A stretch of 64,000 nt of DNA from Phycisphaerales bacterium. GTDB taxonomy: Bacteria > Planctomycetota > Phycisphaerae > Phycisphaerales > UBA1924. Each line of letters begins with the position of its first letter. Positions within the stretch are counted from its first letter, which is position 1. The stretch is from contig JAJDDG010000005.1 in NCBI GenBank assembly GCA_029260435.1, positions 1 through 64,000 on the forward strand, in the 5' to 3' direction. Both the position numbers and the translations under genes were made by a program. Positions 1 through 64,000 of the stretch are shown here, one piece after another. The notes below the pieces were generated by a model that made no database searches, was not told where the DNA came from, and was given only the letters and a program-made list of their open reading frames with translations.

Positions 1-144
1 AAGAAATCATCTTCCGATGCCAAGCCCGACTCGAAAGACACTAAGGCAGACAAAGCGTCTGCTCCCAGCGATAGCGCCGAGAAATCCAAACCCGCTTGCG
101 ACCCCGCCAAGCCGAGCAAGCCAGACACAAAGAAGTCCTGAGCA

Positions 145-582
145 ATGGCGCAAGACGCCGCCCATCTCATCCGCCTGCGCATCGGCGCACCCAAGCAAGA
201 GCTGCTCAAAGCAGCCCGCCCCGAGGCGCGACAGAAAGTCCTCAACTCGGGCTTCTTCCCGATCATGGCTGTCGTCGCGGCCCTCGTGCCGATGGCGCTG
301 CACTTCCTCGCGCAGTGGATGGACCACCGCCTGGAACTGCCGTACTACGCCGCGATGCCAATCCTCCTGCTGCTCTATATCCCGATCCCCATCTCGATCT
401 ACCGCAAACTCATCCACGACGCCTGCCTGAATATCCTCCTCCGCGAGGGCGTCGTCCTCTGCGCATCCTGCAAGACCGACCTCCGCCGCTTCACCTGGGA
501 CACCACCCTCGACCCCGTCTGCCCCGAGTGCAACCACCCCTTCACCCGCGACAAACTCGAAACCCTCGTCGGCGTCCGCTGA
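145..582 (+). CDS. hypothetical membrane protein with a C-terminal zinc ribbon (CASC-x19-CPEC)
   Basis: ORF track. Hydrophobic helices are followed by CxxC...CPEC. The same Cys motif recurs in the ORFs at 15910, 48480 and 50300. Confidence 0.45.
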   Translation: MAQDAAHLIRLRIGAPKQELLKAARPEARQKVLNSGFFPIMAVVAALVPMALHFLAQWMDHRLELPYYAAMPILLLLYIPIPISIYRKLIHDACLNILLREGVVLCASCKTDLRRFTWDTTLDPVCPECNHPFTRDKLETLVGVR

Positions 583-667
583 CGCGCAATTCCGTGCCAC
601 CGATTCGCCTTCAGGTGCCGTGGTACAGGCGCAGCCTGAACCACGATCAATTCATTCCACTTCTCCC

Positions 668-698
668 GTGCCACTGACCGGTCTGCCGGTCAGTGCTC
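668..698. repeat. REP-like palindrome, family 1 (GTGC-CACTGACCGG-loop-CCGGTCAGTG-CTC)
   Basis: Perfect 10-bp stem. Family members also at 1287..1319, 22501..22532, 29150..29185, 41143..41173 and 51152..51183 (rc). Confidence 0.8.
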
Positions 699-726
699 TT
701 CATCTTCTACATTGTCTTCTCTTGCC

Positions 727-749
727 CCCTCTCCCTTCTAGGGAGAGGG
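727..749. repeat. family 4 palindrome (CCCTCTCCC-loop-GGGAGAGGG)
   Basis: Relatives at 1206..1228, 37848..37866 and 51369..51392, usually within 100 nt of a family 1 hairpin. Confidence 0.7.
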
Positions 750-793
750 CCGGGGTGAGGGTTCTTTTTAGCCTGGTGCCTTATCCTCTCCCC

Positions 794-1180
794 ATGTCCA
801 TCCTCGCCCACGGCATAGACCTCGTCGAGATCCCGCGCTTCGCGGAGCTGCTCGATAAACACCCCGAGCGCTTCCTCGACAAGTGCTTCACCGCCGGCGA
901 GCGCGCCTACGCCGATGCCAATCCCAAGCGCCGCCTCGAACACCTCGCCGCCCGCTTCGCCGCAAAGGAAGCCGCGATGAAAGCGCTGGGCACAGGGTGG
1001 GCCGCAGGAGTGACATGGCAGGATGTCGAGGTCGCCCGCGAAGACTCCGGTGCGCCGATCCTCTTGCTGCACAACCTCGCCCAAACCCGCGCTCAAGAAA
1101 TGGGCGCAGCGCGCTGGCTCCTCTCCCTCACCCACACCGAGCACTACGCGCAAGCCTCCGTCATCGCCTGCACGGAGTGA
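794..1180 (+). CDS. acpS: holo-[acyl-carrier-protein] synthase (4'-phosphopantetheinyl transferase)
   Basis: Internal Met of ORF 620..1180. MSILAHGIDLVEIPRF...FAAKEAAMKALGTG aligns along the full length with AcpS. Confidence 0.85.
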   Translation: MSILAHGIDLVEIPRFAELLDKHPERFLDKCFTAGERAYADANPKRRLEHLAARFAAKEAAMKALGTGWAAGVTWQDVEVAREDSGAPILLLHNLAQTRAQEMGAARWLLSLTHTEHYAQASVIACTE

Positions 1181-1437
1181 GCTACACGCAAACGCCAGTC
1201 CCGCCCCTTCTCCCCTTGGGGGAGAAGGTGATCGAACGACCCGTATGGAGAGTGAGATCGGATGAGGGGTCTTCCTCTTTCTCTCCGTGCCACCGATCCG
1301 CCGCGGCGGATCAGTGCTCTTCCGTCCTAACCCGACGGAGTACCTACCCTCCATCCGCAGGACGAATGTCCCTTCTTCCTCACAAAAATGCCACGCGCAC
1401 GCGTGGTAGATAAACAGACTTCTTGTAAAAGCGCGGG

Positions 1438-2979
1438 ATGTTGTTGAGCATGGTGTCTATGACCGCACCCACCGACCCTCCTCCACCCACCGATCCCCCC
1501 GAAGACCAACCGCCCGAACCACGGGAGCAACCCGCGCGCCCGCCCATCAGCGCAGATGATTTCGGCCCCGACAACCCGCCCAACCGCCAGCAGTGCCGCC
1601 AACTCCTTGTAGAAGCAAGCTACGATGCCAAGAAGATCGAGGCGTGGAACGAGTTGAGAAAGCGCATGGGTTGGCAATGGGAACCCGATCTCTCTGACAA
1701 GAAAGATTGCTGGGATGCGTGCGACATAGGATTATCTGTCCTGGGTGAGGGCGCCGAGCGCATTACAGCGGATCTGCAAAAAGCCCATCTAGAAGGGGCG
1801 GATCTAATGCTTTCCAGCCTCAAAGGTGTACATCTGTCTTATGCCAACCTTGAAGGGGCGGTTCTCAGGGACACCACATTTCGCAAGCAACCGAAAACGA
1901 GGCGAATATTCATCCGCGTCTACAGGATGTGCATCAAATACATCCGCAAAGGAAGGTGGCATGCACTGCGGAGAGTACTCTCTCTGCTTTCCCCGGAGTG
2001 GGGCTTCATCGACACGTTCATCTCCGGACGCGCAGGTCTGGGTGATTCGGACACATTCACACCCTCAACCGTCCTCGATAACGTCGATCTCCATGGCAAC
2101 ACAGGCTTCACCGCGCACGGCCAATCCGCCCGCGGCACACGCTTCGACCCCGCCGCCAAAGACCCCTACAGCATCCTCCGCCGCAAATACACCGGCCCGC
2201 TCATGCTTTTCACGCTTGTCTTCCTCGCAATGTTCTTCACGCCCTACCTCATCCGCGCAGGCGCATGGACCGCCGCCTCGCGTGTGCAGACCGCGTTGGT
2301 CGTGGCGGACGACTCCGCTCCAAAGTCATGGCCCGTCCTCCTGCGCGAGTCTTCAAGCGATCTGCAACATGCATCAGCCGAACTCCGCGCCACAGCACAA
2401 AGCCAATCCGATTTGCGCGAGTTGGTATTCAAATGGACAAACCGACTCGAAGCCGCAAACGCGAACATCCAACTCGCCATCGACCGCATCCCGGGTGAGA
2501 CGAAAGTTGCAGTCAATCTGACCAACGCACTGGAAGGCATTAATGCCGAACTCATGTCAACGGTGAGCACGCTGGGTTCAACAGCAGGCGCCACCGAAGC
2601 AAGCCTCCTGCGCGCAAGCGATGCGATCGCCGAACTATCCGAGCGCTTGAATACGCACGCCCAAACAACCAAACGCCAAGTCTGGTCCATCGTCCTCGGC
2701 TTCCGCGCCGGATTCTGGGGGTGGCTCGCCGGCGTCTTATCCATCATCTTCTTGTTCTATAACGTCCTCCGCGCATGCGTCACATGGTGGATGAGCCAGG
2801 TGCGCGACGCCGAAGAGCGCTCCGGGCACCTCCCCGAGATCCAGCAGTACTGGTGGTGTTTCTCCCTCCACCGCTTCGTACTCCAACCGATCTTTATCTT
2901 TGCCGTGTTCTCCTTTGTCTGGCACACGATCCTCTGGTTGAAAGAAGAGGTGGACGTACCCATCCAGTTCCTCCAATAG
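1438..2979 (+). CDS. pentapeptide-repeat protein with a C-terminal multi-pass membrane region
   Basis: ADLQKAHLEGADLMLSSLKGVHLSYANLEGAVLRD pentapeptide repeats and a Pro-rich N-terminus. Several hydrophobic helices lie at the C-terminus. Start uncertain. Confidence 0.4.
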   Translation: MLLSMVSMTAPTDPPPPTDPPEDQPPEPREQPARPPISADDFGPDNPPNRQQCRQLLVEASYDAKKIEAWNELRKRMGWQWEPDLSDKKDCWDACDIGLSVLGEGAERITADLQKAHLEGADLMLSSLKGVHLSYANLEGAVLRDTTFRKQPKTRRIFIRVYRMCIKYIRKGRWHALRRVLSLLSPEWGFIDTFISGRAGLGDSDTFTPSTVLDNVDLHGNTGFTAHGQSARGTRFDPAAKDPYSILRRKYTGPLMLFTLVFLAMFFTPYLIRAGAWTAASRVQTALVVADDSAPKSWPVLLRESSSDLQHASAELRATAQSQSDLRELVFKWTNRLEAANANIQLAIDRIPGETKVAVNLTNALEGINAELMSTVSTLGSTAGATEASLLRASDAIAELSERLNTHAQTTKRQVWSIVLGFRAGFWGWLAGVLSIIFLFYNVLRACVTWWMSQVRDAEERSGHLPEIQQYWWCFSLHRFVLQPIFIFAVFSFVWHTILWLKEEVDVPIQFLQ

Positions 2980-3032
2980 CCCCAATCTCCTTACTTCTCG
3001 CCATCGGCGCACTTTTTACCGATAATGCTCAC

Positions 3033-3956
3033 ATGGCAAAGAAAGGCCCAGCCCTCTACGAACTGATCCAGCAGCAGGCACAGCGGAGCCGACCCACCTC
3101 CGTCGTCACCCGACCCGCTGTCCCCGTCAAACCCGAGCGGGCCGCCCCCCCCTCAGGCCCGCCCACAGGTGCGCCGCCCATCGCGCACCACCCCGCGGCT
3201 TCCAAGCCCGCCCCGTCGCCGCAAACCTATGCTGGCAAAGCAGATACCGCTCCCATGAGCAATCCGCACGACTCGTGGCTCTCCCAGGGCAAGACCTACC
3301 GCATCCCCGCCGGGTACATCGTCATGGCGGTCATCCTGTTGGTGCTCCTCCCGATCGTCAGCTATTCGATCGGGTTCCAGGTCTCCAAAAACCAGCATGC
3401 AGCCGCTCAAACCAAAGAAAGCCTTGACCAGTACTCCAAAATCAACGACCCCACCCTCGCCAATAACCAGGCCCGTTCCGCCACCCTCCCGCAGTCAAAC
3501 CCTGCCAATAACCCCACTACGACCACCAACTCACCCGCCGGTTCTTCGCCTGCAAATACCGGCGCAAACCGCCCTATAGACCTCGCAGCGGGCTCTACTC
3601 CGCAGAATACCCCCGCCGCCGGGCCCATCCAGGGCGTCAAACTGGGCTCGGGCGACCCCGATCGCCGCACCGTCGGGCTGAACTACTACATCCTCGCCTC
3701 CTTCCTCCAGACCGAGGAGGCCGACAGGGCTGTCGATTTCTTTGCCGCAAACGGGGTTGCAGTAATGCGTCAGGCACCGAATAATAGGGGGCTCTGCACC
3801 TTGGTCGCCCTGGAGGGCTTCCCGTCGGGTGATACCCAGAGCCAGCGCGCCCGCGACTACAAGGCAACGCTGCTCAAACTCGGCAGGGAGTACAAAAGGA
3901 ACCACCGGGGCGGCACAGATTTTTCAGACCTGTACCTCAAGAAACATCGCCCGTGA
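3033..3956 (+). CDS. hypothetical proline-rich single-pass membrane protein
   Basis: ATG at 3033 (MAKKGPALYE) inside ORF 2775..3956; TM helix IVMAVILLVLLPIVSY; low-complexity Pro/Thr/Asn linker then a globular C-terminal domain. Confidence 0.45.
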   Translation: MAKKGPALYELIQQQAQRSRPTSVVTRPAVPVKPERAAPPSGPPTGAPPIAHHPAASKPAPSPQTYAGKADTAPMSNPHDSWLSQGKTYRIPAGYIVMAVILLVLLPIVSYSIGFQVSKNQHAAAQTKESLDQYSKINDPTLANNQARSATLPQSNPANNPTTTTNSPAGSSPANTGANRPIDLAAGSTPQNTPAAGPIQGVKLGSGDPDRRTVGLNYYILASFLQTEEADRAVDFFAANGVAVMRQAPNNRGLCTLVALEGFPSGDTQSQRARDYKATLLKLGREYKRNHRGGTDFSDLYLKKHRP

Positions 3957-3993
3957 CCGACCCTCCCCGGCGGCGCGGCAAAGGAACCGAGAC

Positions 3994-4158
3994 ATGAGCC
4001 TCGACTCCAGCCTCAAGACCGCCGGCAATCTCAAGCAGCACCGCAACGTGCTCAAGCGCCACGAGCGCATCGAGCAGCTGAAAGAGACCAAAGACTACGA
4101 TCCGGCGAAGAAACCGGTGCTCGGGCTGCAAAAAACAAGCAGCCGCAAGACCGGCTAA
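3994..4158 (+). CDS. small basic protein (54 aa), function unknown
   Basis: ATG at 3994 preceded by AAGGAA. MSLDSSLKTAGNLKQHRNVLKRHERIEQLKE... is highly basic. It resembles the small basic proteins conserved in Planctomycetota. Confidence 0.5.
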   Translation: MSLDSSLKTAGNLKQHRNVLKRHERIEQLKETKDYDPAKKPVLGLQKTSSRKTG

Positions 4159-4331
4159 TCCCGACATCCACCGACCGCGCGCATGATGGATGCGCCTGTT
4201 GTTTCGTGTGCGCGATCATTGTGCGCACGTCGTCCACCGCCGTGCGCGCATCGCGCGATTAGGCGCGCACCCTGCTACGCTCTACACCGTCAATCGCGCA
4301 CTGCCGCGCGCACCGGAGTCGTGCATACCCC

Positions 4332-5525
4332 ATGGATATCGACGCGCTCATCTCCCAACGCTGCCGCGAGCTGGACACCTCCGGCATCCGCCGAATCTTC
4401 GAGCTCGGCGCCCAGCTCAACGACCCCATCAACCTCTCCATCGGGCAGCCCGATTTCCCCGTGCCCGACGAGATCAAAGCCGCCGCGGTAGACGCGATCA
4501 ATGCGAATCACAACGGGTACACCCTCTCCCAGGGCATCCCGCAGCTCCGCAAACGCTGCGCGAAGCAGCTCCACGACGAACTCGGGTGGCCGGATTCCAT
4601 CGCCGCACCAGGAAAAACCGAGGGCGGCGGCATCGGACTGATAATCACATCCGGCACCTCCGGCGCGCTGTATCTCATGAATATGGCGCTGCTCAGCCCC
4701 GGCGATGAGATCATCATCCCCGACCCGTATTTCGTCGCCTACCCCGCGATGGCGAAGCTCGCCCAGGGTCGGGCGGTGCGCTGCGACACCTACCCTGATT
4801 TCCGGATGACCGCCGAGCGCATCGAGCCGCTCATCACCGAGCGCACCAAGGCGGTGCTGCTCAACTCGCCCGCCAACCCGACCGGCGTGGTGCTCACCCG
4901 CGAAGAATGTGCACAGATTCTTGAGTTGTGCCGCTCGAAGGGTGTGCTGCTCGTTTCCGATGAGATTTATTCGGAGTTCACGTTCGCGGATGCAGCAGCG
5001 GAGACTCCTGTTGGCTTGCGCGCGCCCTCGCCGGCGAGCGTCAGTGGATCGCACGAGGACATCCTGCTGATCCGCGGGTTCGGCAAAAGCTTCGGGTGTA
5101 CCGGGTGGCGGATGGGGTTCGCTGCTGGTCCAGAAGCGCTCATCCGCGAGATGACGAAGCTCCAGCAGTACTCGTATGTCTGTGCGCCGGCGCCGCTCCA
5201 GTACGGGTGCATGAGCGCGTACGACGTGGACATCACAGAACTCGTGGACACCTACCGCGCGCGTCGGGATATGGTCCTCGGCGAGCTGGGCAAGGTGACG
5301 GAAGTCTTCGAGCCGGGCGGGGCGTTTTACTGCTTTGTGAAGGTGCCCGAGAAGCTCGGGATGACCTCGCAGGAGTTCTTCGAGAGGGCGCTGGAGCGGA
5401 ACGTGCTGCTCATCCCGGGCAACGCGTTTTCATCGAAGGACACGCACTTTCGCATCTCGATGGCGGTGGCGGAGGACAAGCTCAAGAGGGGTGTGGCGAT
5501 CCTTGCGGAGCTGCTCGGTGGGTAG
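4332..5525 (+). CDS. pyridoxal-phosphate-dependent aminotransferase, class I/II (aspartate aminotransferase-like)
   Basis: 397-aa ORF with a fold-type I aminotransferase layout; full-length similarity to AspAT-like enzymes ([31 protein letters not shown]). Confidence 0.85.
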
Positions 5526-5656
5526 TTTTATGCGGGGGCGTTCGGCGGATTGAGCCGGGAGCGGGGTGGTGCTACTGTGTGTGGTTCGGAGGCGGGGATT
5601 CGACTCGATTTTTGACGGTGTATCGCCTTATACATGGCGGGAAGGACGCATTAGAG

Positions 5657-6667
5657 ATGGCTATCCGTATCGGGATCAATGGGTTCGGGCGTATCGGTCG
5701 CTTGGTGTACCGCGCGGCGTTTGGTTCAGAGATCGAGGTGGTCGCGGTGAACGACCTCGTTCCCGCGGACAACCTCGCGTACCTCACGCGCTACGACTCG
5801 ACGCACGGGCGATTCGGCTCTTCTTCCAGCGCCACGGAAAACTCCTTCACCATCGACGGCAGGGTCTGCAAGACCTTCGCGGAGCGCGACCCGGCGAACC
5901 TGCCCTGGGGCGATCTGGGCGTGGACTACGTGCTCGAAGCCACCGGCTTGTTCACCAAGTTCGAAGACGCGGGCAAGCACCTCAAGGGCGGCGCGAAGCG
6001 AGTGCTCATCAGCGCTCCGACCAAGACACCCGACGAGGTGCCGACGATCGCGTACAAGGTGAACCACGAGGTGTACGACCCGGCGAAGCACCGGGTTGTT
6101 TCGAATGCGAGCTGCACGACGAACTGTCTTGCGCCGGTCGCGAAGGTGATCAACGACAACTTCGGGCTCGCCGAGGGGTTGATGACGACGATCCACGCGG
6201 CGACCGCGACCCAGCCCACGCAGGACGGGCCGAGCAAGAAGGACTGGCGTGGCGGGCGCAACGCGTACACGAACATCATCCCCGCGAGCACGGGCGCCGC
6301 GAAGGCTGTCGCGCTGTGCATCCCTGCTATGAAGGGCCGGCTGACGGGCATGGCGTTCCGCGTGCCGACCGCGGATGTATCCGCTGTTGATCTCACGTTC
6401 AAGACGGACAAGGCGACGAGCATTAAGGACATCAACGCGGCGATGCAGGCTGCGGCGAACGGCCCGATGGAGGGCGTGCTCGAGTACACCGAGGACAAGG
6501 TTGTGTCGAGTGACTTTATCTCGCATCCGGCGAGCAGCATCTACGATGCGGACGCGGGGATCGAACTGAACGATCACTTCTTCAAGATTATCTCGTGGTA
6601 CGACAACGAGTTCGGGTACGCGAGCCGGTGTATCGACATGCTGCGGTACTTCGCGTCGAAGGACTGA
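5657..6667 (+). CDS. gap: glyceraldehyde-3-phosphate dehydrogenase
   Basis: ATG at 5657. [18 protein letters not shown]-binding motif and the [12 protein letters not shown] active-site Cys motif. Confidence 0.95.
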
Positions 6668-6831
6668 GCCTTTAGAACGTATGAGTTAGGTTTGACGTGT
6701 CCCCTGGCGCGGGATCCCGGACGGCTTGGGGTGCGCGCCAGCGGGTATCATGGGTATGCCCACAGAGCGGATGCGCGGTGCGTGCATCTGCGGGAGTGGG
6801 GGGTGTGTGAGCAAACAAAAGGAGATCTCTC

Positions 6832-8403
6832 ATGGGTTGGACATCCATTATTCTCGGGTTGGTGCTGGCGGGGTTGCTGCTGAGCACGCTGCCGCGGATC
6901 AAGGGCGCATCGCTCCGGAGCGCGACGGTGTTGCTCGCGTTGTTGCTCGTCGTAGTTGGTGTGGCGTTTTCGAGCGTGCGGTATATCGCGCCGGACCGCG
7001 TCGGGATCGTGGAGAAGCATGCGCTTGGAGCGCGTATGAGCGGGGGCAGCATCATCGCGCCCAACGGCGAGATGGGCGTGCAGGCGGACGTGCTCTACCC
7101 GGGGTGGCACTTCTGGTACTGGCCCGTGGTGTACGACGTGAAGAGCGAACGGATGATGCGCATCGAGGAAGGCAAGGTCGGGCTGGTTAACGCGACGGAC
7201 GGGCGTGCGCTGAGCGAGGGGCAGGTCTTCGCGGACGAGGTTTTGGGAACGGAATTCGAGAAGATGGTCAAGGATCCGGCGTACTTCCTCACCGACGGCG
7301 GCGGGCAGAAGGGGCCGCAGACGAACGTGCTCACTCGGGGTACCTACCGCCTCAACCCGGCGCTGTTCGAGGTGAAGCAGGTCGGCAAGACGACGATCGC
7401 ACCCGGCACGGTCGGTGTGCTCAAGTCCAACATCGGTGGTGATCCATCGATCCGGGTCGAGGTCGGCGAAGGAGATTCGATCTTCCTCGCGGCTGCTGGC
7501 GAGAAGGGGATCCGTGCGGCGTGGCTCGAGCCCGGCGCGTACCCGCTCAACACGCAGGCGTACGAGGTGATTGCTATCAACACCCGTGAGAAGACGGTTG
7601 CCTACACAAAGCTCTCCTCTTCGGAGGGTGAGAGCGGGATTACGGTGCGATCGTCCGACGGGTTTACGTTCCCGGTGGATATCCGCGTGGAGTATCAGGT
7701 GAATCCGAAGCATGCGCCCGAGATCGTGGCGCGGTTCGGCGGCGACGATCTGGAACTGCGCAAGCGTCTCCGGTCTGCCGTTCGTGCGATCTTCCGGAAC
7801 AACGCGGAGCGCGTGAAGGCGCTGGACTATGTGAACAACCGAACGGAGCAGGAAAGAAAATCCACCGAGATGCTTGCCGTCGAGATGAGCAAGATCGGTC
7901 TGGCGATCAAGGCGGTCCGGATCGGCGACGTGGGCGACGAGGCAAGCCTCGGCGAACTGCTCGAGACGCAGATGCAGCGAGAGATCGCGCTGCAGAAGCA
8001 GGCGACATTCCAGGAGCAGCAGCGCGCCGCTGAGCAGGAGAAAGAACTGACCCGCACCGAGCAGGAAGCCGAGGAGGAGAAGCGTCTGGCGACCGCACGG
8101 TACGAGGTGCAGATCGCCGAGCAGGACAAGGAGCGGGTGATCATCGCGGCGCAGGCGGAGGCCGAGGCGATCGAGATCCGGGCGAAGGCGCAGGCCGAGC
8201 AGTTCCGGGTGGTTGCCGAGCAGATCGGCTCGGGCAACGCGGCTCTCATGGAACTGCTCAAGGTGATCGGCGAGCGGGGCATCCAGATCACGCCGCGGGT
8301 CATGGTGACGGGCGGCGAAAGTGGCGTGAGCGACGGGCAGACCACCGCGCTGATCGGGACGATGCTCGACAGCATGGTGTCCAGGGACACAAACCCCGGG
8401 TGA
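6832..8403 (+). CDS. SPFH/band-7 (flotillin-like) membrane protein with a C-terminal coiled coil
   Basis: AAGGAG RBS 11 nt upstream. N-terminal TM helices, an SPFH core and a long EA-rich coiled coil (EQEKELTRTEQEAEEEKRLA...). Confidence 0.8.
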   Translation: MGWTSIILGLVLAGLLLSTLPRIKGASLRSATVLLALLLVVVGVAFSSVRYIAPDRVGIVEKHALGARMSGGSIIAPNGEMGVQADVLYPGWHFWYWPVVYDVKSERMMRIEEGKVGLVNATDGRALSEGQVFADEVLGTEFEKMVKDPAYFLTDGGGQKGPQTNVLTRGTYRLNPALFEVKQVGKTTIAPGTVGVLKSNIGGDPSIRVEVGEGDSIFLAAAGEKGIRAAWLEPGAYPLNTQAYEVIAINTREKTVAYTKLSSSEGESGITVRSSDGFTFPVDIRVEYQVNPKHAPEIVARFGGDDLELRKRLRSAVRAIFRNNAERVKALDYVNNRTEQERKSTEMLAVEMSKIGLAIKAVRIGDVGDEASLGELLETQMQREIALQKQATFQEQQRAAEQEKELTRTEQEAEEEKRLATARYEVQIAEQDKERVIIAAQAEAEAIEIRAKAQAEQFRVVAEQIGSGNAALMELLKVIGERGIQITPRVMVTGGESGVSDGQTTALIGTMLDSMVSRDTNPG

Positions 8404-8465
8404 TCGAGGTCCGGATACCTGGCGTGTCCCGGATCCGTCAGGTGCATAAGTAGTCAGATTTTCAG

Positions 8466-8495
8466 CGGGCCTGCTCTCGGGAGCGGGCCCGTTTT
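8466..8495 (+). terminator. possible rho-independent terminator after the SPFH gene
   Basis: CGGGCC...GGCCCG stem followed by TTTT. Confidence 0.35.
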
Positions 8496-8684
8496 CTGAT
8501 GGGCAGGATTCGGGCGGAACCGCCGGTTGTGTGGTGCGAATAGGGGGTCAGAGCCATCGGGCCGCCCGGATTGTGTCTGGGAAGAAATGCGGCCCTGAGC
8601 AGGATCGTGGGGTTTCTCGGTCCTGAGTGAACGCGCATGGCGCGAAGGAGATCGGCACCAACCGACGAGGCGGGTAGCCGATGA

Positions 8685-10253
8685 ATGTCGATGCCGGACA
8701 GCAAGCGATTGGGTGGAGCGAACGGGGGTGTCAGCGGGGGGATCGGTGGGGGGGCTTTGACACTCTCGGAGAGCGGCTCTAGCTTGACCGGTGGTACCTC
8801 AGGACGGCCATCACAATTGTCTTCACAGCCCGATACGAATCCAGAAGATCCCAAGGAAGAGTCCAAGCTGCCCATGCCGGCGGACACACTTCCGCTGAAG
8901 GGCGTGGCTCCGGGGTCATCGTTACCGACAGACTCCGGGTCGAGCAGCGCGGACACGCTTGAGATCCTCAAGGGTGGGAGCGGCGCGGTATCTCCGGGGG
9001 ACTCCAAAGATGGATCGAAGTCCGGGGCGAGTGTTGACTCGATCCTCGGGCGGCTGGTTGTCGAGCAGGGGCTGGCGACGTCGGACGAGGTCGAGAGCGC
9101 GATGAAGCGTCAGCGCGACGACCCGAACGATTGCTCGCTCGCGATGGTGCTCGTCGATACCGAGATCGTCACCGATCGCCAGCTCACGCGGCTGCGCTCT
9201 GCGGTCGAAGCGGAACGCACGCAGCAGAAGATCCCGGGGTACACGGTCCACGGCAAGCTCGGTGCGGGCGCGATGGCGACTGTTTTCAAGGCGACGCAGC
9301 TGAGCCTCGACCGCGAGGTAGCGATCAAGGTGCTGCCGCGCAAGTTCTCGGCGAACCGTCAGTTTATCGAGCGGTTCTACGCCGAGGGTCGGGCTGCGGC
9401 GCAGCTCAACCACCCGAATATCGTGCAGGCGTTTGACGTGGGGCAGGCGGGCGAATTCCACTTCTTTGTGATGGAGTATGTGGAGGGCAAGACCATCCAC
9501 GACCTCGTGCTGGAGCAGAAGCGCTTCACCGAGGAGGCCGCCGCGGAGATTATTATCAACGTCGCCGATGCGTTGCTCCACGCGCACGAGAAGGGGCTGA
9601 TCCACCGCGACGTGAAGCCCAAGAACATCATGGTGACGAGCAACGGCGTGGTGAAGCTCGCCGACCTCGGGCTCGCCCGCGCGATCGACGACAAGGAAGC
9701 CGCGCTCGCGGAGAAGGGGCGGGCGTACGGCACGCCGTACTACATCTCTCCAGAACAGATTCGCGGTGAGATGAACATCGGGCCGCAGGCTGATATTTAT
9801 TCGCTCGGCGCGACGCTGTACCACATGGTGACGGGGAACGTGCCTTACAACGGGAAGAACCCGACGGAGGTGATGCAGAAACACCTCAAATCGGCGTTGA
9901 TCCCGCCGGACCATGTGAACCCGCGCCTGAGCGCCGGGATCTCCGAGGTCATCGAGATGATGATGGCCAAGAGCCGCAAGGAGCGCTACAAGAGTTGCGG
10001 AGATATGCTCGTGGATCTGCGTGCGGTGCTCGCGGGCGACAACCCGCCGATCGCGCACAAAGAGGCGTCGAGCGTGGCGCTGCAGGCGATCGCGAGTTCC
10101 GAGGTCGCGAAAGCCGCCCCGATCCAGCCGGACAAGGTGATCTCCGAGACGATCTGGACCGTGCCGGGCGGGCAACTGCTGGTGACGTTCAGCGTCTCGG
10201 CGGTGATCCTGGCGATCGTGCTCGGGATCGTGCTGCTCATGGTCCTCACCTGA
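8685..10253 (+). CDS. serine/threonine protein kinase with an N-terminal GspE-N (T2SSE_N)-like domain and a C-terminal TM anchor
   Basis: Kinase subdomains are present: GAGAMATVFKA, VAIKVL, HRDVKPKNIMV, DLGLAR and SPEQ. Gly/Ser-rich N-terminus. LGRLVVEQGLATSDEVESAMKRQ resembles the GspE N-domain. Hydrophobic tail. Confidence 0.85.
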   Translation: MSMPDSKRLGGANGGVSGGIGGGALTLSESGSSLTGGTSGRPSQLSSQPDTNPEDPKEESKLPMPADTLPLKGVAPGSSLPTDSGSSSADTLEILKGGSGAVSPGDSKDGSKSGASVDSILGRLVVEQGLATSDEVESAMKRQRDDPNDCSLAMVLVDTEIVTDRQLTRLRSAVEAERTQQKIPGYTVHGKLGAGAMATVFKATQLSLDREVAIKVLPRKFSANRQFIERFYAEGRAAAQLNHPNIVQAFDVGQAGEFHFFVMEYVEGKTIHDLVLEQKRFTEEAAAEIIINVADALLHAHEKGLIHRDVKPKNIMVTSNGVVKLADLGLARAIDDKEAALAEKGRAYGTPYYISPEQIRGEMNIGPQADIYSLGATLYHMVTGNVPYNGKNPTEVMQKHLKSALIPPDHVNPRLSAGISEVIEMMMAKSRKERYKSCGDMLVDLRAVLAGDNPPIAHKEASSVALQAIASSEVAKAAPIQPDKVISETIWTVPGGQLLVTFSVSAVILAIVLGIVLLMVLT

Positions 10254-10430
10254 TCCCCCCTCCTGCGTCCCGCTCCCCCCATCCCGCATGCTTCGCTCGT
10301 TCAAATCTCTATTTGGGGGTCGAGCCCGAGCCTGTCTTTACGCGTGCAGGTAGGATGGCTGCGCAGCGGGAGGGCGCAGCGTGCAGTGTTGCCGAGGTGC
10401 CCGGAAAACCCGCGCATCGGGAGCGCGCAG

Positions 10431-11081
10431 ATGGAGCTGTATATCGACACGGCGAACCTCGACGAGATCAAGCAGGCGCACGACATGGGCGTGCTCGACG
10501 GGGTGACCACGAACCCCTCGCTGATCGCGAAAGAGGGGGTGGACTACAACAAGCGGATCACGGAGATCTGCGAGGTCGTGCGCGGGCCGGTCTCTGCGGA
10601 GGTCATCGCGACGGAGTACGACGGGATGATCGCCGAGGGGCGCGTTGCGGCGAAGATCGCGGACAACATCGTCGTGAAGCTGCCCTGCACTGTGGACGGG
10701 CTCCGGGCGTGCAAGACATTCGCCGACGAGGGGGTGAAGACGAATCTCACGCTCTGCTTCCAGCCGCTCCAGGCGATGATGGTTGCCAAGGCGGGGGCGT
10801 TCTTGGTGAGTCCCTTCATCGGGCGCATCGACGATATCGCGGAAGATGGCATGGAGCTGATCCGCCAGATCCGCGCGATCTACGACAACTTCGGGTTCGA
10901 GACGAAGGTGCTCGCGGCGTCGATCCGCCACCCGAAGCACGTGGTTGAATGCGCGCTCGTCGGGTGCGATGTGGTGACGGTGCCGTTCAACGTGATCCAG
11001 CAATTCATGCAGCACCCGCTGACGGACAACGGGCTGGCGAAGTTCCTGGCCGATTACAAGAAGGCGTTTGGTGGGTCATGA
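10431..11081 (+). CDS. tal: transaldolase (short Fsa/TalC type)
   Basis: ATG at 10431. MELYIDTANLDEIK...TTNPSL...active Lys region; 216 aa. Confidence 0.9.
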   Translation: MELYIDTANLDEIKQAHDMGVLDGVTTNPSLIAKEGVDYNKRITEICEVVRGPVSAEVIATEYDGMIAEGRVAAKIADNIVVKLPCTVDGLRACKTFADEGVKTNLTLCFQPLQAMMVAKAGAFLVSPFIGRIDDIAEDGMELIRQIRAIYDNFGFETKVLAASIRHPKHVVECALVGCDVVTVPFNVIQQFMQHPLTDNGLAKFLADYKKAFGGS

Positions 11082-12034
11082 AGTTTGTAACGAGCGTTTG
11101 TGTTTGTTTGCTCACGATGGCGTTGGGTGTTTCGGTGGCGGGCGCCGGTGTGGTGCTCCAGCCCGAGTGGGAGCAGGGGCAGCGTCTGCGCTTCGCGACG
11201 CTTGCCAGGACGCAAATCACCACGGACTTTGACGGGCATGCCGAGCCCACGGTGATGAACACCGTCATGCGTTCGGAACTGCTCTGGGACATCATCGAGA
11301 CGCCCGATGGCGGCGGCGCGGTGATCGATGTCTGGTGGGACTGGGTCCGTATCGAGATGGAATCGTCCTCGCTTGTCGAGCCCGTTGTGTTTGATTCGCG
11401 CGAGTCGGATCAAGCGAAGGGGCTCGTCGCGCAGACATTCGGCCCGCTCACGAAGATGATCGGGCAGCGTGTGCGGCTTGCGATCGATGACAACGCCGGG
11501 GTTGCCCTGGTCCGGGCGGTCGAGAGCAAAGAAGCGATCGAAGGCACACTCGCGTTCGACCAGCTCGCCGGCAAGGCGTTCGGAGATGAAGCGGTCCGGT
11601 ACATGGTGCGGAGCCTGCTGATGTGGACGCACCCGGGGGAGGTTGAGCCGGGTGATTCCTGGGCGGTTGTGCTCCCCAGCAGGCAGCGTGCAACATGCAC
11701 GTTCGACGAGATCAGGGAAATCGATGGCGAGAAGATGGCGATCCTGCGCGCCGCGTGGGCGCTCGAGACGGATCACAAGCCGAGCGATGTCGGGGCCAGC
11801 GGCGAGCGGGTCGAGGTGGAGCACCAGATCGAAACGTTTGTGTACGCGGTCTCGATCGATCGCGGGATGATCATGCGCGAAGAATCTTCGCTGAAGGTGG
11901 CCACCAAGATCCGGACCTCTGAGATGGAGATCGAATCCACCCAGCAGATGACCTCCGTCACCACATTCGTTGGTCAGGGATCAATCGACGACGAACATGA
12001 ACTCGATCTCGACCGGCACGCCGAGGGGGAGTGA
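11078..12034 (+). CDS. secreted hypothetical protein
   Basis: The ATGA start overlaps the tal stop. Signal peptide MKFVTSVCVCLLTMALGVSVAGA. Confidence 0.5.
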   Translation: MKFVTSVCVCLLTMALGVSVAGAGVVLQPEWEQGQRLRFATLARTQITTDFDGHAEPTVMNTVMRSELLWDIIETPDGGGAVIDVWWDWVRIEMESSSLVEPVVFDSRESDQAKGLVAQTFGPLTKMIGQRVRLAIDDNAGVALVRAVESKEAIEGTLAFDQLAGKAFGDEAVRYMVRSLLMWTHPGEVEPGDSWAVVLPSRQRATCTFDEIREIDGEKMAILRAAWALETDHKPSDVGASGERVEVEHQIETFVYAVSIDRGMIMREESSLKVATKIRTSEMEIESTQQMTSVTTFVGQGSIDDEHELDLDRHAEGE

Positions 12035-12448
12035 GGGCACGCCGACCGCGGCCCGCGCGTGTTTGCCGTCTTCGCCCAGCAGTTCCATGAGCAGATCCGA
12101 GGCACCGTTGGCGACCTTCGGGTGTTCGGTGAACTCGGGCGAGCACGCGACAAAGCACCCGAGCCGTGCGACGCGCCGCAGACGGGAGAGATCCCCGATC
12201 TCGCTCTTGAGGGCCGCGAGGGCGTTGAGCACGCACTGTCTGGCGCATAGCTGGGCGGTCTCGATGGAGACATCTTCCGGGACGCGCCCCGTGGCGATTG
12301 GCGAGCCGTCCACGATTGGTACCTGCCCGGAAATGAGGACGATGGTTCCCGAATGGATCGCGACCGCGGGGACGTAAGACGCGATCGGTCTGGTTTGTTC
12401 GGGGAGTACTAGGTTGTTCCGGGCGAGTCTTGCAAACAGGTCTGGCAT
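11981..12448 (-). CDS. ridA: RidA/YjgF/L-PSP family reactive-intermediate deaminase
   Basis: C-terminal 155 aa of ORF 11981..13522. CAT at 12446-12448 with a GGGAGG RBS. IHSGTIVLISGQVP...GVPVEIEFMF is a YjgF signature. Confidence 0.8.
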   Translation of the reverse strand: MPDLFARLARNNLVLPEQTRPIASYVPAVAIHSGTIVLISGQVPIVDGSPIATGRVPEDVSIETAQLCARQCVLNALAALKSEIGDLSRLRRVARLGCFVACSPEFTEHPKVANGASDLLMELLGEDGKHARAAVGVPSLPLGVPVEIEFMFVVD

Positions 12449-12790
12449 CGGAGCCTCCCGGCGGGTGGAACCGCTATGATTATCCCGCGTATCGTGATGT
12501 GCCATCGTATCCGGATCATTCCCGGGTGCGGGCGACAACCTGACAATTCGAAGGCGAGCCTGTCGGCGGGACGTGCCGGCGGAGTGATCTAACCGCACTT
12601 GTTCATTCGTCATACCTGCTCTTTCAGCGGGTTCTGGTGACAAGGTGAGCCGACAACACGACAACCTGCGTCGTGCCCCCCGGGAGTGTTTCCGGCGGGG
12701 CGAGTTCATCGACGGCTCGTGTGCTCTTCGGTATCCCCTCGTGGGCGAGACACATGTGTCAGAACGCAAGGAGACGAACAAGTGATTCGG

Positions 12791-13825
12791 ATGATGAAAA
12801 AGAAAAGACAGGGCTTCACGCTCATCGAACTGCTCGTGGTGATCGCGATCATCGCGCTGCTCATCGGCATCCTGCTGCCCGCCCTCGGGCGCGCCCGCAA
12901 GAACGCCAACCAGCTCAAGGACGCCACCCAGCTCCGCGGCATCATGCAGTCTATGGAGACATGGGCCTCGGACTACCGTGGTGATTACCCGAACCCGGAC
13001 CGTGTTGATCGCGCCAACTGGACCGAGGACACCCAGTCCCCCGGCACCAGCAAGAATCGCACGGGTGCGATCCTTGGGTTGATGATCACCAGCTCGTCGA
13101 TCGTTCCCGAGCAGTGCGTCAGTGGATCGGAAGTGGCCGCGATCTCCCCTCATCTCGGGTACCAGTTCGACAAGCCCGAGGCGGCAGAGATCGATAACAA
13201 CGCCTTGTGGGATCCGATTTTCAAGGGCAGCCCGGACGACCACAAGTATGCTGATTGGGTGGATTTTTCCACACAGGGCCTCGACGAAGAAATCGGGCAC
13301 AACAGCTTCGCGCACATGATCCTCGGTGGTGCCCGCAAGTCCGAGTGGAAGAGCAACCTGAGCGCCTCGACCCCGCTCTGGGCGAACCGCGGGCCGGTCT
13401 ACGAAGCGGACCCCGGTGCCGTAGTCGGTGCCCCCAAGTGGTTCCTCAAGGGCGGCAGCGCTAACGGACAGCCGGGCGAGGGTGACCCCACGGGCACCAG
13501 CTCCGCCACGCTCTTCATCCACGGCCCGGAGAACTCATGGGCTGGCAACATCGCCTACGGCGACGGGCACGCGTCGTTCAGCCGGACCCCGGATCCCGAG
13601 GCCTCCACCTACACCGAGACGAACGCCGCCGAGGGCAAGATCACGCGCCTCGACAATATCTTCCTGGACGAAGAGGACGAGGGGAACAACGCCCCCGTCC
13701 AGAGCCGTAGGAACGCGTACCTGAGGGTCCAGTCATCGGGCTTTAATACTGGTGTGACTATTACCGAAGGCGACCTGGATCCGGTTTCTTCGAACTTCAT
13801 CTGGGTCGATGGCGAAGACATCTAA
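12791..13825 (+). CDS. DUF1559 (H-X9-DG) protein with an N-terminal prepilin-type cleavage/methylation motif
   Basis: ATG 12791 after AAGGAG. KRQGFTLIELLVVIAIIALLIGILLPAL prepilin signal. HxxxxxxxxxDG region near the C-terminus. Confidence 0.8.
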   Translation: MMKKKRQGFTLIELLVVIAIIALLIGILLPALGRARKNANQLKDATQLRGIMQSMETWASDYRGDYPNPDRVDRANWTEDTQSPGTSKNRTGAILGLMITSSSIVPEQCVSGSEVAAISPHLGYQFDKPEAAEIDNNALWDPIFKGSPDDHKYADWVDFSTQGLDEEIGHNSFAHMILGGARKSEWKSNLSASTPLWANRGPVYEADPGAVVGAPKWFLKGGSANGQPGEGDPTGTSSATLFIHGPENSWAGNIAYGDGHASFSRTPDPEASTYTETNAAEGKITRLDNIFLDEEDEGNNAPVQSRRNAYLRVQSSGFNTGVTITEGDLDPVSSNFIWVDGEDI

Positions 13826-13862
13826 TACCGCATCCCAAACCTGAGAACACTCGGAGTTTTTT

Positions 13863-14918
13863 ATGAAGCACATCAGACAAAGAAGAGCATTCACGCTTGT
13901 CGAGCTGCTCGTGGTGATCTCGATCATCGCGCTGCTGGTCGGGTTGCTGCTGCCGGCACTCGGGCGTGCCAAACGAACGGCACAGCAGGTCAAGTGCGGT
14001 GCGCAGTTGCGCGGTATCCAGCAGGGTATGCTGGCGTGGTCCGCGGACTTCGACGATCGGTACCCCGTCCCCGAGCGGTTGGATAAGAGCGACTGGACCG
14101 AGCCCGACACAGCGGACAAGGACCGCACCGGCAACATCCTCTCGGTTCTTATTTTCCAGAAGGTCATCTCACCGGAGCTGTGCATCAGCCCGGGTGAAGC
14201 ATCGACTGAAATCCGGGCGCCGATCGATGGCGTGGAATACAACTACATCTTCACCGACCAGACAGCGAACGGCGTTGTCACCAACGCAACCTACGCGCTG
14301 TACGACCCGCGGTTCAAGGGCAGCGTGCTCGATCACGATGCCGGCAATGCCCATATCGATTGGGCGGATGCCGAGCTGGATCGAGAGATCGGCAACAACA
14401 GCTACGCCCATACCCCCGTCACCCCCGGGATCAACCGAACCGAGGAGATGTGGGGCTCTGCGAATGCCAACGCACGCCAGGTGATCATGGGCAACCGTGG
14501 GCCGACCTACAAGGAGCTCAACGTCACCCAGGATCCGGACGAATGGGAACTGACCGAGGACGAGTTCGGCGAACAGTCATTGACCCTGCAGATCCACGGC
14601 AGCCGCAAGAGCTGGGCTGGCAACGTGCTGTTCAATGATTCCCACGTCGAGTTCTTCACCGAGCCGAACCCGCAATCGATCCAGATCTGGTGGGCCGGTG
14701 AGCAGACCACATTCCGCGACAACCTCTTCTTCGATGAACTCACCGAGGAAGACCCCGATACGGAAGACAATGCCTACAGCTCCGGGTGGTGGCGCCGCAA
14801 TGCCTACCTCCGCATCTGGAAGCACGGCATCCCCAACGACGCTACCGGGTACGTCTCCTTCTACATCGACGAGCCCGGACCTACCTATGTATACGTCGAT
14901 GGGCAGGTCGGCAGCTGA
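13863..14918 (+). CDS. DUF1559 (H-X9-DG) prepilin-like protein, paralog of 12791..13825
   Basis: RRAFTLVELLVVISIIALLVGLLLPAL. It shares WA/WS-DY..YP..R.D...WTE and NxxFxDGH motifs with the upstream paralog. Confidence 0.8.
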   Translation: MKHIRQRRAFTLVELLVVISIIALLVGLLLPALGRAKRTAQQVKCGAQLRGIQQGMLAWSADFDDRYPVPERLDKSDWTEPDTADKDRTGNILSVLIFQKVISPELCISPGEASTEIRAPIDGVEYNYIFTDQTANGVVTNATYALYDPRFKGSVLDHDAGNAHIDWADAELDREIGNNSYAHTPVTPGINRTEEMWGSANANARQVIMGNRGPTYKELNVTQDPDEWELTEDEFGEQSLTLQIHGSRKSWAGNVLFNDSHVEFFTEPNPQSIQIWWAGEQTTFRDNLFFDELTEEDPDTEDNAYSSGWWRRNAYLRIWKHGIPNDATGYVSFYIDEPGPTYVYVDGQVGS

Positions 14919-14960
14919 TCAGACCGGGACGACTGCTCCTAATTGCTAAATAGCATCACA

Positions 14961-14996
14961 GCGGGCGTCGCACATGCGGCGTCCGCTTTTCTTTTT
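14961..14996 (+). terminator. rho-independent terminator after the DUF1559 gene pair
   Basis: 11-bp stem GCGGGCGUCGC/GCGGCGUCCGC (two G-U pairs), ACAU loop, then TTTTCTTTTT. Confidence 0.55.
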
Positions 14997-15022
14997 GCGC
15001 ATGACGACGGTACAACGCTCCG

Positions 15023-15901
15023 ATGCACGCCGCGATCAAAGACCGCGTCTCTGTCGCGCTGGGCGCACCCGTTACATCAATCCGCCCGCTTACCGGCGGG
15101 TGCGTCGGGGACGTCCGTGAAGTGCGTACGCAGAGCGGCCATCGGGGCGTTGTGAAACTCGCTTCGCATGCCTCGGGCACGCTCGCGATCGAAGGGCGGA
15201 TGCTCGCGTATCTCGCGGAGCACACCCGTCTCCCCGCGCCGCGTGTGTTCCTCACCGAGCCCGATCTGCTGGTGATGGAGTACATCGAGAACGATGGGAG
15301 CGCCGGGGGCGATGTCCAGCGCGATGCAGGCGAACACCTCGCGGCACTGCACGCGATCCGCTCCGATCCCTCGCGCGATGGGGGCACCGCTTTCGGGTTT
15401 TGTGAAGGCACCCTCATCGGCGGGCTCCCTCAGGCGAACCCGTGGTGCGGGTCGTGGGTCGAGTTCTATTGCGAGCACCGCCTGAGGAACATGGCCCGCC
15501 AGGCGCACAACGCCCACCAGATTGACGCGGGGCTGCTCCGGCGCGTCGAACACTTCGCCGATTCCCTTGACAAGTTCATCTCCGAGCCCGGAGCGCCATC
15601 GCTGATCCACGGCGATATCTGGGGAGGCAACGTGCTCACCCGCGCAGGGCGCATCGCGGCGTTCATCGACCCCGCGATCTACTTTGCGCACGCCGAGATC
15701 GAGCTGGCGTTCATCACCCTCTTCTCCACCTTTGGCCCAGACTTCTTCGAGCGGTACAACGAGCTGCGCCCGATCGCACCCGGTTTCTTCGAGCAGCGCA
15801 AAGACATCTACAATCTTTTTCCCCTGCTGGTTCATGCCCGCCTCTTCGGCTCGTCCTACGCCGCCCAGGTCGATCGAACGCTTTCCCGGTTCGGAGCGTA
15901 A
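15023..15901 (+). CDS. fructosamine/ketosamine-3-kinase family phosphotransferase
   Basis: LIHGDIWGGN catalytic motif and DPAIYFAHAEIELAF; PF03881-like over the full length. Confidence 0.8.
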   Translation: MHAAIKDRVSVALGAPVTSIRPLTGGCVGDVREVRTQSGHRGVVKLASHASGTLAIEGRMLAYLAEHTRLPAPRVFLTEPDLLVMEYIENDGSAGGDVQRDAGEHLAALHAIRSDPSRDGGTAFGFCEGTLIGGLPQANPWCGSWVEFYCEHRLRNMARQAHNAHQIDAGLLRRVEHFADSLDKFISEPGAPSLIHGDIWGGNVLTRAGRIAAFIDPAIYFAHAEIELAFITLFSTFGPDFFERYNELRPIAPGFFEQRKDIYNLFPLLVHARLFGSSYAAQVDRTLSRFGA

Positions 15902-15909
15902 GGAACCCA

Positions 15910-16392
15910 ATGACCACCGACTCCGCAGCACTCATTGACTGGCTCGCATCGCACGACGCGAAGTGCCCCGCTTGCGATCATGCTCTCCGCGGGATCCCCG
16001 ACCCGATCTGCCCGGAGTGCGGCACGCCGCTCGAACTCGGCGTCCGAGCGCCGAATATCCGCCACTCCGGGTGGGTTGCAGCGCTCATCGCCTGCGCGAT
16101 GGGCTTCGGCTTCGACGCCGTGGTCGTCACCATCGTCTCCTGGGAGATCGTGGTCAAGACGTTCATAGCCCGGGGCTCACAGATCACGACCGACGCCTTG
16201 ATGATCCTCTACACCCTCGTGCCCCTCGCCCTGCTCTGCGTCGGCGCAATCGCGTTGCTCTGGAAACGCCGCCACGCCATCCTCGTCCTCCCGCCGCGCT
16301 GGCAGATATCGTTTGGCGCCGCGGCATTCGTGCTTATCGGAGGCGTGCACGCGGGAGTGGGGGTGTGGCTGATCGCCGTACTGATTATCTGA
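15910..16392 (+). CDS. hypothetical membrane protein with an N-terminal zinc ribbon (CPAC-x13-CPECG)
   Basis: Cys motif, then 4 hydrophobic helices. Same motif family as the ORFs at 145, 48480 and 50300. Confidence 0.5.
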   Translation: MTTDSAALIDWLASHDAKCPACDHALRGIPDPICPECGTPLELGVRAPNIRHSGWVAALIACAMGFGFDAVVVTIVSWEIVVKTFIARGSQITTDALMILYTLVPLALLCVGAIALLWKRRHAILVLPPRWQISFGAAAFVLIGGVHAGVGVWLIAVLII

Positions 16393-16416
16393 ATCGATCC
16401 CCTACAATGCCCCGTC

Positions 16417-18075
16417 ATGCCAAGCCGCCCAAGCGTCTATCTCGAAACCTTCGGGTGCCAGATGAACGAGCTCGATTCCGAGCTTGTCACCGGGCAGCTT
16501 GTTGCGCTGGGGTACGCGATGGTCGCCGAGCCGAATCTCGCGCAGGTTGTGCTCTACAACACATGCTCCGTCCGCGACCTCGCAGAGCAGAAGGTCCGCT
16601 CGCGCCTCGGCGAGATGCGGATCCGCAAGCAGAACGACCCCGCCATCGTCGTCGGCGTGCTGGGTTGTATGGCAGAGCGCGACGGCGCAGCGCTCATCAA
16701 CAAGTTCCCGGCGGTCGATGTCCTGTGCGGCCCCGCGGAACTCGACAAGCTCCCCGGGCTGCTCGACAACGCCTGGCGCACACGCCAGAGCATGGTGAAT
16801 GATTTTGAAAATGGATCGAGCCGGGGAGTGGGGGGGTCGGCTAAACAGATCGCGCTGCAGGGCGATGCTAGCCGCAGATCTTCCACACTCGCCGCAGCGC
16901 AGGACACGCTCGAACTGCTCGACCTCTCGCGCTCCGTGTCGCCGAGCGATCACTCGGGCTCTGCCTATGTCCGCATCACGCGCGGGTGCAACAAGTTCTG
17001 CACCTACTGCGTCGTGCCGAATACCCGCGGCGCGGAGATGCACCGCCCGCCCGATCACATCATCGACGAGTGCAAGCGCCTCGCCGACGCGGGTGTCATC
17101 GAGATCACACTCCTCGGGCAGACCGTCAACCACTACCGCTACGAGCACGGTGCCGCGATCACCGTCGCGGGCATCGAGCAGCCCCAGAAAGGGCGCACAT
17201 ACAAGGGCGGGCACCAGCGCGACATCCTCGCGGGCGAGCGCGTCACCACCTTCGCCGACCTGCTCAAACGCATCCACGACGAGGTCCCCGCGATCCTGCG
17301 CCTCCGCTTCGTCACCAGCTACCCCCGCGACTTCGGCGACGACGTCCTCGAAGTCATCCGCGATTCCCCGCGCATCTGCCGCTACCTGCACGTCCCCGCC
17401 CAGAGCGGCTCCGATACGCAGCTCTCGCGCATGAACCGCGGGTATACGGTGAGTGAATACATGGACTTCCTCGACCGCGCCCGCGCTATCCTGCACGAAC
17501 CCGAGAAGGGGCGCCCTCTCACCATCGCGGGAGACATGATCGTCGGCTTCTGCGGCGAGACGGACGAAGATTTCCGCGCGAGCATCGACCTGCTCGAACG
17601 CGCCCGCTACAAAAACTGCTTCATCTTCAAGTACTCCCCGCGCCCGGGCACCAGCGCCTTCGACAAGATCGCCGACGACGTGCCCGAAGATGTAAAACGC
17701 AAGCGTTGCAACGACCTGCTCGCCGTGCAGCACCGCATCTCAGACGAGGTCGCGCAGGAGCAGGTCGGGCGGACCTTTGATGTCTTCGTCGAGGGCGCGA
17801 GCCGCCACGAACAGAAAAAGCGCAAGGCGAGCGCGGACGGGAACGCCGGGATCAATCTGACAGTCGGCGGCAGGGCCGTTTCTGATCCCTCTGGCGGTAT
17901 TGCCGTGATTGATCACGACGATGCGCCCACCCAGCTCAGCGGCAGGACAGACGGCGACCTGATCGTCGTCTTCGACCGACCCGAGGGGAAACCCCTGGAA
18001 TCCCTCGTCGGCGGCATCCACAAAGTCCGTATCACGAAGGCGAACGTGCTCACACTATTTGGTGAGCTGGTCTGA
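16417..18075 (+). CDS. miaB: tRNA-2-methylthio-N6-dimethylallyladenosine synthase (radical-SAM methylthiotransferase) with insertions
   Basis: VYLETFGCQMNELDSE MTTase N-domain. CNKFCTYCVVP radical-SAM cysteines. TRAM-like C-terminus. About 100 aa longer than typical MiaB. Confidence 0.85.
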   Translation: MPSRPSVYLETFGCQMNELDSELVTGQLVALGYAMVAEPNLAQVVLYNTCSVRDLAEQKVRSRLGEMRIRKQNDPAIVVGVLGCMAERDGAALINKFPAVDVLCGPAELDKLPGLLDNAWRTRQSMVNDFENGSSRGVGGSAKQIALQGDASRRSSTLAAAQDTLELLDLSRSVSPSDHSGSAYVRITRGCNKFCTYCVVPNTRGAEMHRPPDHIIDECKRLADAGVIEITLLGQTVNHYRYEHGAAITVAGIEQPQKGRTYKGGHQRDILAGERVTTFADLLKRIHDEVPAILRLRFVTSYPRDFGDDVLEVIRDSPRICRYLHVPAQSGSDTQLSRMNRGYTVSEYMDFLDRARAILHEPEKGRPLTIAGDMIVGFCGETDEDFRASIDLLERARYKNCFIFKYSPRPGTSAFDKIADDVPEDVKRKRCNDLLAVQHRISDEVAQEQVGRTFDVFVEGASRHEQKKRKASADGNAGINLTVGGRAVSDPSGGIAVIDHDDAPTQLSGRTDGDLIVVFDRPEGKPLESLVGGIHKVRITKANVLTLFGELV

Positions 18076-18150
18076 ACCCGGCGCTTCGGTTTTTGGTGCC
18101 GATGTAGTAGGATTGGCACATCGCGGGGGCGATACACAAGGAGACATCCC

Positions 18151-19089
18151 ATGATCGATCGCGTTGCAATAACCCGACTTGCCAGTCTGGTCTTGTTGTT
18201 CATGTGCGCACTGGTGATCGCCGTTCCGTCAGTTGCCGCTGAAGATGAACAACACTGGGAACGCCTCACCGAGATCCAGCCCTACGGCGATCTCGAATGG
18301 GACATGAGCATCAGGGAAGTGCTCGACAGGGTCGAGAAGCGCTGGCCGGATGCGCACCTGTTCCCCGATGCCACTCTGTTCCCCAAAGCCGAAGACCGTC
18401 AACTCGTCACTAACGATCAATCCTTGTTCGAAGTGTTCGCAGAAGCTCAGAAACAACAGCAATTCGCCGATGTCGCCGAATACGATGTCCCGGTTTCCCT
18501 AAGCTACACCCAACTCCAGATCCAGGGGGTCACCCTGCTCGGTCAACCCGCCCAGATGATTCTTAGTTTCAGGAGTACTCCAGCACTTATAGCCGCACAC
18601 CCCGATCGAATCGTCTATATCGAGACTGACTCCGGTAAGGTTGCGCTGCCGATGGTTTTCTACCAGTTCCAAATCTCTTGCTCCGGAACCACCGCCGCGG
18701 ACGCCGAGATTCTCAAGGACTCACTCGAAGCGAGCCTCACAACGAGATTCGCGCCATACCGAGATGTCACAAAATATGTAGCTCCCGAAGCGGTCGCGAT
18801 AAAGCACGGTGGGTACATCAACGGCTCCGCCAGGAGTCAAGATCCTCATCAAGCCCGCAGGTTCAATGCTCAGACCAACTGGGAAGCCTGGAGTGTCCGG
18901 GGTCTTCATACGTTCCGTGCCGGGTACACCGTCCATCAGCACGAGGACACCACGACCGGCTTTACGGCACAACTTCTCTACACACAAAGCCCAGCGAATT
19001 ATGACTATCGCGCCGCATACGCCAGATACATCGCCGATCGCCGTGCCGAGCGCAATCAGGAACTCCTCGATATTTCAGAGGACCTGTAG
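18151..19089 (+). CDS. secreted hypothetical protein
   Basis: Signal peptide LASLVLLFMCALVIAVPSVAA. No recognisable domain. Confidence 0.5.
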   Translation: MIDRVAITRLASLVLLFMCALVIAVPSVAAEDEQHWERLTEIQPYGDLEWDMSIREVLDRVEKRWPDAHLFPDATLFPKAEDRQLVTNDQSLFEVFAEAQKQQQFADVAEYDVPVSLSYTQLQIQGVTLLGQPAQMILSFRSTPALIAAHPDRIVYIETDSGKVALPMVFYQFQISCSGTTAADAEILKDSLEASLTTRFAPYRDVTKYVAPEAVAIKHGGYINGSARSQDPHQARRFNAQTNWEAWSVRGLHTFRAGYTVHQHEDTTTGFTAQLLYTQSPANYDYRAAYARYIADRRAERNQELLDISEDL

Positions 19090-19091
19090 CT

Positions 19092-20258
19092 CTACTTCGA
19101 GGCAAGCTTCTCCACCTTCTTCGCAGACAGCTTGTCGCTCTTAAACACACTCAGCTCCGTCGCCGTGCCGTCGATCTGCGCGCCCGCAGTGTTCGAATGC
19201 ATTTCTTCCCACGCCTCGCGGACAAGCGGCGGCGGGGTGCTGCCCCGGAAATCCAGCTCGAACCCCGCGTCGCGGATCAGGTGGAGCGTCTCGATCGGTG
19301 CGGCCCCCTTCGTGAGCAGGTACCCGTCCACGAACAGCGACGAGCAGGGCTCCAGCGCCAGCGCTTGCATCGAGCGCAGGTGGTGCTCGCGCCCCGCCGC
19401 GATCCGCACCTCCGAGTCCGGATTCGCTAGGCGCATCATGCACAGCACGCGCAGGCAGAACTCGGGTGTCAGCGCCTGTCCTTCACACACCGGATCCGTG
19501 ATCTTCGCGCCGGGGATCGGGATTAGTAGATTCACCGGGATCGACTCCGCCCGCACGGCGCGCAGCTCGAACGCCACATCCAGCAGATCCTCGTGCGATT
19601 CGCCCATGCCAACGATCAAGCCCGTGCATAGCGAAAGCCCGGCGCCCCGCGCCGCGTTGAGTGTGTCCACGCGGTCCTGGTAGGTGTGCGTCGTGCAGAT
19701 CTCGGTGTAATGATCGCGCGATGTGTTGAGGTTGTGGTTCAGGCGATCGAGACCGGCCTCTTTCAGTTGCTGCGCTTTCGCTTCGTCAAGGATGCCACTC
19801 GATAGACATGTCTCCAGCCCGAACCGCTCCTTCACCTCGCGGATGCACGCGCTCATATGCTCGATATCCGCGTCGCTCGGGCCCGTCCCGCTCAGCACCA
19901 TGCAGTACCGAAACGCCCCGGCGTCCTTCGCCCGCTGCGCCTCGGAGATGATCTCGTCGCGCGGCTTGAGCGTGTACGCCTGGATCGGCGCGTCCGAGGT
20001 CTTCGCCTGCCCGCAGTACCCGCAGTCTTCGGGGCACGCACCGTTCTGCACGTTATTCAAAACATGCACCTGCACCCGGTCGCCGTAGAAGTGGCGGCGC
20101 ACGAGCCCCGCCGTGTGGATGAGCGGCAGCAACGGGATCGACGCATCACCGATGATCGTGCGCGCATCATCGCGCGAGATCACCTTGTTCCCGATCCCCG
20201 CACCCGCCCAGGAAGCGAGGCGTTCGTCCAGACCACAAACAGAACTATCTTGAATCAT
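19092..20258 (-). CDS. bioB: biotin synthase with a C-terminal ~50-aa extension
   Basis: CPEDCGYC radical-SAM motif, LNHNLNTS, HTYQDRVDTL and SAGRE motifs. Collinear with E. coli BioB. Confidence 0.85.
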   Translation of the reverse strand: MIQDSSVCGLDERLASWAGAGIGNKVISRDDARTIIGDASIPLLPLIHTAGLVRRHFYGDRVQVHVLNNVQNGACPEDCGYCGQAKTSDAPIQAYTLKPRDEIISEAQRAKDAGAFRYCMVLSGTGPSDADIEHMSACIREVKERFGLETCLSSGILDEAKAQQLKEAGLDRLNHNLNTSRDHYTEICTTHTYQDRVDTLNAARGAGLSLCTGLIVGMGESHEDLLDVAFELRAVRAESIPVNLLIPIPGAKITDPVCEGQALTPEFCLRVLCMMRLANPDSEVRIAAGREHHLRSMQALALEPCSSLFVDGYLLTKGAAPIETLHLIRDAGFELDFRGSTPPPLVREAWEEMHSNTAGAQIDGTATELSVFKSDKLSAKKVEKLASK

Positions 20259-20294
20259 CCCCCGAGGATACCCGCCCCCCGTTTCGCCCGCGCC

Positions 20295-21854
20295 TCAGTT
20301 GCCCGCGTTGACGGTCCGCCGTTTGGGAGAGCCGGGAGGAGGGGGCGGCATCAGCGAGTTGTCGATCTCGTCCACAACCTGTTCCTCGAACTGCCGGATC
20401 CATGCCAGCGGGATTTTGTTCGGCTTCTCGTTCGTGATGATCGAAAAAATCGCGGTCCGCCCGCTCTGCGGGTTCGTCACATACCCGCTCATCGCCGACA
20501 CGCCCGTCAGGTACCCGGTCTTTGCCCGCACCTTGCACCCCAGATCAATCTTCTTGAACCGCTTGCGGAGCGTTCCTTCGCTATTCCCCGCTGCCGCCAG
20601 CGATCCGAGGAACACTTCCCGCATCTGCGCATCCTGGTGCACCGCCCGCAGCCATTCGGCGATCAGCCTCGGTGTCACCCGGTTCTCGCGGCTCATCCCC
20701 GAGCCATCCGCGACGATGATCCCCTGCCCCGTCGCCGTCCCGAGGCGCTCCAGCAGGATCATCCGCATCACCGCGGCGCCGTTCGCCCACGACCCCGGCG
20801 CCCCCGTGATTTTGTTGCCGATCCCCTTGAGCAGGCACTCGGCGTAGAGGTTGTACGAATCCGCGTTGCACCGCTCGAGCACCGTCGCGATCGACGTCCG
20901 GACAACATGTACCGGCTTGCCCACCGCCACATCCTCGTCCAGCCCCGCGAGGCGGAAGCCCGAGGGCTCGATCCCCGCCTGTTTCATCCGGTCACTTAGA
21001 AGATGCGCAAAGTGAGTCGGCGAGTCGTGCAGCGTCACATCAACCGGATCGGTGGACCAGCGTACGCGCCCGTTGATCGTGATTTTATTCGTCTCGAAAT
21101 CGCGTGCCGCCCACGCCGTGTGCTTGCCGGTATCCACGGATGTCGCCCGGTTCCGCGTGTCGAGCCACGGCGCGGGGGGGGCCAGGCGCAGACGAGGTGC
21201 CTCGCCCGGCGCGTTCGGGTAGGTGTACACCGACACATAATTCGTGTGAAAATTCAGACCGGCCACCTCGCAGCAGTACCACCGGTTGAGCTGCTCGCGC
21301 GGCCACGTCGGGTGCACGCGCTGCGTGTCGAAGATCCGGTCGTCAACGATCAGCTCCGCGCCAGCAGGCACGCCCGCCTCAACCAGCGCGTCCACCCAGA
21401 TCTTGAGCACGTCGTCCGGGTCCAGCCCCATCTTGTGCAGCAGTTTCGGATCGCCGAACGCCGGATCCCCCGACCCGGTTACGACCACCGTGTTCGTCGC
21501 CTCGTCGTAGGAGAGCGTTGTCTCGTACTCATACTCCGCCCCGAACACCGCGAGCGCCGCGGCAGAGGTCAGCAGCTTCATGTTCGACGCCGGGATCATC
21601 TGCTCGTCCGCGTCAGCGCTCTGCCCGCCCTCCGCGAGCACCATCCCGCTCCCCGCATCGATCACGATGTACCCGATCTTGCAATTCGCCCCGCTCAGGC
21701 GCCCCGACGAGAGCAGCCCCTCAATCTCAATGTCCAGCTGCGCAAGCGCACCGGAGCAGACAGTGACCAACAAGGCGATGGCGACAACAAACAGGCGGGC
21801 TCGGCGCAAGGCTTGCTCCTCGGCTTCGGGTTCGGCTTCTTTCACACGGACCAT
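20295..21854 (-). CDS. dacB: D-alanyl-D-alanine carboxypeptidase/endopeptidase (PBP4, peptidase S13)
   Basis: ASNMK (SxxK) active site; the start could be 21920 or the internal Met at 21854, which precedes a signal/TM segment. Confidence 0.8.
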
Positions 21855-22002
21855 ACCCGCCAGACGCGGCGCGGTCGCGGGATCATTGTGGTATCGGGGC
21901 ACCGGCCCCGCCCGCTCCACCCATCGCCTCCCGCCCGATGCCCGCTACACTGCCCCCCGCAATAGAGCCCCCGAAACCCGGAAGATAGGCAACCCAAGAC
22001 CA

Positions 22003-22368
22003 ATGTCAGAAGCCAAGCCACAGATCACGTTCGAAGACTTCGCCAAGGTAGACCTCCGCGTCGCCCGCATCGTCGAAGCCGAGGCCCACCCCAACGCCGA
22101 CCGCCTGCTCAAGCTCCAGCTCGACGACGGCTCGGGCGAGACCCGCCAGATCTGCGCCGGCATCAAGGGGTACTACGATCCCGCCGACCTCGTCGGCAAA
22201 CAGATCGTCATCGTTGCCAATCTCGCCCTACGCAAAATCCGTGGCGAGGAATCCCGAGGCATGCTCCTCGCCGGCTCCGACGCCCCCAAGGATGGCTCCG
22301 AGGGCGAACGCAACGTCGTCCTGCTCTCCCCCATGAGCGAACTGCCCACCGGCTCCATCGTCAGCTAA
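22003..22368 (+). CDS. csaA: tRNA-binding protein (CsaA/Trbp111 family, MetRS C-terminal-like OB fold)
   Basis: ATG at 22003. [29 protein letters not shown]...KQIVIVANL is a Trbp111 signature. Confidence 0.8.
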
Positions 22369-22397
22369 CCCCCCCACACCCTCGCGTGCTAAATCAG

Positions 22398-22532
22398 GGT
22401 GCCACGCCTTGGCCCGAAAGGCAAGGCGTGCTCTTATCAATTTTGGGGTGGCATGCTCACGCTTCAGCGCGAGCATGTCTTCTCTCCGTTCATCATCCCC
22501 GTGCCACTGACCCGTCCTCGGGTCAGTGCTCT
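22398..22532. repeat. composite REP-like element (family 2 hairpin GGTGCCACGCCTTGGCCCGAAAGGCAAGGCGTGCTC plus a family 1 hairpin)
   Basis: The same two-hairpin arrangement recurs at 41094..41173. Confidence 0.75.
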
Positions 22533-23053
22533 CCCTCTTCTTCCCTCTGTTCTATCGCCTCGCGCACCGCGATCTCTTGGCGCACATGTTTCTCCGGCAG
22601 CCAGATCGAGATGCCGCCCGCCTCGATGCGCACCCGCCCCAGCGCCGCATCCTCGATCGTCATCACTTCCCCCCACGGGATCGAAATTGCTGGCGTGCCA
22701 AACGCGAATAGCGGGTGCAGCGACAGGTGCAGAAATTCATCGTCCGCCCGACACACAATCGCGTTGTTGTACTTGAGCCACCACCAGCGCATCGAGAGCG
22801 ATGTCATTTTGTCCGACGGCGCACCACCTGCCGCCTTCGCTCCCGGGTACCGCTTCGCGAGCCGCCGCCACCCGGTGATGAGCGAAACAGGGAACATCAC
22901 GACCGGCGCGATCACGAACGGCACCACCGCGACCCCTGCGGTCGCAAGCAGCCCGACCATCGGGCTGACCCGCACTGTGACGATGGTCCCGATGACAATC
23001 GATTCGATCAGGATGATCGTGAAGATCAGGATTGATAGGGTGCGCTGTGTCAT
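22523..23053 (-). CDS. hypothetical membrane protein (two TM helices plus a soluble domain, bacterial PH-like)
   Basis: Hydrophobic N-terminus. Located immediately downstream of uvrA on the same strand. Confidence 0.45.
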   Translation of the reverse strand: MTQRTLSILIFTIILIESIVIGTIVTVRVSPMVGLLATAGVAVVPFVIAPVVMFPVSLITGWRRLAKRYPGAKAAGGAPSDKMTSLSMRWWWLKYNNAIVCRADDEFLHLSLHPLFAFGTPAISIPWGEVMTIEDAALGRVRIEAGGISIWLPEKHVRQEIAVREAIEQREEEGEH

Positions 23054-23079
23054 CGCCTACTCGTTATTCGGGATCCGCC

Positions 23080-26000
23080 TCACAGGATATCGCGCAGGAA
23101 TTTCCCCGTGAACGATGTCTTGTGCTTCGCCACCTGCTCGGGTGTGCCGTTCGCGACGACCATCCCGCCCTTGTCGCCACCCTCGGGCCCGAGATCGATG
23201 ATCCAGTCCGCCCGCTTGATCACGTCCAGGTTGTGCTCGATCACCACAAGCGAGTTCCCCTGATCCGCTAATCGATCCAGAACCTCCGTCAGCTTGCGCA
23301 CGTCCTCAAAATGCAGCCCCGTTGTCGGCTCATCCAGCACGTACAGCGTGTGCCCCGTCGAGCCCTTGCCCAGTTCCGTCGCGAGCTTCACGCGTTGCGC
23401 TTCGCCGCCCGACAGAGTTGTAGAGGGCTGCCCGAGTTTGATGTACCCGAGCCCGACATCCCGCAGACATTCGGCGAACCGCGCGATCTTCGGGTGGCTC
23501 TCGAAAAACCCGCACGCCTCCTCCACCGTCAGATCCAGCACCTGCGCGATTGTTTTCCCGCGGTAATCGATCTCCAGCGTCTCGCGGTTGTACCGCGCGC
23601 CCCGGCACACCTCGCACTCCACGAACACATCGGGCAGGAAGTGCATCTCGATCTTCTTCACACCCTGCCCCGTGCAAGCCTCGCACCGACCGCCCTTCAC
23701 ATTAAACGAGAACCGCCCCACCTGGTACCCGCGGATCCGCGATTCCTTTGTCGCCGCAAATACCTTCCGCACATCGTCGAATAGCCCGGTGTACGTCGCT
23801 GCATTCGAGCGCGGTGTCCTCCCGATCGGCGACTGGTCCACCTCGATAATCCTGTCGATGTGGTGCGCACCGTTGATGCGCGAGTGCGCGCCGGGCTTCA
23901 CCCGCGTGCCCGTCACCGCTTTGCGCACCGCCGCGAGCAGGATGTCGTTCACGAGCGTGCTCTTGCCAGATCCGGACACACCCGTCACACAGACAATCCC
24001 GCCCACCGGGAACGCCGCGTCCACGTTCTTCAGGTTGTTCTCGCTCGCCCCCTTCACTGTCACAGCCTTCTTCGCGTCCAGCTTCCGGCGCGTGCCCGGG
24101 ATCTCGATCCGCCTCTCGCCCGACAGGTACGACCCCGTCAGCGACTCGGGCACCGCGCACAACTCCGCGATCGTCCCCTGCGCAACAACCTCCCCGCCGT
24201 GCACACCCGGGCCCGGCCCGATGTCCACCACATGATCCGCCGCCGCGATCATGTCCGCGTCGTGCTCCACCACGATCACCGTATTGCCGATATCCGCGAG
24301 ATGCCGCAGCGTCTCGATCAACCGGTGGTTGTCCCGCTGGTGCAGCCCGATGGTCGGCTCGTCGAGCACGTAGCACGCGCCGACCAGCCCCGAGCCCACC
24401 TGCGTCGCCAGGCGGATCCGCTGTGCCTCGCCACCCGAGAGTGTCGCCGTTTTGCGCGACAGACTCAGATACCCGAGCCCCACAGATTGCAGGAACCCCA
24501 GGCGTGCGCGCACCTCTTTGAGAATCGGTTCGGCGATCCGCCGGTGCTCCTTCGTGAGCACGACCGAATCCATCACCCGCAGCGCGTGCTCGATGTCGAG
24601 CCTCGTGAAATCCGAGATGTTGAACCGATGGGGCGACGGATCGAGCCCGTGGCGCCGCCTCGGCTCGATCGCTTCGTCCGCGAGCGCCTCGTCGGTGCGC
24701 ATCATCACCGCGAGCGATTCGATCCGCAGGCGATCCCCCTCGCACGTCGGGCAGGGCGTCTGCGACATAAACGTAGACAGCCACTCCTTCACGCTGTCGT
24801 TCTCGGTCGAGCCCCACCAGGAAATAATATTGGGCAGCACGCCCTCGAACTTGCCCTTGTATTTTTTCTGATCGTCCTTCGTCAGCCCGTAGAGCAGGAT
24901 CCGGCGCTGCTCCGCGCTCATCCGGTTCACCGGTGCGCTGTACGAAAACCCGACCATTTTGCAGTACCGCTTGAGCTTCCGGTTGAACCACGCCCGCACC
25001 GGCCCGTTCTTGTTCCACGCCGCGATCGCCCCGCTGCTCAGCGATTCCGATTCGTTCGGGATCACGAGCGACTCGTCGAACTCCATCAGGTTCCCCAGAC
25101 CGTCGCATTGCCTGCACGCGCCGAACGGCGAGTTGAACGAAAAAATCCGCGGCTCAAGCTCCTCCAGCGCGCACTCCGGGTGCGCCGCGCACGCGTACTT
25201 CTCCGAGTACGTCGTCTCGCTCCAATCCTTGTCCTTCCCCTCGACCGCGATCACCACAGTCCCCTCCGCGATCCGCAGCGCCGTCTCCACCGACTCCGCG
25301 AGGCGCTGCCTCGACTCGGGTTTCACCACAACCCGGTCCACCACCGCCTCGATCGTGTGCTTCTCGTAGCGCCCGAGCCCGAGCGGGTTCTCCCCGCCCT
25401 CCTTCAGCGCATCATGCACGTCCACCACATCCCCGTTCACCCGCGCCCGCACAAACCCCTCGCGCTGCAGCCCCTCCAGCACCTCCTTGTGATGCCCCTT
25501 CTTCGCGCGCACCAGTGGTGCAAGCACCATCAGCCGCGTCCCGTCCCCCATCGACGCGACATGATCCGTGATCTGCGTCGGATCAGAAGACGAAATCTCT
25601 TCCCCGCACCGCGCCGTGACCCGCCCGCCCTTCTTCGTCTTCGTCTGGTGCCAGCACGTCGGCGTGCCGCACCGCGCGAACAACAGCCGCAGGTAGTCGT
25701 AGATCTCCGTGCTCGTCGCAACAGTCGAACGCGGGTTGTGCCCGCTCGACCGCTGCTCGATCGCGATCGTCGGCGGGAGCCCTTCAATGGACTCCACATC
25801 CGGCTTCTTCATCTGGTCGAGGAACTGCCGCGCATACGCCGACAGGCTCTCCATGTATTTCCGCTGCCCCTCCGCGAAGATCGTGTCGAACGCCAGCGAA
25901 CTTTTGCCCGACCCGCTCAGCCCTGTGACCACCACCAGCTTGTCCCGCGGGATATCCACATCCAGCGATTTGAGGTTGTGCTCCTTCGCCCCGCGCACCC

Positions 26001-26229
26001 GAATCACACGCAACGCCCCCCCGACGGATGCCGCGATCTTCTTCGCGCTCACCTTCCGCAAAACCTTCTTTGTTGTTTTCTTGGCGACCTTCTTGCTCAC
26101 CTTCTTATTCCGTGTGCGCGAAGGGGAGGGTGGGGGGGTGACGCGCTTCTTCTTGCTCACAACTCGTTTCGTCTTCCCTGGCACAGCCTGCTCTCTCCTC
26201 GTTCGCGCACCCCCCGCCGCAATCGCCAT
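23080..26229 (-). CDS. uvrA: excinuclease ABC subunit A with a lysine-rich N-terminal extension
   Basis: Two ABC modules and zinc-finger Cys clusters, full length. The start at 26229 is preferred over 26298 because it avoids overlap with the upstream gene. Residues ~20-90 are KKKR/VSKKVAKKTTKKVLRKVSAKK. Confidence 0.95.
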   Translation of the reverse strand: MAIAAGGARTRREQAVPGKTKRVVSKKKRVTPPPSPSRTRNKKVSKKVAKKTTKKVLRKVSAKKIAASVGGALRVIRVRGAKEHNLKSLDVDIPRDKLVVVTGLSGSGKSSLAFDTIFAEGQRKYMESLSAYARQFLDQMKKPDVESIEGLPPTIAIEQRSSGHNPRSTVATSTEIYDYLRLLFARCGTPTCWHQTKTKKGGRVTARCGEEISSSDPTQITDHVASMGDGTRLMVLAPLVRAKKGHHKEVLEGLQREGFVRARVNGDVVDVHDALKEGGENPLGLGRYEKHTIEAVVDRVVVKPESRQRLAESVETALRIAEGTVVIAVEGKDKDWSETTYSEKYACAAHPECALEELEPRIFSFNSPFGACRQCDGLGNLMEFDESLVIPNESESLSSGAIAAWNKNGPVRAWFNRKLKRYCKMVGFSYSAPVNRMSAEQRRILLYGLTKDDQKKYKGKFEGVLPNIISWWGSTENDSVKEWLSTFMSQTPCPTCEGDRLRIESLAVMMRTDEALADEAIEPRRRHGLDPSPHRFNISDFTRLDIEHALRVMDSVVLTKEHRRIAEPILKEVRARLGFLQSVGLGYLSLSRKTATLSGGEAQRIRLATQVGSGLVGACYVLDEPTIGLHQRDNHRLIETLRHLADIGNTVIVVEHDADMIAAADHVVDIGPGPGVHGGEVVAQGTIAELCAVPESLTGSYLSGERRIEIPGTRRKLDAKKAVTVKGASENNLKNVDAAFPVGGIVCVTGVSGSGKSTLVNDILLAAVRKAVTGTRVKPGAHSRINGAHHIDRIIEVDQSPIGRTPRSNAATYTGLFDDVRKVFAATKESRIRGYQVGRFSFNVKGGRCEACTGQGVKKIEMHFLPDVFVECEVCRGARYNRETLEIDYRGKTIAQVLDLTVEEACGFFESHPKIARFAECLRDVGLGYIKLGQPSTTLSGGEAQRVKLATELGKGSTGHTLYVLDEPTTGLHFEDVRKLTEVLDRLADQGNSLVVIEHNLDVIKRADWIIDLGPEGGDKGGMVVANGTPEQVAKHKTSFTGKFLRDIL

Positions 26230-26276
26230 GATAGCGCACCGAGAGCCACTTGGGTAGGTGGTTGTTTGGGGTCCGC

Positions 26277-26933
26277 CTATCGTCTCCGGATCAGACACCA
26301 GGGCTGATCGTTCACCACCACCCGGTGCCGCATCCGCTGGGCGCGAAGCCCGCGCTCAGCGCACGCCCTGCGGATCCACTTCAGCGAGTGGTAGATCAAT
26401 CCCCCCTCAGCAGATTCGTGCGATTTGCCGACCCACTCGTCCCCCCAGTAATCCCGACCCGCCAAGAGCCGCGTCGGGCGCCACGACGCCAGGAACACGC
26501 AATCGTCCGTCCCGTGCGCGACCACCGAATCGAGCATCTGCCCGATCTGACGCTTGCTCGCGTGCGACCAGATAGACCGCGCAATGAAATGCGTGAACCT
26601 CGTCGGCGCAAACGCCGAACAGTCGAACCGGTCGTTGTGGTCGAACCGCGGGTGTTTCAGCGCGTTCATCTCCGGCGTGAGGAACTCCGCGATCCCCTTC
26701 TCCACCATGTGCTCCATCGGCTCGAGCCCGCAGTAGTTGCCCGCATCAATGAGCGGGATGATCCACTTCCCCCCACGCAGGCACCCGCAGCCGAAATCGC
26801 ACACCGTCGAGGTCGGGACGAGCCCGTAGTCCAACAACGCCGCGAGCTGCTCGCGACCCGCGCGATCGAAGTCCTGAGGCGGCCCGCCCAGGAATGCAGC
26901 ATTGATCGGCTTGTCGTTCGTCGGGTCCGTCAT
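26277..26933 (-). CDS. class I SAM-dependent methyltransferase
   Basis: VCDFGCGCLRGG glycine-rich SAM motif; 218 aa; sits between uvrB and uvrA. Confidence 0.7.
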   Translation of the reverse strand: MTDPTNDKPINAAFLGGPPQDFDRAGREQLAALLDYGLVPTSTVCDFGCGCLRGGKWIIPLIDAGNYCGLEPMEHMVEKGIAEFLTPEMNALKHPRFDHNDRFDCSAFAPTRFTHFIARSIWSHASKRQIGQMLDSVVAHGTDDCVFLASWRPTRLLAGRDYWGDEWVGKSHESAEGGLIYHSLKWIRRACAERGLRAQRMRHRVVVNDQPWCLIRRR

Positions 26934-26958
26934 CGGTGCACAGAGTATCGACCACCGC

Positions 26959-29121
26959 TCACACCGGCTTGCGGGATTGTTTCCCGCTCTTACCCGTGAT
27001 CCCCGCTCGGCTGCGAGGCATCCCCGGCTTCTTCTTCCGGCTCAAGCCCACCACCTCGTCCAGCTCCGAGCGTTTCACGTGCCCGCCCTCGTCAAACAAC
27101 CCCGGGTTGTCCCGCAGAGCCGCGAGCTGATCCCGGAGCGTCGCCGCCTTCTCAAACTCCAAAGACTGCGCCGCTTTCAGCATCTCCTCTTCCAGCATCT
27201 CGAGCAGCTCGTCCCGGGCAAACGACGGCTCCTGATCCGCGCAGTTCTGCGCGACCGCCTCCCGCGCGGTCTTGCGTGCCTTCAGCTCGTCTTGGATCCC
27301 CGTCCGCACCGCCTTCACGATCGATTCGGGTGTGATCCCGTTCGCGCTGTTGTACGCCTCCTGCTTCGCCCGCCTCCGCTCCGTCTCGTCGATCGCGGTC
27401 TGCATCGCGGGCGTCATCGTGTCCGCGTACAGGAACACCTTCCCGCCGACGTGCCGCGCCGCGCGCCCGATCGTCTGCACGAGCGATGTCGCCGAGCGCA
27501 GGAACCCGGTCTTGTCCGCGTCGAGGATGCACACGAGCGACACCTCGGGCAGGTCCAGCCCCTCGCGCAAGAGGTTCACGCCAACCAGCACGTCAAACTC
27601 CCCGAGCCGAAGATCCCGCAGGATCTCCACCCGCTCGAGCGTGTCGATCTCCGAGTGCAGATACCGCACCTTCACCCCGTTGTCCCCGAGGTACGTCGTC
27701 AGATCCTCGCACAACCGCTTCGTCAGCGCCGTCACCAGCACGCGCTCGCCCCGCCCCGCGCGCTCCTTGCACTGCGCTAACAAATGCGGCACCTGCTCCG
27801 CTGCCGAATGAATCTCCAACTCCGGATCGAGCAAGCCCGTCGGGCGGATAATCTGCTCGACGATCTCACCACCCGTTCGCTCCATCTCATACGCCGCGGG
27901 CGTCGCGCTCACATACACACACTGCGGCACAACCTCCTCAAACTCCTCGAACGTCAGCGGCCTGTTATCCAAGGCGCTGGGCAGGCGGAACCCGTGCTGC
28001 ACCAGGGTCGTCTTCCGCGCTTTGTCCCCGTTGAACATCGCCCGCACCTGCGGGAGCGTCACGTGCGATTCATCGATAAACAGCGTCCACCCCGTCCCGC
28101 CGTGCATCTTCGCCGCAGGCCCGTGCTCGAAATAATCCAGCAGCGTGTACGGCTTCTCCCCCGGTGCCCGCCCGTCCAGATGCCGCGAATAATTCTCGAT
28201 CCCCGAGCAATATCCCACCTCCTTGATCATCTCCATGTCGTACTTCGTGCGCGCAAGCAGCCGCTGCGCTTCGAGCAGCTTCCCCTCGCTCCGCAGGTGC
28301 ATCACCTGCTTGTCCAGTTCCTCCTTGATCGACGCCACCGCCTCATCAAGCGACCCCTCCTCGGTCACGTAGTGCACCGCCGGGAACACGAAGAACATGC
28401 TCTCCTCAGCAAGAATCTCGCCCGTCAGCGGATCGATAAGCGAGATCCGTTCGATCTCATCGCCGAACAGCTCAACACGAACCGCGAACTGCTCGTACGC
28501 CGGGTACACATCGATCGTGTCCCCGCGCACCCGGTACTGCCCGCGCGCAAACTCCACCTCGTTCCGCTGGTACTGCATCTCCGCCAGCGCGAGCAGAAAT
28601 TCGTGCCGGTCAAGCTCCCGCCCCTTGGCGAGCGTGAATACCCGATCCTGATACGCCGTGGGCGAGCCCAGCCCGAAGATCGAGGACACCGAAGCAACAA
28701 CAATCGTGTCCTTCCGCGTGAGCAGGTTGCTTGTCGCCGCGAGCCGCAGCCGGTCCAGATCGTCGTTCCGCGAGGCGTCCTTCTCGATGTAGATATCCCG
28801 CTGCGGGATATACGCCTCGGGCTGGTAATAGTCGTAGTACGAAACAAAGAAGCTCACCGCGTTGTGCGGGAACAGATCCTTCATCTCCTCGTACAGCTGC
28901 GCCGCGAGTGTTTTGTTGTGCGACAGGATCAACGCCGGGCGCTGCAACTCCGCGATCACGTGCGCCATCGTGAACGTCTTGCCTGTCCCCGTCGCGCCCA
29001 GCAGATTCACCGCCCGATCCCCCGCGCGCAGCTTCTGAGCCATCGCCCGGATCGCCGCGGGCTGGTCCCCCTTGGGCGTGAGCGGGGAAACAATCTCAAA
29101 TGCTTTGTCTGTCTTCAGCAC
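26959..29121 (-). CDS. uvrB: excinuclease ABC subunit B with a basic C-terminal tail
   Basis: GATGTGKT Walker A, helicase motifs and a UvrB/UvrC interaction region. The final ~40 aa are K/R-rich. Confidence 0.95.
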   Translation of the reverse strand: MLKTDKAFEIVSPLTPKGDQPAAIRAMAQKLRAGDRAVNLLGATGTGKTFTMAHVIAELQRPALILSHNKTLAAQLYEEMKDLFPHNAVSFFVSYYDYYQPEAYIPQRDIYIEKDASRNDDLDRLRLAATSNLLTRKDTIVVASVSSIFGLGSPTAYQDRVFTLAKGRELDRHEFLLALAEMQYQRNEVEFARGQYRVRGDTIDVYPAYEQFAVRVELFGDEIERISLIDPLTGEILAEESMFFVFPAVHYVTEEGSLDEAVASIKEELDKQVMHLRSEGKLLEAQRLLARTKYDMEMIKEVGYCSGIENYSRHLDGRAPGEKPYTLLDYFEHGPAAKMHGGTGWTLFIDESHVTLPQVRAMFNGDKARKTTLVQHGFRLPSALDNRPLTFEEFEEVVPQCVYVSATPAAYEMERTGGEIVEQIIRPTGLLDPELEIHSAAEQVPHLLAQCKERAGRGERVLVTALTKRLCEDLTTYLGDNGVKVRYLHSEIDTLERVEILRDLRLGEFDVLVGVNLLREGLDLPEVSLVCILDADKTGFLRSATSLVQTIGRAARHVGGKVFLYADTMTPAMQTAIDETERRRAKQEAYNSANGITPESIVKAVRTGIQDELKARKTAREAVAQNCADQEPSFARDELLEMLEEEMLKAAQSLEFEKAATLRDQLAALRDNPGLFDEGGHVKRSELDEVVGLSRKKKPGMPRSRAGITGKSGKQSRKPV

Positions 29122-29149
29122 GCCGCGATTCTACGTGCCACATTTCCCT

Positions 29150-29258
29150 GTGCCACTGACCTCCCCGAAGGGAAGGTCAGTGCTCTTCTCCCTACATCTT
29201 CCGTGTGGCATATCCACGCTGCAGCGCCGGGTGCCACTGGCGGCTTGTCCGCCAGTGC
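29150..29258. repeat. adjacent family 1 and family 3 (GGGTGCCACTGGCGGCTTGTCCGCCAGTGCC) palindromes in the uvrB/permease divergent intergenic region
   Basis: Two perfect hairpins 45 nt apart. Family 3 is also the head of the 230-bp element. Confidence 0.8.
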
Positions 29259-29303
29259 CAGATCCCTGCTGCCTTTGGTCCCCCCGCCTATCATCCCCTC
29301 CCC

Positions 29304-30419
29304 ATGCCATTCCTCGAAAACCTTATCGAAGTCTTCCTCGACGCCGCACCCTGGCTCGTCATCGGGCTCGCCGCCGCTGGCATCGTCCGCGCCCTCGTCC
29401 CCGACGCCCTTGTCGCCCGCCTGTTGGGTGGACGCGGCCCCAAACGCTCCCTCCTCGCCGCCCTCATCGGCACACCCCTCCCCCTCTGTTCCTGCTCCGT
29501 GCTCCCCGTCGCCGTCGGGCTCCGCAGACAGGGCGCAGGCAAGGGACCAACCGCGAGCTTCCTGATCTCCACTCCGGAAAACGGCGCCGATTCCATCGCC
29601 CTGTCCTACGCCCTGCTGGGCCCGGTCATGGCAATCGCCCGTCCCGCCGCCGCGATCATTACCGCCCTCACCGCCGGGCTGCTTGTCGATGCCGTCGAAA
29701 AAGACGATCCCCCCGCGCCCGCCCCCGAGCCGAGCGATCCCGAACCCGATCCATCCTGTTGCTCGCACACCCCCCCACACCCCGCACCATCCATCCCCCT
29801 CATCGCCCGCCTCGTCGATTCGCAGCGCTACGCCTTCACCAGCCTCCTCTCCACGATCATGGGGTGGCTCTTCCTCGGGCTCGTCGTCGCCGCCGCGATC
29901 AACACATTCGTCTCGCACGACGCCCTCGCCCAATGGGGACAGGGCGCCACCGGCATGCTCGTCATGCTCGTCGTGGGAGTCCCCGTCTACATCTGCGCCA
30001 CCGCCAGCACCCCCGTCGCCGCCGCGCTCATCACCGCGGGCGTCTCACCCGGCGCAGCGCTCGTCTTCCTCCTCGCCGGACCCGCGACAAACCTCGGCTC
30101 CCTCGCCATCGTCCGCAAGGAGATCGGCTCCAAAGGGCTCGTCGCCTACCTCGCCTCGATCGCATTCTGCTCCCTCGCCGCCGGCTTCGCGCTCGACGCA
30201 CTCGCCGGCGCAATGCAATGGGACATGGTCACCCAGGCAGCGCACGCCCACCACATCATCCCCCTCGAACTCCAGTGGGCCGCCCTCGCCATCCTCGCGA
30301 TCTGCGCCGGCGCAGCACTCGGCGAAAAACTTCGCGCACGATTCGTCAAGCCCGACGCTCAACCTGCGGGATGCGGGTGCGCACCAAAGCCAGACAAACC
30401 CTCCTGCGGCTGCCACTGA
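29304..30419 (+). CDS. permease (DUF318 / SO_0444-type putative metal transporter) with a Cys-rich C-terminus
   Basis: ATG at 29304. LPLCSCSVLPVAVGL motif repeated in both halves. C-terminal CGCAPKPDKPSCGCH. Confidence 0.75.
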   Translation: MPFLENLIEVFLDAAPWLVIGLAAAGIVRALVPDALVARLLGGRGPKRSLLAALIGTPLPLCSCSVLPVAVGLRRQGAGKGPTASFLISTPENGADSIALSYALLGPVMAIARPAAAIITALTAGLLVDAVEKDDPPAPAPEPSDPEPDPSCCSHTPPHPAPSIPLIARLVDSQRYAFTSLLSTIMGWLFLGLVVAAAINTFVSHDALAQWGQGATGMLVMLVVGVPVYICATASTPVAAALITAGVSPGAALVFLLAGPATNLGSLAIVRKEIGSKGLVAYLASIAFCSLAAGFALDALAGAMQWDMVTQAAHAHHIIPLELQWAALAILAICAGAALGEKLRARFVKPDAQPAGCGCAPKPDKPSCGCH

Positions 30420-30560
30420 CTCCGCGGGTGCCGTGGTATACGTCGCAGGCGTAAACCACGATCTCTCAACGGGTGCTCTTTCTTCTACCCCTCTCTCCTG
30501 TCGAGGACACGCCGAAGGCGTGCCGCAGATCCGCCGAAGGCGGGATGCCCGGTATCTCTC

Positions 30561-33125
30561 TTACCCCCGCGCCGTCGAGAGCAGCTCGCGCGTCCCCGTG
30601 CGCACCACCCCCCGCACCGCTGGCAGCGCAAACAGCAGGCTCATCGCCACTAGCGCAACCCACCCCAGCGCGATCGCCCCGAAATCGGGCCGCAGCTGCA
30701 ACTCCAACCCCGCGAGCAGCTTGTTCAGGCGTAACCCCGCCCACGCGCCCTGCACCCCCATCGCCGTGCCCAGTATCGATGCGCCGAGCGCAACAACGAC
30801 CACCTCACCGAGAATCAGCCGACCCACCATCCCCCGCTCCGCGCCGATCGCACGGATCACGCCAAACTCATACCTTCGCGCATCGATCCCCGCCGCGACG
30901 ATATTCGCCACACCAAGACACCCGATCCCCATCGCGAATAGCGCAACGATCGTCGCGATCCACATCGTCGAGCGCGCGATCTCCAGAATCCCGTCAAGAA
31001 TCTCTCGACCCGATCCCACCGCTGCGGGCGTGTTCCCCATCGCCGCCCGGAGCCCCGCCGTCGCGGCCTCGTCACTCACCGAATCATCGACCGACACCTG
31101 CACCATATCGATCGTCTCGACCCCGAACACCCGCTCCAGATCCGCGCGCGTCCCGAACACCGAGTGTACCGCCTGATTCGCGTACTCCTTGCCGATGTCG
31201 AAATACTTGTTCACGATGTCCAGCCCCGGCGAACTCACAACACCGACGATCTCGAATGACACCGCCTCCCCGCGTGCGCTCGTCGTATACGTATCCCCGA
31301 CGTGGTACCCCGCCGCGACCGTGAACTCCTTCGCCACAAGGATCGCCCCGCCCTGTGCGAGCTGCGCCGCCGCCGTCTCCTGATCGCCCTCAATCCAGTG
31401 CAGGTTCACCATCCGGAACAGCGCATCAGGCTCGAACGCTACAAATGTCGTCCCGATCTGGCGGTTAAACGCCTTCACCCCGAACGAATCATCCTCGATC
31501 CGGTGCAGCGTGATCGCGCATGTACCTGTCACAAAGTCCAGCCCGTCGATCCGCGCCCGCGCACCCTCGTCGATCCCCGACCACCCCCGCACAAACGCCT
31601 GCGGGAACTCGAGCGACCCGAGCCAGTCCCGCGTCACCGCGCGCCCGTTCGTCCACACCGCCGTCAGCATCGCAAGCCCGACCATCAACGCACCAGCCGT
31701 AAATCCAAACCGCATCGGCGTCGCCCGCACCGATGCTCCGAGCAGCCCCCGCGGCAACCCCAGCACCCACGACAACAACCCGCCCACCACCAGATGCACC
31801 CCCAGCACCACCGCCGCGCCGATCAGGAAATATCCGATAAACATCGCTGGCATGCCCACCGTCACATACGACCAGAACAACACCTGCCCGTCCTGCGCCG
31901 TCCCCACAACCGCGAGCTGCACAAGAAGCCCCACAAACCCGAGCGCCGTGAGCGCGAGCAACGCCGCGCGCCTCGGGTGCTGCGCCCGTGCCGCGAGCGA
32001 TTCGAGAGGTGAAGTCCGCGCCGCGCTCACCGCGGGCCAAACCGCACCGATCAACCCCGCTGCCACCGACCCCGCCGCCGCGATCATCAGCCCGCTCCCC
32101 GAGAGCACCAGTCCCGCCGGCAGCCGATCAGGGAAGACCACGCTCATTAGCCACCCCAGCAGCACACCCAAAGGCACGCCCACCACCGCACCACCAACCC
32201 CGACAGCCCCGCCCACCACCAGCTGCGCTAGTGCGATCGTCCGCCGATCCGAGCCGACACACCGCATAATCGCCAACTCCCGCCGCCGTTCGAGCATGTT
32301 CGTCGTGAGCCCCGTCAGCACGATGAACCCCGCCGCGATATAGGCAAGCACCGACACCAGCAGGAAGAAAAACCGATTCGCCCGCATCGCGCCCGCGATC
32401 CCGCTGGTGATCTTCGTCGTCTGGTCCGCGCTGAGCGATTCGGGCAAGAGCGCCCCAAGCCGCGCGGCAACCGCGTCCGCATCCCGTTCGTCTTCTAACG
32501 CCAGCAGGATCTCAGACAGCTTCCCCGTGTACCCGCTCGCCTCCGCGAGCGTATCGAGATGGAGCGTCGCCTCCGGGCGCGCGACCATCTGCATCGCGCT
32601 GCTCCCCGCGATCCCGCTCACCGTCACGCTCATCGCCTCGCCCCAGCGCACAACACCAAGCTCGTCCCCGATCGTTACCCCGAGCCGCTCCGCCGTCGCG
32701 CCGTCGAGCACGATGTCCCCCGCACCCCGCACCACATCCCCCTCACGCACCCGCCCCGCCACCAGCGCGTACTCGCTCGCCGGCAGGATGCCCAACCCCA
32801 CCACCGTCGCGCTCGCGCCGCTCTCCCGGTTCTCAAGGCTCAGCGGCGCCCGCAACCGGGGCGACGCCGCCCGCACCCCGGGATCCGCCGTCGCGATCTC
32901 CAATACGTCGATCCCGAACCGCTTCTCCCCGATATCGCTGATCCGGATGTCTGCCGCCCCGAGCGACGCCGTCACACGCTGCGCCATCCCCGCTGTGAGC
33001 GAGTGCATCGCGCAGGACACTGCCGCGACGAGCGTCGTCGCCAGCGCCACCGCGCTCACCAGCAGCACCGTCCGGGTCCTACGCCCCGACAGCGCGTTGA
33101 TACTCAGCAGCCACACCGCTCTCAT
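30561..33125 (-). CDS. ABC transporter permease with duplicated FtsX domains (MacB/LolE-like)
   Basis: Two FtsX 4-TM modules, each preceded by a periplasmic domain. Start at the internal Met (MRAVWLL). Overlaps the ATPase gene. Confidence 0.8.
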   Translation of the reverse strand: MRAVWLLSINALSGRRTRTVLLVSAVALATTLVAAVSCAMHSLTAGMAQRVTASLGAADIRISDIGEKRFGIDVLEIATADPGVRAASPRLRAPLSLENRESGASATVVGLGILPASEYALVAGRVREGDVVRGAGDIVLDGATAERLGVTIGDELGVVRWGEAMSVTVSGIAGSSAMQMVARPEATLHLDTLAEASGYTGKLSEILLALEDERDADAVAARLGALLPESLSADQTTKITSGIAGAMRANRFFFLLVSVLAYIAAGFIVLTGLTTNMLERRRELAIMRCVGSDRRTIALAQLVVGGAVGVGGAVVGVPLGVLLGWLMSVVFPDRLPAGLVLSGSGLMIAAAGSVAAGLIGAVWPAVSAARTSPLESLAARAQHPRRAALLALTALGFVGLLVQLAVVGTAQDGQVLFWSYVTVGMPAMFIGYFLIGAAVVLGVHLVVGGLLSWVLGLPRGLLGASVRATPMRFGFTAGALMVGLAMLTAVWTNGRAVTRDWLGSLEFPQAFVRGWSGIDEGARARIDGLDFVTGTCAITLHRIEDDSFGVKAFNRQIGTTFVAFEPDALFRMVNLHWIEGDQETAAAQLAQGGAILVAKEFTVAAGYHVGDTYTTSARGEAVSFEIVGVVSSPGLDIVNKYFDIGKEYANQAVHSVFGTRADLERVFGVETIDMVQVSVDDSVSDEAATAGLRAAMGNTPAAVGSGREILDGILEIARSTMWIATIVALFAMGIGCLGVANIVAAGIDARRYEFGVIRAIGAERGMVGRLILGEVVVVALGASILGTAMGVQGAWAGLRLNKLLAGLELQLRPDFGAIALGWVALVAMSLLFALPAVRGVVRTGTRELLSTARG

Positions 33126-33810
33126 CAAGCGACTCCGTTGCAAACGACCCGGTGCACACACCGTCCTGCACCGCAAAAACGCGCGAGCAGTGCGTCGCCG
33201 CAGCTGGCTCGTGCGTCACCATCACCACGCTCATCCCCCGCTCCCGCGAAAGCTCCGCAAGCAACCCCCACAGCGCCCGCGACGAATCCGAATCCAGATT
33301 CCCCGTCGGCTCGTCCGCCAATATCACCCGCGGCTCAAACAACATCGCCCGCGCGATCGCCACCCGCTGCTGCTCGCCACCGCTCATCGCGTCCGGGCGG
33401 TGGGCAGCGCGATCATCCACACCAAGCCGCTCGAGCAACCCGCTCGCACGCGACCGCAACCACGCGCCGTCCCGCTTCGCCAGCACGCCCGGTAGTTCCA
33501 CATTCTGCAGCGCCGTCATCGTCGGGATCAGATTGAACTGCTGGAACACGATCCCCACGTCCTCCCGCCGGAACATCGTCAGCTCGCGCTCGCTCAGCGT
33601 GTCGATCCGCTTGCCCGCGACATGGATCTCCCCACCGTCCGGACGATCGAGCCCCGCCAGCAGGTGCAGCAATGTCGTTTTGCCCGACCCGCTCGGGCCC
33701 ATGATCGCAAAGAAGCCCGCCTCGTCGATCTCCAGATCCAACCCGCGCAGCGCGCGCACCGCCCCATCACCCTGCCCGTATGTCTTGTGGACTCCCATGG
33801 CCCGGATCAT
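33079..33810 (-). CDS. ABC transporter ATP-binding protein (LolD/MacB ATPase type)
   Basis: GPSGSGKTT Walker A, LSGGEQQRVAIARA signature and ILADEPTGNLD Walker B. Confidence 0.85.
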   Translation of the reverse strand: MIRAMGVHKTYGQGDGAVRALRGLDLEIDEAGFFAIMGPSGSGKTTLLHLLAGLDRPDGGEIHVAGKRIDTLSERELTMFRREDVGIVFQQFNLIPTMTALQNVELPGVLAKRDGAWLRSRASGLLERLGVDDRAAHRPDAMSGGEQQRVAIARAMLFEPRVILADEPTGNLDSDSSRALWGLLAELSRERGMSVVMVTHEPAAATHCSRVFAVQDGVCTGSFATESLDESGVAAEYQRAVGA

Positions 33811-33857
33811 GTCGTCAACGCATTCATAGGTATCGTCCCCCCCGCGCCGCTCAAGCG

Positions 33858-34241
33858 CTACAGCGGGTACTTCTCGTCGTACGCCCCGCCATCCATCAGC
33901 CCGTCCAGCGCCGATGTCTCCGAGGGCTTGATCTTCACCAGCCACCCCGCCCCGTATGGATCCGAGTTCAACAGCGACGGCTGATCCGCCAGCGCATCGT
34001 TCACTTCCGCGATCTCGCCGGGCACCGCCGAATACACATCACTCGTCGCTTTCACCGACTCGACCTCGCCCAGAGAGTCTCCGGGGGTGATTTGGGTTCC
34101 CGCACCCTGCATTTCAACGAACGTGATATCCGTCAGCTCCGCGACCGCAAAGGGCGTCAGCCCGAGCACGATGAGACCGCCCTCGCTCTTGTGCCATTCA
34201 TGGGTCTCAGCGTATTTCCGATCTGTTGGTGCATTCGACAT
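33858..34241 (-). CDS. gcvH: glycine cleavage system H protein
   Basis: ESVKATSDVYSAVPGE lipoyl-lysine motif; 127 aa. Confidence 0.85.
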   Translation of the reverse strand: MSNAPTDRKYAETHEWHKSEGGLIVLGLTPFAVAELTDITFVEMQGAGTQITPGDSLGEVESVKATSDVYSAVPGEIAEVNDALADQPSLLNSDPYGAGWLVKIKPSETSALDGLMDGGAYDEKYPL

Positions 34242-34325
34242 GGGGCGGGATTGTACTCGCACCCCGGTTTCCGAGCGCTCAGGGCAGATTCACCGGGAAT
34301 CGTGCCCCCAAAATGTGAAAATAGG

Positions 34326-34354
34326 TTGCTTTGACTCCCTAACAGTCTGATAAT
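34326..34354 (+). promoter_or_regulatory. sigma70-like promoter candidate (TTGCTT-17 bp-GATAAT)
   Basis: Hexamers with 17-bp spacing in a locally AT-richer intergenic stretch, ~55 nt upstream of a strong terminator. Confidence 0.3.
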
Positions 34355-34360
34355 CCACAG

Positions 34361-34444
34361 CTTGGGAGCACCCATCGCTTCCCAATCCCAAACAAGTCTT
34401 TCTCCCCTCCAGACGGCCCGGCCTTGTGCCGGCCGTCTTTTTTT
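34361..34444 (+). ncRNA. candidate small RNA (~80 nt) bounded by the promoter candidate and an intrinsic terminator
   Basis: No ORF. Ends in the hairpin AGACGGCCCGGC/GCCGGCCGUCU plus U7. Lies between divergent gcvH and a sugar-phosphate isomerase gene. Confidence 0.25.
34411..34444 (+). terminator. rho-independent terminator
   Basis: GC-rich 11-bp stem, TTGT loop, then TTTTTTT. Confidence 0.55.
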
Positions 34445-34613
34445 CGCGCACGCCGCAAACCCGCCAGTATTCCAATTCACACGCGATCCGACCCATTAGC
34501 CGATATGGGGGGCACACGCCGATCGCAGGCGCACACAGCCGCCGCGCCGGGCATCGGACAGGTACATCGCGAGGCGGGTACAGTGATGCCCACTCATCAA
34601 GGGACAACAGTCG

Positions 34614-35405
34614 ATGCTGCAAACGCTCTCCGCCAAATCGCTCGCAGGAAAGATGGGCAAGAGCAAGACCGCTATCACTCTCTTTGATGTCCCCGCGATC
34701 GCCCAGAGCGAGGTGGGGTTCCAGGGCATCAACATCCAAACATCCTTCCTCAAGGGCTGGGACGTCAAGGATATTGACCGCCTCCGGGATGTTGCCGACA
34801 AAGCCGCCTGCCCCTGCCTCCTGCTCATCGAGGAAGGCAACCATCCCCTGGGCTCCACCAACGCAGAGAACACCGAACAATCACTTGATCGCATCGACCG
34901 CGTCCTCCGCGTCGCCTCCAGACTCGGGTGCTCCTCCGTTTCCTTCCGCGTGACCGGCACCGGCGCAGGCTGCGCCGATCGCGCCGCCGAACACCTCAAA
35001 ACAATCATCGCCCGCGCAGAGCGTATGGAGATCAACGTCCTCATCGCTCCAGATAAAAATATGTGCTCCACTCCAGAAGCGCTCACAGACCTCATCCGCA
35101 AGGTCGGCGGCTTCCGTATCGGCGCATTCCCGGACTTCCAGACCGCCTGTGATTCCGATGACCCCGCCTCATACCTCCGATCCCTCACGCCATATGCCTC
35201 CGTCGTCTGTGCCTGCTTCCAGGACTTCACCGACGCCGGCAAGCACACCGCCTACGACATCGATGCCTGCCTGGACGCAATCATGAGTGTTGGATTCGAG
35301 GGATCGCTCTCCTTCGAGTATCGTGGAAAGAAAGACCCGATCCCGAGCCTCTCCGCGATGCGCAATCTCGTCGAGGCACGGGTCGAAGCAAGCCAGAAGA
35401 AATGA
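34614..35405 (+). CDS. sugar-phosphate isomerase/epimerase (xylose-isomerase-like TIM barrel)
   Basis: 263 aa; AP-endonuclease-2/xylose-isomerase-like pattern of conserved acidic and His residues. Confidence 0.6.
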   Translation: MLQTLSAKSLAGKMGKSKTAITLFDVPAIAQSEVGFQGINIQTSFLKGWDVKDIDRLRDVADKAACPCLLLIEEGNHPLGSTNAENTEQSLDRIDRVLRVASRLGCSSVSFRVTGTGAGCADRAAEHLKTIIARAERMEINVLIAPDKNMCSTPEALTDLIRKVGGFRIGAFPDFQTACDSDDPASYLRSLTPYASVVCACFQDFTDAGKHTAYDIDACLDAIMSVGFEGSLSFEYRGKKDPIPSLSAMRNLVEARVEASQKK

Positions 35406-36208
35406 CGAGAACAACAAACCGGGAATCGGTCGTGATCGAGCTTGGGAAGTCCTCAGAAGACAGCGCCGATCACCGCTCAAGCGCCAAGCCGGCGCCCGAG
35501 CTACTCGTCACCATCGACGGCCCCGCCGGCACCGGCAAATCCACCGTCGCCCGTGAACTCGCCCACAAACTCGGTGTGGATTTCCTCGACACCGGCGCCA
35601 TGTACCGCGCCGCAACCGCCCTCGCTATAGACGCATCCATCCCGAGAGATGACGAAGCAGCAATCGTCAAACTCGTCGAGAGCGCAGACCTCCGATTCGA
35701 CTGGGGGGCCGACCCACCAGACCTCCGCGCGTTCGCCAAGTCCGTCATGCACCGCCTCCGCGACACCGATGTCACCGCGGAGGTCTCACCCGTCTCCGCG
35801 CTGCCGGGCGTCCGCGAGATCCTTGTTCATATCCAACGCCGCATCGGCTCCGAGCACTCCCGCCTCGTCTCCGAAGGGCGCGATCAGGGATCCGTCGTCT
35901 TCCCGGACGCAGATGTCAAAATCTATCTGGACGCATCACCCCGCGTCCGCGCCCAGCGCCGCGCCGCTCAACTCCTCCGCGAAGGCAAAGGGGATGCCGC
36001 CGACGTAGATATCAACCAGATCGAAGCCGAGATCACCGAACGCGACCAGCGCGACCGCTCCCGCTCCGTCGGCCCGCTCGTTTGCCCCAAAGACGCCATC
36101 CGCTTCGATACCTCCGACCTCCCGCAAAGCGAGGTCGTCGAAGGGCTGCTCGAAATCGTCGTCAGCGCCCTCCGCGCCAAAGACCCCACCGGGAAGAAGC
36201 AGGGGTGA
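35402..36208 (+). CDS. cmk: cytidylate kinase
   Basis: LLVTIDGPAGTGKSTVAREL P-loop and CMP-binding motifs. Confidence 0.9.
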   Translation: MTRTTNRESVVIELGKSSEDSADHRSSAKPAPELLVTIDGPAGTGKSTVARELAHKLGVDFLDTGAMYRAATALAIDASIPRDDEAAIVKLVESADLRFDWGADPPDLRAFAKSVMHRLRDTDVTAEVSPVSALPGVREILVHIQRRIGSEHSRLVSEGRDQGSVVFPDADVKIYLDASPRVRAQRRAAQLLREGKGDAADVDINQIEAEITERDQRDRSRSVGPLVCPKDAIRFDTSDLPQSEVVEGLLEIVVSALRAKDPTGKKQG

Positions 36209-36897
36209 GCGACGCCGCGCCCCCCCGCGCACTCGCGCACAAACGCCCGTTCTACTCGCGCGCCATGTACACCACCGGGCAATGTATCGCCCTCGTTCTC
36301 GCGACGGTCTGCTTCCGATTCCGACGCTTCGGCGCGAAAAACATCCCCGCCCGCGGCGCCTGCGTCATCGTCGCCAACCACCAGTCGCATATGGACCCCC
36401 CCGTCATCGGCGCCGGCATCTGGAACCGCCAGCTCGTCTTTGTCGCCCGCGCCGGGCTCTTCAAAAACCCGATCTTCGGCTGGGCAATCCGCTCGGTAAA
36501 CGCCATCCCAATCGAAGAAGGCGCCCGCGCAGAGATCGCCACCATCAAGAAATTCATCGGCCGCCTCCGCACGGGTGAGGTTGTCCTGGTGTTCCCAGAG
36601 GGCACACGCACAACAGATGGCTCCGTCGGCGAATTCAAAGCAGGCGCAGCGCTCCTGATCAAACGCGCCCGCTGCCCCGTCGTGCCCTGCGCCATCGAGG
36701 GCGCATATCTCGCATTCCCCAGAGGACAACACCTCCCCAATCTTTTCGGCAACCGCGTCGCCGTCGCGTACGGCCAACCCATCGACCCCGAAGAACTCCT
36801 CGCCGACGGCCCAGAAGCCGCCATGCAGCGCCTGCGAACCGAAGTCGAATCGCTGCGTCAAAGCCTCAGAGCGCGCATGTCGGGTACCACACCTTGA
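36205..36897 (+). CDS. plsC: 1-acyl-sn-glycerol-3-phosphate acyltransferase
   Basis: GTG start overlapping the cmk stop (GTGA). NHQSHMDPP acyltransferase motif I and FPEGTR motif III. Confidence 0.8.
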   Translation: MSDAAPPRALAHKRPFYSRAMYTTGQCIALVLATVCFRFRRFGAKNIPARGACVIVANHQSHMDPPVIGAGIWNRQLVFVARAGLFKNPIFGWAIRSVNAIPIEEGARAEIATIKKFIGRLRTGEVVLVFPEGTRTTDGSVGEFKAGAALLIKRARCPVVPCAIEGAYLAFPRGQHLPNLFGNRVAVAYGQPIDPEELLADGPEAAMQRLRTEVESLRQSLRARMSGTTP

Positions 36898-36904
36898 ACC
36901 GAAG

Positions 36905-37130
36905 GGGCAAGGCGCAGGGTGCCACTGGCGGCTTGCCCGCCAGTGTCCAGCCTACTCAAACAAACATGACGCTCAGTATCGCACGAATACAACGCGTTTC
37001 CACCGCCCGCCGCTTCTTCGTCAGAAAAATGCCATGCGTAGCATGGCTGGAAAATAAAATGTCTTCGGGGGGTGCGGGGGATTCTTCCCTCGCATCGCAT
37101 ACAACGAATACATTGCCGTTCTTGAAGTAT
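36905..37130 (+). repeat. ~230-bp structured repeat element, copy A
   Basis: GGGTGCCACTGGCGGCTTGCCCGCCAGTG hairpin, then a GCCATGC-gta-GCATGGC hairpin, then a GCGGGGGA-ttct-TCCCTCGC hairpin. About 80% identical to the copies at 45978, 49296(rc) and 49970(rc). Confidence 0.8.
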
Positions 37131-37144
37131 CCCGGAGCCTCGTC

Positions 37145-37822
37145 ATGCATTACCGCCGTGTAGTACCCCTTATTGCTCTCCTCCTCGCCGCCCTCATCCT
37201 CCCCGCCATGCGCCAGGATGTCACCCTCGACGAACTCGACCTCCGCACCATCAACAACAAAACCCACATCGCGCAGCTCGAACTCGAACTCGCAGCCCTC
37301 CGCGCCGAACTCAAAGACCTCCGCGAGAACTGCTGCGCCGATACTCCCCCCGTGCCGGAAGCTTCCAAAGTCCACAGCCCCGCTTCCATCCCGGCACACA
37401 ACAATGGCGTGTACTACTTCCGCCTCACGGCAATCACCGAGTTGGAAAAGATCGCTTCATTACTCGAACAGGCAGTCGCTCTGGAAGAGACCGCCCAAGA
37501 GTACCGAGAGCAGGCAACGAAGCGGCAAAGCTTAGGCGGTAAAAAACTAAGTCAAACCGAAATCCGACAACTCCATAGAGACGCGTCAGATTACGACGCA
37601 GATGCCAAAAAACTCCGCCGCGAATACAACAACCCCGGCTTCGCACTCGCCGGCTTCGATGCCGATGGCAGAGATGTCACCTGCAACGTCACCGGCCCGG
37701 ACATGCGCGCCGCCGCAAAGATCCCGCACAACAGCATCGTCATGGCACGCGGCGATGTCATCGAAAACACCGACGACAGACTCACACTAAACAGCGCCCG
37801 TGTCGGCCGAGTCCGAGAGTAG
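37145..37822 (+). CDS. secreted coiled-coil hypothetical protein
   Basis: Signal peptide VVPLIALLLAALILPA. AQLELELAALRAELKDLRE coiled coil. Confidence 0.45.
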   Translation: MHYRRVVPLIALLLAALILPAMRQDVTLDELDLRTINNKTHIAQLELELAALRAELKDLRENCCADTPPVPEASKVHSPASIPAHNNGVYYFRLTAITELEKIASLLEQAVALEETAQEYREQATKRQSLGGKKLSQTEIRQLHRDASDYDADAKKLRREYNNPGFALAGFDADGRDVTCNVTGPDMRAAAKIPHNSIVMARGDVIENTDDRLTLNSARVGRVRE

Positions 37823-38028
37823 ACCGATCCCCGATGCCTCTTCCCTCCCTCCCCCTCTGGGGGAGGTCGAAGATCCGCCGGAGGCGGGATGTCATCACTG
37901 TCTGCAGTGATGACAGGAGAGGGCTCCCCAATCTACTCCTTTTTCTTGCCCCCTCTCCCCACCGAAAGAGTATTGGGGTGGGGGGGCATCTTCCTGATGC
38001 CTATTGCCTAATGCCCGGTGCCTTCTTC

Positions 38029-40977
38029 TCACACCCCCACAGCCCCCGCGTCCCGATCGCTCAGCATCCCGCCATCGCTCCGCTCGCGCACCGTCCCGTC
38101 GCGCTTCCAACTCCGCTCGCACCGCGCCTCGCCCCGCAGATCCTGCACTTCAACATCCGCGCCGCCGAGCGTCACCCGCGAGACCCCCATCAGATCCGCG
38201 AGATCAACAGCGTCAAACACCGCGAGCACACCTTCCGGGTCAGGCATCGCAATCCCCGCATCGAGCGGGTTATCCAGTTCGCCCTTCGCGCGAACATCCT
38301 CCAGCGCCTTGAGCGCCGCGTCCCGCGCATCGATCGCTTTCGACCAGTTCTCGTTGCACGGCGCGCCGAAGCTGTCAACAAATGTCATCCGGTGGACGCA
38401 CACATCCTCGCCCTTCCGCAGCGCGCGCGCCGCCTCGTCCGCCGTATGCGGCAGCACCACCGCGAGCAACCGCGTGATCCCATCGGTCAGATCCCAAAGC
38501 GTGCTCTGTGTCAGCCGCCGCCGCGCCGAATCAATCCGGTCGCAGTACAGCCGGTCTTTCACCGCCGCGAGGTATACCGCGCTCAGCGTGTCGTTGCAGA
38601 AGTTATAGAGCAGCTCTGTCGCGCCGCGGAAGTTATACGCGCCGTACGCTTCCCGCACCGCGCTGTTCATCTTGTCAAACTCCCCAAGCACCCACGCATC
38701 AATACTCTCCGCCGGGTAATCCCGCATCGCAACGCACATCCCCTCGCCGCTCGTGCAATCTTTGCCGGGGGTTGGTGGGGGGGGTGAAGGTGTGAAATCA
38801 TCCAGATTGCTCAGCATGAACCGGATCGTGTTCCGCACCTTCCGGTACGCTTCCCCCGCCGTCCTGAAGAAATCGTGATCGCTCTTGATGTCCCCCTCAT
38901 ACGAGATCGTCGCGAGCCACCATCGGCACACATCCGCGCCAAACTCCTTCACCAGATCTTCAACATCGAGCGTGTTCCCCAGGCTTTTGCTCATCTTCTG
39001 CCCGTTCTTGTCCACCATGAATCCGTGCGTCAGCACCGTCTTAAACGGCGCGACCCCCGTCGCGCCCAACGCCGGCAGCAGCGAAAGCTGGAACCAACCC
39101 CGGTGCTGGTCAGACCCCTCTAAATACAGATCGATCGGGTAGTCCCTGCCCCCCGAGCGCTCCCGCATCACCGCGTTCCAGCTCGACCCGCTCTCGAACC
39201 AAACATCAAAGATGTCGTGCCCCGTGCGCATCGTCGCGCGATCAAACCCCTCCGGCGCATCGCCCCAGTCGTAGTGCTTGAGCAGATCCGCGGGCTCCAT
39301 CGTGAACCACGCATCCGAACCTTCTTCTCTAAATAGCTTCGCGATCGCGCGCACACTCGCCGCCGTCAGCAGCACCTTCCCCTCCCCGTCATAAAACGCC
39401 GGGATCGGTAGGCCCCAACTCCGCTGCCGCGAGATGCACCAGTCCGGGCGCGATTCCAGCATCCCCCGCATCCGGTTGCGACCCCAATCGGGTACAAACC
39501 GCACACCCTCCGCCGTTGCGCTCAGCGCCATCTCCCGCAGCGAGTCGCTCCGCCCCACCGCCTTGTCATCAACAGTGATAAACCACTGCTCCGTCGCGCG
39601 GAAGATTACCGGAGTCTTCCCGCGCCAGTCGTGCGGGTACGAGTGCATGAACTTGTGCGAATAAAACAGATGCCCGCTCGTGCGCAGATCTTCCGTCACC
39701 TTCTCGTTCGCGTCCCACACGCTCATCCCCGTATACTTCTCAGGAACAGTCCCGTCGTACGTCCCGTCCCCGTTCACCGGGCAATAGATAGGCAGCTTCT
39801 CGCGCACACCGGTGATGTAGTCATCGCTGCCGTGCCCCGGCGCGGTATGCACCAGCCCCGTCCCATCCTCAAGCGTCACATACTCCGCCGCGATCACCCG
39901 GTAGCACCGCCCTTCCTCCGCGTGCCGCACCGCGACCTTGGGCAGCTCCGCGAGCGCCGGCGCCGCGTCCCGCATCGGGTGCTTGTACCGCAGCTCAAGA
40001 AGAGCCTCGCCCTTCGCCTTCGCGATGATCTCCACCTCTTCCGCGCCCGCCTGCTTCGTCACCTTCTCCAGCAGCCCCTCCGCGAGCACCGTGTAGTTCC
40101 CGTCCACCCGCGCGAGCACATACTCAAACCGTGGGTGTACCGCGATCCCAAGGTTCGCCGCGAGCGTCCATGGCGTCGTCGTCCAGATCATGAAGCAGGG
40201 CGTCTGATCAGGACGCGCCTCGCCGGTTAACCCAAACGCGTCGTACACCGCCCCCGCGTCCGCCGCCTCGAAATCCACGTACACCGAGATATCCTCCCGG
40301 TCGTAGTACTCCAGCTCCGCGTCAGCAAGCGCCGTCTCGTTCGCGATCGACCAGTGCACACTCTTGAGCTGCCGGTACACCACCCCCCGTTCCACCAGCT
40401 CCGCGAACACCTCGACAACCGCGCCCTCGTACGAAGGCACCATCGTCAGATACGGATTGTCGTAGTCCGCGAGCGTCATCAGCCGCTCCATCTGCACCCG
40501 CTGCACCTTGATGAACTTCTCCGCGTACTTCTTGCACTCCCGCCGCACCGCCATCCGCCGCGCACCCTCCTCCAGCCCCTGCAATTTCGCGAGCTTCCCG
40601 CTCTCGCTCAATTCCTGCATCACCTTGTGCTCGATCGGCAAGCCATGACAATCCCAACCCGGCACGTACTCGCAGCTCATCCCCTCCATCACCTTGCTGC
40701 GCACAACGAAATCCTTCAGACACTTGTTCAGCATGTGCCCGAGGTGGATCGACCCGTTCGCATAAGGCGGCCCATCGTGGAACACAAACCGCCCCCCCGC
40801 GAAATCCGTACCCGCCCGCTCCTCTTTCAGCGCGTCGTACAACTTCCCCTTCGACCACCGCTTGAGCGACGCCGGCTCGTTCTGCACCAGGTTCGCCTTC
40901 ATCGGGAACGAAGTCTTGGGCAGATTGAGAGTCTTCTTGTAGGAAGGCTTCTTGTTTTCAGCAGCGCTCTGGCTCAT
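38029..40977 (-). CDS. ileS: isoleucine--tRNA ligase
   Basis: HMGH-type motif (PYANGSIHLGHMLN), KMSKS motif and editing domain; 982 aa. Confidence 0.95.
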   Translation of the reverse strand: MSQSAAENKKPSYKKTLNLPKTSFPMKANLVQNEPASLKRWSKGKLYDALKEERAGTDFAGGRFVFHDGPPYANGSIHLGHMLNKCLKDFVVRSKVMEGMSCEYVPGWDCHGLPIEHKVMQELSESGKLAKLQGLEEGARRMAVRRECKKYAEKFIKVQRVQMERLMTLADYDNPYLTMVPSYEGAVVEVFAELVERGVVYRQLKSVHWSIANETALADAELEYYDREDISVYVDFEAADAGAVYDAFGLTGEARPDQTPCFMIWTTTPWTLAANLGIAVHPRFEYVLARVDGNYTVLAEGLLEKVTKQAGAEEVEIIAKAKGEALLELRYKHPMRDAAPALAELPKVAVRHAEEGRCYRVIAAEYVTLEDGTGLVHTAPGHGSDDYITGVREKLPIYCPVNGDGTYDGTVPEKYTGMSVWDANEKVTEDLRTSGHLFYSHKFMHSYPHDWRGKTPVIFRATEQWFITVDDKAVGRSDSLREMALSATAEGVRFVPDWGRNRMRGMLESRPDWCISRQRSWGLPIPAFYDGEGKVLLTAASVRAIAKLFREEGSDAWFTMEPADLLKHYDWGDAPEGFDRATMRTGHDIFDVWFESGSSWNAVMRERSGGRDYPIDLYLEGSDQHRGWFQLSLLPALGATGVAPFKTVLTHGFMVDKNGQKMSKSLGNTLDVEDLVKEFGADVCRWWLATISYEGDIKSDHDFFRTAGEAYRKVRNTIRFMLSNLDDFTPSPPPPTPGKDCTSGEGMCVAMRDYPAESIDAWVLGEFDKMNSAVREAYGAYNFRGATELLYNFCNDTLSAVYLAAVKDRLYCDRIDSARRRLTQSTLWDLTDGITRLLAVVLPHTADEAARALRKGEDVCVHRMTFVDSFGAPCNENWSKAIDARDAALKALEDVRAKGELDNPLDAGIAMPDPEGVLAVFDAVDLADLMGVSRVTLGGADVEVQDLRGEARCERSWKRDGTVRERSDGGMLSDRDAGAVGV

Positions 40978-41093
40978 CGCTCTAGCTCACAGATCTTGTG
41001 GTGTGTTCATGTCTGGGGTCGTGAATGAAGGGAGTTGTGGGTATCAGGGGGAGGCGGAACAGCATACCTCCACCTCTCATTCCTTCCTCCTCA

Positions 41094-41173
41094 GGTGCCA
41101 CGACCTTGGCCCGGAGGGCAAGGCGTGCTTCTCATCTCTTTCGTGCCACTGACCTGTCTTCAGGTCAGTGCTT
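41094..41173. repeat. composite REP-like element (family 2 plus family 1 hairpins)
   Basis: GGTGCCACGACCTTGGCCCGGAGGGCAAGGCGTGCTT then GTGCCACTGACCTGTCTTCAGGTCAGTGCTT. Confidence 0.75.
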
Positions 41174-41236
41174 TTGGTCTCTCCTCTTCCTGATGCCTGA
41201 TCCCCGGTGCCTGGTGCCTTCTTCTTCTTCTTCCAT

Positions 41237-41266
41237 AAAAAAACGCGGCCCCGGGGGAGCCGCGTC
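41237..41266 (-). terminator. rho-independent terminator after the 41299..41844 gene
   Basis: On the minus strand: GCGGCUCCC/GGGGCCGC stem followed by UUUUUUU. Confidence 0.6.
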
Positions 41267-41298
41267 ATCAACTGTTCAGATGATCAAGCCGCCGGGGA

Positions 41299-41844
41299 TT
41301 ACTCCGCGATGTGCTCGAAAATAGACTGCGACCGCAACACCAGCCCGCCCTGGGCCAGCAGGTGGTAGCTCTGGGCATGAACTTCACGCCGAAAACGCTG
41401 GATATCAAGGATCGATGCGCACCGCCCATCCTCGTCCTCCCACTCGTGGATCAGCGCATCGTTGTCCCGCCCAAACTCCAGAAGCTCGTCGTACGTGTCC
41501 CCGTACAGGGTCTCGGGAAGCTGCTCCGTCTGAACGGTGCAGACATATTTGATCTTCTCGCCGAACGCCTGCTCGTGATCACGCTCGCCCGCGCACGGCA
41601 CCGCAGCCACGATCCCGCGATCCGGGATCCCGTCTTCCTGAGCCGAGACCAGTTCCGTGGCGCACAGCCCGTCGTACTGCAGACGCATCAGGTGCATCCC
41701 GGGCATCACCCATGCTTCAAACTCGTAATCGGCGTGCTGGATCCAACGACGATCTTTCACCTGAAACAGCTCGGGATGAAGGGCTCGTCGGTACAAGATA
41801 AGACGGTAAGCCTGGAGGCTGGTTGACTTGACTGGGGCGCTCAT
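41299..41844 (-). CDS. hypothetical protein (DUF2617-like, acidic)
   Basis: 181-aa ORF with good codon usage and a terminator immediately downstream. Confidence 0.5.
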   Translation of the reverse strand: MSAPVKSTSLQAYRLILYRRALHPELFQVKDRRWIQHADYEFEAWVMPGMHLMRLQYDGLCATELVSAQEDGIPDRGIVAAVPCAGERDHEQAFGEKIKYVCTVQTEQLPETLYGDTYDELLEFGRDNDALIHEWEDEDGRCASILDIQRFRREVHAQSYHLLAQGGLVLRSQSIFEHIAE

Positions 41845-41984
41845 GAATCGTCCTTAATACGGTTCGCAGTGGAGGAGAAACGACCTATTCCGTGTCGTCG
41901 CGGGTGGTCAGTGTAGGCAGCGAATCACCGCTTTCAAGAGAGAACCTGTGAACTCACGTACGGTTTCGTGAACTTCTTAGTTCA

Positions 41985-43994
41985 ATGAAAAAGAGGCAGA
42001 TTTTGCGCCCGGGCGAGTGGGCGACCACAACCACTAGTGTAATACACAACATCTGGAGGTCCAGCTTTTATCGGCCCGATTCGTTCTATCCAGTGTGGAC
42101 CCGTAAACCAACAAATCTCCAGAAACGTTTGGCATATGTACGGTCTTTGCCACGCACACAGCGCGATGCCGTCCTCACCGCCGCCCTCAATCATGCCCAT
42201 CCCGACGAGCGCGATGCCATCGCCCTCGAAGCCCTCGCCGCATCTGCCCACCCGCTCAGCAAGTCCCTCGTCGGCACCGTCCTCGCCCACTGGGATGTCC
42301 TCTCCCTCACCGTCCGCCGCCGAGCCCTCGAATCCGTCTCGGGCTCACTCCCCGATGTCTTTCGCCGTCTCAGGTTGTCCCAGGACCCCGCCGAACGCCG
42401 CGCCGCCGTTGTCCTCGCCGTCGCCTGTCTCGCCGATGCCCTCCAGCGCGACGCTGACCGCGAAGCACCCCTCCCGCCAGCCTTGGACGAAGCCGCACTC
42501 CGCGACCCCGAACTCGCCGCCGAGCTCGACGCCGTTCTCGCCGAAGCCGCCCGCCGTCTCGATGACCACCCCACCCGCCGCGAGCGAGACGCCGCGCCGG
42601 ACCCCGTCCTCTCGATCATCGTCCGCGTCGCGCACGCGCCGGGTCCCAACCTCCGAAAGTGGCTCAACACTCCAACCGAAGGGCACATGCCCCTCCGCGC
42701 AATCGCCAAAGCACTCCCCCGCGCTGAGCAGCTCGACCGCGCCGTCGCATGGCTCGCCGTCAAAGCGCTCCGCCCCGTCGCGATCGCAGCCCTCGAAACC
42801 GACCCCGCCGACGGCGCCCGCCGACTCGCCCGCAGCGCGCACCTGCTTACTGCCAACGCGCGCACCAAAGCGCTCCGCCGCCTCCGCGACCCCGCAATGA
42901 TGCTCCCCGCCAACGCTGCGCTGGATGCAATGCCAACCACCGAGCGCCTCGGCGCGATCCGCCTCCTCGGGCTGCTGGATATCAAACCCGAGCACCGCCT
43001 CGCGTACTGCGCCCGCCGCCTCACCGACCCCGCTCCCGAGGTCCGCCTTGCAGCGCTCGCCGCGCTCGCCGCCCAGCGCCCCTCCCCAGAGCTGGACAGC
43101 GCCCTGCTGGATTTCGCGTTCGATGAACACCCCCGCGTCGCGGCCCGCGCCGCAGGGTGCCTCGCCGGTGCAAACTCCTACAACCGCCGCGTTACGCTCA
43201 TCCCCGCGTTCGAAAACCTCGCCCGCTCGCCCCACAGCGCCGTCCGCACCATCGCCGCAGCCGCGCTCCGCGCCACCGACCCGCGGGCCGACCTCGATGC
43301 AACAGACCGCTTCGCCTGCCCCGTCGCCGCACGGCGCGCCCTCAAGCTCGACCCCGACGGGCTCACCCAGCAAATTGGCGATCGCACAACAAGCGAAGAG
43401 CCCGGACAGCGCAGCAGAGCCTTCCTGCTCGCAGACCGCCTCGCGCTGCTCGAGCACGTCGAAGCCGCACTCATCGACGCAGTGAAAAACGCCAACACCG
43501 CGCTCGCCGCGACCGCCGTCCGCCTGCTCGCCAAGCTCCCCGGCCCGGGTCCAGCGAGCGTCCTCCGTCTCGCGCTCGCGCACAAAGACGCCCGCGTCCG
43601 CGCAAACGCTGTCGAGGGGATCGCCATCAACCAACCCGCCGACCCGAAACTCGAAGTGCTCATCGCAGACCCAATCCCCCGCATCCGCGGCAACGCCCTG
43701 CGCCATGTCCTGCGCCGCGCACCGAAGAACCCACCCGCGTGCGCCGAACTCTCCCGCATGCTCGAAGACGCCCGCGCGCCGCACCGACTCACCGCACTCT
43801 GGGTCGCCGAACGCCTCGGGCACACACCCTCCGCCCGCCGAGTCGCCGAGATCGCCGCCAGCGATCCAGACGCCGCCGTCCACCGCCGTGCCGTGCGCTG
43901 CGCCCGCCGACTGCTCGCCGAGATGCGCAGCGCCAAACCAACCGCCTCGATCGTCACCCAAGCCGCCGACGCCGCTCCCTCCCGCTGCGCCTAG
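41985..43994 (+). CDS. HEAT/PBS-lyase repeat protein
   Basis: Repeated (D/E)xxVRxxAxxAL units throughout (EVRLAALAALAA, DARVRANAVEGIA, IPRIRGNALRHVL). Start uncertain. Confidence 0.65.
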   Translation: MKKRQILRPGEWATTTTSVIHNIWRSSFYRPDSFYPVWTRKPTNLQKRLAYVRSLPRTQRDAVLTAALNHAHPDERDAIALEALAASAHPLSKSLVGTVLAHWDVLSLTVRRRALESVSGSLPDVFRRLRLSQDPAERRAAVVLAVACLADALQRDADREAPLPPALDEAALRDPELAAELDAVLAEAARRLDDHPTRRERDAAPDPVLSIIVRVAHAPGPNLRKWLNTPTEGHMPLRAIAKALPRAEQLDRAVAWLAVKALRPVAIAALETDPADGARRLARSAHLLTANARTKALRRLRDPAMMLPANAALDAMPTTERLGAIRLLGLLDIKPEHRLAYCARRLTDPAPEVRLAALAALAAQRPSPELDSALLDFAFDEHPRVAARAAGCLAGANSYNRRVTLIPAFENLARSPHSAVRTIAAAALRATDPRADLDATDRFACPVAARRALKLDPDGLTQQIGDRTTSEEPGQRSRAFLLADRLALLEHVEAALIDAVKNANTALAATAVRLLAKLPGPGPASVLRLALAHKDARVRANAVEGIAINQPADPKLEVLIADPIPRIRGNALRHVLRRAPKNPPACAELSRMLEDARAPHRLTALWVAERLGHTPSARRVAEIAASDPDAAVHRRAVRCARRLLAEMRSAKPTASIVTQAADAAPSRCA

Positions 43995-44002
43995 GAATCC
44001 AC

Positions 44003-44512
44003 ATGCAGATCCTCTCGATCACAACAAACATCCTCTCGCCACTGCTCGCCGTGGACACCGTCTGGCTCGAAGCCGCGCCCATCGAAGAGACAGCATCAGC
44101 CGTTCACGGGAGCGGAGGGATGGTAGATGGAGTGGGGGGGTGGGGAGTGTTGATCGCCGCGCTCTTCGTGCTGCTCGCCTGCCTCCTCGCTACCCGCTAC
44201 CTGATCCACCGTTCGCGCACCACCGATCTCCAGGCAGCCTTCTCCCGCCTCGCCAGGCGCATGATGCTGCCCCGTCGCGCCCGAAAATCAATCCTCGCCC
44301 TGAGCGAATCCTCGGGCATCCCCGCCGCCGCCATGCTCATCTCCCGAGGCGCATTCACCGCCGCCCTCGCAACCGCCGATACAGACCAGACCAAAGAACC
44401 CCGCGCACGCGCACCGCGCATCATGCTGGGGCTCTTCGCAGAACTCACCCCGCCGCCCCGATCCGGGGGAGCGTGGGGCACCCTCATCAACCGCTTCTCA
44501 ACCCGCACCTGA
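44003..44512 (+). CDS. hypothetical membrane protein
   Basis: ATG 44003, 9 nt after the HEAT gene stop. One TM helix (GVLIAALFVLLACLLA) and a basic C-terminal region. Confidence 0.45.
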   Translation: MQILSITTNILSPLLAVDTVWLEAAPIEETASAVHGSGGMVDGVGGWGVLIAALFVLLACLLATRYLIHRSRTTDLQAAFSRLARRMMLPRRARKSILALSESSGIPAAAMLISRGAFTAALATADTDQTKEPRARAPRIMLGLFAELTPPPRSGGAWGTLINRFSTRT

Positions 44513-44520
44513 GCCAACAC

Positions 44521-44991
44521 ATGCAAGACCCATCCGAAAGACGCGAGCACCGCCGACTGCCCTACAACCGCGAGGTCAAGTTCGCCTGGCTCCACGACGG
44601 CTGCATCGCGTGGCCCGCCCGCCGCATCATCGCCGAAGACATCTCCAAGGGCGGCATCCGCCTGCGAGGCGAGATCATCCCCGAGGGCGCAACCTCCGCG
44701 GTCATCGAACTCAAACGCGCCGACGGCACCCGCGCCGTCATGGGTGTCAATGTCGTCTACACCAAGAACATGATCCACACCGCCGCGCAACTCGAACGCG
44801 AAATGGACGCCGCGAGCAGTGGGGGGGGTGGGAGCAGTGGGAGTGCCGGTGGAGGTGTTGGTGTGGGGGGTGGTCTGGGTGGGGGGGTTGCAGGCGCACG
44901 CTTCTTTGCGCTCTCGGACGAACTCATCGAACGCGAACTCACAGACGCACAAGGCAGAGTCACAGGGCTCGACGCCTACGTCGCCGCGTGA
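44521..44991 (+). CDS. PilZ-domain c-di-GMP receptor with a Gly/Ser-rich linker
   Basis: RREHRRLPY (RxxxR) and EDISKGGIRL (DxSxGG) motifs. Confidence 0.7.
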   Translation: MQDPSERREHRRLPYNREVKFAWLHDGCIAWPARRIIAEDISKGGIRLRGEIIPEGATSAVIELKRADGTRAVMGVNVVYTKNMIHTAAQLEREMDAASSGGGGSSGSAGGGVGVGGGLGGGVAGARFFALSDELIERELTDAQGRVTGLDAYVAA

Positions 44992-45095
44992 TAAGCATAT
45001 CTGAGCGCCTTTGTTTTTCCTTTATAGTCCGCCGCCCAACCGTGGTACTCTGATCGCACGAGGCGAAGCCCATGCCGGGTTGTAAGGAGATAAGC

Positions 45096-45950
45096 ATGAA
45101 GTTGAGTATGATCATCGCTACAGGCCTGATGATGTGTTCTTCGTTCGCTCATGCGCAGCCCTGCGCAAACTATGACGCCTCGCTGGGTACATTCCCCGAG
45201 GATCAGGGTTGGGCATACGAAACAACCGGCGATACAGTCGTTATCACTACCGAGATCCGCGGAGACGCCCTGTACCAGAACTCGATGCCCGGGCATACCT
45301 GCCCCCCATCCGCAACGAATGCCCGGATCGCCGCCTGGCAAATATCCGGCGATTCATTCGAGTTCATTGACGGCATTGTCTTTGCAACAGAATTGAAAAT
45401 CATTGAGTCAGAAATCAATCAAAACTGCTCGCTCGGCTACGCTCGGGCTGGTGTGGCTTTCACCGCGATCGACGTGAACGGGAATGTATTCTGGATCGGT
45501 TTCGGCGAGGAAACAGTCCTACTCTCGAACTCGACCATCGCTCCAGTTGGCCCGGCCGTGAAAGAGATCGACTTCACGACGACCGACGGTTTCCATGTGT
45601 ACCGAGTTGAAGTGTCCGGATCGAGCGCGCTGTTATTCATCGACAACGTACTCTTAGGCGCAATCAACGGATTAGGAAATACAGTGGGAAGCACGAACCG
45701 TGTCTGGATCGGTGACGGTACAGTCTTCGCCAACAGCGAGTTCGAGATCCGCTCCTTCCATGTTGTTGGTCCGAACTGCTGCACGGCCGATGTGAATGGA
45801 GATAGCGTTATAGATGTCAACGACATCACATACGTGCTGTTCCGCCTCGGAAGCACGTGCCCCCCTTGCGACGGCGACGCCAACGAAGACGGCGCGGTCG
45901 ATGTCAACGATCTGACCTTTGTGCTCTTCCGCCTCGGTGATCCGTGTTGA
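45096..45950 (+). CDS. secreted protein with C-terminal dockerin-like repeats
   Basis: AAGGAG RBS and a signal peptide. Two DVNGDSVIDVNDITYVLFRLG / DANEDGAVDVNDLTFVLFRLG repeats. Local GC is markedly lower than in the flanks. Confidence 0.6.
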   Translation: MKLSMIIATGLMMCSSFAHAQPCANYDASLGTFPEDQGWAYETTGDTVVITTEIRGDALYQNSMPGHTCPPSATNARIAAWQISGDSFEFIDGIVFATELKIIESEINQNCSLGYARAGVAFTAIDVNGNVFWIGFGEETVLLSNSTIAPVGPAVKEIDFTTTDGFHVYRVEVSGSSALLFIDNVLLGAINGLGNTVGSTNRVWIGDGTVFANSEFEIRSFHVVGPNCCTADVNGDSVIDVNDITYVLFRLGSTCPPCDGDANEDGAVDVNDLTFVLFRLGDPC

Positions 45951-45977
45951 ACATATCTGTAAACTCAAACCGTGTTC

Positions 45978-46200
45978 ACCATCGCCGGGTGCCACTGGCG
46001 GCTTGTCCGCCAGTGTCCGCCCTGCTCAAGAAAACGTAACGCGCACCGTCACTCGAACACAACGCATCCCCGCCGCACGCCCCTTCTTCCTTTGAAAAAA
46101 GCCATGCGAAGCATGGCATAAAGACAATCTCTCTTGAGGGGGTGCGGGGGATCCCTCCCCCGCATCGCGCATGTCTCGTCCGCCGCAGCACGCACGCCGT
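45978..46200 (+). repeat. ~230-bp structured repeat element, copy B
   Basis: Same three hairpins as copy A, in the same order and orientation. Confidence 0.8.
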
Positions 46201-46220
46201 GTTCTGATTAGCCTGTCTCT

Positions 46221-46784
46221 ATGCCGCCGTCTTCTCCCAAACTCATTTTCCTCATCGGGCTCCGCGGCTCGGGCAAGACCACCCTCGGGCGCATGCTCGC
46301 CGAGCACCTCGGCGCATCGTTCGACGATCTCGACGACCTCGTCCGTGCGCACTTCGGTGTCGATACGATCCGCGAGATCTGGGAGACCGCCGGCGAGCGC
46401 GCATTCCGCGAGCAGGAAGCCGTGTGCATCAAGGACACCATCGCGGCGCACACTACCGCCGGACAGGAATCGATCCCGAGGGTCATCGCGCTCGGCGGCG
46501 GTTCGCCGACCGCCCCCGGAGCAAATAACACTCTCGTAGAGGCGCAGAACGCCGCCGTTTGCGACGTCATCTACCTCGATGCGCCCCCAGCGACGCTCGC
46601 CGCGCGCATCAACGCGTGCGATCCGGACCGACCGAGCCTCACGGGTACCGATCCTGTGCGCGAAGTCACCGCGGTGCATACGCAGAGACACAGCATGTAT
46701 GCGCAGCTCGCGCGCCACTCCGTGGACGCATCGGGCACCCTTGATGCTGTCCTGGCGCGCATCATTAGTGCACTCGAATCATAA
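46221..46784 (+). CDS. aroK: shikimate kinase
   Basis: LIGLRGSGKTTLGRMLAE P-loop plus a DxD shikimate-binding region. Confidence 0.85.
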   Translation: MPPSSPKLIFLIGLRGSGKTTLGRMLAEHLGASFDDLDDLVRAHFGVDTIREIWETAGERAFREQEAVCIKDTIAAHTTAGQESIPRVIALGGGSPTAPGANNTLVEAQNAAVCDVIYLDAPPATLAARINACDPDRPSLTGTDPVREVTAVHTQRHSMYAQLARHSVDASGTLDAVLARIISALES

Positions 46785-46835
46785 TTTTTCAGAGATGAAA
46801 AACGATGGATGGGGTGGTGGTGGAGGAGCGGGGGG

Positions 46836-47228
46836 TTAGGCGGCGAGCGAGTAGCGACCGCTCTCAAGGCGTTCCATGAGCCGCTGCTGATCGCCCGGCA
46901 TCACAAACCGCTTGAACACACACGCCATCCGCACAGGCCCGTTGTCCTCGACATCGTCCTCGTTGATCCACACAACATTCGCGAACGCGTACACCGGGCG
47001 GCGCTGGGAAAACCGCAGCGACTCCTGCCCCGGTAGTGTCAATCGGATCGCGACACTCGTGCCCGGCTCGATCGGGTAATCGAGTTCGAACCGCATCCCG
47101 CCCTCGGAAACGTCGTACGCGTGACCGGACCACTGGAATGTGTCGTTGTCGAGCGGGCGGATATCCACACGCGTGTACATCGAGGGGAGCGTGTAACGCT
47201 GGTGCTGGCGGCGGTTGTTCCCGTACAT
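46836..47228 (-). CDS. PilZ-domain c-di-GMP receptor
   Basis: RRQHQRY and DVSEGGMRFE motifs. The start could also be 47249. Confidence 0.7.
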   Translation of the reverse strand: MYGNNRRQHQRYTLPSMYTRVDIRPLDNDTFQWSGHAYDVSEGGMRFELDYPIEPGTSVAIRLTLPGQESLRFSQRRPVYAFANVVWINEDDVEDNGPVRMACVFKRFVMPGDQQRLMERLESGRYSLAA

Positions 47229-47353
47229 GACTGGCCTCCCTTGGCGCAATTCGGCCCTTGGCTGATAGCGCTATCGGTCGGCGGCGGGGCGGGGTTGAGC
47301 GGGTTGTGTGGTTGCGCCCGGTCGTGGCGCGGGGGAGCCCCGTATGTGGGGGG

Positions 47354-47815
47354 CTACGTTCGGGCGGCGATCAATTCGAGACTGACGCGGTCGATCGGCA
47401 GCCCGAGTTCGGCCTCGATCTGCTGCACCAGTTCGCTCGGGAACGACGCGAGGAGTTTTTTACCCAGGTGATGCGGCACATCGATGATCGAGCCGTCGGG
47501 CGATGTGATGTGCAGATGATCCGAGGTGTCGGCGTCGTAGCGGGTGGGGCCGCTCGCGGTGGGGATGCACCGGATGATGCCGGCTTTGCAGAAGGTTTCG
47601 AGTGTGTTGTAGACGGTGGCGAGCGAGGAGCACGAGCAGTTGCACCCGAGCATGTCGCGCAGTTGCTCTGCGGTGGGGTGGGTGTCCGTTTTCGCGAGGG
47701 CGCGGTAGAGCTCGAGGCGCTGCTTGGTGCAGCGCAGCCCGGCTTCGGCGAATAAAGATCTGATCTGTTGATCGCAATCGACCATCAGTTGGGTCACCTC
47801 GTTTCGATGGAGCAT
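47354..47815 (-). CDS. fur: Fur-family transcriptional regulator
   Basis: LRCTKQRLELYRAL...HPTAEQL...SLATVYNTLETF winged-helix region. HHxxxxC-type metal-site residues. Confidence 0.8.
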   Translation of the reverse strand: MLHRNEVTQLMVDCDQQIRSLFAEAGLRCTKQRLELYRALAKTDTHPTAEQLRDMLGCNCSCSSLATVYNTLETFCKAGIIRCIPTASGPTRYDADTSDHLHITSPDGSIIDVPHHLGKKLLASFPSELVQQIEAELGLPIDRVSLELIAART

Positions 47816-47879
47816 TCTTACAGGGCAATCGGCGCAAGGCGAGCCGATTACTTCGATTCGTTGAGATTGCGAATGAGTC

Positions 47880-48389
47880 TCAAGAAGAAGACGACGCTTC
47901 GGCGGCTTCCGGGGTTCTATGGTCTGACGGCGGCTCGAAGACCATTTTGTAGTGTGGGATCCCGGCTTCCTGGTATTCGTCTTCCATTTTGGACCACCCC
48001 ATGGACTCATAAAATTCGATGGCGCCAACGCGGGCGCTGCACCAGAGGGATTTCAGGGCGAGTTCGCCGAATGCCCGGCGTTCGAGTTCGGCGACGAGTC
48101 GGCGGGCGATGCCCTCGCGCTGGCGCTGGGGATCAACGACCATCTGCATCAGCTTGGCGGTGCCCTTGGTTGGGTAGTCCGGTAACAGGCAGACGCACCC
48201 GATGACCCGCTCACCCGAGGGGTGGTTGACGACGGCGACGATGTGTTCGCAGGCGGCTTCGGAGCCTGGGAAGAGCTTGTCGAGGTCGTCCATGTCGATG
48301 CCGATGGGCTTGAGCAGCACCCGGACGCGCAGCGCAACCTCTTGTGTATAAAGAGGATGCTGCTGATCGATGCGGATGACACGGATCAT
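47880..48389 (-). CDS. GNAT-family N-acetyltransferase
   Basis: QRQREGIARRLVAELERRAFGEL acetyl-CoA-binding motif A. Confidence 0.8.
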   Translation of the reverse strand: MIRVIRIDQQHPLYTQEVALRVRVLLKPIGIDMDDLDKLFPGSEAACEHIVAVVNHPSGERVIGCVCLLPDYPTKGTAKLMQMVVDPQRQREGIARRLVAELERRAFGELALKSLWCSARVGAIEFYESMGWSKMEDEYQEAGIPHYKMVFEPPSDHRTPEAAEASSSS

Positions 48390-48479
48390 GTAGAAGCTCG
48401 CTGCGTATGGCCCGGTGGGACGGTGTATTCAAGGATAGTATCCACTTACCGGGGCGGCGTTCAATCATCGATCCCGGTG

Positions 48480-49295
48480 ATGGGTAAAACTCGTGGAGTT
48501 GGTGGGTGCGACGGGGTTTGGAGACGGCGCGTGGCGAAGCGGCGGGTAGAAGAAGATCGGCGGCTGCTGTGTGAGGGGTGCGGGTACGACCTGACGGGGC
48601 TTGCGGGTGAAGGCGATGGTGGGAGGGCTTGCCCGGAGTGCGGGAGGGGGATCAACGAGTCGAAGCCCGTGCATCGGACGGGGACGGCGTGGCAGCGAAT
48701 CGGCGGGGTGCGCGGGTGGTGGGGATCGCTGGTGGAGTTGGTGCGTGGGAATCAGCAGATGTGGGAAGAGGCGCGGGTGGGATGGCGGACCGACCGGCAT
48801 TTGGCGCTATTCAATGCCGTCGCTGCGGGTGGGCTCGTCGTAGCGGGACTTGTCACCAACGGCATCTTTGGAACCAGTTTCCGAGAGGTAGCCGAGGTAA
48901 CCGTCGTTGTGCTGATTCTCTTCTGGTGGGTGCTCGTTCATCTGATAACGACATCGCTCGTGCTGATAATGATCTGGATTGAGCATGTCGGCATTCGATT
49001 CTTCGGGAAACGACGGGGATGGCGAATTAGCGAGGGGGTTGCGTGGACGGTTGTGGGTCACGCGAGCTATGGGTGGCTGGTGAGCGGGGTTTTGTGCGGC
49101 GTGCTGATGCTCGAGCCGGTTCGGATGAATATGCCGTGGCGAGATATGGAGTTGCCGTTTTTAGCAGGGCATATCGATGGATACCTCATCACGCTGATTG
49201 GCGCGGCGCTGTGGGGGATGATTGTGTTTGAGATTTGTGTGTATCTGGGTGTGCGGAAGATGCGGTATGCGAACCCTCCAACAATCACGCAGTGA
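48480..49295 (+). CDS. zinc-ribbon (CEGC-x18-CPECG) multi-pass membrane protein
   Basis: ATG 48480. N-terminal Cys motif, then ~5 TM helices. The 3' third is duplicated at 49589..49969. Confidence 0.55.
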   Translation: MGKTRGVGGCDGVWRRRVAKRRVEEDRRLLCEGCGYDLTGLAGEGDGGRACPECGRGINESKPVHRTGTAWQRIGGVRGWWGSLVELVRGNQQMWEEARVGWRTDRHLALFNAVAAGGLVVAGLVTNGIFGTSFREVAEVTVVVLILFWWVLVHLITTSLVLIMIWIEHVGIRFFGKRRGWRISEGVAWTVVGHASYGWLVSGVLCGVLMLEPVRMNMPWRDMELPFLAGHIDGYLITLIGAALWGMIVFEICVYLGVRKMRYANPPTITQ

Positions 49296-49585
49296 CACGC
49301 TTCTCGATTCACGATGCGGGGGAAGTGTCCCCCGTTTACCCCCCCTTTATGTTTCGCAATGCGGGGGAAGAATCCCCCGCACCCCCTCAGGAAGAAGAAG
49401 GCATCGGGGATCAGGTGCCGAGCATCAGGAAGAAGCTATTTTTCAGCCACGCTTCGCGTGGCTTTTTTCTGAGGAAGAAGGAGCGGGCGGCGGGGAAGCA
49501 TTTAGTTCGTGTAATGGTGTGTGTTCCGTTTGTTTGAACAGGGCGGGCACTGGCGGACAAGCCGCAGTGGCACCCGGCGTTTCCA
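49296..49585 (-). repeat. ~230-bp structured repeat element, copy C (inverted orientation, internally expanded)
   Basis: The reverse complement aligns with copies A and B. The middle hairpin carries compensatory changes (GCCACGC/GCGTGGC), and the terminal hairpin is partly duplicated. Confidence 0.8.
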
Positions 49586-49588
49586 CGT

Positions 49589-49969
49589 TTGGATCGATGG
49601 CTGTTGCTTGGGTTATTAATCGTGCTGGCCGTTGGTGGTATTACTTTGCTACTGACTGGTGTTGAGCAGAAAGGGATTCGGTTCTTTGGGAACCGGCGCG
49701 GGTGGCGGATTTCGGAGGGTGTGGGATGGACGGTTGTTGGGCACGCGAGCTACGGGTGGCTGGTGAGTGGGGTGCTGATGCTCGAGCCGGTTCGGATGAA
49801 TATGCCGTGGCGAGATATGGAGGTGCCGTTTTTAATGTCGGATATCGATGGGTACCTCATCACGCTGATTGGCGCGGCGCTGTGGGGGATGATTGTGTTT
49901 GAGATTTGTGTGTATCTGGGAGTGCGGAAGATGCGGTATGCGAATCCGCCGGGAGTTGTTTCTTCTTGA
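49589..49969 (+). pseudogene. partial paralog (3' membrane module) of the 48480..49295 gene, with no ATG (TTG/GTG only)
   Basis: The last ~95 aa are ~90% identical to the C-terminus of 48480..49295. The nucleotides are near-identical from GCTGGTGAG onward. Confidence 0.5.
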
Positions 49970-50175
49970 AATGCGATGCGGGGGGCAAGCCCCCCGCATC
50001 CCCCGAAGAGATGCTGTTTATCTGCCACGCTCCCCCACACACAGGCGTGGGGCATTTTTCTGAGGAAGAAGGAGCGGGCACAGGGTATGTGTTGTGTTCA
50101 TGTGATGGACGCGTCACGATTGTTTGAGCAGGCCGGACACTGGCGGACAAGCCGCCAGTGGCACCCGGCGTTGAA
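49970..50175 (-). repeat. ~230-bp structured repeat element, copy D (inverted orientation)
   Basis: The reverse complement aligns with copies A-C. The GGTGCCACTGGCGGCTTGTCCGCCAGTG head is intact. Confidence 0.8.
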
Positions 50176-50299
50176 AGTGAACCAGTATCCGGAATGCCTA
50201 GTTCAATGCGATTTTAAATAAATTGATCCCTAGGACAAACAGGATGAATCCAATGCCCAGACTGATGAGCGATATGAACACCCAGCCGAGGACAATGCC

Positions 50300-50560
50300 C
50301 TATGCAATCGTGAGAACTGGTTGTTCATCAAACTTGCTGCTGGTGTACATCTGAAACGGTCTGGATTCAATCTCGGTGCGTGCCTTTATTCCTGGCACGG
50401 TGATGGGTTGTCCACATCTCAAGCACCTTATGGCTTCGCCTGCCAGATTGATCGAATCCTCATTCTCAAGCCGACAATTTGGACACGAATGCTTAATTGT
50501 AATACGACCGGTCGTGCGGCATCGCTTTAACTGATACGGAATTGGCTTCTGATCTGTCAT
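50300..50560 (-). CDS. small zinc-ribbon protein (CPNC-x15-CLRCG) in a low-GC patch
   Basis: 86 aa from CAT 50558-50560 with GGAG upstream; two CxxC pairs; GC ~47% versus ~66% in the flanks. Confidence 0.45.
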   Translation of the reverse strand: MTDQKPIPYQLKRCRTTGRITIKHSCPNCRLENEDSINLAGEAIRCLRCGQPITVPGIKARTEIESRPFQMYTSSKFDEQPVLTIA

Positions 50561-50773
50561 CACGGGCTCCGTTCGTTTGGCCTGGTCAGCGCGGCCCGAT
50601 TGTCTCCGTGATGCTACGTTCAATCAAGCAAGCCATTCATCACTTCTCTTGATACGCCGGCGCGAAAAGGGCAGGCGTGGGTTCGTGTTTGTGTGAGGGG
50701 ATAGGGTTCGGGAGGGGGATCTGAGTGGTTAGGCGCGCAAAATGACGGCTGAGCCACATATCCGACCGGGGCC

Positions 50774-51085
50774 ATGCTGAACGATTACGGGCATAATCCT
50801 CCTACGGGTGGAGGGAGGTTGAGGATGGCGGTGAGGGTGTTCTACACGGGGGTGTTGGAACGGAGCGGGGATTCGATGGTTGTCCGGACGATCGGGCCGT
50901 CGGGCGGGGATGGGGAGATCGAACTGGATGAGCCGCAGGTGGTGATCGACTCGGCGAAGCTGCGCCGGTGGGTGCATGAGCACGCGGGGGAAGCGGGGGA
51001 GGAGCCGTACGGGGTGACGCTTCGGTTTAGGCGCGTGACAGGTGAGGAGGCGGAGGAGGCGCTGGAGTCTGTTGAGGAGGGGTAG
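50774..51085 (+). CDS. hypothetical acidic protein
   Basis: ORF only; weak support. Confidence 0.3.
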   Translation: MLNDYGHNPPTGGGRLRMAVRVFYTGVLERSGDSMVVRTIGPSGGDGEIELDEPQVVIDSAKLRRWVHEHAGEAGEEPYGVTLRFRRVTGEEAEEALESVEEG

Positions 51086-51428
51086 GGAGGTTGGGGAGGG
51101 TCTGTTTTCAGTGATGCTGCGCGTCACTTTTATGTAAGGAAGTAAAGATGAAGAGCACTGACCCGAGGACGGGTCAGTGGCACGGGGAGAAGAGCGTCGA
51201 TTGGCACGGAGGGCAAGCGGTGGCACTCAGCGTGTTGGATCGTGGTTTACGCCTACGGCGTATACCACGGCACCCGGCTGGAGATGGTGGTGGATGATGA
51301 ATAGAAGTGTTCAAAGCATGTGAAGACCCCCTCACCCGGTCTCATCCCGGCGCGCCGGGATTCGACCACCCTCTCCCTGGAAAGGGAGAGGGGGCAGGAC
51401 AGGATTCGGCGGGGTAGAGTAGTCGGCG

Positions 51429-52763
51429 ATGTTTGAACGACGACCAACACGGCAGATTGTGCTCGGTGACGAGCGGGTGGGGATTGTGCGTATCGGGGGC
51501 GGTGCGCCGACGGCGCGGCACCCGGAGGCGACGCTGGATAGCGCGGCGGAGGACGGCGGGCCTGCGCCGGTGGTCGTGCAGACGATGACGGCGGGGTACA
51601 CCTACGACGTGGACGCGTGCGTCATGGAGATCAACAAGCTCGCGGCGGCGGGGGCGGATGTTGTGCGGGTGGCTGTTCCGGAGAAGAAGGACACGGCGGC
51701 GCTCAAGGAGATTATCCCGCGGGTTCGGGTGGCGATCGTTGCGGATGTGCATTTTCATTTTCAGCGTGCACTGGAGGCGGTGGAGGCGGGCGTACACAAG
51801 ATCAGGCTTAATCCTGGGAACATCTCGGATCGGGCGCAGGTGGATGAGGTGATCGACGCGTGCAAGGCGCAGGGGATACCCATCCGGGTCGGGGTGAACG
51901 AGGGGTCGATCATCGAGCGGAAGGACAAGCAGCAGCGGAAGGAAGAGCTGGGTAAGTTTTTCGAGAAGTCCAATGTCGGCGGGCACAACGCGCATCTGCT
52001 TGCGCTGATGATCGTGAAGCTCGAAGAATATATGGACATCTTTACGGCGCGCGATTTCCACGATGTGTGCATCAGCGCGAAGTCGATGGACGCGGCGTTT
52101 GTTGTTGATGTGTATCGCGAGGTTTCGAGGCGGTTTGATTACCCGCTGCACCTCGGGGTGACGCACGCTGGTCCAAAGGAAACGGGCGCGATCCGCTCGA
52201 TCGCGGCGCTGAGCGGGCTGCTGTGTCAGGGGATCGGGGACACGGTGCGGATCAGCTACGCGAACGATCCGGTGTTTGAGGTGGAGGACGGGCTCGAGCT
52301 GTGTTATTCGCTGAGCCTGCGTGAGCGGAAGGGTGTGGACCTGATCGCGTGCCCGACGTGCGGGCGGATCCAGGTGGATCTGTTCACGCTTGTGCAGGAT
52401 GTGCGCAAGAAGCTGGCGGCGGATATCAGGGTGCCGATGAAGGTTGCGGTGATGGGGTGTGTGGTGAATGGGCCGGGCGAGGCGGAGGGCGCGGATGTTG
52501 CGGTGTTTGCGGGAGATCGCAAGGGGATTATTTATGTGCAGGGTGAGCGGGTGGCGAATGTGACGGAGGAGGAGATTCTTGAGCGGCTGCACGCGGAGTG
52601 CATGGCGTTTCAGGATCGGGTAGAGCGCGGTGAGGCGAAGCTGGGTGAGAAGGTGGTGGAGATTGTGCCGCCCGATCCGATCGGGGAGCTGGGCTCGGGC
52701 GAGGCGATTATCGCGCGGGGTGATGTGAGCACGGTGACGCCGCTTACGGTGGGCGGGGAGTGA
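51429..52763 (+). CDS. ispG: 4-hydroxy-3-methylbut-2-enyl diphosphate synthase
   Basis: GcpE TIM-barrel N-domain and a 4Fe-4S C-domain (CPTCGR...C). 444 aa, with an insertion relative to the short bacterial form. Confidence 0.9.
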   Translation: MFERRPTRQIVLGDERVGIVRIGGGAPTARHPEATLDSAAEDGGPAPVVVQTMTAGYTYDVDACVMEINKLAAAGADVVRVAVPEKKDTAALKEIIPRVRVAIVADVHFHFQRALEAVEAGVHKIRLNPGNISDRAQVDEVIDACKAQGIPIRVGVNEGSIIERKDKQQRKEELGKFFEKSNVGGHNAHLLALMIVKLEEYMDIFTARDFHDVCISAKSMDAAFVVDVYREVSRRFDYPLHLGVTHAGPKETGAIRSIAALSGLLCQGIGDTVRISYANDPVFEVEDGLELCYSLSLRERKGVDLIACPTCGRIQVDLFTLVQDVRKKLAADIRVPMKVAVMGCVVNGPGEAEGADVAVFAGDRKGIIYVQGERVANVTEEEILERLHAECMAFQDRVERGEAKLGEKVVEIVPPDPIGELGSGEAIIARGDVSTVTPLTVGGE

Positions 52764-53554
52764 GCACGCTGCGCGGCGTGTGCGCGGTTGCCTTTGCGGT
52801 GATGTTATGTGGGTGCGGGTGGTCGGGTGCGGTGAATCCGTCGTTTGATGTGAGTGTGGATGACGCGCAGCGCGCGCTTTGTGAGATGGAGTTGGATAAG
52901 AGGGTGCTCGCGCGGCCGGTGGTTGTTGCGGGCGGGTATTACGATCCGGGGACGGGTGTACACGAGGTAGCGGAGCGGCTGCGCGGGGTGGTGGAAAATC
53001 CAGAGGATGTGATCGAGATCGCGTTTTTGACGACGGGGAGCTTTGAGACGGCGCGGGCGCGAGTGATCGAGCGGGTTGAGGGGGCGTTTGATTCGGGGAA
53101 AGGGGATGAGACGGTTGAGGTGGATGTGGTGGGGATCTCGATGGGGGGGTTGGTTGCGCGGTACGCGGCGATCGAGAATGGCGGGGCGCACAAGCGGCTG
53201 CGGATTCGGCGGTTGTTTACGATTTCGACGCCGCACCGGGGTGCGGATCTTGCGGCGCTACCGACCTTGGATGAGAAGCAGCTCGGGATGCGGGAGGGGT
53301 CTGTGTTTTTGTCTGCGCTGTACGCGGCATCGGTGGATTACGAGATTATTCCGTATGCGCGTCTTGGCGATGTGATCGTCGGGGTGGAGAATTGTGCGCC
53401 GGATGGGGTGACGCCGATCTGGGTTGCGAATCGATTTCTGGAGCCGGCGCATATTGCGGCGCAGGACGACCCGCGGTTTTCGGCGGATATCGCGCGGCGG
53501 CTTCGGGGTGAGGCGTCGTTTGCGACTGAGCCACGCGCGGCGCTGCCGGAGTGA
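52760..53554 (+). CDS. lipoprotein with an alpha/beta-hydrolase (GxSxG esterase/lipase) fold
   Basis: Lipobox AVMLCGCG. GISMGG nucleophile elbow. Start overlaps the ispG stop. Confidence 0.6.
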   Translation: MSTLRGVCAVAFAVMLCGCGWSGAVNPSFDVSVDDAQRALCEMELDKRVLARPVVVAGGYYDPGTGVHEVAERLRGVVENPEDVIEIAFLTTGSFETARARVIERVEGAFDSGKGDETVEVDVVGISMGGLVARYAAIENGGAHKRLRIRRLFTISTPHRGADLAALPTLDEKQLGMREGSVFLSALYAASVDYEIIPYARLGDVIVGVENCAPDGVTPIWVANRFLEPAHIAAQDDPRFSADIARRLRGEASFATEPRAALPE

Positions 53555-54466
53555 TCAGGCGTCGAGGGCTGCGCGGAGGACGCCTTGCGATTCGGTGAGG
53601 CGGGCGTCTGCCTGACCGAGAGTGAGCGAGCGGAGGTGCATGAGCACGGCATGCTTGACGGAGTTGTCTGCGCGGTCGAGGAGGGTGAGGGCGGCGGGGC
53701 GGTCGAGGTCGGTGAGGGTTGTGATGATGCGGGCGGCGCGGTCGCGGAGTTTGTCGTTGGTTGCGCGGAGGTCAACCATGAGGTTTTCGTAGGCTTTGCC
53801 GGCGCGGATCATGAGTGTGGTGGTGATGGTGTTGAGCGCGAGTTTGGTTGCGGTGCCTGCTTTCATGCGGGTGGAGCCGGTGAGCAGTTCGGGGCCGGTG
53901 TCGATGAAGATTGTGTGGTGGGCGGCGGAATTGGCGATCGGGGTGCAGGTGAGCAGGGCGGTACGTGCGCCTGCACGGTTTGCGGAATCGATTGCGCCGA
54001 GTGGGTAGGGCGTGGTGCCCCCGGCGGCGATGGCGATGAGTGTGTCGAGCTTGGTGAGTTTGAGTTTGGAGAGTTCGGGTTCTGCGCCGAGGGGGTCGTC
54101 TTCCATGCCTTCGGAGGAGGTGCGGAGGGCAGAGTCGCCTCCCGCGATGATGGCGATGATGCGCGAGGGATCGGTCTGGAATGTTGGGGGGCATTCGGAT
54201 GCGTCGAGGACGCCGAGTCTGCCGGATGTTCCTGCGCCGATGTAGATGAGGCGGCCGCCGGCGAGGAAGCGGGGCTCGATGTCTTGGATGAGGGCGGTGA
54301 GTTGTGGGAGGGCGACTTTGACGGCGGGGGCGACGAGGTGGTCTTCGGTGTTGATGAGCGCGGCGCAGTCGGCGACGGAGAGTGTGTCGAGGCGCATGGA
54401 GCGGGGGTTGCGGTGCTCGGTGCGGACGTGGGCGCGGTCGGGGGGATGGTCGGGTTGGTTGGTCAT
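53555..54466 (-). CDS. murQ: N-acetylmuramic acid 6-phosphate etherase
   Basis: SIS domain LIYIGAGTSGRLGVLDASECPPTF, collinear with E. coli MurQ. The start overlaps the anmK stop (ATGA). The upstream Arg-rich part of the long ORF is rejected. Confidence 0.85.
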   Translation of the reverse strand: MTNQPDHPPDRAHVRTEHRNPRSMRLDTLSVADCAALINTEDHLVAPAVKVALPQLTALIQDIEPRFLAGGRLIYIGAGTSGRLGVLDASECPPTFQTDPSRIIAIIAGGDSALRTSSEGMEDDPLGAEPELSKLKLTKLDTLIAIAAGGTTPYPLGAIDSANRAGARTALLTCTPIANSAAHHTIFIDTGPELLTGSTRMKAGTATKLALNTITTTLMIRAGKAYENLMVDLRATNDKLRDRAARIITTLTDLDRPAALTLLDRADNSVKHAVLMHLRSLTLGQADARLTESQGVLRAALDA

Positions 54467-55557
54467 GGTTGTGGGGGGTATGTCCATGTGCCTGCGATGG
54501 GCGCGGGGTCGGTGCAGTTGGTGACAGCTGGGAGGGTGATGGGGACGGCGTCTGCGCAGAGGATGCCGAGCACGGCGAAGGCGGCGGCTTCGCGGTATTG
54601 GGCGGGGATGGCGAGTTCGTCGGAGAGGATGACTTCGCAGGACGTCGCATCGCGGATTGCATTGATGAGCGCGGCGTTGAGGACACCGCCTCCGGCGAGG
54701 ACGAGTGTGCTGTGTGGGGCGGCGGCGCGGGCGACGGTTTGTGCGATCGCAGCGCAGGCGGTTGCGCACATGTCTTCGGGTGAGAGGGCGCTATTCGCGG
54801 AGATCCAGTCGATGAGTTCGTCGCCCGAGCCGAGCGAGCGGTTGGCGGATTGTTGGTCGGTGAGGAGGTCGGCGAGTTGTTCGCGGGGTTTATCGCGGGC
54901 CCATCCCTCGGCGGCGGCGTTGCCCGATTCGTCGAAGGGGAGGTGGAGGCGCTGGCGGGCGATGGCGTCGAGGAGCTGGTTGCAGGCGCAGATGTCGAAG
55001 CCGGAGAGTTCGTTATCTGATGTGATGCGGGTGGCATTGGCGAAGCCGCCCAGGTTGAGGATGGTGCAGGGTGGTTTGCAATCGGCGTAGAGGATGGTGT
55101 CGGCGATGGGTGTGATTGGTGCGCCTTGCCCGGAGGCGGCGAGGTCGGCGGCGCGGAGATCACAGACGACTGGGGTGTTTGTTGCGCGGGCGATGGGCGC
55201 GGGGTTGAGGAGCTGGAGGGAGAGGGGAGGGTCGTGGTAGAGGGTTTGGCCGTGAGCGCAGATAAGATCGGGCGAGACGTTTGCTTTGGTGAGGAGTTGG
55301 GTGATTGTTTCGGCGTGGAGCTCGCCTAGTCGGAGGGCGAGGCGGGCGAAGTCTTTGGCGGCAACCGGTGCGCCGAGGGCGATCGAGCGGAGGTGTCGGG
55401 CGATGGGGCCGAGCTCCTGGGAGTGGCCAGCGAGGAAAGCAGCACTCATGTTGGGGTAGGTGCCTGTGCATTCGACGAGGGCGACATCGATGGCGTCGAT
55501 GGAGGTGCCGGTCATGCAGCCGACGGCGAGGCGGGGGGATTGATCGTTGGTGGTCAT
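54463..55557 (-). CDS. anmK: anhydro-N-acetylmuramic acid kinase
   Basis: GCMTGTSIDAIDVAL N-terminal ASKHA motif. Full-length AnmK similarity. Confidence 0.85.
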   Translation of the reverse strand: MTTNDQSPRLAVGCMTGTSIDAIDVALVECTGTYPNMSAAFLAGHSQELGPIARHLRSIALGAPVAAKDFARLALRLGELHAETITQLLTKANVSPDLICAHGQTLYHDPPLSLQLLNPAPIARATNTPVVCDLRAADLAASGQGAPITPIADTILYADCKPPCTILNLGGFANATRITSDNELSGFDICACNQLLDAIARQRLHLPFDESGNAAAEGWARDKPREQLADLLTDQQSANRSLGSGDELIDWISANSALSPEDMCATACAAIAQTVARAAAPHSTLVLAGGGVLNAALINAIRDATSCEVILSDELAIPAQYREAAAFAVLGILCADAVPITLPAVTNCTDPAPIAGTWTYPPQP

Positions 55558-56882
55558 AGGGATGTGGGGAAGTATGCGCATGATTCGTCGAGCCCGCCTA
55601 GTCGGGAGCGGGTGAGCCAGAGCGCGCGGTGCTCGGCAACGAGGGCGCGGAGGCGGGCGGTGAGGAGTGCGCGGTCGGCGGGTGCGGTTGGGGAGAGGGA
55701 TTTTTCGGTGGCGAGTTGGGCGAGGGCGAGGGAGTGGGCGAGTTCGTGGTGGGTGAGGGGGTCGAGGGAGGGGGCGAGATTATGGAGTTGGGATTCGAGG
55801 GCGGCGAGGTTGGCTTGTGTGGTGTGCCATGTTTCGAGGGGGGCAGGAGGATCGGATGTGCGGTGGAGTTCGTAGAAGAAGGCGGATTGGTTGCGGAGGT
55901 TGAGCGCGGCGCGGGGGAGGGCGTCTGCATCGCCCAGGGCTTCGATCCACGGGCCGAGGGGGGCGCAGTTGAAGAGTTTTTGTGCGGCGGCGCTTGGGTT
56001 GAACGGTGCATCGGGGTTGCGGGCTGCGGCTGCGCCGTGGGCGATTGAGAGGAGTTCGATGGGGAGCTGCTGGCGGCAGCCCAGGTCGCCCCAGTTGCAG
56101 GTCATGAGGCCTTGTGCTTGGGAGGCGGCGCGGGTGGCGGCGACGATGTTTTCCCGGCGGGGGGTGGTGCGCCCGGTGAAGGAGCGCCAGGCGGAGGTGC
56201 CCGGGCAGAGGAGGAAATCGAAGCCGGCGGCGTGGGCGCGGGAAGCCATGTCGGCGAAGGGGGTGTCTGGTTCGTAGCCCCAGAGGAGGAGGGTGGTGTC
56301 TTTGGGGAGGCGGTGGGCCCAGCGTTCGGCGGGGTGGCGCATGAGCATGTCGCCCCACATCATCGGGAGTTTGTTGTGCGCGCGGCAGAGGTCGCAGACG
56401 CGGGACACGTGATCGAGGTAGAGGTCGAGGCGGGAATCGTCTGGCGCGATGTCGAATGCTTCGTCGCAGCCGATGTTGACTTTGTTTGAGGAGAAGCAGG
56501 GGAGCATCTGGTCGAGGAGGTCTTTGATGAGTTCGATGGAGCGTGGGTCTGAAGGGTTGAGCGAGAAGGGGCCCGAGCGGGGGATGGTGCGCCCGTCGTC
56601 TGTCTGGAAGGACCAGTCGCCGGTGGTTGCGGCGAGGTGGGCGTATTCGGGGAGGTTGAGCCAGCGCTCCATGTGGGCGAGGGTGTTGAGGCAGGGGACG
56701 AGTTCGATGGCGAGGGATTTGCAGAGGGCGTCGAGCTCGCGCGCTTCGGCGGGGGTGATTGGCGAGGCGTGTTGCCAGACGGTTTCGTGCCCTCGCCAGG
56801 AGAAGGTGTGCTCGGTGTAGAGGTGGAGTTGGTTGATCTTGAGGGATGCGAGGGTGCGGATGATGTGGGCGAGGGTGTCCAT
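55554..56882 (-). CDS. beta-N-acetylhexosaminidase (GH20 catalytic domain)
   Basis: LKINQLHLYTEHTFSW and NIGCDEA GH20 catalytic motifs. Start at MDTLAHI (CAT 56880-56882). The stop overlaps the anmK start (ATGA). Confidence 0.75.
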   Translation of the reverse strand: MDTLAHIIRTLASLKINQLHLYTEHTFSWRGHETVWQHASPITPAEARELDALCKSLAIELVPCLNTLAHMERWLNLPEYAHLAATTGDWSFQTDDGRTIPRSGPFSLNPSDPRSIELIKDLLDQMLPCFSSNKVNIGCDEAFDIAPDDSRLDLYLDHVSRVCDLCRAHNKLPMMWGDMLMRHPAERWAHRLPKDTTLLLWGYEPDTPFADMASRAHAAGFDFLLCPGTSAWRSFTGRTTPRRENIVAATRAASQAQGLMTCNWGDLGCRQQLPIELLSIAHGAAAARNPDAPFNPSAAAQKLFNCAPLGPWIEALGDADALPRAALNLRNQSAFFYELHRTSDPPAPLETWHTTQANLAALESQLHNLAPSLDPLTHHELAHSLALAQLATEKSLSPTAPADRALLTARLRALVAEHRALWLTRSRLGGLDESCAYFPTSL

Positions 56883-57026
56883 CGTGGGGACGCGGCAGCG
56901 GGAGATATCCCAGAGGACGGCGCGGGTTGGCGGCGCGGGGGGGGGCTCGGTGGAGGATAGGGATGGAACAGGGGGGGGCGTCACATGGTTGATCCGGTGG
57001 GCGGCATTGGAAGGTAGGTTATTGGT

Positions 57027-57593
57027 ATGGCTTATATCCGAACGATCGATGAGAGCGCGGCTGAGGGGGAGCTTGCGAAGCAGTACAAGCGCGGGGCGAA
57101 CCCGGACGGGAGTGTGGACAATGTGCTGAAAGTGCATTCGCTCAACCCGGCGTCGCTGGGAGCGCACATGGATTTGTATGTGCAGGCGGTGCACATGCCG
57201 TCGGCGGTGACGCGGGCGGAGCGGGAGATGGTGGGTGTGTTGGTGAGCTGGCTGAATGGGTGCGGGTACTGCGTTGCGCACCACGCGCGGGGGTTGAGGC
57301 GGGAGCTTGGCGGGGCGCGGGGTGAGGTAGTGGATGGGCTTGAGCGTGGGGAGATTGTTGGGGTGAACGAGCGGGAGGGGGCGATGCTTCGGTACGCGGG
57401 GAAGCTGACGGTGCGAGCGAGCGAGATTGTTGAGGGGGACGTGGTTGCGCTGCGGGAGGCGGGGTTGGACGATCGTGAGATATTGGACGTTGTGCAGGTG
57501 GTGGGGTACTTCTGCTACGCGAACAGGGTGGTGCTTGGATTGGGCGCGGCGTTGGAGACCGAGGAGAAGCTGGGGCATCATCCGTCCGTATAA
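57027..57593 (+). CDS. carboxymuconolactone-decarboxylase-family (AhpD-like, peroxidase-related) protein
   Basis: CGYCVAHH motif; TIGR01926-like length of 188 aa. Confidence 0.8.
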   Translation: MAYIRTIDESAAEGELAKQYKRGANPDGSVDNVLKVHSLNPASLGAHMDLYVQAVHMPSAVTRAEREMVGVLVSWLNGCGYCVAHHARGLRRELGGARGEVVDGLERGEIVGVNEREGAMLRYAGKLTVRASEIVEGDVVALREAGLDDREILDVVQVVGYFCYANRVVLGLGAALETEEKLGHHPSV

Positions 57594-57729
57594 GCGGGCG
57601 CGGTAGATAGGGCGAGCGATTGAGGGAGGAGGGGTCGGGTCGGGCTTATTCGGGTGGGGAGACACACCGATGAAGTTGTTATGCCGCGCTCCAGGGATGG
57701 AGCGTGTGTTGTTGCACGGAGGGTGTGTT

Positions 57730-58119
57730 ATGGCAAACAGCTTTGTGGAGTTCCTCGTGGACCGAGGCACGATTAGTGTTGAACAGGGGACGGGTGTTGT
57801 TGAGTGGGCGCGGTTGAGCCGTGATCTTCTCGGGGCGATCGCGATGGAGCACGGGCTCTTGAGCGGCGAGCAGATCTGCGCGGTGGTGCAGCATCAGCGT
57901 GAGGGGGGGGGGATGTTCGGGGATGCGTGCATCGAGCTCGGGTTTTTGAATCGGTGTGAGGTGGAGGTGCTGCTGCGCGCGCAGGAGATGCGGACGCTGC
58001 GGTGCGAGGTCGAGCGTGTGATCCTCGGTGGGCTTGTGGTGGCGGATGACATTTGGGGGTTGTTGGGCGGGTATTACGGGTGCGAGCAAGGGCTACCCGC
58101 GGCGTCGGACGCTGCGTGA
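57730..58119 (+). CDS. hypothetical protein
   Basis: ORF upstream of the GGDEF gene; start uncertain (57670 or 57730). Confidence 0.35.
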   Translation: MANSFVEFLVDRGTISVEQGTGVVEWARLSRDLLGAIAMEHGLLSGEQICAVVQHQREGGGMFGDACIELGFLNRCEVEVLLRAQEMRTLRCEVERVILGGLVVADDIWGLLGGYYGCEQGLPAASDAA

Positions 58120-58137
58120 AGAGAGGGTATGTAGCAG

Positions 58138-59592
58138 GTGGATCATTCGTTGCTTGATCAACTCGCTGAGGTATCGCGGCTGCCGGTCGCTCCGGGGACG
58201 GTGCGCGCGGTTGTTGATTTGTGCGGCGAGGAGGGGTTGTCCGAGATCGAGCTGTGCATGGTGCTCGGGCGTGATCCGGGGATGAGTTTGTGGATGATGT
58301 GTCAGGCGAATTCGGGGATGTTCTGCAAGTGCCAGTCGGTGAGCACGATCGAGGAGGCGGTTGCGTGTATTGGTGCGCGGGCGGCGAAGATCGTGAGCCT
58401 GTCGATGGTGCCGGCGTCTGGCGGGTTTGTTGCGGGCGGTGTTCGCGGGATGGTTGCGGAGGTTTGGGCGCGGGCGCTGCTGCGCGAGCGGGTTGCGCGA
58501 GAGATCGCGGAGCTGATGGGTGAGCGTGGGGTGTGGCCCGAGGCGCGGATGGCGACGTACGGGGTTGACTGCGCGTTGCTTGCGATGTCTGTCGCGGATC
58601 CGGAGCGAGCGAATGGGGTGTGGCAGGAGGAGCAGGGCGGTGGTGGGTGCGGGTCGATGGAGGGGTTGTCGGCGGGGTTGATGGATCGGTGGGGTGTTGG
58701 GGAGATGGTGTGCGAGGCGGTGCGGGCGGGCGACTCGATGGAAGAGAGTGATCAGGGGTTCGGGGTGGTCGGGCGGATTGTTCGCGGCGCGGAGGTTGTC
58801 GTTCGGCACACGATGAGGCGGGGTGCGTGGCGGTGCAGCGAACGTGCGGGGAGCAGGCTGGAACAGATCACGGGGTTGGATCGGGGGGTGCTCGGCGGAT
58901 TGATTCGTGGGAGCGGCGCTGCGTACGAGCAGGATCTGCGTGCGTGGCTCGGCAGCGAGGAGGATGCGGTTCGGGCGAGTGCGGTGGAGACGCTCGCGCG
59001 GCTGTCGATTGCGATCCATGCGGAACATCACAAGGTGGTGCACCAGCGGGACGAGCTGTTGCATCGGGTGACGCTGGATCGGTTGACGGGGGTGTTCAAC
59101 CGCGGGGCGTTTGACGATCGGCTGCTGGAGGAGATGGAGCGTGCGCGGCGAGGCGGTGAACCGCTTGCGCTGCTGATGTGCGATCTCGATGAGTTCAAGC
59201 AGGTCAATGACCGGCACGGGCACCAGGCGGGGGATCATGTGCTCAAGCGTGTGGCGGATGAGATTGTTGAGGCTGCGCGGCGGATTGATGTGGTTGCGCG
59301 GTACGGTGGAGAAGAGTTCATGGTGATCGCGCCGCGGTGTGATTACTCGGGTGCAGCGTTTCTCGCGGAACGGCTTCGCGCCGCGGTGGCGGGGATGGAA
59401 CTTGCATGGCGGGGGGCATCGCTGTGGACGACGATGAGTATTGGTGGGGCGGTATGCACGTGGCCCGGCGCGGTGCTGCAGCCGGAGCAGTTGATCGCGG
59501 CGGCGGATCGGCGGTTGTATGACGCGAAGCGGCATGGGCGGAACTGCGTTCGTATCGAGGGTCCGGATCGGGTGCGGGCGTGGGCGGGGTAG
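58138..59592 (+). CDS. HDOD-domain diguanylate cyclase (GGDEF with an intact GGEEF active site)
   Basis: N-terminal HDOD (RDPGMSLWMMCQANSGMF). C-terminal RLTGVFNRGAFDDRL...RYGGEEF...RRLYDAK. Confidence 0.85.
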   Translation: MDHSLLDQLAEVSRLPVAPGTVRAVVDLCGEEGLSEIELCMVLGRDPGMSLWMMCQANSGMFCKCQSVSTIEEAVACIGARAAKIVSLSMVPASGGFVAGGVRGMVAEVWARALLRERVAREIAELMGERGVWPEARMATYGVDCALLAMSVADPERANGVWQEEQGGGGCGSMEGLSAGLMDRWGVGEMVCEAVRAGDSMEESDQGFGVVGRIVRGAEVVVRHTMRRGAWRCSERAGSRLEQITGLDRGVLGGLIRGSGAAYEQDLRAWLGSEEDAVRASAVETLARLSIAIHAEHHKVVHQRDELLHRVTLDRLTGVFNRGAFDDRLLEEMERARRGGEPLALLMCDLDEFKQVNDRHGHQAGDHVLKRVADEIVEAARRIDVVARYGGEEFMVIAPRCDYSGAAFLAERLRAAVAGMELAWRGASLWTTMSIGGAVCTWPGAVLQPEQLIAAADRRLYDAKRHGRNCVRIEGPDRVRAWAG

Positions 59593-59673
59593 CCTGAGGG
59601 GGTGGTTGGAAGGCGGGGGTGGATCGAGCCGATATTGGGAGTGCGGCGTGGGGCGATGGAGGGAGCGAACGGC

Positions 59674-60246
59674 ATGTCTACGGTTGTTGTTGTGAAGAAG
59701 GGTGATCGGGTGTGCATCGCGGCGGATACGCTGACGACGTGGGGGCACACGCTCGAGCCGAGCGGGTTCGTGGAGAACCACGAGAAGATCGGGCTGTTCG
59801 GGGACAGCTATATCGCGAGTGTCGGGCACGCATCGACGCAGTTGGTGTTGCGGAGCTATTTCTCGCGGTTCGATGAAGAGATATGCCTTGGGTCGGTGGA
59901 TGAGATCTTTGAGACGTTTCGTGTGATGCACAGGGTGTTGAAGGAGGAGTACTTCATGAACCCTGGTGAGGAGCCGGATGACCCGTATGAGGCGACGCGG
60001 TTTAATGTTGTGATCGCGAACACGACGGGGATCTACGGTGTGTTTTCCTTGCGGACGGTGCAGTCGTTCTCGCGGTTCTTCGCGTTTGGCTCCGGCGCGG
60101 AGTACGCGCTGGGAGCGATGAGCGCCATGTATGACACGATGGATGATCCGGAGGCGATCGCGGCGCGTGCGGTCGAGGTGTCGAGTTCGCTCGATGACGG
60201 GACTGGGATGCCCTGCAGTTCGTATGTTGTGGAGCTGGAGGGGTAA
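59674..60246 (+). CDS. HslV/proteasome-beta-like Ntn-hydrolase peptidase (orphan; no hslU nearby)
   Basis: ATG 59674 after GGAGGG. MSTVVVVKKGDRVCIAADTLTTWGHT parallels HslV [25 protein letters not shown]. GSG(A/G) motif near the C-terminus. Confidence 0.65.
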   Translation: MSTVVVVKKGDRVCIAADTLTTWGHTLEPSGFVENHEKIGLFGDSYIASVGHASTQLVLRSYFSRFDEEICLGSVDEIFETFRVMHRVLKEEYFMNPGEEPDDPYEATRFNVVIANTTGIYGVFSLRTVQSFSRFFAFGSGAEYALGAMSAMYDTMDDPEAIAARAVEVSSSLDDGTGMPCSSYVVELEG

Positions 60247-60250
60247 GGGC

Positions 60251-60763
60251 TCAGTCGGCGAGGGGGTCGATCAGTGAGAGCGCGATGGGTTTGCCCTCGG
60301 TGGGCTTGAGGGTGACGGTGCGCGCTTCGGGGTCGATGTTCTGCACGGCGATGCCGGGTTCGATCAGGTCGCCGACCTGGCAGACTATGCCGTTGATAAT
60401 CGCGAAAGTGTTGTCGCCGTTGCCCGAGATGGATGAGACGCGGACATCGGAGACGTCGAACGTGGTTGGGTGATCGATATCCGGCTCGAAGGCAACGGCG
60501 GGGGGTGTGTCGGGGGCGTAATAGAAGGGGGAGTTTTCGAGATCGGTCGTGCTCAGGATGTTGATGTAGTCGATGGCTGCGAGTTGGTCTGGTGTTGCTT
60601 TGGGCGGGGTGTAGACGAGAGCGGCGGTTGGCATGGGATCCTGGAACGCGGCGAGGGGCGCGGGGGCGGCGAGCATGCGGTGGGTGCTCTGGACGATGAG
60701 CACCGGGGCGATGAATGCGGCGGCGCGGATCGCGTTTGCTTTGTTGAATGGTATGGCGTTCAT
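60251..60763 (-). CDS. pilP: PilP-like type IV pilus assembly protein
   Basis: C-terminal 170 aa of the long Ser/Pro ORF. CAT 60761-60763 overlaps the pilO stop (ATGA). N-terminal hydrophobic segment, then a beta-rich domain (VSDVRVSSISGNGDNTFAIINGIVCQVGDLI). Confidence 0.5.
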   Translation of the reverse strand: MNAIPFNKANAIRAAAFIAPVLIVQSTHRMLAAPAPLAAFQDPMPTAALVYTPPKATPDQLAAIDYINILSTTDLENSPFYYAPDTPPAVAFEPDIDHPTTFDVSDVRVSSISGNGDNTFAIINGIVCQVGDLIEPGIAVQNIDPEARTVTLKPTEGKPIALSLIDPLAD

Positions 60764-61335
60764 TGGGTTGGCTCGGCTTGGACGACCTGCTGAGAGGGGA
60801 TCTGGAGGGCGAAGTGTGAGGTCTGGATTGATGCGTGGACCAGTTGGTCGTCTTTGGATTTGATCGGGGCGAAGTTGATGAAATCGATGCGGGCGAAGCC
60901 GCATTCGGAGGTGAGGTCGGCGAGGAAGTTGGTGAGATCGTTGAAATGACCTGTTGCCTCGATGGAGAGCCCGGTGGATGTGGCGGTGTCGCTTGTTGTT
61001 GTAGGGGTTTGCGGTTCCATGCGATCGATCGCGATGGAGCGTGCCCGGGCGAGGCGGGTGACCTGCGAGTGGAGCCTGGCGGGGTCGGTGGCGAGTTCGT
61101 TCTGGAGTTCGTACCAGTCGTGGAGTGCGTTGGCGTTTGTGATCTGGGCGTCCCAGAGGGGGCCTTTGGGCTGGAGCTCGCCGAGTTGTTTGGTGACGGT
61201 CTGTGCGCTGGCGAGCCTGGCGTTTGCGGAGTGGTTGCGCTGCTGGAGAGGCGAGAGGACGAAGAGGGAGACGGCGGCGCATGATGCGGCGATGATCAGT
61301 GTGAAGGCTCCGAGTTGTTTGATGTTTTCGTTCAT
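60760..61335 (-). CDS. pilO: type IV pilus assembly protein PilO
   Basis: MNENIKQLGAFTLIIAASCAAVSLFVL TM helix, then a coiled coil and a C-terminal alpha/beta domain. The ATGA overlap with the pilMN stop places it in the same operon. Confidence 0.7.
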   Translation of the reverse strand: MNENIKQLGAFTLIIAASCAAVSLFVLSPLQQRNHSANARLASAQTVTKQLGELQPKGPLWDAQITNANALHDWYELQNELATDPARLHSQVTRLARARSIAIDRMEPQTPTTTSDTATSTGLSIEATGHFNDLTNFLADLTSECGFARIDFINFAPIKSKDDQLVHASIQTSHFALQIPSQQVVQAEPTQ

Positions 61336-62954
61336 TGGGCGTCTTCCCATGCGGCGGAGAGCGTCGGTGGGTAGGAGACGATGTGGAGTTCGAGTGAGAA
61401 GCGGAGGGCTTCGTTGCGGTCGAGCATGGTTGCCTGTGTTGCGCCGAGTGTGACATCCGAGATGAGGGGCGAGGCTTTGATCGCGTCGATGTAGTGCTCG
61501 ATCTGGGGCGGGTGCGCCGGGTCGTTCTGGAGGGCGTGTCCATCGATGCGGAGGGAGAGTCCTTCGTCGGAACGGGTCGAGGTGATATTGGAGAGTCGGA
61601 TCCACTCTGGGGTGAGTGTGTTGACTTCCTTGAGCACGGCGGGGAAGTCGGCTTGTGGTGAGAGGTGCTCGATGGCTGCTTTGCGGAGCGCGTCGATGCT
61701 GTTGCGGGATGTCTGCGCCTGCTGCTTTTTATGGAGGAGTGATTCGGCGGATGAGGCTTTGTCGGAGATGGCGTTGGCGTCGGCGCTGACATTGTTGGTG
61801 GAGGCGATGGTGAGCCCGGCGTCGATTGAAGTGATGACGGCGGCGAGGATTGAGCCTGCGAGCAGCGCGCTCTTGAAGCGGGATCGCTGGATGCGCGCGA
61901 GGGTTTGCGGTGGTGCGGTGTTGGGTGTTGCTTGCCATGCATGGAGACAGATATCGAGGTCCGCGGCCTGCTCTTTGCTTGCGCCGTGGTGTTCGTCGAG
62001 CGTGATCTCGAGATGTTCGGCGAGGATATGCGCAAGGTTGGGGATCTGTGCGCCCGCGCCGGTGACGCGGAGCACCGCGTTTGCACGCAATTCTGGATCG
62101 ACACCGAAGCGGAAGAGCTGACGGGTTTCGACGACGAACCGCTGGAGGAGCGGCTGGAGGAGTGGGAGGACATCGCGCCCCATGAGGTTTTCGGCGATGG
62201 CGTCCTTCGGCGCGGGGATCCCGTGGTTTGCGAGGATGTCCTGGGCGGCTTGATCGTCGAGGAGTGTTTGGGATGCGTCGTCGCCTGACATGATGGGGCG
62301 GCGCAGCGCGTCGAGGAGGGCGGTTTGCGTGAGCCCGACGCGGCGGGCGAGGAGGATGTGGTTGTCGCGGACGAAGCCGAGGACGGAGCATTCGTCGCCT
62401 ATGTGGATGCATGCGGTCGGGGTCAGGGAGTTGATCTTGGCGAGTTGGTCGAGCATCCATGCGAGTGCGGTGGCATCGACAGGTGTTGCGTGCGAGAGGT
62501 TGAGCCCGGCGCGATCGATCCATGAGGCGACGGTGGTGGAGGTTTGGAGCGTGTCCGCTGCGATGATGGCGTGGGAGCGTTTGTCCTGATGTGCGGGGTC
62601 TTCCCCCCATACGGCGACGCTTTGCTGGGCATTGACGACATCGAAGGGGACCCGATCGAGCATCGCAAGGCGTGCGGCGCTGGCGAATGTGGCACCTTGT
62701 GTGGAGCAGTTGAAAACTTCGGAGAAGGCGGTGGGGGAGTGGTAGGCGACGGTCGTTTGTGCGCCTGCGCAGTCGAGTTGTTTGATGATGCTCTCGAGGG
62801 GCGCATCGGCGGGGGTGAGGGCGCTGTCCCACATCGTGGGTTGGTCGTTTGTCGGGATCGGTTCGGCTGCACGGGATACGGGATGGTCGGAGTCGATGAG
62901 TGCGGCTTCTACCGATCGGGGGGAGAGCAGGATGGCGAGTTGTTTCTTTTTCAT
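61332..62954 (-). CDS. pilMN: fused PilM (actin-like ATPase) and PilN type IV pilus assembly protein
   Basis: N-terminal ~350 aa PilM-like. One TM helix (FKSALLAGSILAAVITSIDAGLTI), then a ~170-aa PilN-like periplasmic part. Confidence 0.7.
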   Translation of the reverse strand: MKKKQLAILLSPRSVEAALIDSDHPVSRAAEPIPTNDQPTMWDSALTPADAPLESIIKQLDCAGAQTTVAYHSPTAFSEVFNCSTQGATFASAARLAMLDRVPFDVVNAQQSVAVWGEDPAHQDKRSHAIIAADTLQTSTTVASWIDRAGLNLSHATPVDATALAWMLDQLAKINSLTPTACIHIGDECSVLGFVRDNHILLARRVGLTQTALLDALRRPIMSGDDASQTLLDDQAAQDILANHGIPAPKDAIAENLMGRDVLPLLQPLLQRFVVETRQLFRFGVDPELRANAVLRVTGAGAQIPNLAHILAEHLEITLDEHHGASKEQAADLDICLHAWQATPNTAPPQTLARIQRSRFKSALLAGSILAAVITSIDAGLTIASTNNVSADANAISDKASSAESLLHKKQQAQTSRNSIDALRKAAIEHLSPQADFPAVLKEVNTLTPEWIRLSNITSTRSDEGLSLRIDGHALQNDPAHPPQIEHYIDAIKASPLISDVTLGATQATMLDRNEALRFSLELHIVSYPPTLSAAWEDAQ

Positions 62955-63043
62955 GATTCACAGCGGCGCACCCCCGGTAGGGGATGATTGCTATTGGATA
63001 TCGTCGGCTTGGATTGGGGCGGGCTTTGGCGGAAGGGGGGGGA

Positions 63044-63571
63044 TCACTCGAAGGAGAGTTGGATTGATCGGACGGCCTGGTCGTATTGCCCGCGGACGTC
63101 TGCCGTGAATGGGGGGGTCGGGGTGGGTGAGCCGTCTGAAGTGGTGATGGAGAGGGTTTCGCCTCCGGGGAGGGAGACGGTGCCGACGGGGAGGTCTCGG
63201 CCCGCGGAGAGTTCGCCGATGACGGTTTCGAGTGCGCTCTCTGCGGCGAAGAAGGCGCGTGTTGTTGCGGCGCGGTGGACGGCGATGCGTGCGTCGTCTG
63301 AGGTGGCGGTGACGGCGCCGACAAAGGCGAGGTTGATCGCGGAGAGGACGAGTATCGCGGCGACGAGGACGGCGGCGCGGGAACGGCGGGGGGTTGGCTT
63401 GCGGCAGTCGGGGCAGGGCGAGCGTTTTTCCTGCCCGTCCTTGACGTGGCGTTCGCTTGCGCAGCGGGTGGTGCGGTCGCGGCGCTCGATCAGCATCCCG
63501 GGGAGTCGGATGGTGCGGGAGGTATCCATGCGGGCGCGGGTTGTATTTGGATCTTTGGTTGGCTTGTTCAT
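63044..63571 (-). CDS. hypothetical membrane protein with CPDC, first gene upstream of pilMN
   Basis: Basic N-terminus, one TM helix (AAVLVAAILVLSAINLAFVGAV). ATGA overlap with the gene above. Confidence 0.45.
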   Translation of the reverse strand: MNKPTKDPNTTRARMDTSRTIRLPGMLIERRDRTTRCASERHVKDGQEKRSPCPDCRKPTPRRSRAAVLVAAILVLSAINLAFVGAVTATSDDARIAVHRAATTRAFFAAESALETVIGELSAGRDLPVGTVSLPGGETLSITTSDGSPTPTPPFTADVRGQYDQAVRSIQLSFE

Positions 63572-63951
63572 GATGCGAGGTGCTCGCGGAGGAATGCGCT
63601 GGCGCGGAGTTCGATATCGCCGGATCGGATGCGGATATCGATTTTGTATGTGTCTGTGAGGGCGTCGCCGCCTGAGAAGTTGAGGGGCTGGGCGTCTTCA
63701 CCGATGTAATTAAGTTCGAAGGTGCTGACGTCTGAGCAGAGGACGGCGGGGGCGGTGGCGGGGAGGGTGAGGATGAGGTTGGTGCCGGTGAGTTCGATAG
63801 TTGTGCCGTCGCCGATGGCGAAGCGGGTTGCTTGCGCGGCGGTGACGTCCGGGGTGCCTTCGGCGCCGGAGACTTCCGGAGTTTCGCGGATGACGCGGAC
63901 GATGCGGTCGAGGGCGATGGAGACACTCTCGGCGGCGGTGCGGTGTTCCAT
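63568..63951 (-). CDS. hypothetical protein, second gene upstream of pilMN
   Basis: 127-aa ORF translationally coupled to the 63044 gene. Confidence 0.4.
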   Translation of the reverse strand: MEHRTAAESVSIALDRIVRVIRETPEVSGAEGTPDVTAAQATRFAIGDGTTIELTGTNLILTLPATAPAVLCSDVSTFELNYIGEDAQPLNFSGGDALTDTYKIDIRIRSGDIELRASAFLREHLAS

Positions 63952-64000
63952 GGATTGGGTGTAGGTATTGGAGACGGCGAGGAGGATGGGCGAAGCGACG

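Follow-up and report, generated by a model that had tools for sequence, protein, structure and literature searches.

The look-alike stretches in the window, i.e., the whole 64,000-nucleotide (64 kb) stretch of DNA analysed here, are true copies of a non-coding repeat of about 190 bases, in which a REP hairpin serves as head and a lineage-specific, terminator-bearing piece follows as body. This is a known kind of bacterial repeat in a fresh variant, and no new RNA gene. Probably, it represents a composite intergenic repeat of the REP/BIME type, formed by one REP hairpin and a body of ~155 nt. Four homologous copies (A to D, Table 1) with a constant order of hairpins are found in the window, as the original prediction had stated; their pairwise identities are 78–87%. 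The size of ~230 bp given there was too large. With the copy limits placed at the conserved 5′ GGGTGCC and the conserved 3′ CCCCGCATCGC(AT), the unit measures ~185–195 nt, and copy C reaches 268 nt, its additional length coming from ~45 nt inserted internally and from a second terminal hairpin.

Table 1. Coordinates of the repeat copies, the other REP-type hairpins and associated features in the window
Feature	Position	Strand	Details
Copy A	36917-37100	+	head REP 36917-36945; middle hairpin 37031-37047; terminal hairpin 37073-37094
Copy A, terminator-like call	37047-37031	-	terminator scan, middle hairpin
Copy B	45987-46172	+	head 45987-46015; weak hairpin 46036-46052; middle hairpin 46101-46117; terminal hairpin 46143-46164
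Copy C	49308-49575	-	head 49548-49575; middle hairpin 49446-49462; terminal hairpin 49360-49381
Copy C, inserted CTGATGC module	~49391-49436	-	
Copy C, second terminal hairpin	49315-49335	-	
Copy C, terminator-like call	49445-49463	+	terminator scan
Copy D	49971-50166	-	head 50138-50166; weak hairpin 50101-50118; expanded middle hairpin 50024-50052; terminal hairpin 49977-49998
Partial arrangement E	1287-1417	+	REP variant GTGCCACCGATCCGCC..GGCGGATCAGTG 1287-1316; ~50-nt spacer; middle module 1370-1417
Solo head	29229-29257	+	exact 29-mer without body, in a divergent promoter region
S2-type REP hairpin	29151-29182		5′ of the solo head
S2-type REP hairpin	669-695	+	CGTGC-CACTGACCGG..CCGGTCAGTG, with CTCTTC pyrimidine tail
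Same-orientation tandem	22400-22528	+	S3-type REP hairpin 22400-22430; S2-type 22502-22528
REP block	41096-41245	+	S3-type 41096-41127; S2-type 41144-41170; CTGATGCC module 41185-41225
REP block	51103-51183	-	S2-type 51156-51183, then hairpin 51110-51128
GC-skew sign switch, negative to positive	46500-47000	n/a	
Gene upstream of copy C tail	ends 49295	+	tail 12 nt beyond stop
Gene upstream of copy D tail	49589-49969	+	tail 1 nt beyond stop
Dockerin gene	45072-45950		beside copy B

The head is a REP-type hairpin, with a GGGTGC foot, a CACTGGCGG/CCGCCAGTG stem and a CTTGY loop. At up to three mismatches, its pattern has four matches in the window, compared to none expected in shuffled sequence; the head of copy C, which carries a 1-nt deletion, was picked up with a gapped pattern. 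The window holds 13 REP-type hairpins of 24–29 nt, which share a common foot, form three subfamilies and are all intergenic (shuffles expect 0). The prediction of four copies was right, but incomplete: it missed the solo head, the partial copy in arrangement E, and eight further hairpins with a GTGC-CAC foot. The foot reads GGTGC or CGTGC (GTGC) and not the canonical GT[AG]G. The hairpins stand single or in same-orientation tandems, and no inverted REP doublets were found in the window. In the REP block at 51103-51183, the second hairpin is similar to that in the first half of the body, and was called terminator-like for the plus strand. Logan contigs of the same genome end exactly at heads; such repeats account for assembly breaks in these genomes.

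Outside the window, the exact 28-mer head occurs at no fewer than 119 loci in at least 47 assemblies, from Phycisphaerae and Planctomycetia. Complete chromosomes with the 28-mer include OY970228.1, CP070827.1 and CAWBCK010000005.1, and one cultured bacterium in which the head is present is Maioricimonas sp. JC845. An inverted partner with feet pointing outward lies downstream of 58 of 115 heads, at a median spacer of ~21 nt, and upstream of only five. The stems of 51 unselected partners are 94% Watson-Crick paired and covary at positions 4, 6, 7 and 8; the few wobbles are strand-symmetric (4 versus 8). For the head, the option of a recognised DNA cruciform, which the original prediction had offered next to RNA, came closest to the truth, considering its REP-type design, the Watson-Crick pairing and an orientation that follows the GC skew. 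Subclass 2.2 TnpA-REP genes of a planctomycete are flanked by GGTGC-CACTGCTGG-CTTGT-CCAGCAGTG, and the same listing also has GTGC-CACTGGC-TCC-GCCAGTG beside such genes (PMC6006769, Table S1). Furthermore, a RayT-like gene in Phycisphaerales metagenome-assembled genomes is flanked by a related GTGG-CACAGGCG REP, with an inverted doublet past its stop codon. The head is of the kind of single-stranded-DNA hairpin that REP-associated tyrosine transposases (RAYT, HUH-Y1 enzymes) recognise; REPs as a palindrome type are linked to a transposase that has become domesticated. Neither a regular expression for the HUH/Y motifs nor tblastn with the RayT domain found a RAYT gene within the window or next to the 131 heads that were sampled. 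In locus L029, two heads enclose 700 nt with a nucleotidyltransferase-type gene and no RAYT, and clustering of the ORFs near heads gave no recurrent neighbour gene. The head was absent from the viral contigs searched, and its exact sequence appeared in no paper of the literature searched.

On the strand opposite to the REP foot, the body carries one strong and one weak Rho-independent terminator and a G-rich stem-loop. The terminator scan called the middle hairpin terminator-like in all four copies, always on the strand opposite to the head, with stems of 6–8 bp followed by T5–6. As RNA, this hairpin makes sense on the opposite strand only, as an intrinsic terminator. In C and D it follows a gene and shares that gene's orientation; in A, B and E it points away from the genes on either side. 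Copy B folds better than its shuffles on both strands (z = -3.8 forward, -5.0 opposite). Conservation of the linker is modest. The promoter scan called a sigma-70-like promoter in no copy; a candidate promoter inside the element (TTGAAA..CATAAA), which the scan did not call, was rejected, being confined to copy B and not conserved. Small ORFs on the opposite strand, inspected by eye, were also dismissed, as their starts and frames vary between copies, in agreement with the earlier statement that no consistent ORF survives. Rfam 15, proposed earlier as a check for a known RNA family, gave no match at gathering score over the whole window, and a permissive threshold between 45900 and 50300 yielded chance-level matches only.

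Changes in the body stems are compensatory or wobble, and disruptions are confined to the outermost pairs. In the middle stem, position 2 changes from C-G to T-A and position 5 from T-A to C-G; the compensatory change predicted for this hairpin was recovered, with T-A in A and B and C-G in C and D. In the terminal stem, position 5 is G-C, G.T or A-T, and position 9 changes from A-T to G-C. The G.T pair of copy A in this hairpin does exist, but contrary to the earlier argument a single pair is no evidence for RNA on that strand. Copies C and D sit inside a ~680-bp tandem duplication, which includes the 3′ part of a gene and the element. They therefore represent a single ancestral insertion, and the change from T-A to C-G counts as one event. 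Across the four copies, 98% of the cells are paired and two pairs show double changes, yet 20 of 500 shuffles match the covariation score. Covariation from four copies alone is thus suggestive, but not significant. What holds of the original interpretation is a dispersed non-coding repeat family in which compensatory change preserves the hairpins. Selection on the body structure is inseparable from quasi-palindrome correction, because only six body-containing sequences exist.

The orientation of the REP hairpins is fixed relative to replication-associated strand asymmetry and not to genes. All nine REP-type hairpins to the left of the GC-skew switch lie on the plus strand, and all four to its right on the minus strand, whereas relative to the adjacent genes in the window REPs are co-directional in four spacers and antiparallel in four. 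In other genomes, the strand with the foot is locally the C-rich one for 50 of the 62 unpaired heads (p = 1.2e-6), and for 24 of 26 heads where |skew| > 0.05; the local skew was calculated from 8-kb loci and is partly confounded with gene orientation. The strand carrying the 5′ foot is the C-rich strand, i.e., the leading-strand template, which is the reverse of what a simple analogy with IS608 would predict, should the foot strand be the active one. No intergenic DnaA-box cluster was found at the skew switch, and therefore we claim no origin there. This skew-bound orientation points to a DNA-level, replication-linked mechanism. The coupling of single-REP orientation to GC skew is strong, and was previously unremarked in the literature searched.

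Relative to close relatives, the element behaves as an insertion. Copy A is missing from the orthologous spacer of the relative L137, which has 31 nt compared to 247 nt in the window, and the empty site shows no target duplication. In L136, both the dockerin gene and copy B are missing, and the orthologous genes in L136 and L137 have 31-nt spacers. A block of ~165 nt, the REP block at 41096-41245, is also missing in L137, where the terminator of the adjacent gene is retained. The orthologous site of L138 keeps only the 3′ half without the head, consisting of terminal hairpin, linker and terminator. In the source genome, the block was copied as a unit at least three times. At the same time its modules recombine, as seen in the solo head, in the head-less 3′ half of L138, and in arrangement E, where a REP variant is joined to a middle module (found by nhmmer, E = 8e-8) and the terminal hairpin is absent. 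Among the 119 reference-genome loci, the body was detected neither by blastn nor by nhmmer, and among later loci it was present in L138 only. In metagenomes, the pattern of the head/body junction was matched 14 times, always by chance, with no head before and no body after. As far as the searches reached, the body was found only in this lineage.

The genes around the copies paint a less uniform picture than the recurrence after stop codons that was first described. The heads of A and B do begin shortly after stop codons (19 nt past plsC and 36 nt past the dockerin gene, respectively), but the distance from the stop of the zinc-ribbon gene to the head is 133 nt, and in C and D it is the tail, not the head, that adjoins the stop codon (Table 1). 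Copy D lies between convergent genes. A, B, E and the L138 homolog are each located directly upstream of a co-oriented gene, and these downstream genes are unrelated to one another (a secreted protein, aroK, and a pentapeptide protein). A single structured RNA, as originally put forward, does not agree with the lack of an Rfam match, the inconsistent orientation relative to flanking genes, and the separate occurrence of the parts.

Among known systems, the head resembles REPs and REPINs with their RAYTs (Escherichia coli REPs; Pseudomonas fluorescens REPINs, PMC3116915; subclass 2.2 REPtrons, PMC6006769). Common to both are a short palindrome outside genes, whose 5′ foot is conserved and unpaired, a large number of copies in each genome, several subfamilies within one genome, stem covariation, inverted doublets whose feet point outward (for about half of the heads in other Planctomycetota), and the same foot/stem/loop design beside the RAYT genes of a planctomycete (PMC6006769). 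The differences are that the foot is G(G/C)TGC here and GT[AG]G there, that REP families are usually confined to one lineage, whereas the exact 28-mer is common to at least 47 assemblies from two classes, that the REPs in the window are single or in same-orientation tandem, with five joined to the 155-nt body, and that the cognate RAYT of the exact REP was not found in the window or beside the sampled heads. As in the BIMEs of enterobacteria, which have been linked to terminator or mRNA-stabiliser roles (PMC3116915, PMC3733652), REPs and other conserved short motifs form mosaic extragenic blocks. BIMEs alternate the REP orientation with short defined linkers, whereas here one REP precedes a long body that has hairpins of its own, and REPs next to each other point the same way. 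Neisseria Correia elements and enterobacterial ERIC are dispersed intergenic repeats of 100–200 nt, which supply hairpins or terminators to neighbouring transcripts. Both have terminal inverted repeats, and Correia elements also target duplications; the present element is REP-headed and has neither.

Several other explanations can be weighed against a composite REP. A multi-copy small RNA gene on the strand opposite to the head, with the REP merely adjacent, would produce a ~75–100-nt transcript that begins with a G-rich stem-loop, continues with a U-rich linker (..AAGA..CTGTTTATC..) and ends in a terminator hairpin with U-run. Such a gene would fit the canonical terminator on this strand in every copy, the compensatory changes in both hairpins, the opposite-strand fold, and the retention of exactly terminal hairpin, linker and terminator in L138, and of linker and terminator in E. 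Nevertheless, we consider it unlikely, as the conserved unit has no space left in front of the terminal hairpin for a promoter, the scan called none of the sigma-70-like kind in any copy, in C and D the opposite strand simply forms the upstream gene's 3′ UTR, the linker is only modestly conserved, Rfam has no match, the orientation tracks GC skew as that of REPs does, and the element is missing from the sister lineage L137. If the RNA were instead a forward-strand cis-regulatory one, a leader or 3′-UTR element for the flanking genes, the position of A, B, E and the L138 homolog directly upstream of co-oriented genes, the forward-strand fold and the one G.T pair on that strand would be accounted for. 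But the downstream genes are unrelated, C and D have the opposite orientation and lie against stop codons, the orthologous genes in L136 and L137 do without the element, and Rfam is again silent, making this reading very improbable.

In a non-autonomous IS200/IS605-type (PATE-like) element, a TnpA/RAYT-type Y1 enzyme would cut the head as the left and the terminal hairpin as the right subterminal hairpin, and the entire 185-nt block would be a true single-strand transposon. Like IS200/IS605 elements and PATEs, the block has hairpins a few nucleotides from both ends, with sharp conserved boundaries, and lacks inverted terminal repeats (its ends, GGGTGCCACTGG... and ...CCCCGCATCGCAT, are not complementary) as well as target duplication. 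Its left flank is always CGCC or CGCA, copy A is a clean presence/absence difference, and the REP hairpins share the strand-specific orientation bias, which is predicted from the single-strand, replication-fork-coupled biology of IS200/IS605 (PMC6006769). However, the hairpin at the head end (stem CACTGGCGG, loop CTTGT) has no sequence relationship to that at the tail end (stem TGCGGGGGA, loop TYCY), whereas IS200/IS605 ends are alike. The parts are also found apart, as solo heads and as the head-less 3′ half in L138, and copy C has its terminal hairpin twice. Neither a parent IS nor tnpA or tnpB was seen, and, provided that the foot strand is the active one, the polarity relative to skew is opposite to that of IS608. 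Taken together, we regard such a transposon as improbable. The same independent assortment of modules stands against a classical MITE, i.e., a deletion derivative of an insertion sequence with DDE transposase, as does the absence of terminal inverted repeats and target-site duplications at all four copies. The small size, lack of coding capacity, several dispersed copies and insertion polymorphism would suit a MITE, but this alternative from the original prediction is extremely improbable. An integron attC site, with a gene and copy B appearing cassette-like, was rejected because the ends do not pair and core sites are absent.

Under the preferred reading of a composite REP, the head would act at the DNA level, as the handle for a RAYT-type, replication-fork-linked single-strand reaction or for recombination between REPs. 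The body would act at the RNA level solely as a portable terminator or 3′-end hairpin cassette. For the genes upstream of C and D it would provide the sole recognisable terminator, and in A, B and E its terminators could stop antisense or divergent transcription only. Against this reading, no RAYT reaction is known to carry 155 nt of cargo along with a REP, and the hairpin at the far end is unlike the head.

A bolder and rather doubtful proposal is that of a cargo-carrying REP, i.e., a non-autonomous element of single-strand DNA, in which one REP hairpin suffices for a RAYT-type enzyme to place copies of the attached 155-nt terminator cassette at new positions between genes, with specificity for the replication strand. 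It would also imply that a REP/RAYT system which is base-identical in two Planctomycetota classes, yet missing from sister lineages, spreads horizontally and not just vertically. REPs bearing functional cargo have been raised by Bertels and Rainey as speculation only (PMC3116915).

For these bacteria, the findings show a REP design that is base-identical in at least 47 Planctomycetota assemblies, and in one Phycisphaerae-like lineage fused to a block-copied terminator body. REP/RAYT systems have been studied mainly in Proteobacteria, with the doublet viewed as the mobile unit, and REP families are viewed as lineage-specific and vertically inherited. If a RAYT moves the block, REPs can transport functional cargo. 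Furthermore, the replication origins of this phylum are poorly mapped, and the orientation of REPs may help to locate the boundaries of its replichores.

The four copies form a genuine family of repeats. They are composite, intergenic and headed by a REP, of a known kind (REP/BIME, RAYT-associated) in a new arrangement. Reading and aligning the four predicted stretches bore out both their homology and their shared hairpin order; the unit, however, is ~185-195 nt long and not ~230 bp. Each of the copies A-D runs from a 5' head hairpin (foot GGGTGC, loop CTTGY) through a ~85-nt linker, a pyrimidine tract with an A-run, a middle hairpin, a ~25-nt linker and a G-rich terminal hairpin to the conserved end CGCATCGC(AT), with pairwise identities of 78-87%. 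The heads far exceed chance, with 0 expected in shuffled sequences. Copy C is longer than the unit, having a ~45-nt internal insertion between direct repeats CTTCTTCCTGA and a degenerate second terminal hairpin. Copies C and D lie inside a ~680-bp tandem duplication that also takes in the 3' portion of a zinc-ribbon/membrane-protein gene, and therefore represent a single ancestral insertion. Between the genes at 48222-49295 and 49589-49969, the C-terminal membrane domain of the zinc-ribbon protein was tandemly duplicated along with the element; identity is 93% over 187 nt of the duplicated gene portion, compared with only 85% for the attached elements. A profile of the four bodies (the ~155 nt attached to the head) also retrieved a partial copy at 1370-1417 (E 8e-8), which retains the pyrimidine tract and A-run, the middle hairpin and the linker but lacks the terminal hairpin. 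Some 50 nt upstream, a different hairpin (1287-1316) shares the foot of the head. We refer to this partial arrangement as E.

Repeat copies, related modules and predicted terminators in the window
Feature	Position	Strand	Basis or remark
Copy A	36917-37100	+	sequence reading and alignment
Copy B	45987-46172	+	sequence reading and alignment
Copy C	49308-49575	-	sequence reading and alignment
Copy D	49971-50166	-	sequence reading and alignment
Fifth head	29229-29257		body-less
~40-nt module TCTTCCTGATGCC..GGTGCCTTCTTCT	37989-38029
~40-nt module TCTTCCTGATGCC..GGTGCCTTCTTCT	41185-41225
~40-nt module TCTTCCTGATGCC..GGTGCCTTCTTCT	49391-49436	-	the insertion within copy C, flanked by direct repeat CTTCTTCCTGA
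Middle-hairpin terminator, copy A	37047-37031	-	terminator scan
Middle-hairpin terminator, copy B	46117-46101	-	terminator scan
Middle-hairpin terminator, copy C	49445-49463	+	terminator scan
Middle-hairpin terminator, copy D	50033-50052	+	terminator scan

The head belongs, as one of several subfamilies, to a broader motif, (G/C)GTGC-CAC...GTG, which forms 13 hairpins in the window. These fall into three stem subfamilies, are all intergenic, and several are arranged as same-orientation tandems. Further short modules repeat beside them, among them the ~40-nt module TCTTCCTGATGCC..GGTGCCTTCTTCT. Because its parts are also found apart, the element is a mosaic. A small hairpin family, CCCTCTCCC-n5/6-GGGAGAGGG, occurs at 727-761 and 51369-51392, in one case followed by CCGGGGTGAGGG; similar hairpins lie at about 1205-1228 and 37850-37866, and a similar motif comes after a head in locus L112. 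The stop codon of the minus-strand ORF 22523-23053 falls in an S2-type REP hairpin (22502-22528), within its 3' arm, so the 3' end of the ORF may have been reshaped by REP insertion.

The head is a REP found phylum-wide in Planctomycetota. A scan for the 28-mer GGTGCCACTGGCGGCTTGYCCGCCAGTG, with each species represented by one genome, gave at least 119 loci, and at least 47 assemblies among the matches listed carry it exactly. By their labels, 23 of these 47 are Phycisphaerae-type, 13 Planctomycetia-type (including an isolate, Maioricimonas sp. JC845), seven "Planctomycetota", and four have another or no phylum label. Two MAGs with the label Anaerolineales (CAYVAM and CAYGZE; loci L004, L028, L030, L040, L041 and others) also carry the exact 28-mer on many of their contigs, and a MAG with the label Fimbriimonadaceae (L091, CAYONP) has it on a single contig, reflecting either mislabelled bins or a spread beyond Planctomycetota. 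Among the matches listed, an inverted partner lies downstream of the head at 58 of the 115 sites with enough flank and upstream at only five, the doublets having a median spacer of ~21 nt and GGGTGCC feet pointing out. This layout is the REPIN architecture. In the 51 partners whose sequence was not fixed by the search pattern, stems are 94% Watson-Crick and covary at positions 4 (T-A 41, G-C 7), 6, 7 (C-G 44, T-A 4) and 8 (G-C 25, A-T 13, T-A 10). Wobbles are rare and without strand bias (4 vs 8), which fits a DNA hairpin rather than a strand-specific RNA.

Two hairpins, GTGC-CACTGGC-TCC-GCCAGTG and GGTGC-CACTGCTGG-CTTGT/CTTGC-CCAGCAGTG, flank two subclass 2.2 TnpA-REP (RAYT) genes of the strain coded PbraA01, ADY58178.1 and ADY58460.1 (Quentin et al. 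2018, PMC6006769, Table S1). Foot, outer stem and loop are the same as in the head. Judging from the accessions, PbraA01 is presumably Planctomyces brasiliensis. We searched for RAYT homologs with the RayT-like Y1_Tnp domain of L101, a Phycisphaerae MAG contig (CAMTWL010000001.1). Of the stand-alone homologs, the nearest comes from Phycisphaerales MAGs: a GTGG-CACAGGCG-TCT-CGCCTGTG hairpin sits at the 5' end of the gene, and its stop is followed directly by an inverted doublet. Another homolog has canonical GTAG REPs. This clade thus does have REPtron organisation. The GTGG hairpin is a second REP design, present at L139-L142 (with RayT-like gene P0241), L005, L021, L052, L058 and L069; one Planctomycetaceae MAG (CAZTAR) has it together with the head-type REP. 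A cognate RAYT of the exact head-type REP was not found in this search. In L101 itself, the domain (1916-2362, PF01797, E 1.8e-5) lies in frame within a 1369-aa valyl-tRNA-synthetase-like ORF (398-4504), with poly-Ser and Pro/Gly-rich stretches on either side; it may stem from the insertion of a domain or from that of a gene in the same frame.

The body, in turn, is lineage-specific. It was found in none of the at least 119 28-mer loci listed, nor in JGI metagenomes with a head/body junction pattern or on viral contigs. The source genome was otherwise seen only as short Logan contigs beginning exactly at heads, indicating that heads are multi-copy. Relatives (L136, L137 and L138) were located via flanking proteins; L137, L138 and the window lineage group as ((L137, L138), window). 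In L137, plsC is 31 nt from the next gene, compared with 247 nt in the window, and copy A is therefore missing. L137 also lacks a ~165-nt REP/module block (41080-41245), with the adjacent gene terminator kept. A 207-nt block (37822-38029), convergent intergenic and hairpin-rich (e.g. GATGTCATCACTGTCTGCAGTGATGACAG), is missing in both L137 and L138; there the flanking genes touch or overlap each other. The distance from aroK to its upstream gene is 31 nt in L136 and 1.24 kb in the window, the syntenic site lacking both copy B and the dockerin-repeat gene (45072-45950), which was either gained in the window lineage or lost in L136. No REP-type hairpins were found in ~17 kb of sequence from the relatives. 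The body behaves like an insertion. At the copy A site, L138 has a 167-nt spacer with no head; the spacer holds a homolog of the 3' half, significant at E 2e-5 to 4e-5 in 0.9 Mb. Either L137 has lost an ancestral 3' half, or there were two entries of related modules into the same spacer.

The original prediction of a structured RNA or MITE family holds as regards a real repeat family; the family itself is not a new structured RNA, nor is it a MITE of the classical type. The compensatory change proposed for the middle hairpin is real: stem position 5 is T-A in A and B and C-G in C, D, E and L138, and position 2 is C-G in A-E and T-A in L138. In the terminal stem, position 5 is G-C in B, C and D, A-T in L138, and G.T in A, corresponding to the G-U-type pair noted earlier; position 9 is A-T in A, B and C and G-C in D. 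All internal pairs are intact, except in the degenerate second terminal hairpin of C. Pairing in the body is evidently maintained, with significance out of reach for four copies: the formal count (98% paired cells, two pairs doubly changed) was equalled by 20 of 500 shuffles. Selection could be mimicked by template-switch correction at quasi-palindromes. Compared with shuffles, folding is better on either strand (z -3.8 and -5.0). Rfam returned no match, and none of the copies had a called promoter-like site.

A scan for intrinsic terminators (hairpin stem, then T-run) called the middle hairpin in all four copies, always on the strand opposite the head, with 6-8 bp stems followed by T5-6. These predictions rank just under the DUF2617 gene terminator, whose hairpin L137 has too. 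On that same strand, B and D have a weaker hairpin with a T-rich tail in their first half, and another such hairpin lies beside the REP at 51156. The tail is 12 nt (C) and 1 nt (D) from the stop codon of a plus-strand gene, so in C and D the body supplies the sole recognisable terminator of that gene. In A, B and E, the terminators point away from both neighbour genes. The terminator-bearing body has been copied as one piece, by a mode of movement that we can only infer.

The nine REP-type hairpins between 669 and 45990 all lie on the plus strand; the four between 49548 and 51183 all lie on the minus strand. GC skew, unusually strong in this window, is about -0.2 (-0.2 to -0.27) at 14-46 kb and +0.3 to +0.4 at 48-64 kb, crossing zero near 46.5-47 kb with origin-type polarity. 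A weak positive skew lies inside the negative arm at 4-14 kb, and no intergenic DnaA-box cluster was found. Misassembly was ruled out as the cause of the switch, because a single Logan contig (L120) spans 45990-49130. As the strand flip coincides with the skew flip, the foot is always on the C-rich strand (13 window hairpins). Neighbour genes are co-directional with the REPs in four spacers and antiparallel in four. The rule extends to other genomes: among the matches listed, unpaired heads there have negative local foot-strand skew in 50 of 62 cases (p 1.2e-6), and in 24 of 26 where |skew| > 0.05. REP orientation follows strand asymmetry, not gene direction, local skew being partly confounded with gene strand. 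Since Y1 enzymes act on ssDNA at replication forks (PMC6006769), a replication-coupled origin of this pattern is the natural reading. If the foot strand is the substrate, the polarity of the head (foot strand as leading-strand template) is opposite to that of IS608. Two by-products of this analysis stand out: a REP conserved base for base across Planctomycetota, and an orientation of that REP that is tightly coupled to GC skew.

Follow-up and report, generated by a model that had tools for sequence, protein, structure and literature searches.

A probable 5'-truncated tandem paralog of a zinc-ribbon membrane protein gene, with mosaic divergence and flanking structured repeats, in a Phycisphaerales bacterium

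The window analyzed here, a stretch of 64,000 nucleotides from a Phycisphaerales bacterium, contains a gene for a zinc-ribbon membrane protein (gene 1) followed on the same strand by a shorter open reading frame (ORF2), which repeats the 3' end of gene 1. Each of the two is followed directly by a copy of a structured intergenic element, of which the window holds four copies (A-D). The genes and features at the locus and the dispersed copies of the element are as follows.

36913..37102, minus strand: element copy A, downstream of a plus-strand acyltransferase gene that is oriented the other way.
45983..46171, minus strand: element copy B, between an unannotated plus-strand ORF and the shikimate kinase gene (folding z = -4.35).
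46836-47249, 47354-~47800 and 47880-48389, minus strand: PilZ, Fur family and GNAT acetyltransferase genes, respectively, assigned with Pfam and divergent from gene 1.
48480..49295, plus strand: gene 1, a full-length zinc-ribbon membrane protein of 271 aa, from the ORF and its translation.
48964..49085, plus strand: old segment of the repeat, apparently unconverted; partner in ORF2 49647-49768, 30 mismatches in 122 nt, 75% identical.
49086..49097, plus strand: indel, 12 nt (CGVL codons) present in gene 1 only, placed from the change of offset and from alignments, with a placement that is ambiguous by a few bases.
49098..49280, plus strand: homogenized, putatively gene-converted tract; partner in ORF2 49769-49951, 13 mismatches in 183 nt, 93% identical, pS 0.155.
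49152..49170, plus strand: divergent patch within that tract; partner in ORF2 49823-49841, 7 of the 13 tract mismatches, giving L225V, A229M, G230S and H231D.
49296..49581, plus strand: element copy C, with an additional first hairpin (49311-49341) ahead of hairpin 1 (49356-49386), an insertion of 39 nt, a terminator-like hairpin (49445-49463) with a T-run behind it, the GAGGAAGAAGGAG box and hairpin 3 (49549-49573), in which 1 nt is deleted.
49589..49969, plus strand: ORF2, 126 aa from a TTG start, taken from the ORF list; it lacks the zinc ribbon and has one N-terminal membrane helix and the conserved C-terminal module.
49970..50172, plus strand: element copy D, with hairpin 1 (49975-50000, in which an A-T pair has become G-C by compensated change), a terminator-like hairpin (50033-50052) with a T-run behind it, the GAGGAAGAAGGAG box and hairpin 3 (50138-50164).
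50173..51428, no strand: orphan spacer before ispG, with a low-GC patch at ~50200-50400, a minus-strand orphan ORF (50300-50623) and dispersed hairpins (51156-51183 and 51241-51273).
51429..52763, plus strand: ispG, which in the closest relatives is the immediate downstream neighbor of the gene 1 orthologue.

The product of gene 1 has an N-terminal zinc ribbon (CEGCGYDL...CPECG), is predicted to form four membrane helices and carries, as conserved motifs, GIRFFGxRRGWR, GHASYGW and FExxVYxGVRxMRYAN. Its AF2 model has a pLDDT of 90.3, and searches of Pfam, NCBIfam and the PDB return generic or weak zinc-ribbon matches and otherwise no relative. A first search found 40 homologues and a profile search 4870 cluster representatives. 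The zinc-ribbon signature of the family, CxxCGY-x(n)-CPECG followed by GxPWQ, is a feature of gene 1 that ORF2 lacks, while the C-terminal membrane module (E-x2-G-IRFF-G-x-RRGWR, HASxGW, FExxVYxGxRxxRxAN) is found in both, and the AF2 models agree. Because the zinc ribbon is missing, ORF2 is a fragment-type relative and not a canonical family member.

Related loci were collected in a scan based on a 7-sequence alignment. In the flanks of the 37 loci, tblastn detects Fur in 22, PilZ in 21 and the GNAT acetyltransferase in 18, and direct reading of L018, L032, L036 and L037 places Fur just upstream on the opposite strand. In the collections searched, the best protein match is 50% identical and the best related locus 37%, and none of them contains a close relative of this genome. 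L036, the nearest relative by synteny, lacks ORF2 as well as the elements; the spacer is absent too, with ispG beginning 10 nt past the stop codon of the gene 1 orthologue. In the window the spacer contains short repeats common to six other window sites, and its 107-aa orphan ORF has no homologue. Tandem expansion recurs at the locus (L007, L018, L019, L023, L030, L034 and L037), and more distant relatives carry 2-4 full-length tandem paralogs there, of a different subtype from ORF2. ORF2 is unrelated to these second-copy paralogs and belongs to the first-copy subtype (75% identity to gene 1 and 60% to the L036 orthologue). An earlier, sequence-only reading of this DNA had named full-length tandem genes in relatives as a pattern that would speak against its model, and on this point the outcome is mixed. 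Such genes are present in L037, L018, L023 and L034, but they are of the diverged subtype and are not ORF2 orthologues, and L036 lacks a second copy. A stand-alone C-terminal module was seen in none of the 37 related loci, in a survey in which L033 and L035 are cut by contig ends; three candidates for such a module (the short database proteins P0001 and P0037, and L032) were rejected, each being a full-length gene whose start had been mis-called or which tblastn had matched only in part.

The 3' end of gene 1 and ORF2 form a direct repeat in two blocks. In the first, 48964-49090 matches 49647-49773 with 76% identity and an offset of 683; in the second, 49093-49279 matches 49764-49950 with 93% identity and an offset of 671. 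The shift in offset therefore marks a 12-nt indel, the CGVL that is absent from ORF2. By BLAST, the 3' end of gene 1 has just this one further copy in the window (84.7% over 301 nt, E = 2e-96), and the repeat has a period of >500, outside the detection range of TRF. The sequence-only reading had described a tandem two-copy repeat of the gene 1 3' end and the element downstream, with about 75% identity in the 5' part of the coding segment and a 12-nt indel, and on each of these points it was right. Its start for the duplication, 48990/49684, lies inside the homology, which begins at ~48964/49647. The claim that the copies are near-identical to the stop holds for the 93% over 49098-49280, but the identity stops at 49280/49951, the final 4-5 codons and the stops are unrelated, and the patch at 49152-49170 interrupts the tract.

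The two parts of the repeat have diverged to very different extents. The difference is seen at all sites (30 mismatches in 122 nt versus 13 in 183, P = 3.5e-5) and at synonymous sites (pS 0.59 versus 0.155, Fisher P = 2.5e-4), and the longest identical run measures 68 nt (shuffle P = 4e-4). In the unconverted segment the mismatches fall mainly at third-codon positions. Over the 35 codons of 48981-49085, differences affect 15 of 25.5 synonymous sites and 8 of 79.5 non-synonymous sites (Fisher P = 1e-6), giving a pS of 0.59, a pN of 0.10 and a dN/dS of ~0.09. Comparison with L036 shows that in this old segment the three pairs are about equally distant (pS 0.59 for gene 1-ORF2, 0.65 for gene 1-L036 and 0.48 for ORF2-L036). 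For the distal segment, the two copies have a pS of 0.155 to each other and each has ~0.53 to L036, and since both stand at that distance from the orthologue, the tract has been homogenized within this lineage. The proximal ~120 nt of ORF2 are about as diverged from gene 1 as the nearest available orthologue is, almost solely at synonymous sites, which argues that both copies kept coding for most of that time.

These observations support an old duplication that was probably followed by gene conversion, and they argue against ORF2 having been a pseudogene ever since the duplication. The sequence-only reading had proposed this history or a later second event for the distal ~185 nt, in agreement with the break in synonymous divergence; the low distal value could in principle instead reflect a second, later partial duplication. 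We suggest that the direct repeats underwent intrachromosomal gene conversion, once or more often, and that this produced the near-identity of the distal tract. The 12-nt indel would lie near the limit of conversion on one side, and the unrelated gene tails would form the limit on the other.

The ~200-nt elements that flank ORF2 appear to be a dispersed, lineage-specific and highly structured intergenic repeat, which would carry an intrinsic-terminator-like hairpin and end in a widespread REP-like hairpin. The element is real, as had been claimed, but in place of the 230 bp first given to it, its length is ~190-205 nt in A, B and D and ~270-285 nt in C, the latter because the first hairpin is doubled (49311-49341) and 39 nt are inserted. 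A consensus structure over the four copies contains 4 compensated pairs, and copy D folds with z = -3.5. Copies C and D match at an offset of ~591 in two stretches, 49455-49517 with 50046-50108 (78%) and 49527-49565 with 50117-50155 (90%). Elsewhere, no match to the composite element of the window was found. MITE traits are lacking, with no TIR between the element ends and no duplicated flank among five left flanks. Rfam gives no family at gathering thresholds over the whole window, and at E <= 1 the region 49250-51450 yields only Chlorobi-1, with 17 bits versus a gathering score of 50. The idea that the element serves co-oriented downstream genes as a promoter or leader cassette was rejected because copy A lies behind an opposite-strand gene, and a sigma-54 promoter (TGGCAC) was rejected by eye, the -12 element being missing or mis-spaced in all copies.

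The position of these copies raises the possibility that gene piece and element were duplicated together, in one tandem duplication with the terminal hairpin as breakpoint or trigger, and that the distal coding part was homogenized later. Hairpin 3 belongs to a REP-like family, and such families, in REP and IS200/IS605 biology, are known to be nicked or to stall replication. At the right-hand junction the fit is exact: ORF2 starts at 49589, 8 nt past the end of element C at 49581; an identical 17-mer, CAGTGGCACCCGGCGTT, is common to C and D (49565-49581 and 50156-50172); two T's past the consensus end occur only in these two copies; and both copies are co-oriented and come right after the stop codons of their respective gene copies. 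The left boundary, however, lies within gene 1 (~48906-48964), where there is no element, so the earlier claim that the junctions coincide with the element stands for one side only. The gene-tail sequences between the converted tract and the elements (49281-49310 and 49952-49972) are unrelated, and the internal make-up of C differs from that of D. Furthermore, the pairwise identities are star-like (76.5-80.7%), and C-D at 78.2% does not stand out from C-B (80.7%), A-D (77.5%) or the other pairs. The C-D divergence (p = 0.22) is far under the pS of 0.59 in the old coding segment, and the elements are thus either younger than that segment or constrained. Neither the duplication of module and element as one unit nor the implication of the element in the rearrangement, both put forward in the sequence-only reading, is borne out by these comparisons. 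We regard co-duplication as possible, though doubtful; the low divergence of the elements may reflect selection and not youth, which would leave room for it. On the reading that we prefer, the elements most likely arrived or were renewed after the original duplication and were not necessarily its cause.

Hairpin 3, which is intergenic and multi-copy, consists of a GC-rich palindrome of 27 nt and a conserved single-stranded tail, and has compensated stem variants. Within the 64 kb there are 15 strong stem-loop-stem hairpins followed by GCAC, and CAGTGGCAC occurs 10 times versus 0.55 expected. The hairpin core, as an exact 24-mer, is found in >120 metagenome contigs from many environments (GC 56-78%), in which inverted doublets are common (e.g. 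L039, L047 and L119), and in the window the copies are single. The orientation of the hairpin flips with a replication-type GC skew, which switches sharply at ~47 kb and is positive and continuous over 48-64 kb. As for an oriC near the switch, DnaA-box-like 9-mers are not clustered there. The orientation pattern and the skew switch are more unusual and potentially more valuable leads than the duplication. Published REP feet are GTAG or CGTC, and CnGA for class 3 (PMC3733652, PMC6006769), and the flanks of hairpin 3, ..CA/CTGG.. and ..CAGTG/GCACCC, contain none of them. Measured against REPs and REPINs, the hairpin is a multi-copy extragenic imperfect palindrome that forms inverted doublets and has none of the published feet. 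Within the 64 kb of the genome covered, no Y1 (RAYT/TnpA-REP) gene is found among the scanned window ORFs or by tblastn with a class-3-like Y1 segment. A link to a Y1 transposase finds no support in the single Y1 gene seen in a hairpin-bearing contig (L112), whose flanking hairpins are different ones and which is without a relative in the window. Nothing relevant to the hairpin sequence turned up in the literature.

Turning to ORF2 itself, the reading frame opens at 49538 and its earliest start codon is the TTG at 49589, with no ATG, as had been noted before. The three last predicted membrane helices and the conserved cytoplasmic motifs are kept, and the AF2 model (pLDDT 88, pTM 0.70) has the same secondary-structure elements as the C-terminal module of gene 1; searches with Pfam and NCBIfam give no match. 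The copies can be told apart by DMEVPFLMSDIDGY in ORF2 versus DMELPFLAGHIDGY in gene 1, and by the N-terminal helix of ORF2; GIRFFGNR and the C-terminal GVVSS are likewise specific to ORF2. Expression of ORF2 is putative: there is no ATG, recognizable ribosome-binding site or sigma-70-like promoter, and ORF2 lies directly behind the terminator-like hairpin of copy C. The scan upstream, which found no SD and no promoter, used sigma-70-type rules, from which the promoters of this phylum may differ.

These features would suit a non-expressed relic that owes its intact look solely to continued refreshing by conversion from gene 1. Two thirds of the conserved part of ORF2 are a recent copy of gene 1, a membrane helix is short of the 4 residues CGVL, and one conserved alanine has become glycine (VAWTV -> VGWTV), the sole exception among near-invariant family residues that are otherwise retained. 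The unrefreshed segment, however, argues against a relic. There, pS is 0.59 but pN only 0.10, where by our own calculation ~0.4 would be expected under neutral drift since the duplication, and the changes sit chiefly in third-codon positions. A pseudogene would show a dN/dS near 1, or about 0.5 versus a functional paralog, compared with the ~0.09 found over these 35 codons. ORF2 is also open across all 126 codons, with the indel in frame and neither a stop nor a frameshift. Finally, its N-terminal 20 codons, which are unalignable as DNA, specify a clean hydrophobic helix that nonetheless lines up in register with that of the family. A relic is therefore unlikely in our view, and of the two options first offered for ORF2, pseudogene or stand-alone small membrane protein, the second is favored. 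The selection signal comes from only 35 codons and may be compatible with a recent death of ORF2.

The patch within the converted tract invites a different reading, in which ORF2 is a silent donor cassette, in the manner of Neisseria pilS or Borrelia vls, from which segmental conversion would carry the variable patch over to the expressed gene 1 and so alter an exposed loop. The layout is of the conserved-variable-conserved kind, with 19 nt flanked by 54 and 110 near-identical nt, and the 7 codons of the patch, with 4 replacements, map in the AF2 model to the loop that connects the last two membrane helices, where a beta-hairpin is predicted (E224-227/E230-233); this is the most variable part of the family alignment. 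ORF2 is 5'-truncated and without evident start signals, and there is evidence of conversion between it and gene 1. Against this, the window holds a single partial copy and not several, which limits the possible variants to two; the proximal segment, which is unconverted, is under a protein-level constraint of its own, for which a silent cassette has no need; and nothing points to exposure of the protein to a host or predator. We consider a cassette very unlikely.

That the tandem order is an assembly artefact, with two strain variants or distant paralogs stitched at the repeated element, is less probable still: ~200-nt repeats with 78-100% local identity are typical mis-join points, and with best matches of 50% (protein) and 37% (locus) an independent assembly is absent from the searched collections, but the copies differ by up to 25%, with an in-frame indel and unrelated 5' helix and tail, where collapse or expansion yields identical copies and strain variants would be less diverged, both junctions preserve a coherent ORF, and the GC skew runs continuous and positive over 48-64 kb.

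We conclude, with a probability of roughly 0.6 for this reading as a whole, that ORF2 is a genuine paralog of gene 1, truncated at its 5' end, at a locus (PilZ-Fur-GNAT / Zn-ribbon membrane gene / ispG) where Phycisphaerae have gained tandem copies time and again. It is a partial paralog of ordinary type within an uncharacterized Fur-linked protein family (profile A2, unnamed), and partial gene duplication of this sort is ordinary in bacteria. Translated from the TTG at 49589, ORF2 would be a three-helix, N-terminus-out membrane protein without the cytoplasmic zinc ribbon, and it would probably function together with gene 1, perhaps as its partner or its competitor within one membrane assembly. 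A joint reading can be built on this, in which an expressed ribbon-less subunit assembles with its parent, conversion keeps the interface identical and leaves the exposed hairpin loop free to differ, and the terminal hairpin of the element seeded the rearrangement, handled as single-stranded DNA by some enzyme because its orientation tracks replication direction. This combination we consider improbable as a whole.

The locus offers a clean, small case of domain-level duplication and gene conversion in a little-studied phylum. It also illustrates that a truncated, start-less ORF behind a repeat can still show a clear signature of coding selection; annotators should therefore not discard such ORFs. 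The membrane-protein family is large and unnamed (4870 cluster representatives), has a confident predicted fold without a solved relative, and keeps its position beside Fur, the GNAT acetyltransferase, PilZ and ispG. As a natural ribbon-less variant, ORF2 could aid the dissection of its function.

Several known systems resemble parts of this locus. Hairpin 3 is like REP, BIME and REPIN sequences and the REPtron-like hairpins of class 3 TnpA-Y1 (PMC3733652, PMC6006769) in being a GC-rich, intergenic, multi-copy palindrome with doublets and compensated stems, and its orientation follows the skew, as expected if it is handled as single-stranded DNA. It differs in that REP elements are usually species-specific, whereas its 24-mer is found in >120 contigs from many environments, and in that the window has it as the 3' module of a composite element of greater length. 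With the tandem arrays of other Phycisphaerae (L018, L023, L034 and L037), the locus shares the slot between Fur/GNAT and ispG, the orientation and the tight packing. The extra copies in those arrays are full length, with a zinc ribbon of their own, and very diverged (gene 2 of L037 lacks the GIRFFG motif), in contrast to ORF2, which is ribbon-less and of the first-copy subtype. Like pilE/pilS and vlsE/vls, the locus has a 5'-truncated partial copy without evident start signals beside a full gene, segmental conversion and a small variable patch in identical flanks; unlike in those systems, there is a single copy, and the unconverted part is under coding constraint of its own. Bacterial tandem paralogs can evolve in concert by intrachromosomal gene conversion, as tufA/tufB do. 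The present locus is alike in its direct repeats, in a mosaic with one sharply less diverged tract and in a homogenization that is confined to this genome when compared with the outgroup. It departs from the tufA/tufB type in that ORF2 is a 5'-truncated, domain-only copy, the tract spans only ~185 nt, and the copies lie 290 nt apart with a structured repeat between them.

In the duplication, the 3' module of gene 1, a full-length zinc-ribbon membrane-protein gene, recurs in ORF2, a 5'-truncated paralog that keeps the C-terminal module and lacks the zinc ribbon.

48480-49295, + strand: gene 1, 271 aa; N-terminal Cys4 zinc ribbon (CEGCGYDL...CPECG) plus membrane module
49589-49969, + strand: ORF2, 126 codons

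A repeat search of the window returns two direct-repeat blocks, 48964-49090 against 49647-49773 (76% identity) and 49093-49279 against 49764-49950 (93% identity), and the offset shift between them is a 12-nt in-frame indel. With copies C and D of the intergenic element listed further below, these blocks bear out, with corrections, the two-copy repeat of gene module and element proposed in the sequence-only reading. Divergence was determined from a codon alignment of gene 1 and ORF2 with Nei-Gojobori counts.

48918-48980: helix-coding 5' end; saturated, DNA alignment not possible
48981-49085: segment I, the old unconverted part; 35 codons, pS 0.59, pN 0.10, dS ~1.15, dN/dS ~0.09
49098-49280: segment II, the homogenised tract; 61 codons, pS 0.155
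49281-49292: last 4 codons; unrelated between gene 1 and ORF2

The contrast in synonymous divergence between the two segments is significant (P = 2.5e-4), as is that over all sites (30/122 against 13/183 mismatches, P = 3.5e-5). The longest run identical in gene 1 and ORF2 is 68 nt, a length attained by 0.04% of shuffles, and 7 of the 13 mismatches of segment II fall within one patch, 49152-49170, with the residue changes L225V, A229M, G230S and H231D.

As outgroup we used L036, a Logan assembly and the closest syntenic contig, whose ispG is 85% identical to that of the window at the DNA level. In segment I, pS is 0.59 between gene 1 and ORF2, 0.65 between gene 1 and L036, and 0.48 between ORF2 and L036; these values are alike, and therefore the duplication dates from roughly the time at which the L036 lineage diverged. 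In segment II each window copy lies at ~0.53 from L036, yet the two are mutually close (0.155), and the homogenisation therefore took place within the window lineage. The pattern across the two segments reads as a signature of gene conversion, and the similarity in segment II could instead come from a second, later partial copy event. An old duplication followed by conversion, or by such a later event, had been proposed before and is supported by the pS of 0.59 against 0.155 and by the outgroup. On this sequence evidence, we regard ORF2 as a real, old, partial tandem paralog, the distal part of which was homogenised by gene conversion.

Segment I also bears on the coding status of ORF2. Most mismatches there fall on third positions of codons, with 15 synonymous and 8 non-synonymous differences from gene 1 (P = 1e-6), and its pN is 0.10 where ~0.4 would be expected under neutral drift since duplication. 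ORF2 keeps the nearly invariant residues of the family with one exception, a G in place of the conserved A of VAWTV. Its first 20 codons specify a hydrophobic helix that aligns in register with the second membrane helix of the family, and the AF2 model (pLDDT 88, pTM 0.70) has the same elements as the C-terminal module of gene 1. The first start codon is TTG, and the earliest in-frame ATG does not occur before codon 64. Upstream, neither an SD nor any site in a sigma-70-like promoter scan was found, and 120 nt away there is a terminator-like hairpin followed by a T-run. We conclude that, to judge by its codons, selection has acted on the ORF2 protein during most of the time since it arose; we infer that it is expressed at present, and it probably still functions as a small membrane protein.

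The database proteins P0001 (191 aa; L036 2350-3192) and P0037 (171 aa; L037 1637-2335) are N-terminally truncated gene calls; in both, upstream in-frame sequence encodes a zinc ribbon, and in L036 the start is apparently non-ATG, so non-ATG starts occur in the family.

In L036 the genes run shikimate kinase, PilZ, Fur, GNAT, gene 1 orthologue, ispG, with ispG beginning 10 nt past the stop of the orthologue. Neither ORF2 nor the element is present at this syntenic locus, and the window therefore has ~2.1 kb extra (49296-51428). Other related loci carry full-length paralogs (two in L037 and L018, three in L034, four in L023) or partial second matches (L007, L019, L030); in these added copies a zinc ribbon is again present and divergence is strong. 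This slot therefore gains tandem copies habitually. ORF2 resembles first-copy genes only (gene 1 75%, L036 60%, L037 gene 1 42% identity) and has no match to L037 gene 2; a ribbon-less copy of first-copy type occurs in the window only, among the related loci examined. The mechanism is ordinary, and the locus, which is prone to expansion, belongs to an uncharacterised family.

A profile search of this family gives 4870 cluster representatives, the best 150 of which, 227-421 aa long, are without exception full-length proteins. AF2 models gene 1 with confidence (pLDDT 90.3, pTM 0.86), a structure search with this model found no meaningful neighbour, and comparison with Pfam, NCBIfam and PDB sequences found no relatives except zinc ribbons. 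In the collections searched, the closest protein match is 50% identical and the closest related locus 37%. The window (63% GC) is assigned to Phycisphaerae (Planctomycetota) from protein matches. The gene order shikimate kinase, PilZ (-), Fur family (-), GNAT (-), zinc-ribbon gene (+), ispG (+) is conserved in Phycisphaerae (window 46221-52763, L001-L037), with the zinc-ribbon gene in 1-4 copies and sometimes an MFS transporter between it and ispG. By tblastn, the flanks of related loci match Fur in 22/37, PilZ in 21/37 and GNAT in 18/37, and the conserved neighbours Fur, GNAT, PilZ and ispG are the sole hint to the function of the family. The orphan spacer before ispG (50173-51428), absent from L036, includes a patch of low GC (46% at 50200-50400) and two ORFs: one of 107 aa on the minus strand, with CPNC...CLRC, that has no homologue anywhere searched, and one of 103 aa on the plus strand that has no family match.

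The intergenic element occurs as follows.

1371-1424, - strand: partial copy
29222-29259: partial copy
36913-37102, - strand: full copy A
45983-46171, - strand: full copy B
49296-49581, + strand: copy C, behind the gene 1 stop codon
49970-50172, + strand: copy D, behind the ORF2 stop codon

All four full copies share one layout: hairpin 1 (GCGGGGGA...TCCCCCGC) and a C-run, a small hairpin, the terminator-like hairpin 2 with its T-run, the box GAGGAAGAAGGAGCGGGC, ~60 variable nt, and hairpin 3 (CACTGGCGGACAAGCCGCCAGTG) followed by GCACCCGGCG. Their folding is far stronger than that of shuffled controls (z = -3.5 and -4.35), with four compensated pairs across only four copies. This ~200-nt composite, with its two GC-rich hairpins and a third that resembles an intrinsic terminator, could be a structured RNA and not just a DNA repeat; the U-run of the terminator-like hairpin is able to base-pair with the conserved box GAGGAAGAAGG, and Rfam gave no match.

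Pairwise identity of the copies is 76.5-80.7% throughout. That of C and D is 78.2%, a divergence of 0.22 that is far under the neutral 0.59 of segment I and near that of segment II. C and D therefore cannot be shown to be sister copies: the pairwise identities are alike, the sequence from the converted tract to the element is unrelated in the gene 1 and ORF2 copies, and C carries one more hairpin and an insertion of 39 nt. The elements would either have spread after the duplication or be constrained. That the element caused the rearrangement, as had been suggested, is possible but not supported: the sole junction that coincides with it is the end of C and start of ORF2, and a causal role is unproven.

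Fifteen strong intergenic hairpins in the window follow the pattern CACTG-stem-loop-stem-CAGTGGCAC(C/G), and CAGTGGCAC itself occurs 10 times against 0.55 expected.

minus strand: 615-645, 668-695, 1287-1316, 22399-22430, 22501-22528, 29150-29182
minus strand: 29231-29257, 30428-30460, 36919-36945, 41143-41170, 45989-46015
+ strand: 49549-49573, 50138-50164, 51156-51183, 51241-51273

Left of 46.1 kb 11/11 lie on the minus strand, right of 49.5 kb 4/4 on the plus strand, and this flip coincides with a very strong switch in GC skew from ~-0.2 to ~+0.35 at ~47 kb. Such polarity would be expected for sequences handled single-stranded in replication, or for chromosome-polarity motifs. Over 14-46 kb the skew lies between -0.16 and -0.28, over 48-64 kb between +0.23 and +0.41, both extremely strong; its cumulative minimum is near 46 kb and its sign changes sharply at about 46000-48000; unlike adjoining regions, 4-14 kb is weakly positive. 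Genes lie on either strand on both sides. An origin of replication, or the breakpoint of a large inversion, could account for the switch; no cluster of DnaA-box-like 9-mers was found near it.

The 24-nt core of hairpin 3, CTGGCGGRCAAGCCGCCAGTGGCA, is exact in more than 120 metagenome contigs among the matches listed (L038-L157), from sediments, soils, lakes and hypersaline mats with GC of 56-78%. It often forms inverted doublets ~25 nt apart, and the stems of partner hairpins are fully compensated (CACTGGCTG/CAGCCAGTG, CACGGGCAG/CTGCCCGTG and others). The remainder of the element was not found in contigs bearing the core, the core is absent from viral contigs, and we found no published description of the hairpin. 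In 44 of 66 independent metagenome contigs the motif is on the G-rich strand (P = 0.009). Such polarity would be expected for sequences handled single-stranded in replication, or for chromosome-polarity motifs.

No Y1 transposase was found near the hairpins. In contig L112 (2300-3120), a class-3-like Y1 (IS200-type, NHVH motif) transposase segment lies inside an MmeI-type restriction-modification ORF, flanked by ~70-nt direct repeats in which the hairpin CCCCGCATTCATGCGGGG occurs; the arrangement resembles an in-frame IS insertion. Compared with REP sequences, hairpin 3 differs in being without the published REP feet (PMC3733652, PMC6006769).

Follow-up and report, generated by a model that had tools for sequence, protein, structure and literature searches.

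A fused PilM::PilN protein in the distal part of a putative type IV filament operon of Phycisphaerae

The alignment proteins of type IVa pili (T4aP) and type II secretion systems (T2SSs) have been equated with one another, PilM plus PilN corresponding to GspL, PilO to GspM and PilP to GspC-HR (PMC4471445, PMC10191384). [quoted passage not shown] The N terminus of PilN is bound by PilM (PMC6325625). A further system, the MSHA pilus, has been reported in a few Proteobacteria only (PMC10191384). Here, we analyze a gene block at one end of a 64-kb window (the whole stretch of DNA under study) and give names to genes that automatic pipelines leave “hypothetical” in Planctomycetota, none of the called products at these loci having a strong Pfam match. 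We consider it likely, judging from homology, that the block belongs to an eleven-gene operon encoding a machine of the type IV filament (T4F) superfamily that is specific to Phycisphaerae, in the phylum Planctomycetota. The system is a lineage-specific T4F, a hybrid between T4aP and T2SS, and the locus is a variant of known systems rather than a new one.

Extent of the operon

As the first-pass annotation had described, five co-directional ORFs lie on the minus strand; here called P1 to P5, they occupy positions 60251-63999. That annotation placed an ATGA overlap at each junction, which holds for P1/P2 (63568-63571), P3/P4 (61332-61335) and P4/P5 (60760-60763), where stop and start overlap by 4 nt, but not for P2/P3, which are separated by an 89-nt spacer (62955..63043, minus strand) in which matches to promoter or terminator consensus sequences do not exceed chance. 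In sister clades, the slot of this spacer is occupied by beta-helix or PA14/LamG/DUF2341/DUF7305 proteins. The 3' end of the operon was correctly set at 60251. A convergent Ntn/HslV-like gene, whose HslV and Proteasome matches lie under the curated cut-offs, ends at 60246 and leaves a gap of 4 nt. Two genes past this end lies an HDOD-GGDEF cyclase (GGDEF 4e-44, with a GGEEF motif and an RxxD site).

At the other end, the reading frame of P1, previously taken to start at 63951, is open to the end of the window, which holds the 3' 143 codons of the gene (63568..64000, minus strand). The Logan contig L001, which is identical to the window sequence, extends P1 past the window end and contains it completely (L001:1166-1681): the protein has 171 aa and the N-terminus MSARTHTNRA/FTLIEM (the slash marks cleavage), with its start at approximately window coordinate 64083. 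Start and cleavage/methylation motif thus lie approximately 83 nt outside the window, and the apparent lack of a prepilin motif in this ORF is a window-edge artefact, since the full protein carries FTLIEM. The full P1 also gives a weak Pfam N_methyl match, and its orthologue in the related locus L004 matches NCBIfam IV_pilin_GFxxxE (2e-5). P1 is thus a minor pilin of the prepilin type and takes the GspJ/PilW position. P2 (63044..63571, minus strand; 175 aa), which takes the GspK/PilX position, is a membrane protein with a PilX_N domain. It indeed has no G/F prepilin motif; its own PilX_N match (E 0.0023) is under the cut-off, while 4 of 6 orthologues match, the best at 5e-5, and an alignment reveals an N-terminal extension of approximately 60 aa, containing Cys, that is specific to the sub-lineage of the window. 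The two “leaders” had been proposed to be lineage-specific components of the alignment complex, an idea that these assignments overturn.

Upstream of P1, L001 adds two further prepilin genes; it stops 126 nt ahead of the first minor pilin, and these 126 nt do not align with the pilin gene of L004. In relatives with 26-60% identity, the complete operon spans approximately 9 kb and eleven genes, starting with a PilZ protein, a PilB/GspE-family extension ATPase with an MshEN N-domain and a PilC/GspF platform protein, and continuing with a major pilin of approximately 156 aa, three prepilin-type minor pilins, the PilX_N protein, PilM::PilN, PilO and the PilP-like protein. A check of the conservation of the locus had been advised, and both content and order are kept, at 24-60% identity, in no fewer than 6 independent loci; in L004, the orthologues are 50-84% identical and have the same architecture. 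The order gspE-F-G-H-I-J-K-L-M occurs in relatives L002, L004, L008, L011 and L018, as in E. coli (L013), and the window shows only its J-to-M positions. The stretch 60251-64000 (minus strand) is therefore the distal 3' half of a longer operon cut by the window edge, and what had been read as an operon of the pilMNOP(Q) type is the second half of an eleven-gene operon ordered like gspE-M. A self-contained operon of five genes, namely pilMN-pilO-pilP and two leaders that are lineage-specific parts of the alignment complex, with a lost pilQ, would agree with the supported PilM/N/O homology and with the lack of a secretin nearby. We find it very improbable, considering that its first ORF is a prepilin cut by the window edge, its second a PilX_N protein, and that, in every relative whose flank is long enough, the unit continues upstream with genes for pilin, platform and ATPase; its boundary and the nature of its leaders are refuted by L001 and L004.

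The pilins of a type IV filament core are present at the locus itself, and relatives have ATPase and platform, which contig identity also places in the genome of the window. The ATPase P0155, 83% identical to that of L004, lies on a single contig, 80,708 bp in length, and the contig carrying P3 and P5 of the window is also 80,708 bp long, which suggests that this ATPase belongs to the window genome. The absence of pilQ from the operon was noted at the outset and agrees with the convergent gene 4 nt past its end: tblastn with GspD and HofQ, covering the 64 kb of the window and 16 related loci out to a distance of 10 kb, found no secretin, and Pfam scans found none among the flanking genes. The same sequences yielded neither a prepilin peptidase nor PilT, GspC and GspD were absent from the window and from within 10 kb in the relatives, and GspO is absent from the locus.

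The PilM::PilN fusion and its partners

P3 is a single 540-aa ORF that joins PilM and PilN in one polypeptide, as had been proposed from its sequence. Its residues 1 to approximately 330 (61965..62954, minus strand) form the cytoplasmic actin-like (ASKHA) PilM domain: a profile of 86 family members matches PilM of Myxococcus xanthus (3jc8_Ma, 2.9e-8) and of Thermus (2ych_A, 3.2e-8, profile positions 82-342), and Foldseek with a low-confidence AF2 model (pLDDT 52) retrieved MreB, PilM, EutJ and FtsA. Pfam PilM_2 matches 14 of the 86 relatives; taken by itself, the copy in the window is not matched by Pfam PilM. A single transmembrane helix at residues ~361-385 (61800..61874), read from the sequence behind an Arg/Lys-rich stretch, falls within a long helix of the AF2 model (residues 357-393); G367, in an Ala-rich, hydrophobic region, is invariant across the family. 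The remainder (residues ~386-540 and stop; 61332..61799) is a periplasmic coiled coil with a ferredoxin-like PilN domain. This PilN part is the best-modelled region of P3 (pLDDT 74-85) and is matched by Pfam PilN in 54 of 86 relatives (best 7e-9; window copy E 0.0055, under the cut-off), the family profile also matching PilN 3jc8_Na at E 0.01.

Between the PilM domain and the membrane helix, the family retains an [LIV]-N-L-L-P motif that, by sequence comparison, is the counterpart of the N-terminal part of PilN to which PilM binds (L, L and P in 74, 49 and 79 of 86 sequences in the respective columns; compare MNPPINFLPWRQQRR, the N-terminus of E. coli HofN). The window copy is degenerate and reads PNTAP (residues 344-348; 61911..61925). 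The fusion is genuine but of a large kind that was known before, and the parts of the locus are all from known families. The first-pass annotation had called it rare; besides the fusions of GspL/PulL and Campylobacterota, the P3 family itself comprises at least 1,320 clusters at 50% identity. Its genome matches are in Planctomycetota in every case, and nearly all of the best 150 relatives are full-length (500-630 aa).

P4 (60760..61335, minus strand), a bitopic membrane protein of 191 aa, is a homologue of PilO and thereby equivalent to GspM: over residues 14-182, a profile of 8 orthologues matches PilO of M. xanthus (3jc8_Oa; 5.2e-8), bearing out the name pilO. Pfam PilO (0.0014) and NCBIfam GspM_XpsM (4.4e-6) matches are both under the cut-offs. 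For P5 (60251..60763, minus strand), a membrane-anchored protein of 170 aa with a small C-terminal beta domain, the name pilP is tentative. PilP of T4aP is a lipoprotein whose C-terminal beta-sandwich binds the N0 domain of the secretin. The orthologue profile aligns with E. coli HofP (hhalign probability 66%, E 5.7e-5, 49 columns of the beta domain), whereas there is no Pfam PilP match and no lipobox, since the N-terminal 40 residues contain no Cys. Comparisons with GspC and GspB were not significant; among 8 orthologues, Pfam Y4YQ_C was matched by 5 and T2SSB by 2, all under the cut-offs, and the AF2 model was too poor to be used (pLDDT 36). We tentatively regard P5 as a PilP/GspC-HR-like protein that may connect to a secretin.

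All Pfam and NCBIfam matches of the window's own P1 to P5 are under the curated cut-offs, and their identities therefore rest on family-level profiles. Together with the degenerate INLLP motif and the lack of a linked secretin, such scores would also be expected of a decaying, non-functional T4P/T2SS remnant undergoing pseudogenization. This is extremely improbable given five intact ORFs with coupled overlaps, L004 orthologues of the same architecture and a large family of full-length P3 proteins; the weak scores are explained at least partly by an extreme strand-specific composition (codon position-2 GC skew of -0.29 to -0.64).

A true T2SS is a more substantial alternative, which we nonetheless hold to be unlikely. 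P1 to P5 would then be GspJ, GspK, GspL, GspM and a minimal GspC/GspN-like protein, with GspD (and GspC) encoded elsewhere, and the machine would export enzymes in the folded state, CAZymes for example, across the outer membrane of the planctomycete. PulL is itself described as a PilM plus PilN fusion (PMC10191384), and the gene order in relatives is that of the E. coli gsp operon. The score of the platform protein is higher for GspF than for PilC (297 vs 209 bits, both under cut-offs), the H-position protein matches GspH, the N-terminus of the G-position protein matches GspG, P4 has its GspM match and no PilT is found in the locus. The NCBIfam scores stay under the equivalog cut-offs (given in brackets): 522 (630) for GspE, 297 (424) for GspF, 35 (89) for GspG and 26 (60) for GspM. 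Against a T2SS, the ATPase scores slightly higher with PilB than with GspE (543 vs 522 bits, both under cut-offs), P4 matches a solved PilO, and P3 matches PilM and PilN profiles, while the GspL models (Pfam T2SSL/GspL_C) are matched by 0 of 86 family members and hhalign with E. coli GspL is not significant. The PilM-like domain of P3 has approximately 330 aa and its family keeps the PilN [LIV]NLLP motif, which GspL is not known to have. The K-position PilX_N proteins are short (118-175 aa, vs 327 aa in E. coli GspK), no locus has a linked GspC or GspD, and sister clades carry adhesin-like proteins in the PilY1 slot.

A proposed filament machine

Returning to the lineage-specific T4F, we note that homology is what the analysis establishes and that the mechanistic steps are drawn from established T4aP and T2SS biology. 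The four small pilin-like proteins would be the equivalents of GspH-I-J-K or FimU-PilV-W-X and make up a tip or priming complex. Through its actin-like PilM domain, the fusion would dock the hexameric ATPase at the membrane, and its PilN part would pair with PilO in the periplasm via coiled coils and ferredoxin-like domains. The PilP-like protein would prolong the alignment complex toward an outer-membrane secretin, necessarily encoded elsewhere. Filament assembly is probably under c-di-GMP control, as suggested by the canonical PilZ gene that heads the operon in relatives (in L004 with motifs RQFER and DLSAGG; Pfam PilZ 1e-6), the MshEN N-domain of the ATPase and the HDOD-GGDEF cyclase downstream. 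A surface adhesive pilus appears to be a somewhat likelier product than a secretion endopilus of the T2SS kind, because sister clades have PA14/LamG/beta-helix proteins in what is the PilY1 slot of T4aP minor-pilin operons.

It is quite doubtful that Phycisphaerae run a distinct class of T4F, combining PilM/N/O-type parts with T2SS gene order and PilZ/c-di-GMP control. Two features of such a class could be new in mechanism: the covalently fused PilM::PilN with its PilM-binding NLLP peptide might dock the neighboring subunit and so zip up a cytoplasmic ring, and the unusual planctomycete envelope might be crossed by way of something other than a classical linked secretin. The locus opens no long-standing question. 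What the system does offer is a combination of PilM/PilN/PilO affinity and a retained PilN NLLP motif with T2SS order and a GspL-like fusion. In this it resembles an intermediate of the sort that would be expected from the proposed T4aP-to-T2SS diversification (PMC6668835, PMC10191384), and could help to date the PilM-PilN fusion relative to the loss of the motif.

Comparison with known systems

Compared with the T4aP proteins PilM, PilN, PilO and PilP (M. xanthus 3jc8, Thermus 2ych, P. aeruginosa), the fusion resembles PilM plus PilN and P4 resembles PilO by sequence, the N-terminal PilN motif is kept in the P3 family and the genes follow one another as M-N-O-P. As in Xanthomonas and P. aeruginosa (PMC8389850, PMC10191384), the ATPase goes together with a PilZ protein. 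Unlike in T4aP, PilM and PilN are one polypeptide, the protein in the P position has marginal PilP similarity and no lipobox, and neither a following pilQ nor a linked PilT is present. Here, these genes share one operon with ATPase, platform and pilins, whereas T4aP genes are scattered.

With the GspL-GspM-GspC part of the T2SS, encoded in gspC-O operons (E. coli L013, Klebsiella Pul), the locus shares a fused PilM plus PilN (PMC10191384, PMC4471445), an identical E-to-M order, the lack of a retraction ATPase, a weak P4-GspM match and a platform that scores best with GspF. It differs from it in lacking a GspL-model match, in its PilM-sized cytoplasmic domain, in the absence of GspC, GspD and GspO from the locus and in its small, PilX_N-like K-position protein.

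The T4P cluster of Campylobacterota (bioRxiv 10.1101/2025.02.19.638559) contains an independent, genuine pilM-pilN fusion. It belongs to another phylum and has the order pilMNOPQ with a secretin, and the likeness drawn here is one of description. The MSHA pilus of Vibrio differs in that its locus carries its own secretin, with no linked one here. The two are alike in being encoded at a single locus, in the MshEN-type c-di-GMP-binding N-domain of the ATPase and in the large LamG/DUF2341-type proteins encoded in the sister-clade locus L005, which we take to resemble MshQ, just as the P3 fusion presumably resembles MshI.

Extent of the operon and its occurrence in relatives

At the 3' end of the window, the ORF listing and a reading of the junctions delimit five co-directional minus-strand genes: P1 (63568 to beyond the window end, 171 aa in full), P2 (63044-63571, 175 aa), the PilM::PilN fusion P3 (61332-62954, 540 aa), the PilO gene P4 (60760-61335, 191 aa) and the PilP-like gene P5 (60251-60763, 170 aa). 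The end of P5 is separated by 4 nt from a convergent plus-strand gene (59602-60246) for an Ntn/HslV-like protein, whose Proteasome and HslV matches are sub-threshold. The first-pass annotation had placed an ATGA overlap at each junction, which is true of P1/P2, P3/P4 and P4/P5, while an 89-nt spacer (62955-63043) lies between P2 and P3. Position 63951, where it had started the first gene, is merely the first ATG, and the frame is still open at base 64000. An exact look-up of the P3 protein retrieved the 13.4-kb Logan contig L001, whose sequence is identical to that of the window and which gives the N-terminus of P1 as MSARTHTNRA|FTLIEMIAVIV, with the cleavage/methylation motif canonical for prepilins. 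Of the two leader ORFs said to have no prepilin motif, P1 thus carries one (RA|FTLIEM), and P2 indeed has no G|F motif. Upstream of P1, L001 encodes two more prepilins with overlapping junctions (182 aa, G|FTLIE; 165 aa, A|FTLIE) and extends 126 nt past the first minor pilin gene before it ends; this terminal stretch did not align with the pilin gene of the related locus L004. Neither a promoter/terminator scan, which gave nothing above chance, nor an Rfam scan added a feature.

The operon is therefore not one of five genes, as initially described, but is truncated by the window, with both L001 and the relatives extending the gene string upstream. Protein searches with P3 identified relatives at 60% (P0002) and 26% (P0004) identity, and their contigs carry the same string, extended upstream, in the order PilZ protein, T2SSE ATPase with an MshEN domain, T2SSF platform protein, a pilin of about 156 aa, three prepilins, a PilX-like protein, the fusion, a 191-199-aa protein and a 173-aa protein. 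The string is conserved at the related loci L002, L004, L008 and L011 (the latter two from GTDB genomes) and L018 (a JGI metagenome), and a metagenome scan with the shallow A1 profile added only four loci. All eight GTDB genome matches are Planctomycetota, Phycisphaerae or Phycisphaerales MAGs, and the closest named ATPase homologues come from Phycisphaerales or Phycisphaeraceae. One protein, P0155, shares 83% identity with the L004 ATPase and is recorded on one 80,708-bp contig; P3 and P5 of the window are likewise recorded on a single contig of that length, so that the ATPase of the window's own genome very probably lies just past base 64000.

Assignment of the encoded proteins

Taken singly, all of P1-P5 give only sub-threshold domain matches, and the family-level evidence for their predicted identities is much stronger. 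For P3, whose C-terminus alone matched Pfam PilN at a sub-threshold E of 0.0055, an exhaustive HMMER search with four close sequences as query recovered 1,320 representatives of 50%-identity clusters at E<=1e-3 (467 at E<=1e-30), and the best 150 matches were nearly all 500-630 aa long and aligned end to end. Since single-sequence targets proved too weak (hhalign of the four-sequence P3 profile against E. coli GspL, HofM and HofN was not significant), we searched PDB chains with profiles instead. The shallow A1 profile returned noise only; the A2 profile, built from 86 fusion-family sequences, matched PilM of M. xanthus (E 2.9e-8) and of Thermus (E 3.2e-8, profile positions 82-342), as well as M. 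xanthus PilN (E 0.01, positions 353-488). Individual Pfam scans found PilN in 54 of the 86 members (best 7e-9) and PilM_2 in 14 (best 5e-6), and none matched the GspL family models; the proposed PilM/PilN homology is thus borne out. A low-confidence AF2 model of P3 from four sequences (pLDDT 52), best modelled in its C-terminal alpha/beta domain, retrieves the actin-like folds of MreB, PilM, EutJ and FtsA.

Across the fusion family, a [LIV]-N-L-L-P motif (L in 74/86, L in 49/86 and P in 79/86 at the respective columns) followed by an Arg-rich stretch is kept 15 to 20 residues before the single TM helix. Its counterpart is the beginning of PilN-type proteins (MNPPINFLPWRQQRR in E. coli HofN), the part of PilN that binds PilM (PMC6325625). 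Because this N-terminal motif is retained ahead of the TM helix, the fusion is a complete PilM joined end-to-end to a complete PilN. In the copy of the window and those most closely related to it, the motif is degenerate and reads PNTAP, PNLIP or PDLAP.

P4 alone gave sub-threshold matches to PilO (E 0.0014) and GspM (E 4e-6). A profile of eight orthologues aligned with M. xanthus PilO over nearly its full length (E 5.2e-8), in agreement with the original PilO assignment; hhalign of P4 against single E. coli HofO and GspM sequences was not significant. The PilP assignment of P5 is tentative. The protein is anchored in the membrane at its N-terminus, which lacks a lipobox, and continues through a linker bearing a conserved SPF motif into an all-beta C-terminal domain of about 60 aa; its profile aligned by hhalign with the HofP (PilP) beta domain of E. 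coli at 66% probability (E 5.7e-5) and not significantly with the single sequences of E. coli GspC and GspB. Pfam reported only Y4YQ_C and T2SSB, both sub-threshold (T2SSB at E 0.0085 for P5 alone), a PDB search with the P5 profile gave one spurious lectin match, and a single-sequence AF2 model was unusable (pLDDT 36). We therefore treat P5 as PilP-like by position and weak similarity.

The two leader genes, listed at first as unknown, are the last two of a four-protein minor-pilin block occupying the GspH-I-J-K or FimU-PilV-W-X positions, because P1 is a prepilin-type minor pilin and P2 a PilX_N protein without the G|F motif. PilX_N was matched by P2 alone at a sub-threshold E of 0.0023 and by four of six orthologues (best 5e-5). 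P2 also bears an N-terminal, presumably cytoplasmic extension of about 60 aa ahead of its TM helix (63392-63571; L004:9385-9570), with three Cys residues (C37, C53 and C56), which L004 shares and four more distant orthologues lack; prepilin-type processing would not be compatible with such an extension. Elsewhere in the window and unlinked to the operon, two adjacent plus-strand genes (12641-13825 and 13845-14918) have N_methyl prepilin-type N-termini (E 1e-9 and 3e-6); at 350-390 aa their products far exceed pilins in size, and the same prepilin peptidase may process them as further substrates.

Cyclic di-GMP features and strand composition

In the PilZ protein at the operon head of L004, the two motifs for c-di-GMP binding (RQFER and DLSAGG) are both present, and the ATPase N-terminus weakly matches MshE-related c-di-GMP motif models. 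Two genes downstream of the operon 3' end, and kept there in L004, lies an HDOD-GGDEF diguanylate cyclase gene (58138-59592, plus strand) with an intact GGEEF and an RxxD I-site. From these features, we infer that the operon is probably under c-di-GMP regulation. The cyclase belongs to a convergent plus-strand trio (57670-60246) with a weakly matching DUF4388-like protein (149 aa) and the Ntn/HslV-like protein (196-214 aa); the trio also adjoins the operon in L004 (HslV-like gene 84% identical), not in L002, and may constitute a c-di-GMP link. A second, stand-alone PilZ-domain gene (46836-47270, minus strand; Pfam E 1.5e-10) is found among shikimate kinase, Fur-family and GNAT acetyltransferase domain genes.

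The window has a very strong strand asymmetry, unrelated to gene orientation: on the plus strand, GC skew lies between -0.2 and -0.28 from 20 to 44 kb and between +0.3 and +0.41 from 48 to 64 kb, and a smaller island of positive skew occupies 6-12 kb. The sign switches at about 44500-47000, where the GC content falls to 0.54 at 45-46 kb. A replication origin at the switch finds no support, as neither a dnaA gene nor clustered DnaA boxes are found there; DnaA-box-like 9-mers are enriched in the window (13, with 4.7 expected) and unclustered. The minus-strand pil genes have third-position skews of -0.56 to -0.86 and second-position skews of -0.29 to -0.64, and codon-position-3 skew reaches +0.56 in adjacent plus-strand genes. 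Given the second-position skew, the pil proteins are compositionally shifted, which probably contributes to their weak HMM scores. The sole ARAGORN call, a 91-nt tRNA-Arg(CCT) at 20151-20241 (minus strand), is probably false, lying without Rfam support inside an ORF (19092-20294) with Radical_SAM and BATS domain matches.

[quoted passage not shown]

In the relatives, the genes follow exactly the gspE-F-G-H-I-J-K-L-M order of the E. coli gsp operon, and structural equivalences between PilM/PilN-type and Gsp parts have been described (PMC4471445). The sequence affinities of the components are mixed: with all scores below equivalog cut-offs, the ATPase is closer to PilB (543 bits) than to GspE (522 bits) and the platform closer to GspF (297 bits) than to PilC (209 bits), while the L position matches PilM/PilN and no GspL model, and the M position matches solved PilO (E 5e-8) and the GspM model weakly. 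The K position differs from that of a T2SS in holding a short PilX_N protein. As the first-pass annotation had stated, the operon ends without pilQ: tblastn with E. coli GspD, HofQ and GspO, which a very divergent secretin could escape, and Pfam scans of flanking genes found no homologue of GspC, GspD, GspO or PilT, either in the 64-kb window or in flanks of about 10 kb at 16 related loci; the positive controls GspE and GspF were detected in seven loci. Since T4aP genes are typically scattered (PMC6668835), a secretin encoded apart from the other type IV filament genes is not unusual.

Between the PilX-like gene and pilMN lies a variable slot, empty in the window (62955-63043, 89 nt) and occupied by genes for large proteins in the L005, L006, L007 and L010 clade (DUF2341 plus Laminin_G_3, 1,065 aa; PA14; DUF7305 plus PA14; for example L005:1804-8658) and in L011 (a right-handed beta-helix protein, 7875-9320). 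We consider the slot a candidate cargo site, its inserts being candidate tip adhesins or substrates. In T4aP operons, adhesins follow the minor pilins, and the HIJK tip complex is an interaction partner of PilC/PilY1 (PMC10191384). Because the slot next to the PilX-like gene likewise holds large adhesin-like proteins in these relatives, an adhesive surface pilus seems somewhat more likely.

The PilM-PilN fusion itself is not rare, contrary to the initial assessment: apart from the 1,320 cluster representatives found here, it is established in GspL/PulL of the T2SS, likewise described as a PilM plus PilN fusion (PMC10191384), and fused pilM-pilN is reported as the majority state in T4P clusters of Campylobacterota (bioRxiv 10.1101/2025.02.19.638559). 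A limited literature search found no description of a PilM/N/O-type, T2SS-ordered, PilZ-bearing operon, and the main text of Denise et al. does not mention Planctomycetes. What sets the system apart is the combination of PilM/N/O-type proteins and a retained NLLP peptide in one T2SS-ordered operon with PilZ.
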